NCBI GenBank assembly: GCA_002269645.1
Contig: NIVC01000392.1
Span: 1-64,000 of the forward strand
From: Macrostomum lignano
Lineage: Eukaryota
DNA: 64,000 nt
Reading direction: 5' to 3'
A model generated the notes under the pieces. That model ran no database searches. It had not been told where the DNA came from and saw only the letters and a list, made by a program, of their open reading frames with translations. A program made the translations under genes and the position numbers. Positions 1-64,000 of the stretch are shown piece by piece. Numbering within the stretch: position 1 is the stretch's first letter; each line of letters opens with the position of its first letter.

Positions 1-34
1 TGCTTCTTAAATAAAGTGTATATTGACTACTCAT

Positions 35-190
35 TCATGAACTTAATCATGAACTCACTCATAAACTCACTCATGAACTCACTCATGAACTCACTCATGA
101 ACTCACTCATGAACTCACTCATGAACTCACTCATGAACTCACTCATGAACTCACTCATGAACTCATGAACTCACTCATATGAACTCGCTC
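35..190. repeat. 12-bp intronic minisatellite (TCATGAACTCAC)n
   Basis: About 12-13 tandem copies visible directly, upstream of the TTGTAG acceptor at 195-200. Confidence 0.9.
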
Positions 191-200
191 ATACTTGTAG

Positions 201-3200
201 ATTCCTCGCTCATTCGCCGAGGACTTGAAGCGTAACTTCGACAAGCTGCAGCCGTCACAGCAGCAGCCTGCAGCCACTCCGCCACCGGTGTCAACACCCT
301 CGTCGATGCACTCGCCTCGAGCGTCGTCATCAACTCGACGACGTTTCGTCGTAGCGACGACTGCGCCGTGGACGCCTCTGCGCAATTCTCGGAGCACCGA
401 CACGCCAGCCGGCAGTCGACGATGGCCTACAGCAGGCAGCAGCTGGCCGCTCTCTGCGCCCACGTCAGCTCCCTGCCGGAGTCCAAAGAGAAGCGACGCT
501 TCGAGAAGCGCCTGCTGGGAGGCGTCGCCGGTGCCGGCAGCTGCGGTGGCGTCGTGCTGATGGCGGCAGCGTCGACGGCTTCAACGACGAGCCAGCAGGC
601 ACGGTGTGCGATGGCTGGGGGCAAGCAGTTCGCTTCGTTTAGGGTGAGTAGCTTGACTGTTATGTAACTAATCAAACCTTTGATGTGCTGCCATTCAGTA
701 GCATATCAATCCTTTGATGTGCCGCAGTCATTCAGTAGATTGTCAATCCATTGATGTGCGCCGCAGTCATTCAGTAGATTGCCAATCCTTTGATGTGCCG
801 CAGTCATTCAGTAGATTGTCAATCCATTGATGTGCCGCAGTCATTCAGTAGATTGCCAATCCTTTGATGTGCCGCAGTCATTCAGTAGATTGTCAATCCA
901 TTGATGTGCCGCAGTCATTCAGTACCTTATCAATCCTTTGATGTGCCGCAGTCATTCAGTAGATTGTCAATCCATTGATGTGCCGCAGTCATTCAGTAGA
1001 TTGCCAATCCTTTGATGTGCCGCAGTCATTCAGTAGATTGCCAATCCTTTGATGTGCCGCAGTCATTCAGTAGCTTATCAATCCTTTGATGTGCCGCAGT
1101 CATTCAGTAGATTGTCAATCCTTTGATGTGCCGCAGTCATTCAGTAGATTGTCAATCCTTTGATGTGCCGCAGTCATTCAGTAGATTGTCAATCCTTTGA
1201 TGTGCCGCAGTCATTCAGTAGATTGTCAATCCTTTGATGTGCCGCAGTCATTCAGTAGATTGCCAATCCTTTGATGTGCCGCAGTCATTCAGTAGATTGT
1301 CAATCCTTTGATGTACCGCAGTCATTCAGTAGCTTATCAATCCTTTGATGTGCCGCAGTCATTCAGTAGATTGTCAATCCTTTGATGTGCCGCAGTCATT
1401 CAGTAGATTGTCAATCCTTTGATGTGCCGCAGTCATTCAGTAGATTGCCAATCCTTTGATGTGCCGCAGTCATTCAGTAGATTGCCAATCCTTTGATGTG
1501 CCGCAGTCATTCAGTAGATTGCCAATCCTTTGATGTACCGCAGTCATTCAGTACCTTATCAATCCTTTGATGTGCCGCAGTCATTCAGTAGATTGTCAAT
1601 CCTTTGATGTGCCGCAGTCATTCAGTAGATTGTCAATCATTTGATGTGCCGCAGTCATTCAGTAGATTGTCAATCCTTTGATGTGCCGCAGTCATTCAGT
1701 AGATTGTCAATCCTTTGATGTGCCGCAGTCATTCAGTAGATTGCCAATCCTTTGATGTGCCGCAGTCATTCAGTAGATTGCCAATCCTTTGATGTGCCGC
1801 AGTCATTCAGTAGATTGCCAATCCTTTGATGTACCGCAGTCATTCAGTACTTATCAATCCTTTGATGTGCCGCAGTCATTCAGTAGATTGTCAATCATTT
1901 GATGTGCCGCAGTCATTCAGTAGATTGTCAATCCTTTGATGTGCCGCAGTCATTCAGTAGATTGCCAATCCTTTGATGTACCGCAGTCATTCAGTACCTT
2001 ATCAATCCTTTGATGTGCCGCAGTCATTCAGTAGATTGCCAATCCTTTGATGTGCCGCAGTCATTCAGTAGATTGCCAATCCTTTGATGTGCCGCAGTCA
2101 TTCAGTAGATTGCCAATCCTTTGATGTACCGCAGTCATTCAGTACCTTATCAATCCTTTGATGTGCCGCAGTCATTCAGTAGATTGTCAATCCTTTGATG
2201 TGCCGCAGTCATTCAGTAGATTGCCAATCCTTTGATATACCGCAGTCATTCAGTACCTTATCAATCCTATGATGTGCCGCAGTCATTCAGTAGATTGCCA
2301 ATCCTTTGATGTACCGCAGTCATTCAGTAGCTTATCAATCCTTTGATGTGCCGCAGTCATTCAGTAGCTTATCAATCCTTTGATGTGCCGCAGTCAATCA
2401 GTAGATTGCCAATCCTTTGATGTACCGCAGTCATTCAGTAGCTTATCAATCCTTTGATGTGCCGCAGTCATTCAGTAGAATCTCAGTCCTTTGATGTGCC
2501 GCCGTCATTCAGTAGCTTACCATTCCTTTGATGTGCCACCATACCTACGTCAGCGAGACTATAATTGCCATTCTCTTCGAATTTGAATTTCAGCAAAACT
2601 GCCGAGACAGATCGCCATTCCAATTCGCGTCACCCGCTCGAAGTGCGTCTGTTTCGGTGAGTTTCGATGTGCCAGTCTGGTTTTTGGGTCGCTTTGACAA
2701 GCAAGAAATTTACTCAATTATACGCTAAGCTACTATAAGTAGGCAAAATAGCAAAATACGCAGAAATACAAATGCACAGATAAATTCTTTACAACTCGCA
2801 AATTCCAGCGCGAACAGAGAACTCCAGTGAGCAGATTCTTCAATCGAGACCGACGCCTCATCCGAGCCCTGTCCAGCATCCGGGTTTACAAGTCCTGCCA
2901 CCGACCGCAGCACCAGCACCAGCAGCTCAATCTTCGCCTGAACTTCGACAGACTCGATGAAGAACCGGCAGAAACTGAGCTCGCAGCCGCCTCATCTACC
3001 GAAGAAGCTGCTCAGAAGCGACGTCGTTTGATGTCGGCTGCCCAGCACGGCGCCTCGAGTAGCCGGTCGCTGCCGCGCCTGCTGCGAGTGTCCTCGCCCC
3101 GACTGGACTTCTGCAGCTCGGCCACTGACGACGCTTCGTTCACCGCGTCAACCGTGTTCGAGGATTGCAGCCTGCCAGTTGGGAGGAAGGGCTTCAAGCA

Positions 3201-3213
3201 GACTGAGCTATGA
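201..3213 (+). CDS. Last two coding exons (201..643, 2809..3213) of an unidentified host gene
   Basis: Acceptor ttgtag|201, donor agg|gtgagt at 643/644, acceptor ttccag|2809. Both sides of the intron are phase 0, giving ...KQFASFR|REQRTPVSRFFNRDRRLIRALSSIRVYKSC...TEL*. Exon 201-643 needs a 1-nt frameshift: only one frame is open from 201 (to TGA 558-560), while the donor-compatible frame has TAA at 233. Confidence 0.6.
672..2537. repeat. 37-bp intronic minisatellite (CAATCCTTTGATGTGCCGCAGTCATTCAGTAGATTGT)n, ~50 copies
   Basis: 37-nt period read directly (e.g. TCAGTAGATT at 1141 and 1178). No spacers. Lies inside intron 644-2808. Confidence 0.95.
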
Positions 3214-3344
3214 CTCTGACGTTCTGCAGATCTTTGTTTGTTTATAGAAAGTTTATAGACTGTAAATTTACAAATAACCTGATTGGACTTTATTGCATTT
3301 CACCTTTAAATTTCTTCCTTAATGTTTTAACCTGCCTGGCAGTT

Positions 3345-3620
3345 CACAACCCCAAATGTAATCCGTGTGAAGTGAAGGAATATAACCCAACCCCACAATT
3401 TACTCTGTTGCAAGGGTAAGGAATTCAACCCAACCTCCCTTCAATGTACTCTGTCGTGAGGGTAAGGAATTCAGCCCTACCCCCAATGTACTCTGTAGCG
3501 AGGGAAAGAACCCAGCCCTACCCCCCAATGTACTCTGTCGCGAGGGAAAGGAATTCAACCCCTGCAACACTCCCACTCTATCGCAAGGGGTAAGCAATCC
3601 AATCCCTAAATGTACTCTTA
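3345..3620. repeat. Degenerate ~43-46-bp tandem repeat, ~6 copies
   Basis: Recurrent core AATGTACTCTGTCGCGAGGG(T/A)AAGGAATTCAACCC. Confidence 0.75.
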
Positions 3621-4235
3621 GCAAGAAGAATTCCTATTTTATGCCCTATAAGGCATTCTAGCCATCTAACTTCATATATGCTCGAACTTACATTCTTTTT
3701 TAACTTGCGATTGTAAATATATGTGGCTAATTGTAGTTTCTAACCGGTTTGAAATTTTGTTCCGTTGTGTTATATACTGTGATACTTAGTAAAATTAAAA
3801 TATGTATGCAAAAATGTATTCGCTGCAATTATATTTCTTATGCGTCATCCAAATTAGAGGTATTGTGTTGTGAAAAAAACAATGTGATGTATAGCAATGA
3901 CATTCCAGATTTTTAAATGAAGTCTGATGCAAAATAAAGTATAAAAAATTTCACAAACCAAAGTTAGTAGTTGCAAAATATTATGATATATATATGTTGC
4001 AGTGTAAATTTACATGCAGTGTACAACTTTAGAATAACAAAACATTAATGCAGGTAAATGTATAGAACATACACAGAAGACATACAAAACAGAGTATAAA
4101 TTATAAATTCGAAGAGACCGAAAATTTTAACAAGATATCTATATATCTGACTAGTGAGTAGTACGTCGCGCACATCAAGTGATAAAATAACAAAAGTTAC
4201 AACAAAAATAATCTGATATGTCAGTATTTTTTTAA

Positions 4236-4746
4236 AGAATCAGAGGTGGGGTGTCAGACAAGACAGCTGAAGAGTCAGAGGTGGGGTGTCAGACGACAGC
4301 TGAAGAATCAGAGATGGGGTGTCAGACGACAGGTGAAGAGTCAGAGGTGGGGTGTAAGACGACAGCTGAAGAGTCAGAGGTGGGACGTCAGACTACAGCT
4401 GAAGAATCAGAGGTGGGGTGTCAGACGACAGCTGAAGAGTCAGAGGTGGGGTGTCAGACTACAGGTGAAGAATCAGAGGTGGGGTGTCAGACGACAGCTG
4501 AAGAGTCAGAGGTGGGGTGTCAGACTACAGCTGAAGAATCAGAGGTGGGGTGTCAGACGACAGCTGAAGAGTCAGAGGTGGGGTGTCAGACTACAGCTGA
4601 AGAATCAGAGGTGGGGTGTCAGACGACAGCTGAAGAGTCAGAGGTGGGGTGTCAGACGACAGCTGAAGAATCAGAGGTAGGGTGTCAGATGACAGCTGAA
4701 GAATCAGAGGTAGGGTGTCAGACGACAGCTGAAGAATCAGAGGTGG
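4236..4746. repeat. 33-bp minisatellite (GAAGAATCAGAGGTGGGGTGTCAGACGACAGCT)n, ~15 copies
   Basis: Directly visible; lies just past the TTLL7 stop codon. Confidence 0.95.
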
Positions 4747-4821
4747 TCACAACCTACGGCCTACTTAATTTATACGAGTACTCAAGCGCTGTCTGCTCGT
4801 GCTTAAGTCGCCAACCTGTTG

Positions 4822-7800
4822 CTAGGCAACCGGAGTGGCATCAGCGGCGCCATTCGTCAGCACGGGACTGGCGTTGAGGCGCTTCAGAGCGTCTCGCTGA
4901 GGCCTGGCAGCCTCCGAATACAGGTAGACGATGAGCAGGCAGTCCTGGCACAGTTGCACCGTGCGCTGGCAGCACTGCAGCTCAGTGTCCGAAGGCTGCT
5001 GCTGGACGGTCACGGACACCCAACCCGCTGTCCGGCTGCCGAAGGTCTCCCACAGGCCTTGGCCATTGCGCCACAGCAACCGGTTGAACAGCCTGTCCAA
5101 CAGGCGGTACAGTCGGCTGGCCTCGACTGCACCACCCCCGCTGCCGCCTCCACCGCTTCGAAAAGCTTTCTCCAGCGCCACTCTGACGCACCGCTTGGCA
5201 ATGTCCAGCACCTTGGCCCGCTTCTCCGAGTCCAGGCTCAGGCGCCAGTAGGCACCGACCTGCGGCTTGTTCGCCTGCCAGTTGGTCAGCAGGCCGCTCA
5301 GCAGGCGGTCCGCTTCGCTGTCTGACTTTCCAGGAAACCGAATGCGCAGTCCGTTGAGGCATTTCAACGCCAGATGGGCGCGGGCCTCGTCGTCAGTTGT
5401 CGTTGCCGAATTTGCAGCCACCGACTCCTTCGGGTTTTTGTTTTTGAGTTCCATCTTACGACGGTTCAGGTCTTCGTCCGAGTCGCCGCTGGAGTCGCTC
5501 GCGCGGCGCCGGTGCCAGCCGCTGCGGCCAGCTGCTTGTCGACATCCTCCAGACTGAGCTTGTTGGCGTAGAAAGCCTCCAGGTCCTTCAGTAGCCGGCC
5601 GGCTCCGGCGTCCATCACGACGGGGAACACCGACAGCAGACTCGCCGCTAGCTTGGCCTGCCGTTCGGCGTCGTCGACCGGGAAGATCCGACGGAAGCCC
5701 TGGCAGACGCGCGATTCGACCTCCTTGCTGACTGCCTGCAGACGCAGCCGGCTCTGCAGCCGCGTCAGGTCCGCCGCAACGTTGGCGGCGCTCTTAGAAG
5801 ACTTGGCGCTCTTACGATCGGACGGACGGCAGTTGAGCAGCATGAGCGTCTCGTCAAGCATACCGAGCTTCACCTCGCGCTCGACCGGATGATCGACGTC
5901 AAGGTTTGGCGACCTGTTGACCTCCATGAGCCAAGGTCGCAGGTTCTGGTCCAGCAGGATGTCAAAACCGAGCAGCTCAAAGCAGACGGAGCGGCTGCCT
6001 GGCTGGTCGGCAGGTCGGCACTGCCTGTAGGACATGAGCAGATGCGGCTCAGCCAAAAACACAGTCTTCAGCACCAGATCGATGATGCTGTGCCACATCT
6101 TAGCTACATCGTAGTTCCGCTTGGCCAGGTACTCGTTCAGGAAGCGCACGGACCGAATGCCGTCCGCTGGGAGTCGCCCAGAGCCACCTCGGCGGGTTTG
6201 GCGACGCTCTCGATCTGCCTCAGCGGCCGCGGCAGCCGCCTGCTGCTGCAACAGCGGGCTGGTGACGTGCATCAGCAGGCTGTCGGACTTAATCTTCAAC
6301 GGTTCCACGTAGGGCTCGCTGCTCATTCTGATTAGTCCTTCGTTGTAGAAATACACTCGAAGAGGATCGCACGACGTGATTAACACAAATAAGCGGAGAT
6401 CGAACTTCCGACCGTCTATGAGGAACGGGTTGGACACGTACTCCTGCAGGACGCAGGGTGTCTCCGCCGTCTGCGGAACGTCATCAGCAGTCTTGTAAAC
6501 GGCGATCCCGTGCCCCATAGCTCCGTCAATCGGTTTGGAGATAAAAGATCGCCGCTTGTCTGCCTTCTGCATCTCCTTGCAGCGCTGCTGGAAAGAGGAC
6601 AGGTCGGCCGGCAAAACCCAAGTCCGAGGCGCAAAGTTGTACTCTTGAGGTAGCGTGCTGGACGCTTTTGTGAAGTTCTTCGCCAGCAGGTCCTTGCGAG
6701 TGATCTCAGCCATCCCAGGAAAGTGGTTCACTCGCTGGTAGGGTCGCAGGTCGCTCAGACGCTCCGTCGAGATGAACGAGTCGATCCAGATCAGGAAAGG
6801 CGTCCGGAAATCATCGTCAGCAGTTGGCAGAAAGCCGATCTTCTGCGCGGCGTGGTGCACAGACTCGTACCGGGTGCCGCTAAGGTTCGCGGGCAGCGCT
6901 TGCCGCAGACGTACGATACGTCTCTTAGGATCCTGCTGCTGACTGCCGTCGTCCAGTTCGCGACGTCGCCTGGTTGGCAGCTCGTCTTCTAGTCGATCCG
7001 AACGAGTTCTATTATAACCCCGATCGTAGCGGTCTTCATCCAGACCCCCGCTGCGCAGGTCCGAGCGCCTCCGGTACGGATCTTTATCGTCAAGTCGGTT
7101 TCGACGCATCGAGAAGTCGTCCAAATCACCAGACCTCGACTTCGACGAGCCGATCGGTCGGTCACCTTTGAAGTCTGCCTTGCGACGAAGCGGCGAATCA
7201 CCAGCTCTGCTGCTAGCGTTGCTCCTTCCGACTGGCACCTCGTCGAACGAAGACTTTGTGAAGTCTCTGGAGCTCTGGGCGGACTTTTTGTCCAAAGTAG
7301 CCTGCCTTGGCGATCGCGCTCTGTCATCTAGCTTTCCTCTGTCGATATCGTCAATATCTCTTTTTCTACCGCCTACGGGGATGTCGTCGTACTTTGACAA
7401 AAAGTCCGCTCGATTTCGGTCAAAATCCCGTCGATCGTTGGGATGACTGCTATCCTTGCGACCCACAGGAATGTCATCGTGCTGTGACCGATTGTTTCTG
7501 CGAGTATCCCGTGGACTGTCAGCTTTAGAAGATACAACCGCAGACTTTTTGCCGCCAACAGGTATTTCATCGAAGTTATTCTTGCTACTGACTGACGAAC
7601 GTGGCGACCGACTTACTGGGAGTTCAATATGGCCGTTGTTGGCTCTATCCTTGGATAAACCTGAACGACCGACGGGAGTGTCATCGTATTTGCTTTTGGT
7701 TGAGCGACCTACAGGGATATCGTCGTGAAGATTCTTTCGACCTGAAGAACTACCAGATCGACCAACTGGCACATCGTCGTGTGCGTTGAAGCGTCCTGAA

Positions 7801-8339
7801 GAGCCACCAGACTGACCAACTGGCACATCGTCGTGTGCGTTGAAGCGTCCTGAAGAGCCAACAGACCGACCCACGGGCATATCGTCGTGGGGGTTGAAGC
7901 GTCCCGTGGAGCCCCCAGAACGACCAACTGGGACATCGTCGTGAATATTTTTTCGACCTGATGAACTACCAGAATGACCAACTGGCACATCGTCGTGTGG
8001 GTTGAAGCGTCCTGAAGAGCCACCAGACCGACCAACTGGTACATCGTCGTGTGGATTGAAGCGCCCCGTGGAGACGCCAGAACGACCAACTGGCACATCG
8101 TCGTGAAGATTTTTTCGACCTGATGAACTACCAGAACGACCAACTGGCACATCATCGTGTGGGTTGAAGCGCTCCGTGGAGCCACCAGAACGACCCACGG
8201 GCATTTCGTCAAGCGTTTTATACCTGGGCGAGGCTGTTGCCTTTCGACCGCCAACTGGAATGTCGTCGTAGCGAGGAGGTACAGCAGCACCGGCAGAACC
8301 TCGCTGAGATTTTCCCACCATTTGACTGAGGAAATTCAT
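4822..8339 (-). CDS. TTLL7: Tubulin polyglutamylase, TTLL7-like; intronless, ~1170 aa, one apparent 1-nt frameshift near 5520-5530
   Basis: TTL motifs RVNHFPGMAEITRKDLL, PRTWVLP, KPIDGAMGHGI, QEYVSNPFLIDGRKFDLR, CFELLGFDILLD..RPWLMEVNRSP. GAMGHGI is the TTLL7 form of that motif. ORF 4822-5454 matches the TTLL7 C-terminal region (FPGK, VGAYW..LDSEKR.KV, FNRLLW..GQGLW, CCQR.V.LC..CLL.VY) and its frame reads on upstream as HRRRASDSSGDSDEDLNRRK. Confidence 0.88.
7705..8200 (-). repeat. 54-bp coding repeat (18-aa unit HDDVPVGRSGxSxGRFNP/RKNL) in the TTLL7 N-terminus
   Basis: Nine consecutive HDD[VMI]PVG units in the translation. Confidence 0.95.
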
Positions 8340-9099
8340 CTCTGCGCTACAGTATATATTAAATGATTTCTACGAGTCTTACTCAACTATTCTATTTTGT
8401 TTCAGAAACAGATTACAGCAAATAATCACTTATGCGACGATGTCCTCGGTAAAAAATTTGGCTTCAATTCAACTCTTATTACTGTACTTTCCTTTCCAGT
8501 CGCGATTCTTTCTGGTTGCCTTGGCAACCAATGCGGGGGTTGGATAGGCTGTGTGGCTTTATCAATAGATCCGACTCTGTACAATAGGCGACTGAGTTCC
8601 CAGCCCAACTCAGCCCAGCTCAATCGGGCCTCAGCTCTCTCCTACTCAACATGCATGCCTGGCAACGACGTACACAGGCAAGTAGAGCTGAGTGCAAGGT
8701 CAGGCATTGAGCCTGCCTTCCTCTCTCCCCTCTCCCCCAACTCATGCGGTGCTCATGCCTGCCACCAGCTAGAGCTGTGTGTGAGCCACATGTGTCTATC
8801 TAGTGTTCATTGTTCTGCAATGTATCTTCTTACACGAAAGAAAGTTGAATAAACAGTTTCAACAAAAGTTTCTTTTTTACGGGCAATTTAACTGAATATG
8901 CCAGGTTTATCCGGATAATTTATTACTAGCAGAAAATACTCGTAGATAGATAAATAAAAAACCAAAATGAAAATGCAAATTCAGTTTAATGAGACATGCT
9001 CAACAAGTTATGTATGCATGAATTTGCTAACAAAACCGAGTTAAATTAGTAACAAATTTCGCATCAGCTCTTGGACAATTACCTCATTTTTTAGGGCGA

Positions 9100-10050
9100 T
9101 TATGGATCTATAAATGGATCTGGAGGGCGATTATCAGTTGCTCTAGAGGCCTATTCTCAGTGTATCTAGAAGGTCATTTTCAGTGGATCTAGAGGGCGAT
9201 TCTCAGTTGATCTAGAGGGCGATTCTCAGTGGATCTAGAGGGCGATTCTCAGTGGATCTAGAGGGCGATTCTCAGTTGATCTAGAGGGCGATTCTCAGTT
9301 GATCTAGAGGGCGATTCTCAGTGGATCTAGAGGGCGATTATCAGTTGCTCTAGAGGCCTATTCTCAGTGTATCTAGAAGGTCATTTTCAGTGGATCTAGA
9401 GGGCGATTCTCAGTGGATCTAGAGGGCGATTCTCAGTTGATCTAGAGGGCGATTCTCAGTGGATCTAGAGGGCGATTCTCAGTGGATCTAGAGGGCGATT
9501 CTCAGTTGAATCTAGAGAGCGATTCTTAGTTGATCTAGAGGGCGATTCTCAGTGGATCTAGAGGGCGATTCTCAGTGGATCTAGAGGGCGATTCTCAGTG
9601 GATCTAGAGGGCGATTCTCAGTGGATCTAGAGGGCGATTCTCAGTTGATGTAGAGGGCGATTCTCAGTTGATGTAGAGGGCGATTCTCAGTGGATCTAGA
9701 GGGCGATTCTCAGTTGAATCTAGAGAGCGATTCTTAGTTGATCTAGAGGGCGATTCTCAGTGGATCTAGAGGGCGATTCTCAGTGGATCTAGAGGGCGAT
9801 TCTCAGTGGATCTAGAGGGCGATTCTCAGTGGATCTAGAGGGCGATTCTCAGTTGATCTAGAGGGCGATTCTCAGTTGATCTAGAGGGCGATTCTCAGTT
9901 GATCTAGAGGGCGATTCTCAGTGGATCTAGAGGGCGATTCTCAGTGGATCTAGAGGGCGATTCTCAGTGGATTTAGAGGGCGATTCTCAGTTGATCTAGA
10001 CCTGATATAAACTGATCTAGCGGGTCTAGATAGCGGCGACGATTCTTAGC
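9100..10050. repeat. 23-bp intergenic minisatellite (GATCTAGAGGGCGATTCTCAGT[G/T])n, ~40 copies
   Basis: GATCT at 9186, 9209, 9232 etc. Lies between the MSTO1 stop and the TTLL7 start. Confidence 0.95.
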
Positions 10051-10137
10051 GGGTCTAGAAGAAATTCTTACTTTCTAATTGAACATAATAAACTTCAATC
10101 AAACAAATAAACATCCGTTCACACCAGTGACCCCAGT

Positions 10138-13100
10138 CTACAGCGCTTTATCCGGCCGGTACTGATCAGCAATGTCCCTGGCAGCGGCCACCGCTTCTTT
10201 AAGCTCGTCCAACTCTAAATTAATCAGAGAGATCGAGTCTCGAACAGAACCTGAACTGCAGGCCGACAATTCCACAGCGTCAGTCAGACTGTCCAAGCTA
10301 TCGGCAGTTGCAGAGGAATTGTCCAGCATAGCCCAGCAGCCGATCTTTGGATAGGCATTTCTGCGCAGTCTGCTAGCTGTTGCGGCAGGATTCGAACCAG
10401 AAACCTCGGGCTCCAGAGCAGGATCGGGCGGTAGAAGCAGGCCAGTTGGAAACGGAGGCTTCGCAGTCAGCGGCGGCGAGACCAAGTGGATGTGCCGGGC
10501 CAGGTGGCCGGCGCCCGGTGCGCGAACGTCGCTTAGCCAGCGTTCAACAATGGCCGCGGAATCTGCCGGCTGCTGACGTGGAGAGCTGGGAAGGCAGCGG
10601 CCAACCTAAGGTTGGTTAGCAGAGGGTTAGTTCGTCAGCTGGACTGTCAGGGAGACATGATGGAGCAAGAAGGGAGTCTCAGGGAGAGTGAGGGTAGGCA
10701 GGAGAGTCTCAGGGAGAGAGTGAGGGTAGACAGGAGAGTCTCAGGGAGAGAGTGAGAATAGACAGGAGAGTTTCAGGGAGAGAGTGAGAGTAGACAAGAG
10801 AGTCTCAGGGAGAGAGTGAGGGTAGACAGGAGAGTCTCAGGTAGAGGATGAGGGTAGACAAGAGTTTGAGGGTAGATAACATTCTCAGGTAGAGGGTGCG
10901 GGTAGATAAGAGTTTGAGGGTGGATAACATTCTCAGGGAGGGTGAGGGTAGATAAGAGTTTGAGGGAGAGGGTGAGAGTAGATAGGAGTCTCAGGGAGAG
11001 AAGGGATACAGAATAAGGGTAAGGACATACGGTGCAGCACTAGTAGAAACCAATGAAAACAGACTCAATGAGAGCCGCTAACTAACCGACAAGCAAGCGA
11101 CACTGCTATGCTCAGGGCCAGCTGCAAACGGTCCAATAGGCGGCGGCGCCGACAGTGCAGCAGCATTAAGCGGTTGGCCATCCGGTCGATACAGCCGAGC
11201 CGCCGAGCCGCAGAAGCGCCGGCCAGACTGGCACAGCAGACGCTGCACATCGCCAAGATCTGGTTGATTGCCGAAGCGCAGTCTAGTCGGCAGCGTGACG
11301 GTGTCGAGCCAGGAAGCGACGGCGGCTGTTGCGGCGTACTGAGACATCGGCACCGACGATGCAGATGCCGATGGCGAAGCCGAAAGCCAGGGCTCTGGTA
11401 TCGGCGATGTTGGTGAAGACAAAGGCGCGATCAGACCGGCTAGAGATTCGCTGCGGACCAGCGTTAGCCAGGAGATCAAACGATAAGCCGGCGGCGACTT
11501 CCTACAGGAGGCCTCGACGGACAGCCAGTCTGGATGAGGCAGGCAGGGCAGAAACAGGCGGGCCTTCTTGGGAAATTCCTCAGCCAGGTAGGCCAGCGCC
11601 CAGCTGGTCAGGCTGCCGCCAAATGTGGGATCCGGGGCGTCAGATAGCAGCTGAAATCCCTGCGGGACACGGAGCGGGGGTTTGGGGGCTGGTGGTTAAG
11701 TTTGAGTGCAAGTCGGTTAGCGCGAAAGGATTGATCTCGGATGACCTCGGAGGAGTAATAACTTTACTCCCGGGATATGCAGCGACCAGTGACCTCACCG
11801 AATGACCTCAAATGACCCTCGAAGGTGCAGTGACTAGTGACTTCACCGAATGACCTCAGATGGGTTCGCTGGTTAGGTTAATCTGATACCTGGGGTTCAC
11901 CGGTTATAACTTTATGAATTTGACCCCCAGGGAGGTGCAGTAACTAGTGACCTCACTGAATGACCTCAGATGACCCCGGGGGAGGTGCAGTGACTAGTGA
12001 CCTCACCGAATGACCTCAGATGACCCCAGAGGTGCAGTGACTAGTGACCTCATTGAATGACCTCAGATGACCCCAGAGGTGCAGTGACTAGAGACTCACT
12101 GAGTGACCTCAGATGACCCCCAGGGAGGTGCAGTGACTAGTGACCTCATTGAATGACATCAGATGACCCCAGAGGTGCACTGACTAGTGACCTCACTAAG
12201 TGACCTCAGATAACCCTAGCAGGTGCAGTGCAGGTGTCGTCGCAGCGAACCCTCACCTGGAGCCGGTCGCACTCCTCGGCAAACAGACGCAGCCGCGATT
12301 CCACGTCCTCCTCCAGCTGCTGCTGAAGTCCGACAGCCTCGGCCACTAGCGGCGACAAGCGCAGCAGGGAGCGCGGATGCAGCCGGGTGCCCAGACAGTC
12401 GTTCCAAGCCCGGAAGCTGGACTCCGCATACTGCATCTCCTCGCCAACGTCGCCCTGGTCGTCGGTGCCGATTTCCGCGAAAGCGCGTCTCTGGAATTGG
12501 TGTCGCTCGCTGCCATTGCGCTGCACTGGATGCACTTCGACTGGAAGGCCGCGGGACGATAGGGCAGCTGCTTCGCCGGCGGCAGCGCCATCGAGATCGA
12601 CGGCATCGACTGGTGGGTGGCATGACATAATTTGTAATAAAGTGAGATTTAGATTAGGTAAGGATAGGCTTTGAAAGAATGCGGATATGAAAATATAGGA
12701 TTTGATAGGATGGGGATTTAAAAAAATGGGAGTTGATAGGACGGGAGTTGAAATGTTGGGACCAGACAGGATGGCATCAGATTCAGATATGATGGGATTA
12801 GATATGATGGGATTAGACAGGATGGGATCAGATAGGATGGAATCAGACAGAATGAGATCAGACAGGATGGGATCAGACAGGATGGGATTAGACAGGATGG
12901 GGTCAGATAAGATGGGATCAGACAGAATGAGATCAGACAGGATGGGATCAGACAGGATGGGATTAGACAGGATGGGGTCAGATAAGATGGGATCAGACAG
13001 AATGAGATCAGACAGGATGGGATCAGACAGGATGGGATTAGACAGGATGGAATCAGGCAGGATGGGATCAGAGATCAGACAGGATGGAATCAGACAGGAT

Positions 13101-13811
13101 GGGATCAGATATGATGGGATTAGACAGGATGGGATCAGATATGATGGGATTAGACAGGATGGGATCAGACAGGATGGGATCAGATATGATGGGATTAGAC
13201 AGGATGGGATCAGATAGGATGGAATCAGACAGAATGAGATCAGACAGGATGGGATCAGACAGGATGGGATTAGACAGGATGGAATCAGGCAGGATGGGAT
13301 CAGAGATCAGACAGGATGGAATCAGACAGGATGGGATCAGACAGAATGGGATCAGATAGGATGGAATCAGACAGAATGGGATTAGACAGGATGGAATCAG
13401 GCAGGATGGGATCAGAGATCAGACAGGATGGGATCAGGCAGGATGGGATCAGAGATCAGACAGGATGGGATCAGACAGGATGGGATCAGACAGGATAGGA
13501 TCAGACATCACGTGATACCAGAGCAAAAGCGGCAATCAGTCAACAAACGCACTATCATCAACAGTGGGTGTGGGCAGAGAGGACCAGCGGTCGCACAGCA
13601 CCACCCGGGGTGTATAAGTCGTCCGGCCCCGAGAGTCTTCGCCAGCCCGAAACAGAGCGTCGTGATCCGCCTCAGCGCCTGGGTTGGAGGCGGCCGCGGT
13701 GGCACCCGTGGAATCCGCATAGCGGAACGAGGCCTCCTGGATGTTCCAGAAATGAGAGCCAACGAAGCAGGCCATTGGCCCGAACTGCAGCGTTATTAAT
13801 TCTTGAGTCAT
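10138..13811 (-). CDS. MSTO1: Misato homolog (tubulin/FtsZ-like), 4 exons: 13553..13811, 12257..12609, 11087..11659, 10138..10605; 550 aa
   Basis: N-terminus MTQELITLQFG..ACFVGSHFWNIQE, TYTPRVVLCD, LHPRS and LRLFAEECDRLQ|GFQ are Misato motifs. All GT-AG junctions are phase-compatible (1,0,0); total 1653 nt = 551 codons. Confidence 0.9.
10670..11010. repeat. GA-rich degenerate minisatellite in MSTO1 intron 3
   Basis: Recurrent GAGTCTCAGGGAGAGAGTGAGGGTAGACAG. Confidence 0.8.
11785..12210. repeat. ~45-bp minisatellite in MSTO1 intron 2
   Basis: Recurrent AGGTGCAGTGACTAGTGACCTCA.TGAATGACCTCAGATGACCCC. Confidence 0.85.
12700..13505. repeat. Pentamer-based ~15-bp satellite (GACAGGATGGGATCA)n in MSTO1 intron 1
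   Basis: Directly visible; source of the spurious MGSDR/QDGIR ORFs. Confidence 0.92.
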
Positions 13812-13936
13812 GCCTTTGCGCTGAGAAATACAGACGGTGGGTCAGCGCTAGAAATGATTGATTGACGAGCTGTGTTGATTGGACCTGATTTTTGACAGGT
13901 CGGTCTGTCAGAATTACCACAGAAAAGGGTGACGGT

Positions 13937-14343
13937 GGCCCAGCAACTGAGGATCTGGGAGGCTGGCCCAGCAACTGAGGATCTGGGAGGCTGGCTCAGC
14001 AACTGAGGATCTGGGAGGCTGGCCCAGCAACTGAGGATCTGGGAGGCTGGCTCAGCAACTGAGGATCTGGGAGGCTGGCCCAGCAACTGAGGATCTGGGA
14101 GGCTGCCCCAGCAACTGAGGATCTGGGAGGCTGGCCCAGCAACTGAGGATCTGGGAGGCTGGCTCAGCAACTGACGATCTGGGAGGCTGGCTCAGCAACT
14201 GAGGATCTGGGAGGCTGGCCCAGCAACTGAGGATCTGGGAGGCTGGCTCAGCAACTGAGGATCTGGGAGGCTGGCTCAGCAACTGAGGATCTGGGAGGCT
14301 GGCTCAGCAACTGAGGATCTGGGAGGCTGGCCCAGCAACTGAG
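13937..14343. repeat. 28-bp intergenic minisatellite (GGCCCAGCAACTGAGGATCTGGGAGGCT)n, ~14.5 copies
   Basis: Unit starts at 13937, 13965, etc. Confidence 0.95.
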
Positions 14344-14818
14344 TATCCCAAAAAGCAAAGGAATAAAAGCATATAAGGATAAAGTTGTAATATAATTAAC
14401 CGAAGCTATTATTATATGAGTATATTAATAAAATATTCCTAAAAATATAAAATTAATGCTATTACAACAAATGCACTTATTAAGCAAAGCAATGAATATT
14501 AGCAGGTATATATAGTGTAAAACACATTCACAATCCTTCTAAGTAGTATATAATGCAAAATTGGGTTAAAATAGTATCAATCTGTCAGTTGAGCAGCAAA
14601 CTACAAAATGCAAAGATCAAATAAGCAGAGCACAAAGCATTCGTATATAGAGTCTATAAATAACAAATCTTTCCGGGTTAAAAAATGATTTCTCAATATA
14701 TTGCAGAAATGATATACGAGTTAACAAATCTATAAAACAACTTGGGGACATAGGACGCGCAGAAACTGCAACGCAAACGAGATCCGACACAAAGCCTGTG
14801 AAAGCTAAAAGCTGTTTA

Positions 14819-17227
14819 CTAAACTTCGCTTTCTAAGCACCAAACGTTAGCGGCAGCTGTAGCGGTAGCCGCCGTATTGGACAAACTGCTGCGGCGTTTC
14901 TTCAACTTGAAACTGTACCGTCCGGTTAGCAACTGGCGGGCTGCCGACAGTTTCTTGGCGGATTTTGATACTGACGCTGCCTGGGGCTGCGGTTGCTGCT
15001 GCTGCGGCTGCTGATTGCGCAATCGGGTAGGCGGAGTTTGACCGCCGGCCGAGTGACAGCAGGAGGTCGAAGGAAATCTTCGAGGAGGCAGAGGTGGAGG
15101 CGGCGGCTCTTGCTGCTGCTGCTGTTGATGCTGCTGATGCTGCGGTTGTACCACAAAATGCCATTGTTCACCGCGAGATGACAGACAGTCCTGGGTTATT
15201 GGGATCGTGTGGGTGGCATTGTGAACTGAGGTAATCGGGCTAATGATGTACTAGCCAGGCTAATGGTGGACTAGCCATGCTAATGATAGACTAGCCAGGC
15301 TAATTATGGACTAGCAAGGCTAATGATGGACTATCAAGGCTAATGATGGACTATCAAGGCTAATGATGGACTAGCAAGGCTATAAGCTAATGGTGTACTA
15401 GTTAGGCTAATGATGGACTAGCCAGGCTAATGGTGGACTAGCCATGCTAATGGTGTACTAGCAAGGCTAATGATGGACTAGCAGGGCTAATGAGATGGAC
15501 TAGCCAGGCTATTGATGGACTATCAAGGCTAATGATGGACTAGCTAGGCTAATGGTGGACTAGCTAGGCTAATGATGGACTAGCTAGGCTAATAGTGGAC
15601 TAGCTAGGCTAATGATAGACTAGCCAGGCTAATAGTGGACTAGCCAGGCTAATAGTGGACTAGCTAGGCTAATGGTGGACTAGCTAGGCTAATGATGGAC
15701 TAGCTAGGCTAATAGTGGACTAGCTAGGCTAATGATGGACTAGCCAGGCTAATAGTGGACTAGACAGACTAATAGTGGACTAGCCAGGCTAATAGTGGAC
15801 TAGCCAGGCTAATAGTGGACTAGCCAGGCTAATGATGGACTAGCCAGGCTAATGATGGACTAGCCAGGCTAATAGTGGACTAGACAGACTAATAGTGGAC
15901 TAGACAGGCTAATAGTGGACTAGACAGACTAATAGTGGACTAGACAGGCTAATAGTGGACTAGACAGACTAATAGTGGACTAGTCAGGCTAATAGTGGAC
16001 TAGACAGACTAATAGTGGACTAGCCAGGCTAATAGTGGACTTAGACAGACTAATAGTGGACTAGCCAGGCTAATAGTGGACTAGCCAGGCTAATAGTGGA
16101 CTAGCTAGGCTAATAGTGGACTAGCCAGGCTAATAGTGGACTAGCCAGGCTAATGATGGACTAGCCACACTATTGTGACTACCAACTACCAGCTTATTGT
16201 ACAATCGGTTCAATGAACGCACCTCCAGTTGATGACACCTTCGCAGCAAGCGGCCGCACCTGGCGGACTCTTGCTCAGCCTCTTTGGCAAGCTGTCTGCA
16301 CCAGTCTTCTCGAAGCAGCAGCTCATTTCTGGCTCGTTTCAATTCGTCTTCCCGTTTAGCAAGGATAGTGGCCAACTCGAAATTCGAACTTGTAGCCTCC
16401 TGCGATATGTTGTTCGGTTGAGGTTAGGTTGCGGTTTAGGCTGAGGCTTAGTTTGGGGTTTAGGTTGTAGTTAGGTTGGGGATTAGGTTGGGGTTTAGGT
16501 TGGGGTTTAGGTTAGGGTTTCAGTTGGGGTTTAGGTTGAGGTTTAGGTTAGGGTTAAGATTGGGATTTGGGTAGTGGTTAAGGCTGGGGGTGTAGATTGT
16601 GGTTAAAGTAGGGGTTAAGGTTGAGGGTCAGGTTGTGGTAAAGGTAGTGGTTAAGGTTAGGGTTAGGTTGTGACTAAGGTTGGGGTTGAGGTTGAAGCTT
16701 AGGTTGAGATTAAGGTTTGGTTTGGGGTAACTAGCAGACCCGAGTGCCACACGGTAAAAGAGCATCAAATAGAATAAAAACATTAATTATTTAAATCACA
16801 CCTGAAGAGCGCACTCTAAGCGACGAATTTCGAGTTTCTGCAATCTGGCCAGATCTCTGAGCTGCTGCTCCTTGAGCTGAGCCTGCTGCTGCTGCTGCTG
16901 TGGAACTCTCTGCCAATGTCTCCTCAAAAATTCACTAGTAGCTGCAGTTTCAACTCCTCCCGCTGTTGCAAACTCTTCATCGCTGTCCAAATCCACAAAA
17001 GTGCCGCCGTTAGTGTCGCCAATGTGAAAGCCAACAGCATCGGCAATGCGATCTCTGTCTATACCAGCATGGCTGATGCTGCCACTGCTGCTGCTGCTAT
17101 TGCTAGCAATAGAGGACGGCGGCCAGGTGTCCAGGTCAGCACCTGTAGTGGCATCCCGACTGGCATCAACTGGCTGGTGTGGCGGCTGCAGCTGTCTTCG
17201 AAGTGACCGCCTGGCTGAACTGGTCAT
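14819..17227 (-). CDS. Hypothetical Gln-rich coiled-coil protein, 3 exons: 16802..17227, 16223..16399, 14819..15190; 324 aa
   Basis: Donors cag|gtgtga and gag|gtgcgt, acceptors tcgcag| and acccag|, all phase 0. Heptad-like segment LARLQKLEIRRLECALQ|EATSSNFELATILAKREDELKRARNELL. Family not recognised. Confidence 0.75.
15240..16165. repeat. 20-bp intronic minisatellite (GGACTAGCCAGGCTAATAGT)n
   Basis: About 45 copies visible inside intron 15191-16222. Confidence 0.93.
16410..16730. repeat. Degenerate GT-rich (GGTTA/GGGTTA/GGTTGG) repeat in an intron
   Basis: Runs such as GGTTAGGGTT and GGTTGGGGTTTA inside intron 16400-16801. Confidence 0.75.
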
Positions 17228-20200
17228 GACTGACTAAACTGAAAATTGCTTTGCTATGAAATCGCCCTATAGTGAACTGAAAACAGTAGATTCGGTATAT
17301 TGAGTGTTTTGTTTGGGTTAAATGTGCCATAATCTCACAGGGTTTGGCTACTTTTGTGTGGCTGAAATTATCACCCTAGAGTATTCTATTAACTTTTTAA
17401 TGGCTAGCTAGTAAATTTTGTAAAACAAAGCAAAAATATGGGGAAAGTATTGGCCCCTAGTGGACAGGGAACCCTTGGATCTGCCATTGTACATGACATC
17501 AGAGAGAATGATAAAGACAATGACAGAAAGAATAAACTGGCATAGGTCAAACATTATTGAAGAATTATTAAATCAGTATACTTTATTGTCCCTAACTACT
17601 CAATTGTACCCATCGCTATTAAACAAATTCAAAATATCAACAAAAATCAGATTGAAAAAATTAAAAAGAAAAAAAGATTTGATCTAGATGAAAATGATTA
17701 AATAAATGACTAAATTAAATGGATAGACAGTAGGACTATTTCAGGGCAATGAGTAGATTTTTAGTCTGAGTTTTAAGTGAATTAGGGCATTAGGACAAAA
17801 AGTTTTTTGGTCTTAATATATTCCAAGGCAAATATGCCATGATCCTAACTATGGACTGGAAGTGTATGATGTTTAATATATTATATGACCTTATTTTTTA
17901 TTACCCTTTGACTAACAAGCCTATATTTTTACTTCTTATCCAGTGAAATGCACTCAACCTAGGTTTTTTATTAGTACTAAGATGTCAAAATTGTATCCAC
18001 CTTATAACTTCAGGATGCAAAATAGAAAGTCAAGATATTATATAGAATTTCTAGTACATAGCTTTTGGTTTTTTGCTGGCATTAAGATGCAAAATTGCAT
18101 CTAAAGTTTAATTTGAGGATGTAATTTTTCAAGTTCCAATCTTATCCTTTGAGTTTATAAGAAATTAAGAATCAATGTCTTTGAATCTATGTTCTATATA
18201 ATTATATATAAATATGAAAATTGGGACCTAAAAAGGCTTACTTTCTAAAATCTTACTAGACTAGAGTCCTTATTATTGTAATAACTAGGCCCTAAAATGC
18301 CAATATAGGGTAAAACCCCTATGGCCTACCCTTTGCCTAGATCCTTAGTAATATAAAAATAAGGCCTAATGCCTAAGGCTAGGCCTAGGGTAGGATAGGC
18401 TAAAATAAAAATATAAAATTAGACTAGATCATTGACATAATGTAGAATATTACAATTTACTAGGAATACTTTTAGTAGGCCCCTATTACTATTGTGATGA
18501 ATTTTCAAATACAATAAGAATATTATATATATTGTGAAAAAATAGTTTAGATTAGACTAGGTAAGTGGTAAAGTCAAAGTCATAAATACCTAGTCTAAAT
18601 TTTACCATAGAGACTTTAGTCTAAGCATAGAAGTAAGATTTTAAAAGGTAGGCCTTTTAGCAATCAACATTTAATAGTGCCTAATCTTATTTATTTGCCA
18701 AAGTAGCATAGCAAATACACCTAAGTCTAAGATTACCCTTACTTTACAAAATTAGTCAAATAGTAATACCTAAAAAAGTTAGGCCTACTTATATAGCTTA
18801 GGGTTTTTTTATTTAAAAATGTCATGTGGCACTGAAAACTTGCCCTAAAAAACTTGTGTTAGGTCTATTTTGAAACTTAATAGGCCTATGACATAGAGTG
18901 GGGGGGGGCTATTTTTTAACTGTTTACTTGAAACAAATGTATTTAAAAAAACAACTTTTCACTTTTTTAAATTTTGTTGGTTTGTGCACAATCTAGTACT
19001 TTTTTTAGGTAGAAGTATAGAGTGTAGAGCCAGATTTTTTCTTTTGTCGCAGAAATTCTACAAAGGTTTTCAACATTTACAACAAAACTTGCAAAAAGCG
19101 GATGTGCCAAATTGAAGATTAACATGTGCCGAAGTGGAACCTAGCCTTCACTTTAAAATAAATTTCAGTATTTTGTTTTTGGAAAAAGTGGGACAAATTT
19201 GGCTAAAAAACCCTGATCAGATTCATAAATGACATTATTTATCCCTTAACACTTTCTATCTGTCATATCAGCATGGTATTATATGACACTATCTGATTCT
19301 TGTCTAGCTCATGTTTACTTTCTTGCTTGCTTCCATCAACTATAGAACGAGTGTGCACACTAAATGTTCCATTGAATTTCATTCCACACTAAATGTTCCA
19401 TGAAAAGATTCAAACACTTTTAACCCCCCCCCACCTGGCTTGCCTAAAGGCCAAAACTGTAAGAAACAAACTTATAAAAATAAGTCAACAGTGATTATAA
19501 AGTGAAACTTTTATTCTAGAATTAGATTTCTAACCTCAATTTTTACATTTAAAATTTCTGATACACCTTTGTGTGTTAAAACTGACTGAATATTCAAAAT
19601 GAATTTTACTGATTAAAGTGATCATCCACTTGTAAGCCTGCTTTTCTTCATCACATTACCAAATTCCAAAATCAAAATTGGTTTGGATCTTCCAAGAAAA
19701 AGAGCAGTATAACTAGGCAATTTAACTTTGTTAAATTTTGACTGCTATAACAGCCTCACTTTGTACAATTTTTTTACACTTTCTGCTGGTCCCTGGACAT
19801 TTTGATGACAAGACGTTTCAGTGATCCAATCTTTCCAGTGACAGGTTTTAAAAATATAATTTTGTTTGTAAGATAATACTTATGAACAAGAGTTAATACT
19901 CAAAACTTATCATATTTAATGTTTTTGCATTGATTCTGTCACTGACTTTGTTAATCTCTACACTTAAATTTATTTCAATTTATTTTATGAAAGTTAAGGG
20001 CTTAGGACTTAGTAGGTCTAGGGCCTTTTTGATTATTGCAAAGTCAAGGAAATCTATATAAAAAAAGCATAATATTTTTATGAGTATATTTTAACAGTTA
20101 TTGATAGTTAATTATTAGCTCATATAGCTATAGCTAGGCCTAGTACATTGGTTGGTTAATTGTATGTTAAGAATTAAGATCAGACATTCGTACATGCATA

Positions 20201-20740
20201 TACACTTACTTAAAAAAAAGAAAATAGCATGATTTATTTACTATTCAGAGCATTTATAACTATTGCCACTCAATTTTCAAAATACTGAATATTAGTTTAT
20301 ATATATGGCATAGCAATTTCGATTTGTGATTATTGTGGATTTTAAATGGGTTTTACAACAGAAAAAATAGGCGGCAAATAGCCAATTATAGTTTTCAAAA
20401 ATTAATAGCAGAAGGTTGCTCAGAAGGCTGCCATTATACATGTAGCAGCCATGCAATTATTGAAGTTTATGGTGCGCATTGAAACAATACATTAAAAATA
20501 ACATTTGCAATCATCAAGAGGTAATACTATACTGAAATACATGTAAAGTATAGTAACAAACTACATGTACATGAACAACCGCAACTTTTGTTTGCATCAA
20601 TTGTGCAGTAAAAATATGCTACATGTTGCCCTGGATATAGGTACATCAATGCAGATTATGTCACATAATGATGCAGTGTGTAAAATAAATGGCTTGCCAT
20701 ATGTCGCCTTGGCTGACTGACCTTTCATCTGAACAGCAAG

Positions 20741-21130
20741 GGGTCTCCTCCCTAAAACACGCACCGCACCGCCCCGAACCGCTACACATTATAACATTTT
20801 TTGTCAATGCAGTATTTGATTGCAAGGAAAACTATTTGTTGTAAGAGTAATGGAATAAATATCTTTAATTATTATTATAAATATAGTTATTATTTTTTAT
20901 ATTCTCGTTTTGATTATTAAATTATATTATTCAATATTATTACTTTATTAATATTATTATTAATATCACTTATTATTCACTGAATTGTATATTTCAAATT
21001 AAAAAAACTAAATTTAATAAAAGCTTTGAAGCTTAACAGAAAACGCATTTTTTAGTGTCTTCAGTTATAGTCCAATTTGTTTTAATGTGTAGCGCTGCAG
21101 GGCGGTGCGGGGCGTGTTTTAGGGAGACCC
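20741..21130. mobile_element. 390-bp MITE with ~50-bp TIRs (GGGTCTCC...GGAGACCC) and 8-bp TSD ACAGCAAG
   Basis: TSD at 20733-20740 and 21131-21138. The TIR GGGTCTCC(T)CCCTAAAACACGC.CCGCACCGCCC...CGCTACACATT is mirrored at the right end; the interior is AT-rich and non-coding. Confidence 0.9.
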
Positions 21131-21181
21131 ACAGCAAGGACCTGTAGTAGGCCGGTCTACCACTGGGGTTTAGGCAGCTGT

Positions 21182-24100
21182 TGGTGACAGCGCGACGTCT
21201 CCCTCTGGAGGAGCGACAATTGACGTCACCGACAGCTCCTTTGAATGTTCATTAACATTCCCTTGGTTGCTCCCACCTTTGTTCCCCCTGTTGCTCCATC
21301 CCTTGGTCCTGCCCTTGTTTTAATGTGTTTTTCCCCGGGTTTTCCACTTTTTCTAGCTAGTGCTCCACCCGGTGTTCCTCTCCTTGTTCCCCCCTTTGAA
21401 GTATGCGAAATATTGTTGCATATAACCATTTGCCTGTCGCTTTCTCAATTCAAATCCTTCCCTCCCCCACCCCACCCCTCTTTCCCCGTGTTTTGTTTTG
21501 TGGAGTTAACTAGTTTGTTTGTCTGAGCTCCGAGCTCCAACGCCAAACCGGTTAAGATTCAGCAGTACACCCCAAACCAGGACTGAAGTTTGGATCCAAG
21601 CTCTCGAGGAGTGTTGCAAACTCAACGGGATTGTGGACGACAGAGGTAAGAAGGCGGAAGTCCTAGTGAATTTGGACATCGCCACAACCTATCCCGCAGT
21701 TGTCAGGATGGAGCTGCCAGACAATATAATGTTTGGCGAATTCAAGCAGAGACTGTCCGAGCACTTCACCCACGTGGCCGACATGCTGGAGTACCGCGAG
21801 CAATTCCGATGCTGCCAGCAAGGCAAGAATGAGAATGTTGACAACTACGGAGATCGACTAATTGCTCTGGCCAATAGAGCATTCCTGCACTTCACCCCAG
21901 TTCAGAGCAGGCCAAGCTAGTGGACCAGTTCACCGTGGGAGTGCTGCCAGCAGCGAGACATGTCTGGGTTCTCGAGGATGACAATGGTCAGTCACCAACG
22001 GGAGTGCAACACAACAAGTCATCTTGGCCTGAGGAGAATTGGTTGTGTGAGGTGATGGAACAGCAAACTGAAACTCTGCAAGAGCAACGACGTCTACTAG
22101 AAGCTTTGAGCAATGAGCTGCGAGAGTTCCACTCGCTGGGATTGCGAAATAACGACACCCAGGAGCAATGGGAACCTGCTTGCCACCAGCCGCAGGACTC
22201 TTGGGGCCAATGCAACCGATGATTGGTGCCCTCGACTCCTCGCCGCAGCGCCAATGAGGGCGCCCGATTTAAGACACCTGGTACACGAATTGTGCAGCAT
22301 GATCAGTTCCATCAGCTTCAGCAACCATGAGACGGCAGCAGCCTGCCGTCAAGGACGCCGCCAACAGGAGGTCAATGTTGACAGCAGCAGCAGTAGCAAA
22401 AATCGAGTTCGCGCCTGCGCCACCCTATCAGCTGCGGCGACAGAGCGCAATGTGTTACAGGTGCAATCACGAGCATTGCGCCAACGAGTGCCCGCACTGG
22501 CAGTTGGCCAGCACCGCGTCCTAGCGCAACGGCAGCTCGGGAAATAGGACGGCTGGACGCGCCATCGGGGGCAGCGCCATCTATAGCAGCCAAGCCAGCA
22601 CTAAAGTCCCCGCCAAGGACTTAAGTTGCTCAGCAGGCCACTGCTGAGACGCCTCTGCTGCACCTGTACAGAACTATGCACCCAAGTGTCTGAGAAGGGA
22701 TCCGTTTCTAACTGGTGAGATTTTAGGGCGTTATTTTGCTTTTCTGATTGACACCGGCTCCAAGTGCAAAGTCCTAGGATTCAGCACCTGGCACCGGCTA
22801 TGTACTGATGACCCAACCCTGCATGGCCAAATTGAGCCCTGCCTGCAACGCATTGTGACCTACAATGGAGAACCTATTCAAATGGCAGGCCAACTAACAG
22901 TCAAAGTTAAAATTGGAAGTTTCAAGCCTATAGTCAAGTTTCTGCTAGCTAAGGGATCTCATGACAGCATCCTAGGCTTCGAGTTTCTAGAGAAGTACAG
23001 CACCTCCCTGGATCTCGCCGCCAGGATGCTGTTTTTCAAGGATGGCACTGCCGCACCACTTTGCTACACGCGAACTGAAGCTACCACATGCAAAATTTAC
23101 ACGACTGAGAGCACAACCGTGCCACCATTATCATTAGCCCAAATCAAGATTAAACTAGCTAAAGGATGTGAGGAAAATCAAGGGACACCTGCTGTGATTG
23201 AGCCGCTAAAACCGGCTCGGCGTGAAGATATGCAGCAACAGGATGCTGCGCCTGCCTTGATATCTATGGCCAATGGAGAAGGCGCCATTGAGATGATCAA
23301 CTGAGGCACTACTTCCATCAAAGTGCCAGCGAATGCCCTAGTTGGGATAGCAAGACCAATCCGGCTGCCTGAGTTACAATTCTTTCCGCTGCTGAAGCCA
23401 GAAGCCTTGGTCAATCAAGTTCAAGACAAAGATCCTGATGCTTGGATCAAGGAGATCGACATTGGCAAGGACTTGTCCAATGACTAGTGCGCTCAAGTCA
23501 TTGAGCTATTGAAGAAGTACAAAACCATCTTCTCACAGGGGCCACACGATCTCGACCAAATCTACCTGGTCACCCACAACATTGTATTGAAGGACAAAGA
23601 TCCTGTACACCTGCCAACCCAACAGATTCTGCTGCATCTGCTACCCAAGGTGGACCAGCTGCTTGACGATCTACTTGCCAAAGGTGTGATTTGACCAAGC
23701 TTCTCCAGCTACAACACCCTGCTGGTGATCATTCCGAAGAAGGATGGCAGCCTAATAATTGTACAAGATTTCAGGAGTTTGAACCAGAAATGTGAGTACT
23801 TTCCGTACCTGATTCCTAACATCCAAGTAGCATTTGCCAGCCTCGAAGGAAGCTAGCTATTCAGCACGTTTGACCTCAATAGCGGCTATTATCAGATTCC
23901 ACTGCATCTAGAGGATCAAGATCTGACTGCTTTCGCCACACTGCACCGCAGACAATTCGCCTATAATGTTATGCCTATGGGATTAAGTTTGGCGCCAGCT
24001 AGCTTCATGCGCCTCATGAACGCTCTGCTCAATGGGATTGCCTACAAAAGTGCAATAGCCTACCTGGATGATGTAATTGTTTATTCTAAGAATTTTAACA

Positions 24101-26980
24101 ACTATCTAAAGTATATGGAAGAAGTATTTAAGCGAATTCAAGATGCCAACCTAAAGTTCAAAGGCAAGAAGTGCCATCTATTTCAGGCAAGTCTAAACTA
24201 TTTGGGATATCTAGTTACTAAGGATAGTATCAAGACCGACCCAGCGAGGATCGAAGCTATTCAGACCTGGCCAAGACCAAGAACAGCTCGACAACTTAAA
24301 AGTTTTGTCTGCATATGCGCTTACTATGCTAAATTCATACCTGGCTATATAGAACTTGTAGCTCCACTTCATGATTTAATTAAAGAGAAGAAAATCTGAA
24401 ATTTCAATTGTCTATGGGGAAAAGCCCAACAAGATGCGTTTGACCAGCTCAAAGCAGCTATGACTTTGATATCAGTGCTTGCGTATCCGCAGTTCAGCGA
24501 GGATCCGGATGTAATGTTTGTCCTGGACACGGATGCTTCTGCAACCAGAATCGGAGCCTGCCTGAGCCAACGCCAAGCTGACAGGATTGAGCGCCCAATT
24601 GGCTATTTCTCCCAGCAACTCAAACCGGCTGAAGCCCGATATCTGATTACTACACAAGAACTCTTGGCAGTTGTAGACGACATGCAACATATCCGTTTCT
24701 ACCTACTGGCCAAGTTCATTTGTCAAACCGACCATGCAGCGTCGACCTGGATTCTCTGACGAACTCAGCAAGTAGGCATCTTTGGACGATGGCTACAGCG
24801 GCTAAGTGAATTTGAGTTTGAGATCCAGCATCACAAATTGAGTCAGAACCAAAACGCCGATGGTCTCTCAAGATGGCCCAAGGACGATGCTGAATGCATG
24901 GAGGAGGCTCAGTGAAAGGCAGCTGATGAGGACCAAAGTAAGCAGCCAGCTGCGATAACTGGCGCAGCGGCGCCAAAGGTCCATGACAGCAGTCACCCTA
25001 GCCTTCCATCGAGCAAGAAGCCATCAACCCGCCGTATGCGACGGAGACCACCGACTAAGCCGAAGGAGTCCAATGGCAAGGCTACGCCGCCAGCAACACT
25101 GACAGCCGATAGCAAGCCGCTGACAGAGCTGCACCTGCCGGCAACAAAGCCGAGGCCATCAGCTAGCCATTACGATGACTCATAGAGGTTGCCAACCAGC
25201 TTCCAACTACCGCTGGTCGGAGCCAAAGCCGCTGACTACTAGCTGAAGATGACACGGATAGCAACCACAGCGCAGCCAGAGAGGACAGCTGCCAACCCGC
25301 TCGCTGCCCGAAGTTCGAGAAAAGAGTAAGATTCAGCAGCGACGCGGACAGCTCTGCTGACTTATCATTATCTGCCAACAAATCTGAATCTGACAACAGT
25401 GATGCCGAAGCTACTGATGAGGATCGACCTTCGGGTACATCAACAGCATGGCAACCAGTTCAAGTAGTGATCATGCGGAGGGAGCTCCAGACCCCGAACC
25501 ATGCCGCCACGGCCGAAGCCGCGCCGACTAACTTGACTAGCTGATACCCAACAGTGAATCTAACTGATCACATCCCGAGGCCAGTCACACGAGAGGAGCT
25601 TCAGACTCATCAGCATGCTGACTCTGCCATCGCCATGATGATCAATCTATTGGAAAGCCAATAGCCAAAGCTGCCATTGAATCAGCAATTAAATATGACA
25701 CGAGACAAACAAAATCTATTAGCGTTCTATGAACAGCTCGAAGTCCAAGACAATGGACTACTAGTGATACATCTTGACAATGTTGGCAAGGAAGAAATGG
25801 CACGGATTGTCCTACCAAAGAGTCTCAACGCCACAGTGTTCGCTGACCTCCACGGTTTGCCCTACCGTGGACACATGGGCCGAGACCTCACCAAGGTGCG
25901 CGAGACATTCTGGTGAACTGCCCTGGCCAAGGCAGTGTTTGACTATGTCGCTTCCTGCAAGACCTGCACTTAGAGCAAAGGACGGCGACGAATTCTGGCG
26001 CATGTACAACTGTTTCCAGTCTGTGAACTCTATGGGCGATATGCAATCGACATCCTGGGCCTCACTGGAGACCCGACAGACCGAGGAAGCAAGTACATCT
26101 TGACCCACGTCGACAACACATTGAAATACCCTTTCGCCTTCGCCATGAAAAATCAGCGCGCCAAAACGATCATAATGCTCCTGCAGGAACAAGTGTTTCC
26201 GATCACCGGAATCCCAGCATGGATTCACTCCAATCAAGGGAAACAGTTCACAGGACACGAGTTCCGGCATTTCTGCGAAGTATACCGCATCCGGCAAACC
26301 ACAACGCTGCCGTATTCGCCCTGGGCCAATGGAAAAGCCGAGTCGTGCAATAAGAACATCAAGAAGGTGCTCACTTGCCTCGTAGAAGACCATCAACAAT
26401 GGGACAATATGTTGCCAGCCGCTTTAACAGCTCTAAGATCAGCAGTCAATCGTAGAACTGGGTTCTCGCCACATTATGTTGTCTACGGAGTGCCCTACCA
26501 GTATCTGATCAATAACACCCTAGACCGACTGGATGTATCAGCTGATCTCCTGGAGTACATTGCCAAGCATCAGCGCAGACTGGCCGAGACAGAACAAATT
26601 ATGCGACAGTGACTGAGGACTGAGATCCAGCGCCAAGAGGAGTACTATGAGAACCGGCCGAAGCCCGTGGAGCTGCAGCCCGGAGACTTGGTCTGCCTGG
26701 CCAACCCAAAGCTTGAACTGGGAGAGCTGCCCAGAGGGTACAAGGTCGTCAAGAAAGTCGGAGAAGTGGCATACTGGATCAAGCCAGCGACAGCCTGCCG
26801 AGGATGCCCAGCTGAAATGCTAGTTCACCGCAACAACATCATCAAGGTGCCGCAAATGATGGCAGATTGACCACAGGAGTGGCCAATGTTGCCCTATGAG
26901 TCGAGCGAAGACAGCGAAGCCAACCCAACCGATCAGCCGACCCAACCACTCTGTGTGCCACCTTAAAGTGCACGAGGGGT
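21182..26980 (+). mobile_element. Decayed Ty3/Gypsy retrotransposon 1 (gag-PR-RT-RH-IN)
   Basis: Gag 21519-22545 with CYRC..H..C knuckle remnant; protease FLIDTGS at 22741; RT AYLDDV; RNase H VLDTDAS; integrase IHSNQG and WANGKAESCNK. Many stops and frameshifts. Possible PBS TGGTGACAGCG at 21182. No matching LTR pair found. Confidence 0.9.
22539..22545 (+). promoter_or_regulatory. Putative -1 ribosomal frameshift heptamer GGGAAAT (Gypsy 1 gag/pol)
   Basis: X XXY YYZ pattern at the end of gag, in the same position as in Gypsy 2. Confidence 0.5.
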
Positions 26981-27789
26981 GATGGCTCAATTCCAGCGGT
27001 TGAATTTTATTTCCTCTGGTTGGCTTACAATTCCACCAGTTGGAATATTTTGTGTCCTATTTAAAGGAGCCATTTTCTAATTTTTCACCTACGGTTTTGT
27101 TTTGGCATCTTGCTCTGCAAAGTCAGCACCAATTTGACGAGCCTTGTGTCATGAATTCCAACGACCTGAATGTTTCTGCCAAGCCGCCGACCGCCCAGGC
27201 ACATTGGCTATCAATAAGCGAAAACAATGCCCTGCGGGCCTACGCTGCCATCGCGAGCAGCACGGCGCCAGCATGAGACTAACTGCGCCAAGCTTTAAAC
27301 GCCAATTTAAGAGCCAATAGCATACTAGCAAAGAGCATAGGCGTAACTAGCCAATAGAAAGGGGAGAAATATCCAAATAAACTGTTCGAACTGAACAAAC
27401 CAATGGGAAGTCGTATATGACAAAAGCAAATCTGTAAGAGGAAATTGAAATTCACCGGGCAACCTTGATCCATTGGAAGGCGCTGCTTTAGGACTTAGTC
27501 ACCCCCCTCTTCCCCTAGCTAATCAGTGTCTTGCCGCTTGGGCACTGCGCGCTACCAGGGCAGTCCATACTTACGCGAAGGCCCATAATCTCAACTCCGT
27601 GACATCATATTTTAATAGCTTATAACAATTCTAAAAGCTAATTTTGTAGAATTCTAGAATTTTAACAAATTTCATAATAGTACAACTTAGTAACAGTAGT
27701 GAAATTGTGAATAGACATAGGAAACCCCTATGACAACTTGGTGGCAATTATAGGATTCCCAACTTAGCTTAAATACCCCTCCAACAACT

Positions 27790-27810
27790 TGGTGGCAGTG
27801 GAAAGGGATT
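27790..27810 (+). promoter_or_regulatory. Primer-binding site, tRNA-Leu-like (TGGTGGCAGTGGAAAGGGATT)
   Basis: 3 nt after the LTR terminal CA; resembles the common tRNA-Leu PBS TGGTGGCAGCGGTGGGATT. Confidence 0.7.
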
Positions 27811-28837
27811 GAGATCCAGTGATAAGACCCGATATTGCTGAAAATTTGAATTGACAAAGAGAATCTATAGACTCGGAAGCCATGGCAGCAATCAATGATG
27901 CTATTGGGCTATTAGCAGAATAGTTGAGGAATAGACTAGAATTAGGGCCCATGAGACATATTAAAATTCAGAAGTACACCCCCAGCCAAGATATCCGCAT
28001 CTGGCTGGTAGCCTTTGATCAGCGATGTGACGCCGAAGGAATAGACATAGCCAATAGGAAAACTGAGTTAGTAGCTAATTTGGAATTGTCAACTGCTTTT
28101 GCTGCAGTTCAGCGATTGAATTTGCCAGAAGAGCTGACCTATGAGGAGTTCAAGGATAGGCTTGTAGAAAGATTTGGTAGGCTAGGAAGTGCTTCCGAGT
28201 TCCGCAAAGAATTTCGAGGAAGGATGCAGGGAAGAAATAAGGCAACCGATATGTTCGCCGATGCCCTAATAGAACTGTCAAGCCGAGCATTCCCAAACAT
28301 GAATGCCAAGCAATGAGAAGAGGAAGTAGTAGAACAATTTATAAAAAGTGCCATAATCCCCCCAGATACAAGGAAGAAGCTGATCTTTGCGCAGCCAGCT
28401 ACCAGTAGCCTGCAGGAAGCTAGGCGCATGTTGAGGCGCATCGAAGCTGCTTGGCACATGTCCCACAAGAACGGAGTAAGAGATAAAAGATGAAGAAGGA
28501 AAGAAAGGAAGGAGAGTCTGACAGAATTTGTCAAGAAGCAGAAAGAGGAGCTGGAAAAGCAGCGAAAACTCATCCAGGAGCTACAGGCGGAGAGCGGCAA
28601 AGAGAAGGTGCAGGTGTATCAGCTAATGGCTACTCAGCCAATGCACTATCAGCCTGCTATAGTACAGCCTCAGCCTGTACGAATGGCTCCTCAGCCCCAG
28701 CTTTTGCGATACCAGCCCAGGGCGTATCAGCCACAGCCACCCCCGCTAATGAACCAGCGCCCCAGGTTCCAAGCGCAGTCTCAGCCACCATTGGCTAGAC
28801 CTAACCAGCATCGATTCCCGCCAAGAAACCCGAATCA

Positions 28838-28844
28838 GGGAAAC
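28838..28844 (+). promoter_or_regulatory. -1 ribosomal frameshift heptamer G GGA AAC (Gypsy 2 gag/pol)
   Basis: Gag reads CAG GGA AAC TGA (stop 28845-28847); the -1 frame is open into the protease ORF at 28853. Confidence 0.75.
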
Positions 28845-31800
28845 TGAATGGCGTGTGTCGGAAGTCGAGGCCACGTCCCTCAAGCAGAGCCCCAAGTGAA
28901 AAGCAGGCCTCCCAAATTCCCCGCCAACCCGCTTGCGATATGGCAAATGGAGGATGGCAACTTGTAAAAAGACGCAAGCAAAATGCTTATGCACCCAATG
29001 AAAAATTGCACCCTGTATCTACGCGAAATGCACCAATTGTATCAACTATGCCTGCATCATCTACGTCTACAATATCAGCACCCGCACCTGCTGTCGCAGC
29101 AACCGCATCTGTTGCTACAGCATCCCAATTGCTTACTTCGCCCAATGTGTCAATTGCCGAGACCTCAGTCATCACGCCGACGACAGTCAAGCCCAAGAAG
29201 ACGCGTCGAAATCGCCGCCGCAAACCCAAGAAGACCCCAGCCAATGCCAAACTCGAGCTAATCAGCCCCAAGAGCTACAAAGCGATCGTAGTAGGCAACA
29301 TCAATTGCCAAGAGATTGACTTCCTGCTAGATACTGGAGCTAGCAATAATTTCCTTAGTAAGTCAGTCTGGTCTAAAATTTTCAAGCCTGAGCAAATCAA
29401 AAGTACAAGTAGAAGAGTGTCTACTTTTGATAGAGCCACAGTACAGCTAGAAGGAGAAATTTCCGTTGCTGTTGAGTTTGGAGATATTTGAATTGAAATA
29501 ACATTCCTATTATGTGGCCACGAATGTGACAACATTTTGGTAATGGAATTCTTTCTTGAGCAGTGCGAAAGCATTCACCTGACAAAAGGGATGCTGATCC
29601 TGAAAGAAGGAGCCTGCATACCTATGCAGTACACGCACATGCCTGTAAGAGTCTGCAGAGTGTACACTCAAGAAAAGGCACTTATCCCTGCGAATAGCGC
29701 ACTGCGCATTCCAATAAGAATGGCGAAAAATGCCGAAGCTAACTCTGGCACCCCAATGACCATAGAAACGATTGGTGATGGCGTAAGAGCCAAAGAGCTA
29801 ACGATCGAAATGATCCCAACTCTGGTCACCATGCAGCAGGGCACCGCAGTCGTCGAAATTGTGAATTGGCATCCCGTCGAAGTGAAGTTGCCTAAGTCTA
29901 CACTGGTAGGGCTCGCTAAGCCCGTGAAGGCTAAGGATCTGCTCTATTTGTCGCCGCCAACATCAGATCAGCAATCAGCAGCAGAAGCACAAGATTCAGC
30001 CCGTGTCAACCAAGTTCAAGCCACTGAAGAAGAGTGGGTGAGTGAAATTAGCATTGGTCCTGAATTGACTACTGAACAGAGAGCAGCAGTAGTAGCATTA
30101 GTAAAAGAACACCGAGAAGCTTTCTTGCAAAATGATCTCGATATGGGATTAACTCATCTAGTGACCCACGAAATTTCTTTGAAAGACAGCACCCCTGTGA
30201 GAATCCCTACTCGCCAAATCCCTCCCCATCTCCAAAAGCAGGTTGACGTGCAGCTAGACGACATGCTAGCGAAAAATCTCATTCGTCCCTGCTACTCCAC
30301 TTATTCCAACCCATTAGTCATGGTGCCAAAGAAAGATGGCAGCATTTGCATTGTCAGCGATTTCTGAGTGTTAAACTCGCGAGTGAACTATTTCCCCTAC
30401 CCCCTCCCGAATATCCAAGAAACCTTCTCTAACCTCACAGGAAGCCAATTCTTCAGTAGCCTCAATCTTAACTCAGGCTATTGGCAGGTCCCAATTAAGG
30501 AAGAACATAAGTTCATGACAGCTTTCTCCACCCTGACGAGAGGACAGTTTGAGTACCAGGTGATGGCACAGGGATTATCCAATGCCCCTGGTACCTTTCA
30601 GAGGCTAATGAACTTAGTACTTGCTGGAATTCAGCACAAATTTGCTATGTCTTACATTGACGATATAGTCACTTATTCAAAGCAGTTTGAAGACCATTTG
30701 TCTCATTTAAAAGAAGTTTTTCAGAGACTAATCAATGCTGGATTAAAGCTTAGAGCGAAAAAGTGCAATTTGTTCCATAGAGAGCTGAAGAGGCCACGTG
30801 ATAGGAAGGGATGGTATTCGAACTGACGAAGCAAAGATCGAAGCGATCAAAAGCTAGCCTAAACCGAAAGAGGTGAAAGAGCTACGTAGCTTTCTAGGAC
30901 TGTGTAATTATTACAGTCAATTCGTAAAAAACTATGCTGTAGCCGCGCACCCACTGTTCCAGCTCACCTGAAGGGGAGTGCAAAATTTCTCAGCAAAGTG
31001 GACAGAGGTGCATGATAAGGCTTTCGAATCATTAAAACAGCGCATGATGTCAACAGAGGTGCTTGCGTATCCTGAATTCGTAGATGACGAAAATGTCAAA
31101 ATGGTTCTGGATACCGATGCCAGTGAAGGAAGGATTGGGGCCTGTTTAGGCCAGATCCAGTCCGATGGTGTCGAAAGGCATATTGCGTACTTTAGCCGCG
31201 CAATGAAAGAGTCGGAAAAGCGCTACCCTATCACTCGAAAGGAGTTGTTAGCACCTGTAGACGCTATGAGACACTTTCGTTTCTATTTGATCGGAAAAAG
31301 ATTTCTTGCCCGAACTGAACATAAAGCAATCCTCTGGTTGCTACGGCAGACTGAAGCCCAGGGTATCTTAGGACATTGGATTGAGCGCTTGACTGAGTTT
31401 CAATTTGACATTAAACACAGAAGCGGCGCCAAGCATACCAACACAGACAGCTTGTCTAGGAGACCTGCTGAGACAGCCAAAACAGGCCAGAACGATAAAT
31501 CAAACACTGAATTGGTGACTAAAGGCGATAATGCCAACCCAGAATTTCCCTTCCCCAACAGAGCCGAATTGGCCAAACTGAGTCAGAAGGCAAGGGCAGA
31601 GGACAGCTGTACAAGCCAGGCCCAGCCGCCAGTTGAGGACTTAATACCCGATTGCCCTGCCCCAACCCCCCTCTCGCTGAACCATTTAGCCGCCCAGCCC
31701 CCGTGCCATTCAGTCCCCCAACCCTCTGCCCCTTGTAAACGTGTTCAGGATAACAATTTGGAGCCACTGAGCTTGAGCCTTGCACAATCAAGCCAAATCC

Positions 31801-33888
31801 CTGTAAAGCCCAAACATGAACAAGAGAGCGAGGTGCGAAGAGTCGATAAGCTCTTGACTGACTACCTCCCTGTCCCGCTGAAGCGTGACCAAATTGTTAA
31901 TGCCCAGAGAGAGGACCCCTCGATTCGAACCCTCATGCAATAGAAATGTGCAAAAGTTGAAATCCTAGTGCCCCAGAGAACTGACCCCCCGCTGTTAAAG
32001 CAAATGTGCAAAGCCTATGAGGCTATGAGAATCAAAAAACGAATTGTTAATTGTGAAAGAGGACGAAAATTGAAGGTTGTCCTGCCAGAGTCATTAGACA
32101 GACTAGTTCTTGGCGATCTCCACGATAGCCTACTAGCTAGACACCTGGGCAGAAACAAGACTATCCAGAAGGTCCGCGAGAGATTTTGGAAACCCGGACT
32201 GACCATGGCAGTTGAAAAGTACATTTCTGAATGTATACCCTGCCTGGAAAGCAAGCGAGGACATAAGGTCCAAGCCCCTATCCAGTCTTTCCCTATCAGC
32301 AAACCATTTTACCGTCTCCATATTGATATAATTGGACCCATCTCCAAGCAAAGTAGAAGAGGACATCGATATGTGCTCACAGTGGTTGATAGCAGCACGC
32401 GATACCCCTCTGCGTTTCCGATCCGCAACCAGAAATCAGATACTGTCATTAAAATCCTGCAGGAGAGAATCTTAAGTGAGTACAGACAGTGCCACTGGAT
32501 TCACACTGATAACGGTAAAACATTCTCTAGCAGGCAGTTCAAGGCTTTCTGTGAACTCTATAATGTCAAGCAGACATTCACTACCCCCTACCATGCTCAG
32601 AGCAATGGCTTGGTAGAAAGGTTCAATAAGCAGATCAAGTCTATTATTACCTGCCTTATCAAGAAGGATCACAATAACTGGGATCTAATGATTCCCGCTG
32701 CGCTAGTTGCTGTCCGAACCAGTATCAATCAGACAACAGGTTTCACACCCCATTTCCTGTTATTTGGAAGGGAAGCCGTGTTACCTAATGTACGAGCTAT
32801 GGACAATCAGATCAAGGACCCGAAGCACTACGCAGGCTACCCATCCTATGTTGCCGAACATGCCGAAAGACTAATTGTCACACAGAAACTCGTAAGAGAG
32901 AAATTGGAAAAAGTGATAAACCAGAGGCAGGCCACTGCTGAGAATAGCAAGCAGCCAAAACAAGTACCATTAGTAGGAAGTTTAGTGCTTATTAGTAACC
33001 CGCAGCTAGATAATGAGGAGTCGCATAAATTCCATAGACAGCGAAGATCAGCATACCAAGTTTTGAAGCAAATTTCAGAGGTAGTATTTAAGGTGCTAAA
33101 GGAGGAAGAAGGAGAGCTAGTAGGAAAAGAGTTGTTAGTGCATAGGGACAATTTAGCAGTAGTGCCAAATTCAGTTAAAGAAATTGCTGCTAGCCAGTTA
33201 GACAAAACTGCGATCCTGCGAGAGAGCCTAAAGTTAAGGGAAGCCAGTGCAGCACCGTAGAAGCACAAGTTAAGAGAAGCCACCCCTAGAGGGAAGAGAT
33301 AGAAGAAGAAGAATCGGAAGATGAAGACCACCTGAACTGGCAATGCAATCTCTGAGACAATGAGGAATCAGAGCAAGAAAGTGAAAGCGAAGATAAAGCA
33401 TCAAGTGAGTCGGATAGTGAGATTTTTGAGGAAGAAGGCAATGAGGTAGAAGGAGCAGAGCCAATACAAGAGGAAGAAAGAGAGGAGCTCGAACCTGAGC
33501 AACAGACAAACGAGAGTACCGAAGAGGCGCCTAGGACTGAAAAGACGTATAACACTCGTAGTCAGATCAGGCCTCCGAACAGATGTTTGTGCTATCTGAA
33601 AAGGCTGTTTACAGTATGGCGCCTATTGCCTAATCTGACCTATTGAGAGACGAGAAGGAGAGAAGAGCGCACAGGCGCAAATGCTAGGGGATCAATCCTA
33701 TTGGAAGAGAGGAGTTGAGTGTGGAGAGCCAATGAGAGCGCACTATTTGGAAGTTTGCTGGCCTAAACAAATCAGAGGCCACGATCCCTTCTATAGGACC
33801 CCTCCCCAGGAGAGGCCTATATAAGCGAAACCCCGAGGCCCTGGCAGCCACACAGATTTTCAGAGAGACCAAGAATTTCGGAAGAGCA

Positions 33889-35438
33889 ATGAGTGAAGAA
33901 GAGGATTTTTCGTAGCTTAGAGAATTACTCGATATTGAGGATCCATTTCATACGTTCAATGAACTTGATAGTACTACGGCCGATAGGGCCAACGAACTGG
34001 CCGAAAGGGCGAATGCAGCAGCCAAAATGGCTAACGCATCAGTCCAAGTGACAAGTACAACAGTCAAAGTACGAGCAGTAGATTGGCCAGCACGGCAAAC
34101 ATGGGAGCAGCAGCCGACACTGGCAATAGCGAGGCAGCTGGCACAAGCGCCACTACGGCAGCAAATGCAGAAGTTGACAATCGCAGTACGGTCCCAATGT
34201 GGCCGCCCATTAATGATGGCCAAGAGCTGGAGGTGCCTGAGCGGCAGCCGAGGCAGCCATCAAAGCCTGGAGGCCGGCTGCGATCTGTCGTAAAGAGGGC
34301 TGGTTCGCCAGTGCAAGCGCCCACGCAGTCGAAGCGAGCAGCCTCTTCAAGAATTCCGGTGCCACAGGCAGCTGAGAATCGGGCTGCCATCTTGCGGCGA
34401 CAGGCTGCAAAGGCACCCGAGGCGAGCGCTACAACGACGGCTCGGCGTCTAACAGAAGCACATTCCATGATAATGATGCGGCTTGGCCTGGCTGTACGGC
34501 GGATTCTGCCGTGGACCCCACTACAGGAGCGACAGCCAACGCAGGCGACAGCACATTCTAGCCGCCAGCGGCAGCCTGCTCCGCGGAAGCACCCGCAGCG
34601 TTGCCCGCCGCAGTCAGCGCCGTCACAGCAGCGGCCACCAGCCCAGCAGCTGTCGCAGCAGCCCCCACAGCAGCCGACACCAGCGAAGCAGCCACAGCAG
34701 CCGCCGCCACAGCAGCCGCCGCCACAGCAGCCGCCGCCAGCTTAGCAGTCGCAGCCACAGCAGCCGCCATCATAGCAGCCGCTGCCACAGCCGCCGCTGC
34801 CACAGCCGCCACCATTGCCACAGCCTTGTTGCCAGCAGCAGCAGCAACGCTGCTAGCTGCCAGCAAAGCAGCCGCCGCAGCAACCGACGCCAGCGCTGCA
34901 GCAGCTGCCGCAGTCGATGCAAGCGCTGCAACTGCCGCTAGCACCTCAGCTTCCACCGCCGCCAATGCAGCCGATGCAAGCGCTGCAGCCGCCGCCAGCA
35001 CCCCAGCCTCAGCAGTTGCCTACGCAGCCTCAGCAATGGCAGCCGTTGCCAGCACCACAGCCACAGCAGCCACCGCAGCCGATATTAACGGTGCCTCCAT
35101 CATCAAGCGCAGCTTGCGGCATGGACGCGAATCAAGCGCAATTTCAAGTACAACCAAAATCAAGCCAGTTCCCTCGTCCGGCTGACGTCAATGACTTCGG
35201 TGCCAACTTGAGCTGGGCTCTGGCTGAAATACCCGAAGGCCGCCATGTGCACTTTAAGCGAATGCTAGCCCTCATCAAGGCTTACTTGATGCGAATTGCC
35301 AATGTGCGCCTTGACTGCGCTTTGCCACAATGGGCGCATATTCGGCCAGTACTACAAATGTTGATGAGCAGCTACACGCCTGAGCAAGCGATTGCGGCAT
35401 GGCGACGTGCGGTTGCCTACACTCTCCACGCACTTTAA
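33889..35438 (+). pseudogene. Extra ORF3 of Gypsy 2: Pro/Gln-rich protein with a helical C-terminal region, disrupted
   Basis: ATG at 33889 with early TAG; pieces 34027-34293, 34083-34745 and 34917-35438. No signal peptide or TM segment seen. Confidence 0.5.
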
Positions 35439-37019
35439 CAGGCGGGCCACCTGTATTACAGGATCCTCCTACGCATTGAGGTATGTTGGATGGGAGACAT
35501 TCTCGGCTGGACTAACAAATGTGGACTACTAGAGGAGTTTAATATGAACTAATACAAGTGACCTTAATAAACATCTAATACCATTATTTGCGATGTAATT
35601 CTGTTTTGCTACAAATTACCTTAAATTTTCACAAAATTATTACCTTTTCTATTACTTAGCCGTGTGTGTCTATCTATTAATAACTTAGCTTAACCTCCTG
35701 CTTATTTATGCACTACTATTCATGGCATTTGCTTGCATTGAGGTTAATTGCTCAGTTTTTAGGTTATGCTACTTATAACATTGCTCATCCAATTACTACT
35801 GTTTAGCTTTGTGTTTTTACTTACTCCTTCATACTCCTTTGCTTACTACTTCACAATTGTTTAATCCTCTCTATATTGCTTTTATCCATTATAACTGCTT
35901 GAACTTTGCATTCATATTTAATCTACGACTGTCACTTTTATGTGCACTTATTTCAATCGTGCTTTTATTTTAGCTCCATTATTATTCACCATATGTTGCA
36001 CATTCTAGTTAGACGCGCGTTATAGACTACCCACAGTGATGAATAGAATAATTTTCTCACTTTTTATTTTTCTTCCATTCGAAAATTATATTTAGGGAAG
36101 CCAGATGATATAGGTCTAAAGTTGAATTGCTGCCTTTTTCTATAGAAACACAAGCTGTTGAAACCCGCGGATTTTGAACCCAGGGAATTCCAATCCCCGG
36201 AACTACTTTTGCATGTATTCTGAAATCTAAGGCCATACACAAACAAAAACTTGTTAATAGTTAGTAGGATAGAGGTAGACATAAAATGGACACATTTGTG
36301 TAAAATTAGGATTTGAAGCAAACATTGATATTGTTGGCTGGGGTACTTCACAGAATGTCAGGCGATGTCTGTCTGACTCTAAAACATGTATTGGCAAACT
36401 CTGGCCTCTCCGGTCCCTATGTCCCTTGGATCCTTTAAAATTTCTATCGTCTCTTCTGTTTCCTCTCTTCTCTCTCTCGTCCCTCGTCCCTCCTCTCTCT
36501 TCTCTCCTCTCTCCTCTCTTCTCTCATATCTTCCCTCATCTCTCTTCTCTTTCATCTCTCTTATCTCTTGTCTCTTCTCTCTACTCTTTCCTCTCTCTCT
36601 CCTCTCTACTTTTCGTTTTCTCTCTCCTCTCCTCTCTCCTATCTTCTTTCGTATCTTCCCTTATCTCTCTTCTCTTTCATATCTCTTATCTCATCTCTTC
36701 CCTTTTCTTTTCTCTCTCCTCTCCTCTCTCCTCTCTACTTTTTCGTTTTCTCTCTTCTCCTCTCTCTCCTCTATACCCCTCTTCTCTTGTCTCTTCCTTC
36801 TCCTCTCTATTCTTTTCTCTTTTCTCTTAACTCTCTCCTCTCTCCTCTTTCCCCTCTCTCCTCTCTCTCCCCTCTTCTCTCGTCTCTTCTCTTACCTCTT
36901 TCCTCTCATCTCTTTTCTTGTTTTATCTCTTCTCTCTCCTTTCGTCACTCATCTCTTCCCTCACCTCTCTTCTCTCTTGTCTGCGTTTTTATCTCTCCTT
37001 TTTCTTCTTTTATCTCTTC

Positions 37020-37101
<82 letters not shown>

Positions 37102-38946
37102 TCTCTTCTCCTCTCTACTCTCTCCCCTCTTTATTCTCCTATTTCCTGTTCTCTCTCCCTGTCTCTCCTCTCTCCTCTAGTCTCTGTAATCTCTTCTCTC
37201 TTATCTCTCCTCTGTTCTCTCTACTCTCCCATCTCTCATCTGTTCACCTTCATCTCTGCTCTCTTATCTGTCATCTTTACTCTTTAATACATTTTCTCAC
37301 TTATCTCCTCTGTACTCTTCTCTTTCACCTCTTCTGACTCCTCTCTTTCCTTACTCCTCTCTTCTTTTCTCTTCCCTCTTCTATACTCTCTCTCCTCTAT
37401 TATCTTCTCTCGTCACTCTGCACTCTCCTCTCACCTTTTTCATCTCTCATCTTTACTCTCTCATCTCTCCTTTCATTTGTCTTATCTCTATAATCTCATC
37501 TCTCCTTTCTCCCCTCTTCTTACACCCCTCTCTCATCTCTATCTCTTCTCTTCTCACTCCTCTCTCCCCCTCTTATCTCCTCTTTTCTCTATCCTTTCTA
37601 CTCTCTCTTCTCCTCTTGACCCTCTGTCATCTTCTTTCTGCTCTCTCATCTCTACTTTCTTCTCACTCTTTTTTACTCTCCTCTCATTGATCCTCTGTCT
37701 CATCTCTCCCCTCTTCTCACCTTTACTCTTTCCTCTCCCTCCTTTCTCCCCTCCTCTCACTTTTTCCTCCCTTCTTCTCTGCTCTCTCCTCACCACTTGT
37801 CTCTCCTCTTATCTTCCATGTTTTCTCTTATCCCCGTCTCGCCTCTCCTCTCTTCTAATAGTCTATTCCTTCCTTTCCACTCTCATCTGGCCCGCACATA
37901 AGCTGGATTCTTTATCTGGCTTTTGAAGTAAAAGTCTGCCGATCCCTGCTTCGAAAGCCAGTTTGTGGGACGTACTACTCTCATGGCTGTTCTCATGCTT
38001 TGATCACGTCATCTTTCTTGCCAATTCGCAGCCCTGAAAGGAATTTGTGTATTTTCAGCTCCACTGCAGTCTGCATCAGTCTAACAACCAAGGAAATACG
38101 CATTTCTTAGGCCATTTAAATTTCAAAGTACTTTTTAGAGAAACTTAAAATTTCCATGGTGTGCCTAATTTAGTAGGGTTGTATTTCATTGCATTGCATT
38201 GCCTTTTCATAAATATTTCGCTTTTACAAACCATTCAGGATTGCCTCGATTTGCCAATTGCCATCCACTGTTAAACTGCTGCAGAGTTTGCCTATACAGA
38301 GGGGAGGGAGTGGTTAGAATTTCTCACTGAACTGTTATGGCTAAACGTAGCCTCTCCACTCTTGGGGTGCAAGATTGTGAGAAGGCTATAAATAAAGTTA
38401 TTCCAAAACACTGTACATTTGCTATGTACATTGAGCCCTATCGCCTGACCCTTTGTCTAGGCGTGGGGAATGAGTGAGTGTGATTTAGTGGCGCAAACAA
38501 CAGAAAAAGCAGACAAACTTCACATGCTTACAGTTTCCATCCTGATTGAGATACAGAGTTGAGACTTTACATTTAGATAGAGAATGAGTCAAAGAATTGT
38601 GTAAAATTTGAAGTCAATCGCTTTACGTGGAGCAAACTTATGGCAGCCAAAAGTTAGTCATTTTAAAACCCTATTTAAACCCTTTGCCCAGATCAGGAAA
38701 GAGAGGCAGGCGAGCGGAGGTTGGGGCAGTTGCTATACTGAAAAAAACAGCCTAGCTTTAAAAGTGCAGAGCACTGCTCAGGATTTATTTTGAGACTCAA
38801 AATTTTACACGATTGTGTCAAAATAGTTGGAGATTGTTCGTGTCAAATTTGAAGAGGATTGGTAGAAGTGGAGCGTCGCTATGGAGGATTTAGTGAAAAA
38901 AATTGCCCATTTTGAGCAGTTTTTTGCACTTTTAGATATGAAGACT

Positions 38947-39500
38947 ACTACGTAATGTGCAGAAAGTTGTCGGTTTTGGAGGTGAGGTGGGTGTCAGAGC
39001 CAATGCAAATTCAACGCCTATCTAAATACATTAGACCGATTCTAATTGGTCCAGAGTCATTATGTGAGACATTTATACTCTCATGTAAAATCTATACATG
39101 TACACTGTATCGTACAGCAGCGACGACCAGTACAATATAGTACGCATAATTAGCGCTTCGCAGTTGTTGTACGTAGAAACGCGCGCCCCCATCCCCACAC
39201 AATGCAGCATTGGTGTACGCAGAATTAACTGTCCATATTAACTGTCCATATATACCAAAAATTGGCAGAATTAGAGCGCCTACCCCATAACTGTCCATAT
39301 TATTACTTGTCCATATTTACTGTCCATCCCAAAATTGGTGTACGCGCAGAATTTTAGCGTCCGCCCACCCCATAACTGTCCATATTATTACTTGTCCATA
39401 TTTACTGTCCATATATACACCCAAAATTGGTGTACGCCCAGAATTGTCTGTGACCCCCACAAAATTGGCGGCCCCACGCGGAGGCATGATGAGTCAGTCA
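38947..39500 (+). repeat. Left TIR (554 bp)
   Basis: Reverse complement of 48593-49146; at least two mismatches seen (38978/49115, 39438/48655). Confidence 0.95.
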
Positions 39501-39682
39501 ACCGCTGTAAATCGCTGCTGCAGCCTGTTATATCCACTCCTTCCATACTTCACTCTCTAGAATTCAGCCCTCGTCGACACTCCGAGACAATTACGTCATC
39601 CACCAACCCCCTCTCCCAAATAAGTTTTCAAAAGGCGTATATATATTTACACAAAAAGCCGGCCGAGCTTTGATACGTATAT

Positions 39683-40312
39683 TTATTTAGCATACACAAT
39701 TGGGTGACGACCCAAAACATTTGAATAATAGCGAGCAGGAGCATTTTGCAAACAGTTTACAATCAAGTATGAGTAGGGGTCGCGAGTAGCATCCTCATAC
39801 GTTTTGACAAAACTTTTTGGATTAGTGGGGACCAGCTGCCTTGCAATATGAGACACTGTGCTGGCATCCCGTACATTGCGGAATAAAACAAGGTAGTTCG
39901 AATTGAGCGACTGAGTTCGGTGCTCCTTACCCTTTGCAAACAGGTTTTGCACAAGATACCAAAGTCGGAACCCCACGTGGGAGACTTTGCGCGTGAAAAA
40001 AGTTGTAAAAGCGCCACTCTTTTCCATGGCATGCATTTGGTCGTCGACGACAAGCAGAATATTTGGTTCAGGGACATATTGTTCAGGATCAAATGTACAC
40101 GAACGAAAATTTACAGGGTACGGCAATTCAAACAGTTCAGGATCCGGATAGTGGCCAAACCAGTCTACGCGAATCGGCTTCGGATCTTGAAAAAATTCTT
40201 GTCTCAATAGGTTTTTCACAAGTGTGGTCTTGCCGCTTTGAGCCACCCCAGCAAAAATTGCCGACGTTTTGGGGGCAAATTTTAAAGAGTCGGGGTCTAT
40301 TGTTTGATACAT
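39683..40312 (-). CDS. A32/FtsK-like genome packaging ATPase (209 aa from ATG 40312)
   Basis: Walker A GVAQSGKT, Walker B LLVVDD, plus YLVQNLF and R..SLNSNYLVLFRNVRD typical of Maverick/poxvirus A32 ATPases. Confidence 0.92.
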   Translation of the reverse strand: MYQTIDPDSLKFAPKTSAIFAGVAQSGKTTLVKNLLRQEFFQDPKPIRVDWFGHYPDPELFELPYPVNFRSCTFDPEQYVPEPNILLVVDDQMHAMEKSGAFTTFFTRKVSHVGFRLWYLVQNLFAKGKEHRTQSLNSNYLVLFRNVRDASTVSHIARQLVPTNPKSFVKTYEDATRDPYSYLIVNCLQNAPARYYSNVLGRHPIVYAK

Positions 40313-40335
40313 TTTGATAGGCAGCCCAATCATAT

Positions 40336-40792
40336 TTATGGATGATGCTGCTTTATTTGTAGACAGTGATTCTGCACCATCAAGTCGTTCTCGTAAAGAT
40401 TTGTGCTATAACAGTCGCGCAATATTTTTTCAATTGACAGACCCTCCAGAAAGTGTTTTTCAGCCACAAATATTACATGAGCCCCGCAGGTCACACTCAG
40501 CGGATGCTGTACAGGATGCCGGTTCATGGCCACCTCCACAGGGACATACTTTGCGATCCACAACTTTAATAAATCTGGCACAGGATCGATACACAAGGGG
40601 TCAAAAAATGTCACGCTCTCATCGGCATGAAGACAAATTAAAGCCCAGTGAGTGCCTGGTAGATTGCCAGTGTCAAAGTTAATCACGTATGCAGCAGGAT
40701 AAACAGGTTGCGGAATCCTGTCAACTGGTGTTACTCGAACAGGGACAGGTAGTATTAGACCTTAGACGTTCTAATATATCTAGACTATTCAT
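40336..40792 (-). CDS. Adenain-like cysteine protease (~151 aa; one extra base near 40741)
   Basis: YVINFD...PGTHW (His), FFDP (Asp), Q...SVTCG (Gln/Cys). The N-terminus MNSLDILERLRSNTTCP joins VRVTPVDRIP if one base is removed. Confidence 0.88.
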
Positions 40793-40842
40793 ATCGGCAT
40801 GAATATGGCCGTTATTCGAGAATAAAAAAGAGATGTTTGTTT

Positions 40843-42125
40843 CTACACGTAGTCTAGAATAACCTGACGACCGCGAGTGATTTGCACAGTATTGTCAAAG
40901 TAGCCAAACACCAACACGTTGATTCCTGCGGCCAAGGCAGCAGAAAACTTTATTTGTAGCGTCAGATTCCCTCGCTCGCGAGGCATGCTATGCCCGCCCA
41001 GCTCCATGTCGGGCATGAGATTCCAGGCGAAGAAGCAGTAGCCAGCTCCATAGTCGGAATATGATACGTCAATATCCAGGTCCCGATTCATCTTTCCTAG
41101 GCTTTTTAGTAGCATGGCATACTCGCGAGCATAGTTATGAACACCGAATCGAGGAGTAAACGGTTGTCCACACAGACTGACTCCGTCCTTATACAGAGCG
41201 ACACTGTCTGCCCAAACGGTTCAAAATTAAACGGGTTATGTGTAGCCACACCGTTGTATGCGCCGCTGTTCACCATGCCAACAACCACTAGTTTAGGCTT
41301 TTGTTCAGGAAATATATTATTGATTGACATGTCCCGAACACCGCCAGCCACTGAAGTATTGTGCACAACAAGTCGCTCAATCGGATAGATTGCATTCTGT
41401 TTGCCTAGTTGTTCTTCAATCTCCAATGCCAATTGGGGGTTTGCCTTGACGCGGCGCACATGTAGTTTGGCACTCTCGAGTACTAGCCGCGCATCAACCC
41501 CGTCCGCGTGGTTTTCCAGAACGAAGCCGGAATTGTGCATGGTCAGCGTAATTACCATATCAGTGTATGGCAGTAGCATTCGGTCGTTGGTAACAAAAAA
41601 GTCTAAACTAAGAGGTCCATAAAGGTGAAAGGTGCGTGAGTTTGCCGCCATCGCCTTGCGGGCTACAAAGCCAGGATTTCCAACCACAGCCATTTGACCT
41701 CCAGCGTCCTTTGCGTAGCCCATCATTCTCAGTTGATTAGTTTTTGAATCGTGTCCGTAATTCAAACACGTGAGAATATAGGCCTTGTAAGCGTGGTTGT
41801 TATTGCTCGACTCTACGTGTGTCCCGTTGATTGTCAACGTGACGTTTTTAAACATGCTTTCAAGGACGTAATTGACCGGCGCAACATTCGAATCAGCAGC
41901 AAGATTTGTACCATTAGACTGCTTAACGCGGGCCTTAATCTCGAGGTCAATGTCGTTAAGATCGATAAACGTCTCACCACCAACAATCCTAAATTCGACC
42001 ACGCTGGCATTTTCAACACTGGCAACAGGGTGAACTTCTTCAGTGGTGGCGCTAATTGCAGCAATTTGGTGTGCGCGAGGAGCAAAAAGCTCGAATTCCG
42101 ACTTTGTACACAGGCACTCAGTCAT
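40843..42125 (-). CDS. Major capsid protein, Maverick double jelly-roll type (~427 aa; 1-nt deficit at 41211-41213)
   Basis: C.KSEFELF, YNG...HNPFNF and C-terminal GY.FFAWNL.PD...GNL.LQIKF..AL...INVLV.GYFDN..I...R.V..D motifs. Adding one G to the GGG run restores FGADSVALYKDG..GQPFTP and joins ORFs 41106-42125 and 40843-41115. Confidence 0.92.
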
Positions 42126-42168
42126 TTTTCATTCAACAGCGGCTTAGTGTGGTGCTCTAATAGACAGA

Positions 42169-42537
42169 TCAGTTATTGGCACGGGTTTTTTTATTTATAG
42201 AGTCGAAAATATCAGAATGCTGCAGTCTTTTTCTCGTTTTTTTGTTAGTCATCTTTCTTCGTCTTTGTCTGCCGCTACCTCGTTGTGCGACTGTGTCCTT
42301 GAAAGCATCTTTAGCTGCCTGGACAGAGTTACGCAATGCCGCTTCTTTCAAGTTCCCGCCTTGATCGAGTGTGTCGCTAACTGTTGTAGCTAGGGCTCGT
42401 GTTCCGTGGCGAAGAATATTTTTGCCAAAACTCTTTAAAATTGGCAGGGCAAATCGGGCAATGCTGCCAAACAGGCCGTTGCCGCGCTGTGCACCGGAAA
42501 ATACCGGTAAAGCTCCTCCGATCAAGATTGAAGGCAT
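42169..42537 (-). CDS. Small basic virion/core protein of Mavericks (PZ-like)
   Basis: F.G.QRG.GLFG.I.RFALP.LK..GK pattern, QRGSG followed by an R/K-rich tail, and C-terminal DIF; the usual layout of this conserved Maverick ORF. Confidence 0.75.
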   Translation of the reverse strand: MPSILIGGALPVFSGAQRGNGLFGSIARFALPILKSFGKNILRHGTRALATTVSDTLDQGGNLKEAALRNSVQAAKDAFKDTVAQRGSGRQRRRKMTNKKTRKRLQHSDIFDSINKKTRANN

Positions 42538-42581
42538 ATTGTCGATCAGTTGCTACCTTTTATTCGTGAAAACTTCTTTAT

Positions 42582-43735
42582 TTATAGCTTAATTTCACGA
42601 ATGTTGATCGATAAAACAGTTTTGCCTCGAAGAATCCGATCCATTAACTTGCCCATATCGTCACAGATTTGCACCTCAATGGTTTTGAATGGGTGTTTCA
42701 CCAACGGTAAGTAGGATGGATTGACAAACTCGTAGTACTCTCGTTCGCCGTATACCTTTTCATTCAAAGGAATTGCCCCAAGCAGGGGGACTTTGACGTC
42801 TCCAACAATGGCAGAGTCGACAATATTTGAATAGATGTACATAGTTTGTACACCATTTGTTAAATCGATTGGTCGTTTAGCGGTCTTTGGAGTTTCATTG
42901 AAAACATCTTCGCGAAAGCCGAGAATGGCAGCAAGCTCTCCAATGTCGAATAAAATGTTTTCAATGGGTTTGTACTCACACCGGTTCAGAAAAGGGTTGT
43001 AGTGGAATGCATCCACTCTCGTCGCTGGACTTATTGGGAGCTTTGAAACGACGCTCCAAAGCGCTCCATTAACATAATTTAAGAGCTCGTCAGGCGTGCG
43101 GTAGAATCCTTTAGCAATCCGCAGTGACGTTCTAGAAGGCCAGACACTCTTTTCAAACGTTAGAGTCATCGGACTCTCTATGGAGGAGGAGGACTCCAAT
43201 TCTATAGCGAATACTAACGAATTTCTTGGGTTTAATAAAAAAGTCGTTACTTCGATATTTGATTTATTTCCAGCGTCATCAACCTTTTTAAACATGCTAC
43301 GCACATTACTGGACAGCCTAATGTTCGCACCATACCATGATTTGTTCACAATTGAAATTTGGCCTTCCTGTGAACGCTCAATGCAAATCATCGCATTATC
43401 GTCTTGCTCATATTTTAGATCGGCGATGATTGCATCAACCACTTCGTTGGCTGTTGATAGCCCCGCGGCGAGAGAAACCGACGCAAACTGTTTATACGTG
43501 GAGGCGGGTTTTTCTCTCACCTCAATGTCAATCACTTCATCCTCGGAGCGTTGGTCAGGACATCAACCATTCGATTATCGGGGACGGTTTTGAATTCTTT
43601 ACAAAAGTAGATCCGTTCGATGCAGACTTCATGATTCGGAAAGTGGAGGGTGTCGGGCAAATTAATGCTATAATGTGCCGAATTATTCTCAGGATAGTGC
43701 TCAACGCACGCATTGCTAGGTAGGAATAGATGCAT
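42582..43735 (-). CDS. Minor capsid (penton) protein (~384 aa; 1-nt deficit between ~43535 and 43565)
   Basis: N-terminal LFLPSN...YPENN..Y.I.LP..L; C-terminal LAAILGF, DL..G...MYIYSNIV...VGD..VPLL and F.NP.YLPL...F.TI.V.I.DD.G. ORFs 43532-43735 and 42582-43535 are offset by one base. Confidence 0.88.
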
Positions 43736-43769
43736 TGTAATATACTACACGTTTCGAGTGTATGTGTGT

Positions 43770-44843
43770 TCATCCTTGTCTTATATTTATAACTTCCTCA
43801 ACTGGTACAAATGCATTGAACGACTCGGGATAGCCGCGCCAACTAACGAAATGATGAGCGACACCATTGATGATGACATTGCGACGCAGAATTTTGTCTA
43901 TAACAAAGCGGTCTGGTCGAACCGTCTTTGAAAGTTCATTATAGTAGAATCGACCCTCGATTTGTTCTCCAGATAGGTCGGAAATGCGATAAAAATGAGG
44001 CGGTCCCGGGCATACTTGAGACACAACGTAAACTTCTTCGCTGTACATATCGTATGCTTCCTTGTCAAAGGCTCGACGAGATTTTGAAATTCTGACAAAG
44101 TCCCCTTTTTGGTAAACTGGTTCATCATATTCAGGATCCTTGTAGAGCTTTTCCCACAATTCTTTTTGATTGTGCAGACCGACACTCGAAGGTTTCATAT
44201 CAATAGTAGAGTGTACTGTGTTGTTGTAACTTTTAACCAATATTGGCAAATAGTCGATCCAACGCCACGTGTTTTTATGCTCAAAGTAGCGAGCTAAACG
44301 TTTTCGGAGAGTCCTAATCAGCCTTTCAGCCATATTTGCCTTGTATACAGAGTTTGTACTGTACATTTTGATATTATGGGCTTTCAGTAAGTTCTGCATG
44401 CGATTGTTATAAAACTCGGTACCTCGATCAACGTGTAGATATAAAGGCTTAATGGGGAAGTCTTTGATCATGCTTTCAAAAGCCTTTGGAGTGTCGCTTT
44501 TCAATTTTATTGACTGACAAAAAGCCAATTTACTAAGCACGTCAATTGCAACTAGAATATATCGATGACCATCATTCCATTGTTCGTATCGCGACATGTC
44601 CATCAAATCCGCTTGCACAGTTTCCATGAAGCCTCCCGACATTACTTTTCCGGTTCGGAATTTTCTTTTAACCCTCTTGTGCCGGGTGTAGCTCGATTGG
44701 GTCTTCAGCCATTCGTCGGTTTGGCGTCTCGTCAGGGAGGGGACCAGCCGTTTGGCCTCCTGATATACACGGGCAGCATTTGTAAAAGCGGCGTCCCCCT
44801 GTTCGTACACTCTCCGAAGAGCGGTTTTCACCCTCATTCGCAA
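43770..44843 (-). CDS. Retroviral-like (rve) integrase with C-terminal chromodomain, intact
   Basis: DDE motifs QADLMDM, HVDRGTEFYN and KANMAERLIRTL; chromodomain IDKIL...FVSWRGYPESFNAFVP. Confidence 0.95.
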   Translation of the reverse strand: MRMRVKTALRRVYEQGDAAFTNAARVYQEAKRLVPSLTRRQTDEWLKTQSSYTRHKRVKRKFRTGKVMSGGFMETVQADLMDMSRYEQWNDGHRYILVAIDVLSKLAFCQSIKLKSDTPKAFESMIKDFPIKPLYLHVDRGTEFYNNRMQNLLKAHNIKMYSTNSVYKANMAERLIRTLRKRLARYFEHKNTWRWIDYLPILVKSYNNTVHSTIDMKPSSVGLHNQKELWEKLYKDPEYDEPVYQKGDFVRISKSRRAFDKEAYDMYSEEVYVVSQVCPGPPHFYRISDLSGEQIEGRFYYNELSKTVRPDRFVIDKILRRNVIINGVAHHFVSWRGYPESFNAFVPVEEVINIRQG

Positions 44844-44974
44844 CTAGATTCGATGCACAGCATGAGTAATTACACTTGAACTCCACAGACGGTTTGTCTG
44901 AGCAAAGCTTTGAAGTTACAGCTGCGGCACCCATGATCCAAAAACAGATTATATATCATGAAAATGATTTCTAT

Positions 44975-45649
44975 TTATAGTTTTTTTAACGTCTCGTATT
45001 TTACTGCTGGTTTCTGCCGCCTCTTTGGTTCGCGAAGTTGGTATGAAGCATGCCTGTAGGCATCGCTGCCACGATCTTCATATTTTTTAATTTCATTCAG
45101 GCCACTGGCTTGGTCTTTGTGGAAGTCGTTGTAGAAATCATTAGTTCCAATTGCTTGCTCGACTAAAAAATCGTCTCGATCCGGATCCGTGCCGACTTCT
45201 TTTTTCACACTGACTTCTTCTTGTTGGCGTCGTCCTAGTAGAGCTTTTGCAATATCTGCCTCTTCGGCCAGGGCCCAAAAAGCGGTACTATATTTTGGGC
45301 TTGGGCGGTCGCGCCTTTCATTCGATGTAATCTCCTTCAATAGATCGAAAATATTGCTTCCTGGCCAGGTTTTTCCATCAAATACAATTTCCCACGACTT
45401 GTTGTACTCCAAATTTGGGTATCTTTCTGTCAGCATGTCCCAAACACGTTGTTGTCGTTCAGGAAAACGATTACTCTTCTTTTGCTTGATCTGACTTAGT
45501 TTATTTTGGAGTTGAGTGTTGTATTCAATGAGTTTTTCATATTCTGTTTTGGATGCAATTTCTCGGGGTGCGCCTTGACTTAGTCTATTAAATTCTTCTT
45601 CTGGTACAACAACGTATTTATTCATTTTAGCGACCAAGTAGTCCGCCAA
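44975..45649 (-). CDS. Maverick-associated protein of unknown function (224 aa)
   Basis: KYVVVPEEEF..L N-terminus and WEIVFDGK.WPGSNIFDLL resemble a small ORF recurrent in animal Mavericks (from memory; not searched). Confidence 0.6.
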   Translation of the reverse strand: MADYLVAKMNKYVVVPEEEFNRLSQGAPREIASKTEYEKLIEYNTQLQNKLSQIKQKKSNRFPERQQRVWDMLTERYPNLEYNKSWEIVFDGKTWPGSNIFDLLKEITSNERRDRPSPKYSTAFWALAEEADIAKALLGRRQQEEVSVKKEVGTDPDRDDFLVEQAIGTNDFYNDFHKDQASGLNEIKKYEDRGSDAYRHASYQLREPKRRQKPAVKYETLKKL

Positions 45650-45983
45650 ACAGGCTTGATATTAGCGGTGCAGCAACAGATGCAAGGATGGGTAGAAAGC
45701 CACCGACTTGAGGATTCGAGAGAAGCATATTCTTCTTCCTATTTATAGACAATTTTGTGTCTGCCAATTCACGCAACGATCTTCTGTATCGCTTTAATCG
45801 CAGATACTGTTTCGGAGAAAGATCGATATTTCCCCGGAGCACGTTGTGACTCAATTCACAGAGACAATGAATCAGTTCCTTGCCTGCACCTCGAATAATG
45901 GCCCGCCGAAGAGTGGGACGGGCTTTGGCGAGCTCTGCGAGCTCGCCGCGACAAGAACATAGTCTGGAGATTCCGTTTGTCAT
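45627..45983 (-). CDS. Maverick PW-like protein with C-terminal hydrophobic/amphipathic peptide (118 aa from ATG 45983)
   Basis: LIHCLCELSHNVLRGNI.L....LKRYRRSLR.L....S...KK..L...QVGGFLPIL matches this conserved Maverick/adintovirus ORF. A TATA motif lies 54 nt upstream of ATG 45983. Confidence 0.8.
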   Translation of the reverse strand: MTNGISRLCSCRGELAELAKARPTLRRAIIRGAGKELIHCLCELSHNVLRGNIDLSPKQYLRLKRYRRSLRELADTKLSINRKKNMLLSNPQVGGFLPILASVAAPLISSLFGGLLGR

Positions 45984-46123
45984 TTTGTTTAGCAAAAAGA
46001 TGTTGGTTGCAGTGCACTGCAATTTATGCACAATATATTTATAGACAATTTCATAGCAGCTTGTACGTACATACAAATTCGGTACAGTGGTAAAGCAGTA
46101 AAGTTACGCAACAGCTACATGGA

Positions 46124-46477
46124 TTAGACATGCAAAACGCTAGTCACATGATCGTACATTTGACAGAGCTCTTTAAAGTTTCGTATTCCAAGGAAAACAA
46201 GGCGGCCATTCTTTCCGCATAATAAACATTTAGCATTGCGAAATGGAGACTTTATTACTATTCCATTGAAAACTTCACACTCCCACTTCACCCAGCGGGA
46301 CCCGGAGTATGCAATTTGGAAAAAGTTTGGCCATCTGTCTACTTCAGCGCGGTAAGTACTAGTGGTAACAACAACAGAAATTGGTTTACATTGAGGAAAA
46401 AGACGCAAAACTTGGTTGATGAGCGACAACCGAATACAATTGCAGACAAAGAACGCTGAAAAAAGTTGATTGTACAT
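46124..46477 (-). CDS. Hypothetical protein (117 aa)
   Basis: Fills the gap between neighbours on the coding strand; no motif recognised. An in-frame upstream ATG is followed by TGA five codons later. Confidence 0.4.
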   Translation of the reverse strand: MYNQLFSAFFVCNCIRLSLINQVLRLFPQCKPISVVVTTSTYRAEVDRWPNFFQIAYSGSRWVKWECEVFNGIVIKSPFRNAKCLLCGKNGRLVFLGIRNFKELCQMYDHVTSVLHV

Positions 46478-46580
46478 TTTCCTATTCGCAAATTGATAAG
46501 AGCTCTTGGTCTGCGAAATGTCCGTGCGCTCGCCCAGTCCAAGTCAGGCATGCGGCTCCATTTCGCGCAAAACACTCGGT

Positions 46581-47333
46581 TCACACACTCGACGTTCTGC
46601 AAGTAGATTTTTCGGCAGTTTTTACTTTCGTATCCTTCTTGGGGGCTTTCGACCGCTTCTTTGATTCGTTGGCTGCTACTAGTTTCGATTGATGCTGTCG
46701 CTTTCTGGCCTGATTTTTAGGCACCTTTGGCTGCTTCTCCTTGACAAGCTTTGGTGGTTTCTTTGCTTTCTTGCTTACTTTCTTGACGCCTACCTTGATT
46801 TTTGGAGGTGGCGTCCAATAGCAACGATCGAATGCCTGTTTGGCTTCTTCGACAAACTGTAGCTGTTGAATTTTTGGCATTGCGGTCAAAACAGCGTCTC
46901 GAATCACGGCCGTGTCGAGAGTAAACAGAATCCTGTAGTAGCCGCTCTTGTTTTTGTAATCCTCTACAGGCAGTCCGTTTTGGTCGTACATTTTAAAGTC
47001 GTGAGCCAGCCCAAACGCTGCACTGTCACCTCCAAACGCTGGGTTGTAGCCCAGCAGAGCTAGACTTTCGCTGGAAAGGTGCTCCGCCACAGTGTTGAAA
47101 GTGTAGGGTATGCAGCTTTCAATGTGTTTTTGTGCAATGATGATGAATTCGCGACCTTCGTTGTCAGTACGCACGCCCTTGACGATCAAAACAGGGACCG
47201 CATTGGCCAAGTAGAGAGGTCCCTGTTCGTCATATTCAATGTCAAACGTTTCAACCCCGTTGAAGCTCGGACCTCGCGGTTTGAGTGCCAGCAGCTCTCG
47301 CTTGACGCAGTTGAAGTCTTGCACTGTCTCCAT
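46581..47333 (-). CDS. Hypothetical protein (250 aa), candidate OB-fold ssDNA-binding protein with Lys-rich tail
   Basis: Intact ORF with TATATAAG at 47394-47401. Segment FKMYDQNG...GYYRILF...PKIQQLQFV recalls viral OB-fold SSBs (inference). Confidence 0.6.
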   Translation of the reverse strand: METVQDFNCVKRELLALKPRGPSFNGVETFDIEYDEQGPLYLANAVPVLIVKGVRTDNEGREFIIIAQKHIESCIPYTFNTVAEHLSSESLALLGYNPAFGGDSAAFGLAHDFKMYDQNGLPVEDYKNKSGYYRILFTLDTAVIRDAVLTAMPKIQQLQFVEEAKQAFDRCYWTPPPKIKVGVKKVSKKAKKPPKLVKEKQPKVPKNQARKRQHQSKLVAANESKKRSKAPKKDTKVKTAEKSTCRTSSV

Positions 47334-47450
47334 GTCTCTTGTCTGTTTAAAAAATTTGCAGGTACGGGCGCTTGCAGATGCTCCGGGCTGGTGCTTATAT
47401 ACCCGAGAGTCTCAATAAGTTTTTGTTTTAATTACACGATAACGAGCTTT

Positions 47451-47963
47451 TTACAGAGTTGTCGTTATCGAGGATTCCGGAAAAAATGAACTTTTGTTCC
47501 TATTTTCGGGTGCTGGCGTTGGAGGTGTGCTGAAATCCTTGCTCCAAGTTGCTGGTAGTTCAAGCTTTGGCGGCCTGTTCCTCTTGTGCTTTGGCAGCCA
47601 AAAATTCCAAATCTTTTGTTGCTCCTCCCACGACGGATTATACAGATCTTGATGGTTCCGAAAACGTATTTTTTGGCGATGCTCTTCACTTAGTATCGGA
47701 GCCAGTAATCTCTCCATTCGTGCTAAATCAGCTTTGAATCTCATTTTGTCCCGTAGTTGCTCATTTATCCTGGCTGCTGCGTAGTCTTGGCTGTCGTAGG
47801 GGCCTTGATCAATTTCCTCGACCTTGGCATTGAAGGTGACTAATCGCTCGGAAATCGGTTTGCTGTGGCAAATGCACAACCAGTCAGCAGATTTTTTCAA
47901 GGCCTCATATTCGTCTTTTTCCTCGTTCGATAATAGGGGGTAGTCTCTGGAAATCCAGCTCAT
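47451..47963 (-). CDS. Hypothetical protein (170 aa)
   Basis: Intact ORF on the coding strand, with TATATAAG at 48083-48090; no family recognised. Confidence 0.6.
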   Translation of the reverse strand: MSWISRDYPLLSNEEKDEYEALKKSADWLCICHSKPISERLVTFNAKVEEIDQGPYDSQDYAAARINEQLRDKMRFKADLARMERLLAPILSEEHRQKIRFRNHQDLYNPSWEEQQKIWNFWLPKHKRNRPPKLELPATWSKDFSTPPTPAPENRNKSSFFPESSITTTL

Positions 47964-48140
47964 TTCTTGTCAAGCACTTGCTGCGTTGTTCGCACTAGTG
48001 GTGGGGATTTATTCGAGCTTGAAAAACTGCCGAGAATCCGAGAAAAATTTGCAGGTACGGGTGCTTGGTGCCCCGGGTTGGTGCTTATATACCCGAGAGT
48101 CTCAATAAGTTTTTGTTTTAATTACATGTTAACGAGCTTT

Positions 48141-48323
48141 TTACGGTGTTGTCGTTATCGAGGATTCCAGAAAAAAAGAGACTTTTGTACCTATTTTCGG
48201 TGTTGGCGTTGGAGGTGTGTTGAAATCCTTGCTCAAAGTTGTTGGCAGTTCATGCTTTGTCGATCTGATCCTCTTGTGCTTTGGCAACCAAAAATTGCTT
48301 GTCAAACATTGCGTTTTCCACAT
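48141..48323 (-). pseudogene. Truncated paralogue of the 3' end of ORF 47451-47963
   Basis: NFWLPKHKRIRSTKHELPTTLSKDFNTPPTP versus NFWLPKHKRNRPPKLELPATWSKDFSTPPTP. Confidence 0.6.
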
Positions 48324-48592
48324 GATTGGGGTGTTAATTGAACTTGGTGAATTTAGATAAACGGCCGAGAATCCAAATTTTCTTATTTATAGTTTGCTGT
48401 CTGAACAAAGTTGGTTTGGCATCTTGTTAAACGAGAATATTTCATGCATAGAAGTTTGTGTTTTCAGACCTTGATGACGTGTCTGGCTATAAAGTTAGCA
48501 TTGTGGCTCGACCGGGTTGTTGCGTAACACTGCTGCAGGTAGCTATAGCGGCCAGCGCAGGGCAGAGGGGTGGACAGCGGCGATTTACTGGC

Positions 48593-49146
48593 TGACTGAC
48601 TCATCATGCCTCCGCGTGGGGCCGCCAATTTTGTGGGGGTCACAGACAATTCTGTGCGTACACCAATTTTGGGTGTATATATGGACAGTAAATATGGACA
48701 AGTAATAATATGGACAGTTATGGGGTGGGCGGACGCTAAAATTCTGCGCGTACACCAATTTTGGGATGGACAGTAAATATGGACAAGTAATAATATGGAC
48801 AGTTATGGGGTAGGCGCTCTAATTCTGCCAATTTTTGGTATATATGGACAGTTAATATGGACAGTTAATTCTGCGTACACCAATGCTGCATTGTGTGGGG
48901 ATGGGGGCGCGCGTTTCTACGTACAACAACTGCGAAGCGCTAATTATGCGTACTATATTGTACTGGTCGTCGCTGCTGTACGATACAGTGTACATGTATA
49001 GATTTTACATGAGAGTATAAATGTCTCACATAATGACTCTGGACCAATTAGAATCGGTCTAATGTATTTAGATAGGCGTTGAATTTGCATTGGCTCTGAC
49101 ACCCACCTCACCTCTAAAACCGACAACTTTCTGCACATTACGTAGT
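48593..49146 (-). repeat. Right TIR (554 bp)
   Basis: Mirror of 38947-39500; the ORF track shows identical mirrored translations. Confidence 0.95.
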
Positions 49147-49914
49147 AAGACTCAAATTCAGGAAATTTAAGGATAGCCTAAGACATTCTCTGTAGTGAGT
49201 TTAAGGTGGGTGCAAAAATTTGGTATAATTTGGTCGGGTGGTTTGGGAGTCCATTGCGAACAAAATTGTCCACAGACACACAGAGTTTTGATTTTTATAT
49301 GTATAGATGAAACTTCAGAATTTGTTTAAATGCACCGTAGCCCCCCACCCCAATCTTACTATAAATATATGCACATTTTGTGCCCAGAGAGGCAACCGAT
49401 ACCAACACCGACCAAAGTTTTAGACCTTTTGGTTCATAGGCGAATTGCCTATAAAATTGAAGAAGTGTTCCAAGCCTTCCTTCATTTGCTTTGAGCTAAG
49501 AGCAAATGCTCATTGGACTAGAGGTAGAAATTACCAAAAGCAAGAGACAAATAGTCAAAGAGCCAATAGCGTACTAGCAAAGAGCAGAGGCATAACCAGC
49601 CAATAGAAAGGGGAGAAATATCCAAATAAACTGTTTGAACTGAACAAACCAATGGGAAGTTGTATATGACAAAAGCAAATCCTTAAGAGGAAATTGAAAT
49701 TCACCAGGCAACCTCAATCCATTGAAGGGCGCTGCTTTAGGACTTAGTCACTCCCCTCTTCCCTAGCTAATCAGTGTCTTGCCGCTCGGGCACTGCGCGC
49801 TACCAGGGCAGTCCATACTTACGCAAAGGCCTATAATCTCAACTCCGTGACATCGTATTTTAATAGCTTATAACAATTCTAAAGGCTAATTTTGTAGAAT
49901 TCTAGAATTTTAAC

Positions 49915-50313
49915 TAGAGGTCGGACAAGCAGAAAATTTTGGTCGGGCGTGAAATTTCGTGAAATTTTCAAAGTCGGGCGTGATTGTGATCGTGATTTTA
50001 TATTTGCATACACATATTTTGAGCCTGTAAGTTACAAGTGTTGAAAATAACAAAACAAGAAAATAAATATTTATAAATTGATAATAGCTACTCGGTAATG
50101 CTGTCAAGTCAACAAATTTAAAATTTATTACTCTTTTACACATTTGTGTTCACATATTTTGGTAAACCAAGTAGAAAAGTCATACTTCTAATGAAAATGT
50201 AATAAAGCGAAATTCACGACTGTCGTGAACGGGTTTCAAGGAAATAACGATCGTGAAAAATGGTCGTGAATTCACGAAATCGAGATCACGATTGTGATCA
50301 CGTCCGACCCCTA
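49915..50313. mobile_element. hAT-like MITE (399 bp) inside the Gypsy 2 3' LTR
   Basis: TIR TAGAGGTCGGAC / GTCCGACCCCTA; 8-bp TSD ATTTTAAC (49907-49914, 50314-50321); absent from the 5' LTR. Confidence 0.92.
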
Positions 50314-50364
50314 ATTTTAACAAATTTCATAATAGTACAACTTGGTGGCAATTGGCAATTGTAG

Positions 50365-50724
50365 CAAGGTTTTTTTTTGTGCGCAGAGTGTGCGTATGCA
50401 CCCTAAATTTTAAAATTGCACCCTGAAATTAAAAAAGTAGGTGCAGTCTTTTAACCATTTTTCTTTAAAGGCTTAACCATGCTTAAGCTTTTTTTCATGC
50501 ACTGCCTTAAAATATAATACAAAATCACTCTTTAAATCCTATTAAGTCATATAGGCGATATAGGCCTAGCCTATGGCTATAGCCTTATGTAAGATATTAA
50601 AATATACATTTCCAGTTGTCTGAAACAAGACTCAAGAGAAATTGCACTCTGAGCCTTAAAATTGCACCTTGAAATTTGGCACAATGTGCGATTTTGCACC
50701 TTGTCTCTGGCGAAAAAAACCCAG
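50365..50724. mobile_element. hAT-like MITE (360 bp) inside the Gypsy 2 3' LTR
   Basis: Imperfect TIR CAAGGTTTTTTTT / AAAAAAAACCCAG; 8-bp TSD AATTGTAG (50357-50364, 50725-50732). Confidence 0.85.
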
Positions 50725-51114
50725 AATTGTAGGATTACCAACTTAGCTTAAATACCCCTCCAACAAATATATTATCTATCTTATATAATAGGCCTATAGA
50801 TAGTATATTAGGTGTAAGACCAAGATGGCCACACACCAAGATGGCCACAGCTGGGGTGGGGGTCACGGAAAATGACAGCTGGTTTACTATTGGATAGCTT
50901 CGGGTGGGGAGATGTGAGGTTGCAATGGGGGGGTTTAGACAGGCAGTCAAAATTTTATTAGTTTATTGCAGGGCTAAAGACAAAAATGGTTACGAGTCTT
51001 AACTTCCTACTTATAGTAGGCCCCTAAGAGGTGTAAACATATTTCGTATTAAACAAATCTCTTCTTCATAGAGATTGAAGAGTTGATCCTAGACATGTAC
51101 CTGCCCAGTTTCAT

Positions 51115-51324
51115 TTGCAGGATGTGACAGTTCCTGAGACAAACGGGCGACACTTCGTCTTCATGACGACAACTCAGCGAGAACTATTATCAACCCGACG
51201 AATCTTGAAGTGCGACGGAACTTTTAGCATTGTCAAGGCACCTTTCAAACAGCTTTACAGTGTACACGGCGCGATTCGCTTTGATGGGCAGGAAAGGCTG
51301 GTGCCACTACTGACATGTCCGTAG
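51115..51324 (+). pseudogene. Mutator/MULE transposase fragment
   Basis: CDGTFSIVKAPFKQLYSVH matches the MULE DGTF...F.QLY.IH motif around the first catalytic Asp. Confidence 0.8.
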
Positions 51325-52075
51325 CCGCCTTCCAGCCGCACCGAAATTTTAAATGAGTGCCCCAGGTGTAATTTTTATAAAAATAAATCACATATGCTCT
51401 TAATTGATTACCCCAAAACATGTTTCGCATGGTCGATGCTGTTTCTATGAAAATCTGGCAGTGAAAGTTGGCTTTAGGGCGGCTGAAGGGCGGCTGGAAG
51501 GGGGCTGGAGAATTGCTCTGTATTGGCGCAGTATAATTGTGCCCCAAATGGAAAAAAATTAGATGCAAGTCTTATCTTTAATATGCACAATAAACTGTGG
51601 TTCATTGGCTTTTATTTCTTAGAGTAGTGTGACCTTTAGTTTGAAATTCAGCATTCCAATAGGTAAAAGCGTGCCCCAACCATTTTCTTGACTAGCGGCT
51701 AATGCCCCAATGCGGTAAAAAGAAGCAGGGTCAAAATTTTACTGTATAAGTAAATTTCTGTACATGCCCCACAATTTCCAACTGAGTGGCGAAGTGAAAT
51801 AATTCTTGATTGTCACTCAGACACCAGTCATTACGACTTACAGTCGAGATTACGACTTTGCAATCGTAAAAAATTAAATTCTAACTTGTTGCAAAGCTTG
51901 TCTACTAATAGACTAATGGACCGATTCATAAATTACTATCAATGTGACAATGCCCATGTTGATGGATATGTAATTGTATGTGTCCTTTAGAAATATTAAA
52001 AACTGGCATGACAATTGTCACTTTAAGATTGTAATCAAATCACTCAATATATTCTATAATCTATATATATGCCTA

Positions 52076-52774
52076 CAAGCTGTTGAAACCCGCGGATTTT
52101 GAACCCGGGAAACTCCAATCCCCGGAACTATTTTTGCATGTATTGAGATTAAACTCAAACAAAAACATTTATTAGTTGGGATAGAGTTAAACATGAAATA
52201 GAGTACATTCGAGTAAAATTAGGATTTGAGGCAAACATTGATATTGTTGGCTGGGGTGCTGCGCAGAATGTCAGGAAAACTCTGGCCTCTACCTCTGCCT
52301 CTCCCTATGTCCCTTGCATTCTTTGAAACTTCCATCTTCTCTTCTGTTTCCTCACTTCTCTCTTGTCTCTTGTCTCTTCTCTCTCCTCTCATCTCTTCTT
52401 TCTTCTCTCCTCTGTCCCCTCTTCTTTTGTCTCTTCCCTCTATTCGTTTCTCTCTCCTTTCCTCTCTTCTCTCTCGTCTCTGCTCTCCCATCTCTCCTTT
52501 CTCCTCTTTTATCTCTTCTCATTTCTCTCTGCTCTCTCCTCTCTCTTCTCTCTCTGCTCTCTACTCTCTCTTCCCTCTCCTCTCCTCTCTTCTCACTCAT
52601 TACATTACCCTCTCTCAACACTTCCCTCATCTCTCCTCTCTCCTTTCTCTTCTCTTCTCTCCACTCTCTCCTCTCATCTCTTCTATCGTTTCTTTCCTCA
52701 CCTCTCTTCTCTCTCATCTTTGCTCTATTATCTTTCCTTTCTCTTCTTTTATCTTTTCTCTCTTATCTCTTCTC

Positions 52775-52858
<84 letters not shown>

Positions 52859-53532
52859 TCTCTGCTCTCTCCTGTCTCATCTCTCTTCTCCTCTCTAATC
52901 TCTTCCCTCTTTCCTCTCCTCTCTCGTCCTTCCCCTGTTTCCCCTGCTTCTCGATTCTCTCCCTCCCCTCCTCTCTCCTCACTCACTTCTCTCTCCCTTT
53001 GTCTCACCTCTCATCTCTCATCTCTTATTTCTTATCTCTCCTCTTTTCTCTGTCATCTGTCATCTTTACTCTCTTATACTCGTATGCTCTCTCACCTCTC
53101 TCCTTTGTACTATTCTCTTTCCCCTCTTTTGACTCCTCTCTTTCCTTTCTCCTTTCTCCTTTCTTCTCTTCTCTCCCCTCTTCTATACTCTCTCCCTCTC
53201 TTGTCTTCTCTCTTTTCTCTCCACTCTCCTCTCTCCTCTCATATATCGTCTGTTCACTCTCATCTGTCTCACCCCCTCTCTCTTCTGTCATCTCTACTCT
53301 CCTCTCTCCTGTGTACTCTTCTCTTTCCCCTCTTCTGACTCCCCTCTTTCCTTACTCCTCTCTTCTCTTGCCTCTTCTTTACTCTCTCCACTCTATTCTC
53401 TTCTCTCGTCTCTCGTCTCTCTGCACTCAGCTCTCTCCTCCTTCATCTCTCATCTCTCCTTTTCTCTCTTATCTCTACAATCTAATTTCTTTCCTCTCTC
53501 CTCCTCTTCCCTTTACTCTATCTCTCCTTTCT

Positions 53533-53626
<94 letters not shown>

Positions 53627-55162
53627 TTTATCTCCTCTCTTCTCACTCCTCTCTCCCCCTCTTATCTCCTCTCCTCGATCCTTTCTAATCTCTCCTCTCG
53701 ATCCTCTCCTCTCTACTCTCCTCTCTCATCGATCCTGTCTTATCTCTCCCCTCTTCTCTCTCCCTCTTCTCACCTCTACTCTTTCCTCTCTCTTCTCTCT
53801 CCCCCCTCTCGCTTTTTCCTCGCATATTCTCTGCTCTCTCCTCACCCCCTCGTATCTCTTGTTATCTTCTATTATTTCTCTTATTCCCCTCTCGCCCCTC
53901 CTTCTCTTTCTAATAGTCTATTCCTTCTCCTTTCCACTCTCATCTGGCCCGCAGCCATGAGCTGGATTCTTTATCTGGCCTTTGAGGTAAAAATCTGCCG
54001 ATCCCTGCTTCGAAAGCCAGTTTTTGGGACGTAGTTGTTATCATTTCTCATGCTTTAATCACGTCATCTTTCTGGCCAATTAGTAGCCCTGAGAGGAATC
54101 TCCAGCTCCACGAACACCACCACAGTCTGCAGCAGTCTAACAACCAAGGACACACGCATTTCTTAGGAGATATTTAAATTTTAAAGTACCTTATGCGAAA
54201 CTTAATGTTAAAAGTTTCATGGTGTAACTAATTTAGTAGGATTGCATCGTAATCAGTTATTTATTAATTTTTCGCTATTTTTACAAATACGCTCGTACAA
54301 ACCATCCCGCTGCTCGCATCGCCTTGGTTTGCCGCTGCTGCAGACTGTCCATACAGAGGACAGTGGTTTGAATCTCTCACTAAACTGTCAAGGCTAAACG
54401 TAGCCTCTCCACGCGCGGGGTGCAGAGAAGGCTATTAAAAAGTTATTCCAAAACACTGTACATTTGCTATGTACATTCAGCCCTATCGCCTGACCCTTCG
54501 TCTGGGCTGGGGGAATGAGTGAGTGAGTGGCACAAACAACAGAAAAAGCAGACAAACATCACATGCTTACAGTTTCTTTTTCGGTTGAGTTACAGAGTTG
54601 AAACTTTACATTTAGATAGAGAATGAGTCAATGAAGAATTGTGTCAAGTTTGAAGTCAATCGCTTTACGTGGAGCAAACTTATGGCAGCTGAAAGTTAGT
54701 CAATTTTGAAACCCTTTTACACATCTGGGCCCAGATCGGTATCGGGAAAGAGAGGCAGGCGGGCGGAGGTTGGGGTGGTTGCTACGCTGAAAAAAACAGC
54801 CTAACTTTAAAAGTGCACAGCACCGCTCAGGATTAACTTTGAGACTCAAAAGTTTACATGATTGTGCCAAAATAGTTTAAGATTATCTGTGTCAAATTTG
54901 AAGAGAATCGGTAGAAGTGGAGCGGCGCTATGGAGGATTAAGTGAAAAAATCGCGCATTTTGAGCAGTTTTTTGTACTTTTAGGTAGGAAGACTTGAGTC
55001 TAGGAAATTTAAAGGTAGCCTAAGACACTCTCCGTAGTAAGTTTAGGGTGGGTGTAAAGTTTGGTGTCATTTGGTTGAGCAGTTTGGGAGTCCATAGCGA
55101 TCAAAATTGTCCACACACACACACACACACACACACAGAGTTTTGATTTTTATATGTAGAGA
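52076..55162 (-). mobile_element. Non-autonomous Helitron copy B (3087 bp)
   Basis: 5'-TCTCTAC...hairpin (52089-52109)...CAACAGCTTG-3'; host A at 52075; CT-rich interior. Confidence 0.88.
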
Positions 55163-58109
55163 CAAGCTGTTGAAACCCGCGGATTTTGAACCCGGGGAAC
55201 TCCATTCCCCGGAATTATTTTTGCATGTATTCTAAAATCTGAGGTAAAACTCAAACAAAAATTTGTTCCATTGTTAATAGTTAGGATAGAGTTAGGATCA
55301 TGTAAAATTAGGATTTGAGGCAAACATTGATATTGTTGGCTGGGGTGCTGCGCAGAATGTCAGGCAAACTCTGGCCTCTACGTACCTCTGCCTCTCCCTA
55401 TGTCCTTTGCATCCTTTGAAACTTCCATCTTCTTTTCTGTTTCCTATCTTCTCTCTCGTCTCTTCTCTCTCTCCCCTCTTATCTTTTCTTTCTTCTCTCC
55501 TCTCTCGTCTCTTCTCTCGTCTCTTCCCTCTCCCCTCTATTCTTTTCTCTCTCTTCTCCTCTCTTCGCTCTGGTCTCTGGTCTCTCATATCTCCTTTCTC
55601 CTGTTTTATCTTTTCTCATTTCTCTCTGCTCTCTACTCTGTCTTCCCTCACCTCTCCACTCACTCCTTACTCTACCTTCTCTCAACACTTTCCTTATCTC
55701 TACTCTCTCCTTTTTCCTCTCTTCTCTCAACTCTTTCCTCTCCTCTGTCCACTCTCTCCTCTCATCTCTCTGCTCTCTCCTATCCTATCTCTCTTCTCTC
55801 TCTCTTCTCTCCCCTCTTTCCTCTCCTCCCTCGTCCTTTTCACCAATTTCCCCTGTCCTCTCGATTCTCTCCCTTCACCTCCTCTCTCCTCACTCACTTC
55901 TCATCTCTCCCTTGTCTACACCTCTCATCCCTTATTTCTTATCTCTCCTCTTTTCTCTCTACTCTCCCATCTCTCATCTGTTCACTCTCGTTTCTGCTCT
56001 CTCATCTCCCCTCTCTTATCAGTCATCTTTACTCTCATATGTTCTCTCACCTCTCCCCTTGTACTCCTCTCTTTTCCCTTTTTGACTCAGGAGGACTCGA
56101 TCCTTTCTTCTTTCTTCTCGTCTCTTCTCTTCTCTCTTCTATACTCTCTCCCTCTCTTGTCTTCTCTCTTCTCTCTCACTCTCCTCTCTCCTCTCTTATA
56201 TCGTCTGTTCACTCTCATCTTTGCTCTCTCATTCCCCTCTCTCTTCTGTCATCTCTACTCTCCTCTCTACTGTGTACTCTTCTCTTTCCCCTCTTCTGAC
56301 TCCTCTCTTTCTAGCTTACTCCTCTCTTCTCTTCCCTCTTCTATACTCTCTCCCCTCTATTCTCTTTTCTCGTCTCTCCGCACTCTGCTCTCTCTTCCTT
56401 CATCTCTCATATTTCCTTTCATCTCACTTATCTCTACAATCTCATCTCTTTCCTCTCTCCTCCTCTTCCATTTACTCTATCATCTCTCCTTTGTCCTCTC
56501 TTCTTTCTAAACTCTCTCTCTCATATCTATCTTCTCTCTTCTCACTCGTCTCTCCCCCTCTTATCTCCTCCCCTCTATCCTTTCTAATCCCCCCTCTCGA
56601 TACTCTCATCTCCTCTTTGTTCTCTCATCTCACTCTTCTCTACTCTCCTCTCTCATCGATCCTCTGTCTTATCTCTCCCCTCTTCTCTCTCCATCTTCTC
56701 ACCTCTACTATTTCCTCTCCCTTCTCTCTCGCCTCCTCTCGCTTCTTCGTCCCATTTTCTCTGCTCTCTCCTCAACCTCCTCGTACGTCTCTCCTGTTAT
56801 CTTCTATCTTTTCTTTTATCCCCTCTCGCCCCTCCTCCCTTTCTAATAGTCTATTCCTTTTCCTTTTCACTCTCATCTGGCCCGTAGCCATGAGCTGGAT
56901 TCTTTATCTGGCCTTTGAGATAAAAATCTGCCGATCCCTGCTTCGAAAGCCAGTTTGTAGGACGTAGTACTATCGTGGTTGTTATCATTTCTCATGCTTT
57001 AATCACGTCATCTTTCTGGCCAATTAGCAGCCCTGAGAGAAATTTGTATATCTCCAGCTCCACCACCACAGTCTGCAGCAGTCTAACAAACAACCATGGA
57101 AATACGCATTTCTTAGGAGGCCATTTAAATTTTAAAGTACCTTATGCGAATCTTAATGTTAAAATTTTCATGGTGCAAGTGTAACTAATTTAGTAGGATT
57201 GCATTGTAATCAGTTATTCATTAATTTTTCGATATTTTTTACAAACCCTTGATTTGCCATCCTTGTTTAACTGCTGCAGACTTGTCTATTCAGAGGACAG
57301 TGGTTTGAAATTGAATCTCTCGCTAAACTCTCTCCTCTCTACGCCTCTCCACTTGCGGGGGTACAGAGAAGGCTATTAAAAAGTTATTCCAAAACACTGT
57401 ACATTCGCTATGTACATTGAGCCCTATCGCCTGACCCTTCGTCTGGACTGGGGGATTGGGGGAATGAGTGAGTTGAGCGCCACAAACAACAGAAAAAGCA
57501 GACAAACTTCACATGCTTACAGTTTCTTTTTCGGTTGAGCTACAGAGTTGAAACTTTACATTTAGATAGAGAATGAGTCAATGAAGAATTGTGTCAAGTT
57601 TGAAGTCAATCGCTTTACGTGGAGCAAACTTATGGCAGCTGAAAGTTAGTCAATTTTGAAACCCTTTTACACATCTGGGTCCAGATCGGGAAAGAGAGGC
57701 AGGCGGGCGGAGGTTGGGCCGTTGGGGTGGTTGCTACGCTGAAAAAAAACAGCCTAACTTTAAAAGTGCACAGCACCGCTCAGTATTAACTTTGAGATTT
57801 GAAATTTTACACGATTGTGTCAAAATAGTTGAAAATTGTCTGTGTCAAATTTGAAGAGAATCGGTAGAAGTGGAGCGGCGCTATGGAGGATTTAGTGAAA
57901 AAATCGCGCATTTTGAGCAGTTTTTTGTACTTTTAGGTAGGAAGACTTGAGTCTAGGAAATTAAAAGGTAGCCTAAGACATTCTCCGTAGTAAGTTTAGG
58001 GTGGGTGTAAAGTTTGGTGTAATTTGGTTGAGCGGTTTGGGACTCCATAGCGATCAAAATTGTCCACACACAGACACACACACAGAGTTTTGATTTTTAT
58101 ATGTAGAGA
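55163..58109 (-). mobile_element. Non-autonomous Helitron copy C (2947 bp)
   Basis: Head-to-tail junctions TAGAGA|CAAGCTG at 55162/55163 and 58109/58110. Confidence 0.88.
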
Positions 58110-61738
<3,629 letters not shown>

Positions 61739-62399
61739 TGTATATTAACACTCAGTAACACTAATATTTCAAACAATAATAGCTAGCTATGGCTATACAT
61801 ACAGAATTCTACATATGCACCTTCTTATGAATTATGTCATGTATGACTCAAATTTATTCAGAATATGATGCATGCAACTAGAGGAGCTTTATATTAAATC
61901 CAACTTTATTGTCACTTTTCTATACAATTAACAAAGTAATAATAATACTAGGCCTAATAGCTAGACTAGCTATTGATATTTAAAAATACAAAATTCTAGT
62001 AGCTAGGGCCTATTTACAATCTATTTTCTATTTTCTATTTCTGTTTCTATTCTATTTACAAGTTAGGCCTTATAAGCTAAATGATACCATTAGCTTCAAT
62101 ATAGTTAGAATGCTTCTTTTTTACTCATTCTTAGCTAACTTGAAAAAAATAAGTTCAATAGGCAAAACTTTTAGTCTTTTTTTAATTAATATACATATAG
62201 CTATGGCTCATTTTTAATATAATTGTTTGAGATACAAGTCTAGAATGTAATATATTCTTTAAATCAATAACAAAAATAATTATATTAATTTCCAAATTAT
62301 ATATTTGATAGATAACTCATATTCACAAAAAACAAAATCTGTTTCTGTGTATAATATATACTCAACATCAAGTGCTTCCATGTTAGTTCCACGTGTGCC

Positions 62400-62880
62400 T
62401 TTTTAAGTTTTATATCTGAGTAATAATCTCATATAAACATGATAACTCATGTTTTTCATGTTTCTTGTTAATATCTGCTACTTCCACTCATGTCCTTTCA
62501 TATCTGAGTAATGTATATCATATAAACATGATAATTCATGTTTTTCATATTTCATGTCAATATCTGCTACTTCCAGTCATGTCCTTTCATATCTGAGTAA
62601 TGTATATCATATAAACATGATAATTCATGTTTTTCATGTTTCATGTCAATATCTGCTATTTCCAGTCATGTCCTTTCATATCTGAGTAATGTATATCATA
62701 TAAACATGATAATTCATGTTTTTCATGTTTCTTGTCAATATCTGTTACTTCCACTCATGTCCTTTCATATCTGAGTAATGTATATCATATAAACATGATA
62801 ATTCATGTTTTTCATGTTTCATGTCAATATCTGCTACTTCCAGTCATGTCCTTTCATATCTGAGTAGTAATTCATGGTTT
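62400..62880. repeat. 89-bp AT-rich tandem repeat, ~5.5 copies
   Basis: TGTCCTTTCA at 62491, 62580, 62669, 62758, 62847. Confidence 0.92.
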
Positions 62881-63088
62881 TCCTGTTTTTTCTTATCTTC
62901 AATGCGAGGATTCACTTAACCAAGTCCAGTATTTGCTTAGTAGAGTTTGTTTAAGTAAGAAAAAGTGAAGTAAATGTGACTGTACACTTGTCTTTTATGT
63001 CACTATGTTTCTGTCAACGCTTTGAAGTTATTTTTGATGTTATGGAAGCATGTTTTTGCATGTAATAAAAGTTATAATTCATTTCAGG

Positions 63089-63585
63089 CTTTCATTAACG
63101 ATCCTTTTTCGGTCTTTGAGCCAAAAGGAGAACTGCCCTTACCCTTTCCGGACAAGGAAGTGGTCGTCGGCATCAGACTAACAGCGACTTGTGTTCGTGT
63201 AGCTGCTCAGATCCTAAACATTCCACTGTCCGGTTCTCTGCTTCGAAGGGCTCCTGGAACGAATGTCAATTATATTTCGGAAAATGGTTTAGCTCTGGCC
63301 TACCGTGATGGTGTAGCAATTTTTCGACATAGAAAAAAATCATTGAATTGTCACCAAGACCATTCCAAGCGAGCGAAAGCGGCTGCTGCCGGAAAAGAGT
63401 GGTTGAAACATAATGGTTGGAAGTTGGAAGAAGAGAGTTCGCAGCTTTCAGCTGTGATTGCAAAGCAGCATGTAACAAAGGCACTTGATCATCTGGAGTT
63501 GGCTGTATCCGTAGCTCCTGATGAAATACGTAGTATAATTCAAATATCTGTTGCGTGTGTGCATCAGGTAAAAAAGCGTGATTGA
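63089..63585 (+). CDS. Possible exon/ORF of unknown function, followed by a (Q[RQ]ELEK)n-type 18-bp repeat (63640-63775)
   Basis: Acceptor-like catttcag at 63081-63088 and a long open frame; no family recognised. Confidence 0.35.
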
Positions 63586-64000
63586 TTCTACTCAATTGTC
63601 TACTGCGAGGGGAGCAGAATTTGAGCAGGGAGAGTCAGAAGTGGAAAAGCAGCGAGAACTGGAGAAGCAGCAAGAGCTGGAGAAGCAGCGAGAACTGGAG
63701 AAGCAGCGAGAACTGGAGAAGCAGCGAGAACTAGAGAAGCAGCAAGAGCAGGAGAAGCAGAAAGAGCTGGAGAATGAGGTTAGCTTTCTTAGCTAATTTT
63801 CTTAGCTAATGTTTTTGAATTTGCTGACACCAGTGAGGTGGGGCGGATTCATCGTTTGAATTGCCACCGGCGTTGAGTTTGCACGAATAAAACCGGAAAA
63901 ACGCGCAGACGAATCACAACAAAATTTCTTCTCCTGTTTTACTCCGACAGCCGGGTTCTCAAGTCCGGGGGGAGGGTAGTCGTAATCGTAGCGGAGCGGT

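What the first reader, a model, noticed from the sequence alone, without database searches (positions are those of the whole stretch)
38947..49146. Compact Maverick/Polinton endogenous virus with virion and integration genes but no DNA polymerase: candidate helper-dependent (satellite) element
Seen in sequence: a cleanly bounded 10,200-bp element with 554-bp near-identical TIRs and a 6-bp TSD. It encodes integrase+chromodomain, MCP, penton, adenain, packaging ATPase, PZ- and PW-like proteins and four other ORFs, all on the minus strand. The ORFs tile the interior almost completely; only about 200 bp separate the first promoter motif (48385-48392) from the right TIR, so there is no room for a pPolB gene. 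Established: pPolB is a defining Maverick/Polinton gene, and such elements are usually larger. Inference: this is either a deletion derivative or a stable family that packages and integrates itself but borrows a polymerase from a helper Maverick or from the host. Near-identical TIRs and a perfect TSD are consistent with recent mobilisation in this form.
Basis: partly seen in the sequence, partly recalled or inferred. Interest (0 to 1): 0.88.

Follow-up and report, generated by a model that had tools for sequence, protein, structure and literature searches.

The report
Two-part Maverick virus in a flatworm
This 10-kb inserted element carries the capsid and integrase genes of a Maverick virus but no polymerase, and the same animal genome holds separate, similar-sized elements with matching ends that carry the polymerase but no detectable capsid or integrase genes, so the two likely work together as a split, two-segment virus genome.

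Summary
The element is real: 557-bp inverted repeats, a 6-bp target duplication confirmed by empty sites, no polymerase. It is not a one-off deletion. None of 51 capsid-family loci read carries pPolB, and a second family (about 75% nucleotide identity) has the same layout. The genome also holds the reciprocal half: 8.5-10.8-kb elements, inserted separately with 6-bp duplications, encoding an intron-split pPolB (splice joints seen in public runs) and no detectable capsid, ATPase, protease or integrase. The first 31 bases are hypervariable and pair the halves: capsid-1 with polymerase-1, capsid-2 with polymerase-2 (nearest other class is the partner for 58 of 58 ends). Complete Mavericks here have different ends. 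Both halves are under purifying selection. Non-coding palindromic satellites swap ends only within a pair. Best reading: a bipartite Maverick whose segments complement each other in trans, present as two diverged pairs. Virions and complementation are inferred, not shown. This copy's MCP, penton and protease frames are broken. Ten literature searches listed no segmented Maverick.

The parts
38941..38946 (+). left target-site duplication AAGACT
   Evidence: empty paralogous sites
38947..39503 (+). left terminal inverted repeat, 557 bp
38947..38977 (+). terminal 31 nt (ACTAC...TTTT); nt 6-27 vary between copies and come from a pool shared with the polymerase-1 elements
39683..40333 (-). A32/FtsK-type packaging ATPase, 216 aa
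   Evidence: 30-41% to ATPases of complete Mavericks
40336..40761 (-). adenain-like cysteine protease; start broken in this copy (149 aa in 11 of 20 copies)
   Evidence: about 30% to Maverick proteases; catalytic motif recalled; no Pfam or PDB hit
40843..42125 (-). double jelly-roll major capsid protein; in two frames in this copy (427 aa in 8 of 20 copies)
42169..42537 (-). small basic ORF, 122 aa, between penton and MCP (PW position; label untested)
42582..43735 (-). penton / minor capsid protein; in two frames in this copy (about 384 aa in siblings)
   Evidence: 30% to a complete Maverick ORF; fold not tested
43770..44837 (-). retroviral-type integrase with probable C-terminal chromodomain, 355 aa
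44975..45625 (-). ORF 216 aa, conserved in family 2 (53% identity), function unknown
45627..45983 (-). ORF 118 aa, conserved in family 2 (77%), probable virion protein (inference)
46124..46543 (-). ORF about 140 aa, conserved in family 2 (about 76%), shortened in this copy
46581..47333 (-). ORF 250 aa, conserved in family 2 (66%), unannotated
47451..47963 (-). ORF 170 aa, conserved in family 2 (61%), unannotated
48069..48296 (.). 87% duplicate of 47379-47606, including a promoter-like stretch
48384..48391 (-). first of seven TATAAATA promoter-like motifs; family 2 also has seven, with similar spacing
48590..49146 (-). right terminal inverted repeat
49147..49152 (+). right target-site duplication AAGACT

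Best explanation
The element is likely the capsid-and-integrase segment of a bipartite Maverick (polintovirus) whose second segment is a separate element of about 9-10 kb encoding an intron-containing protein-primed polymerase. Shown: two reciprocal gene sets, separate insertions with 6-bp duplications, a shared variable 31-nt end, spliced polymerase joints, purifying selection on both halves, and two diverged pairs. Inferred mechanism: the polymerase segment is transcribed and spliced in the nucleus. Its terminal-protein/pPolB would prime at the shared ACTAC ends and copy both segments as free linear DNA, where panhandle repair makes the two ends of a molecule match and template switching shuffles nt 6-27 among segments of one pair. 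The capsid segment would supply the integrase that inserts either segment, and the capsid, ATPase and protease that package roughly 10-kb molecules, probably one per particle. Non-coding palindromes with the same ends would ride along as satellites.
For: Capsid half: 20 family-1 loci read end to end or nearly; 19 are 8.3-11.0 kb and one is 14.4 kb through an internal inverted duplication; main alignments 96-99% identical. 15 of 19 with both ends read have a perfect 6-bp TSD, at 14 distinct sites. Family 2: same gene order, 10.3-10.6 kb, about 75% nt identity. 0 of 51 capsid loci read (of 62 listed at 65% MCP identity or more) encode pPolB. Polymerase half: 16 of 97 loci read; none has INT, MCP, ATPase or protease hits inside the element, while the same search finds them at 27-41% identity in complete Mavericks. 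13 of 16 show both ends and a perfect TSD; one sits inside the MCP gene of a complete Maverick. The nearest of 62 MCP loci to any of 97 polymerase loci is 48 kb away. Ends, coding elements only: mean mismatches over nt 6-27 are 8.2 for capsid-1 vs polymerase-1 (within 7.4 and 8.1), 9.6 for capsid-2 vs polymerase-2 (within 9.4 and 8.1) and 14.5-16.7 across pairs; the nearest other class is the partner for 58 of 58 distinct ends. Left and right 31-mers are identical in 40 of 52 elements. Four-gamete test positive for 106 of 171 and 126 of 190 site pairs. dN/dS between families is 0.03-0.24 for six capsid-half genes and 0.06-0.13 for polymerase exons; in the other comparisons dS was saturated. 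GT-AG introns lie at matching positions in both polymerase families; 74-nt and 81-nt skips are each seen in 3 of 4 runs from 3 studies. All eight catalytic or domain motifs checked are present in 5 of 7 polymerase copies, seven of eight in the other two. Satellite interior 1 occurs with capsid-1 or polymerase-1 ends, interior 2 with polymerase-2 or capsid-2 ends.
Against: No virion, free DNA or complementation was observed. Genome searches score only the best candidates (119 of 496 for MCP, 111 of 159 for the polymerase), so a joined parent could be missed or absent from the assembly. None of 20 family-1 copies has all eleven ORFs full length in the assembly. Capsid-1 shares nt 28-50 with polymerase-2, not with its proposed partner, which points to common descent or a past partner swap. 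Two pairs cannot test co-divergence, and the trees are FastTree only, with a long-branch warning for the polymerases. One run with spliced joints is guessed to be DNA. Intron-split capsid or integrase genes in the ORF-poor left arm of polymerase-1 elements are not formally excluded. Environmental relatives gave no genomic context.
Confidence: 0.72

Rival explanations
1. Both halves are defective derivatives of a monopartite 18-20-kb Maverick that is exogenous or missing from the assembly and mobilises them in trans.
For: Defective Maverick copies are the norm (96% in vertebrates; PMC8097293 passages). Searches are capped. Many copies here are broken.
Against: It needs the same split twice, in two lineages with near-saturated synonymous sites. 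Each half has its own TIR interior, whereas simple deletion derivatives keep the parent's TIR. No joined locus among 62 MCP and 97 polymerase loci.
Confidence: 0.1
2. The two halves form a purely intracellular two-component transposon system: they complement replication and integration, but particles do not spread them between cells or hosts.
For: No particle evidence. The polymerase has host-style introns, unlike intact vertebrate Mavericks, which fits long nuclear residence.
Against: MCP and ATPase are the most constrained genes (dN/dS 0.03 and 0.04). Most elements of all classes fall at 7.5-11 kb, as a packaging limit would give. Relatives at 70-87% identity occur in environmental assemblies.
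Confidence: 0.1
3. One reading: a one-way satellite that packages and integrates itself and borrows a polymerase from complete Mavericks or the host; the polymerase-only elements are unrelated passengers.
For: Complete pPolB Mavericks of several families are abundant (119 matches).
Against: The three complete Mavericks with both ends read start AGTAGT and lack the end motif. Their polymerases are barely alignable to the ACTAC-type enzyme (best E 0.016). The end pools tie each capsid family to one polymerase-only family.
Confidence: 0.08

Closest known systems
Mavericks / Polintons / adintoviruses (class Polintoviricetes)
   Same: DJR MCP, penton, protease, A32-type ATPase, rve integrase with chromodomain, TIRs and 6-bp TSD. 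The order INT-penton-small ORF-MCP-protease matches the second module described in PMC8097293 (passages) and a complete Maverick of this genome.
   Different: pPolB is on a separate element. Each half is about 10 kb, against 12.7-24.6 kb for intact vertebrate elements. The polymerase has spliceosomal introns; none were seen in intact vertebrate Mavericks. The first 31 nt are hypervariable.
Bidnaviruses and Drosophila Vesanto virus
   Same: Segmented genomes with a polinton-related pPolB and matching segment termini (PMC8502044 passages; 10.1101/2020.10.16.342956 passages).
   Different: They are described as ssDNA viruses with a non-DJR capsid; that they have no integrase is recalled. Here the capsid is DJR and both halves integrate.
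Non-autonomous Polintons (Kapitonov and Jurka 2006; recalled, paper not held)
   Same: Keep the TIRs and are mobilised in trans; fits the non-coding palindromic satellites found here.
   Different: As recalled, they depend on a complete element. Here both coding halves are under purifying selection and no complete parent was found.
Transpovirons and cytoplasmic linear plasmids
   Same: Polinton- or PLV-derived replicons that lost the morphogenetic module (PMC11161782 section 10), like the polymerase half.
   Different: That section describes no reciprocal capsid-plus-integrase partner with shared ends.
Polymerase-less PLVs and meldviruses
   Same: Capsid module without a recognisable pPolB (PMC10120064 passages; PMC11071296 section 16; 10.64898/2026.06.19.733378 passages).
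   Different: Those usually carry a helicase or primase instead; this element has no frame over 357 aa.

Membership tests
Maverick/Polinton (Polintoviricetes) | pPolB encoded within the element | tested here: not met
   pPolB is on separate elements with matching ends
Maverick/Polinton (Polintoviricetes) | retroviral-type integrase with chromodomain | tested here: met
   rve E=2.5e-8, chromo weak at E=0.055; many homologs carry both domains
Maverick/Polinton (Polintoviricetes) | double jelly-roll major capsid protein | tested here: met
   Sibling MCP model and fold search; thousands of homologs
Maverick/Polinton (Polintoviricetes) | packaging ATPase, penton and cysteine protease | tested here: inconclusive
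   ATPase supported. Penton and protease only by about 30% matches and position; no Pfam or PDB hit for the protease
Maverick/Polinton (Polintoviricetes) | TIRs and 6-bp TSD | tested here: met
   ends are 5'-ACTAC, not the AG types listed
Segmented (bipartite) virus | essential functions divided over separate molecules | tested here: met
   0 of 51 capsid loci with pPolB; 0 of 16 polymerase elements with capsid or integrase hits
Segmented (bipartite) virus | shared terminal sequences among segments | tested here: met
   58 of 58 ends nearest to the partner class
Segmented (bipartite) virus | both segments replicated as free DNA and packaged in particles | not testable with these tools
   Only indirect: end homogenisation, selection on MCP, size range
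Satellite of a complete helper Maverick | a self-sufficient helper sharing the replication ends exists | tested here: not met
   Complete Mavericks read have AGTAGT ends; no ACTAC-ended element with both modules; searches capped
Bidnaviridae | ssDNA genome with parvovirus-type capsid | tested here: not met
   DJR capsid and integrase; strandedness not tested

The most novel reading that the evidence does not exclude
A segmented, multipartite double-stranded DNA virus with a double jelly-roll capsid: an animal Maverick split into separately packaged, separately integrating capsid and polymerase segments, with a spliced polymerase, recombining 'barcode' ends that define which segments belong together, and its own palindromic satellites. 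Two such species coexist in one genome.
Probability: 0.6. Interest if true: 0.93.

Novelty: new variant of a known kind. Interest (0 to 1): 0.86.

Why it matters
Mavericks are defined by having polymerase and integrase on one molecule, so surveys would score each half as a defective copy. If the reading holds, a DJR-capsid dsDNA virus can be segmented, and polymerase-less or capsid-less 'broken' Mavericks in other animals need re-checking for partners with matching ends. No Maverick virion has been observed (passage in 10.64898/2026.06.19.733378). The closest named proteins, at 95-98% identity, are from the flatworm Macrostomum lignano, a laboratory animal (recalled), so particles, segment ratios and end shuffling can be looked for directly. 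It also gives a dsDNA parallel to the segmented bidnaviruses.

Tried and rejected
One-off deletion: rejected. Assembly collapse: rejected by many distinct insertion sites and the empty sites. Duplicated loci were counted once (C251/C3051, C296/C4045). A weak hit of a polymerase gene model in three capsid copies is only the model's first 50-73 residues, matching a roughly 750-bp insertion with stops, not polymerase coding sequence. The 7.6-kb TIR-sharing elements were first suspected to be the polymerase partner; they are non-coding palindromes. ORF250: no Atlas hit and an unusable model, pLDDT 34. The 165-aa ORF of the polymerase-2 element has only a sub-threshold PC4 match. Expression of the capsid segment: no RNA holder listed; the single read-laying run went to the polymerase segment, so this is untested. 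An intron-less polymerase copy: none among 113 matches, longest open frame 873 aa. A maximum-likelihood polymerase tree did not finish; FastTree was used. Literature: ten searches listed no bipartite Maverick. Subscription journals, Repbase reports and all supplements were not seen and could hold a description.
Full report
Observation. The element spans 38947-49146, with 557-bp TIRs differing at three positions and the duplication AAGACT on both sides. It sits in one unit of a local repeat; three empty units in the window join its flanks with a 6-bp overlap. ORFs cover 86% of the interior and no frame exceeds 357 aa, so no polymerase fits. The integrase is a Pfam match. A sibling's MCP folds as a double jelly roll. 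The ATPase has a homolog carrying PF04665. Protease and penton rest on about 30% matches to complete Mavericks. In this copy MCP, penton, protease and one small ORF are broken; each is full length in several siblings, but none of 20 family-1 copies has all eleven ORFs full length in the assembly.

A stable polymerase-less architecture. A TIR search scored 40 of 84 candidates and returned many pairs about 10 kb apart. Twenty family-1 loci were read end to end or nearly: 19 are 8.3-11.0 kb and colinear with the window, and one is 14.4 kb through an inverted duplication of capsid-half sequence. Fifteen of 19 with both ends read have a perfect TSD, at 14 distinct sites. The MCP search found a second family at about 86% identity: same gene order, 10.3-10.6 kb, about 75% nucleotide identity, no polymerase, and seven TATAAATA motifs as in family 1. 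In all, 51 of the 62 loci with MCP at 65% identity or more were read, wholly or on the side where a polymerase would lie, and none encodes one.

The missing half. The genome has at least 119 pPolB matches. Thirteen were read with flanks. The three complete Mavericks with both ends found are 16.5-17.5 kb and start AGTAGT. Others are shorter, start ACTAC like the window element, and give no INT, MCP, ATPase or protease hit, although the same search detects these genes in the complete ones. These polymerase-only elements form two families, about 62-67% identical in the largest exon, at 97 listed loci. Sixteen were read. Polymerase-2 elements are 8.5-10.1 kb. Polymerase-1 elements are 9.5-10.8 kb, apart from two of 15 kb with insertions. 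Thirteen show both ends and a perfect 6-bp TSD; for three only one end was in the stretch. One interrupts the MCP gene of a complete Maverick, so it was inserted as it is, by an integrase it does not detectably encode. The closest MCP and polymerase loci are 48 kb apart. The enzyme is barely alignable to the complete Mavericks' polymerases and carries a VSR-like motif (motif recalled; VSR-bearing pPolB2 described in 10.1101/2023.08.22.554363, passages).

Introns. Both polymerase families are interrupted at matching motif positions by GT-AG introns with diverged sequence. Contigs of four public runs from four studies were laid on a polymerase-1 copy: the 74-nt and 81-nt introns are each skipped in three runs, and other skips appear at the first and last introns. 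Three runs are guessed RNA and one guessed DNA. No intron-less copy appears among 113 matches in the assembly.

Ends pair the halves. Positions 6-27 differ at about 7 sites between family-1 ends, against 0.7-2 in equal stretches further in, yet left and right ends are identical in 40 of 52 elements. Most site pairs show all four gametes. Among coding elements, capsid-1 and polymerase-1 ends are as close to each other as within class, likewise capsid-2 and polymerase-2, and cross-pair distances are nearly twice as large; all 58 distinct ends have the partner as nearest other class, and one 31-mer is identical in capsid-2 and polymerase-2. Non-coding, largely palindromic elements, mostly 6.4-9.5 kb, give an independent check: one interior occurs with capsid-1 or polymerase-1 ends, the other with polymerase-2 or, once, capsid-2 ends. 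Against a simple picture, capsid-1 shares nt 28-50 with polymerase-2; that motif has 301 matches in the genome, control 0.

Selection and descent. Between families, dN/dS is 0.03-0.24 for six capsid-half genes and 0.06-0.13 for polymerase exons, with the remaining comparisons saturated; within family 1, pN is below pS for all nine genes tested. The two MCPs, the two integrases and the two polymerases are each sister pairs (FastTree), which fits one split ancestor but cannot test co-divergence. Relatives at 70-87% identity exist in environmental assemblies, without context. The closest named polymerases are Macrostomum lignano gene models.

Mechanism. Shown: reciprocal gene content, separate integration, shared ends, splicing, selection. 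Inferred: the polymerase half replicates both from the shared ends by protein priming (domain logic from PMC11161782 section 10); the capsid half integrates and packages both; the common size reflects a packaging limit. I put this at 0.72, an unseen monopartite parent at 0.10, a particle-free pair at 0.10 and a one-way satellite at 0.08.

Comparison. The element fails the Maverick test of carrying pPolB and meets most of the others; the pair together supplies the set. Seen as passages: PMC8097293, PMC8502044, 10.1101/2020.10.16.342956 (92), PMC11131425, 10.1101/2025.04.19.649669 (50), 10.1101/2023.08.22.554363 (61), 10.1101/2022.07.12.499685 (63), PMC11721093, PMC10120064, 10.64898/2026.06.19.733378 (97), PMC12220804. 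Seen as passages plus one section: PMC11161782, PMC11071296. None of what I saw describes a segmented Maverick; ten searches listed none. No supplements were read, and the 2006 Polinton paper and Repbase were not available. The closest precedent for segmentation is the ssDNA bidnaviruses. Unchecked notes from this scan report lone halves and palindromic satellites in other genomes; they are leads, not support.

Verdict. A real and probably undescribed organisation of a known virus group: new variant of a known kind, interest 0.86.

Noticed in passing
G000 loci L051-L054, L140-L156, L281-L286: Abundant non-coding elements, mostly 6.4-9.5 kb and near-perfect palindromes, with ACTAC ends and mostly 6-bp TSDs. 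Two unrelated interiors, one per pair. Could be snap-back satellites or sources of double-stranded RNA.
   Followed up: partly
first 31 nt of all ACTAC-ended elements: Mosaic, block-like hypervariability of nt 6-27 with matching left and right ends; cause unexplained.
   Followed up: partly
L195-L196 (G000:C4072:14540-22994): A polymerase-2 element inserted inside the MCP gene of a complete Maverick.
   Followed up: yes
L294-L295 (G000:C1485:44228-62496): A polymerase-1 element nested inside a palindromic satellite, each with its own TSD.
   Followed up: yes
L032 and L031 (G000:C996); L054, L053, L280, L286, L289: Some elements have flanks that are inverted copies of each other instead of a direct TSD; could be fold-back assembly artefacts or real rearrangements.
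   Followed up: no
L147, L157, L280: ACTAC-ended shells whose interior is largely a mariner-like transposase or LTR retrotransposon sequence (labels recalled from the translations).
   Followed up: no
L100-L138: At least four further, apparently complete Maverick families coexist in this genome; the ends read start AGTAGT.
   Followed up: partly
window 36400-38946 and 49147-61700: The insertion target is a 3-3.6-kb repeat unit with a long CT-rich tract, present in several copies.
   Followed up: partly
window 5466-8369 (-): A 967-aa host frame that looks like a tubulin-tyrosine-ligase-like protein with an N-terminal peptide repeat (recalled from motifs, not searched).
   Followed up: no
window about 21000-33300: Two degraded Ty3/Gypsy-like retrotransposons (protease, RT, integrase frames; recalled from motifs).
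   Followed up: no
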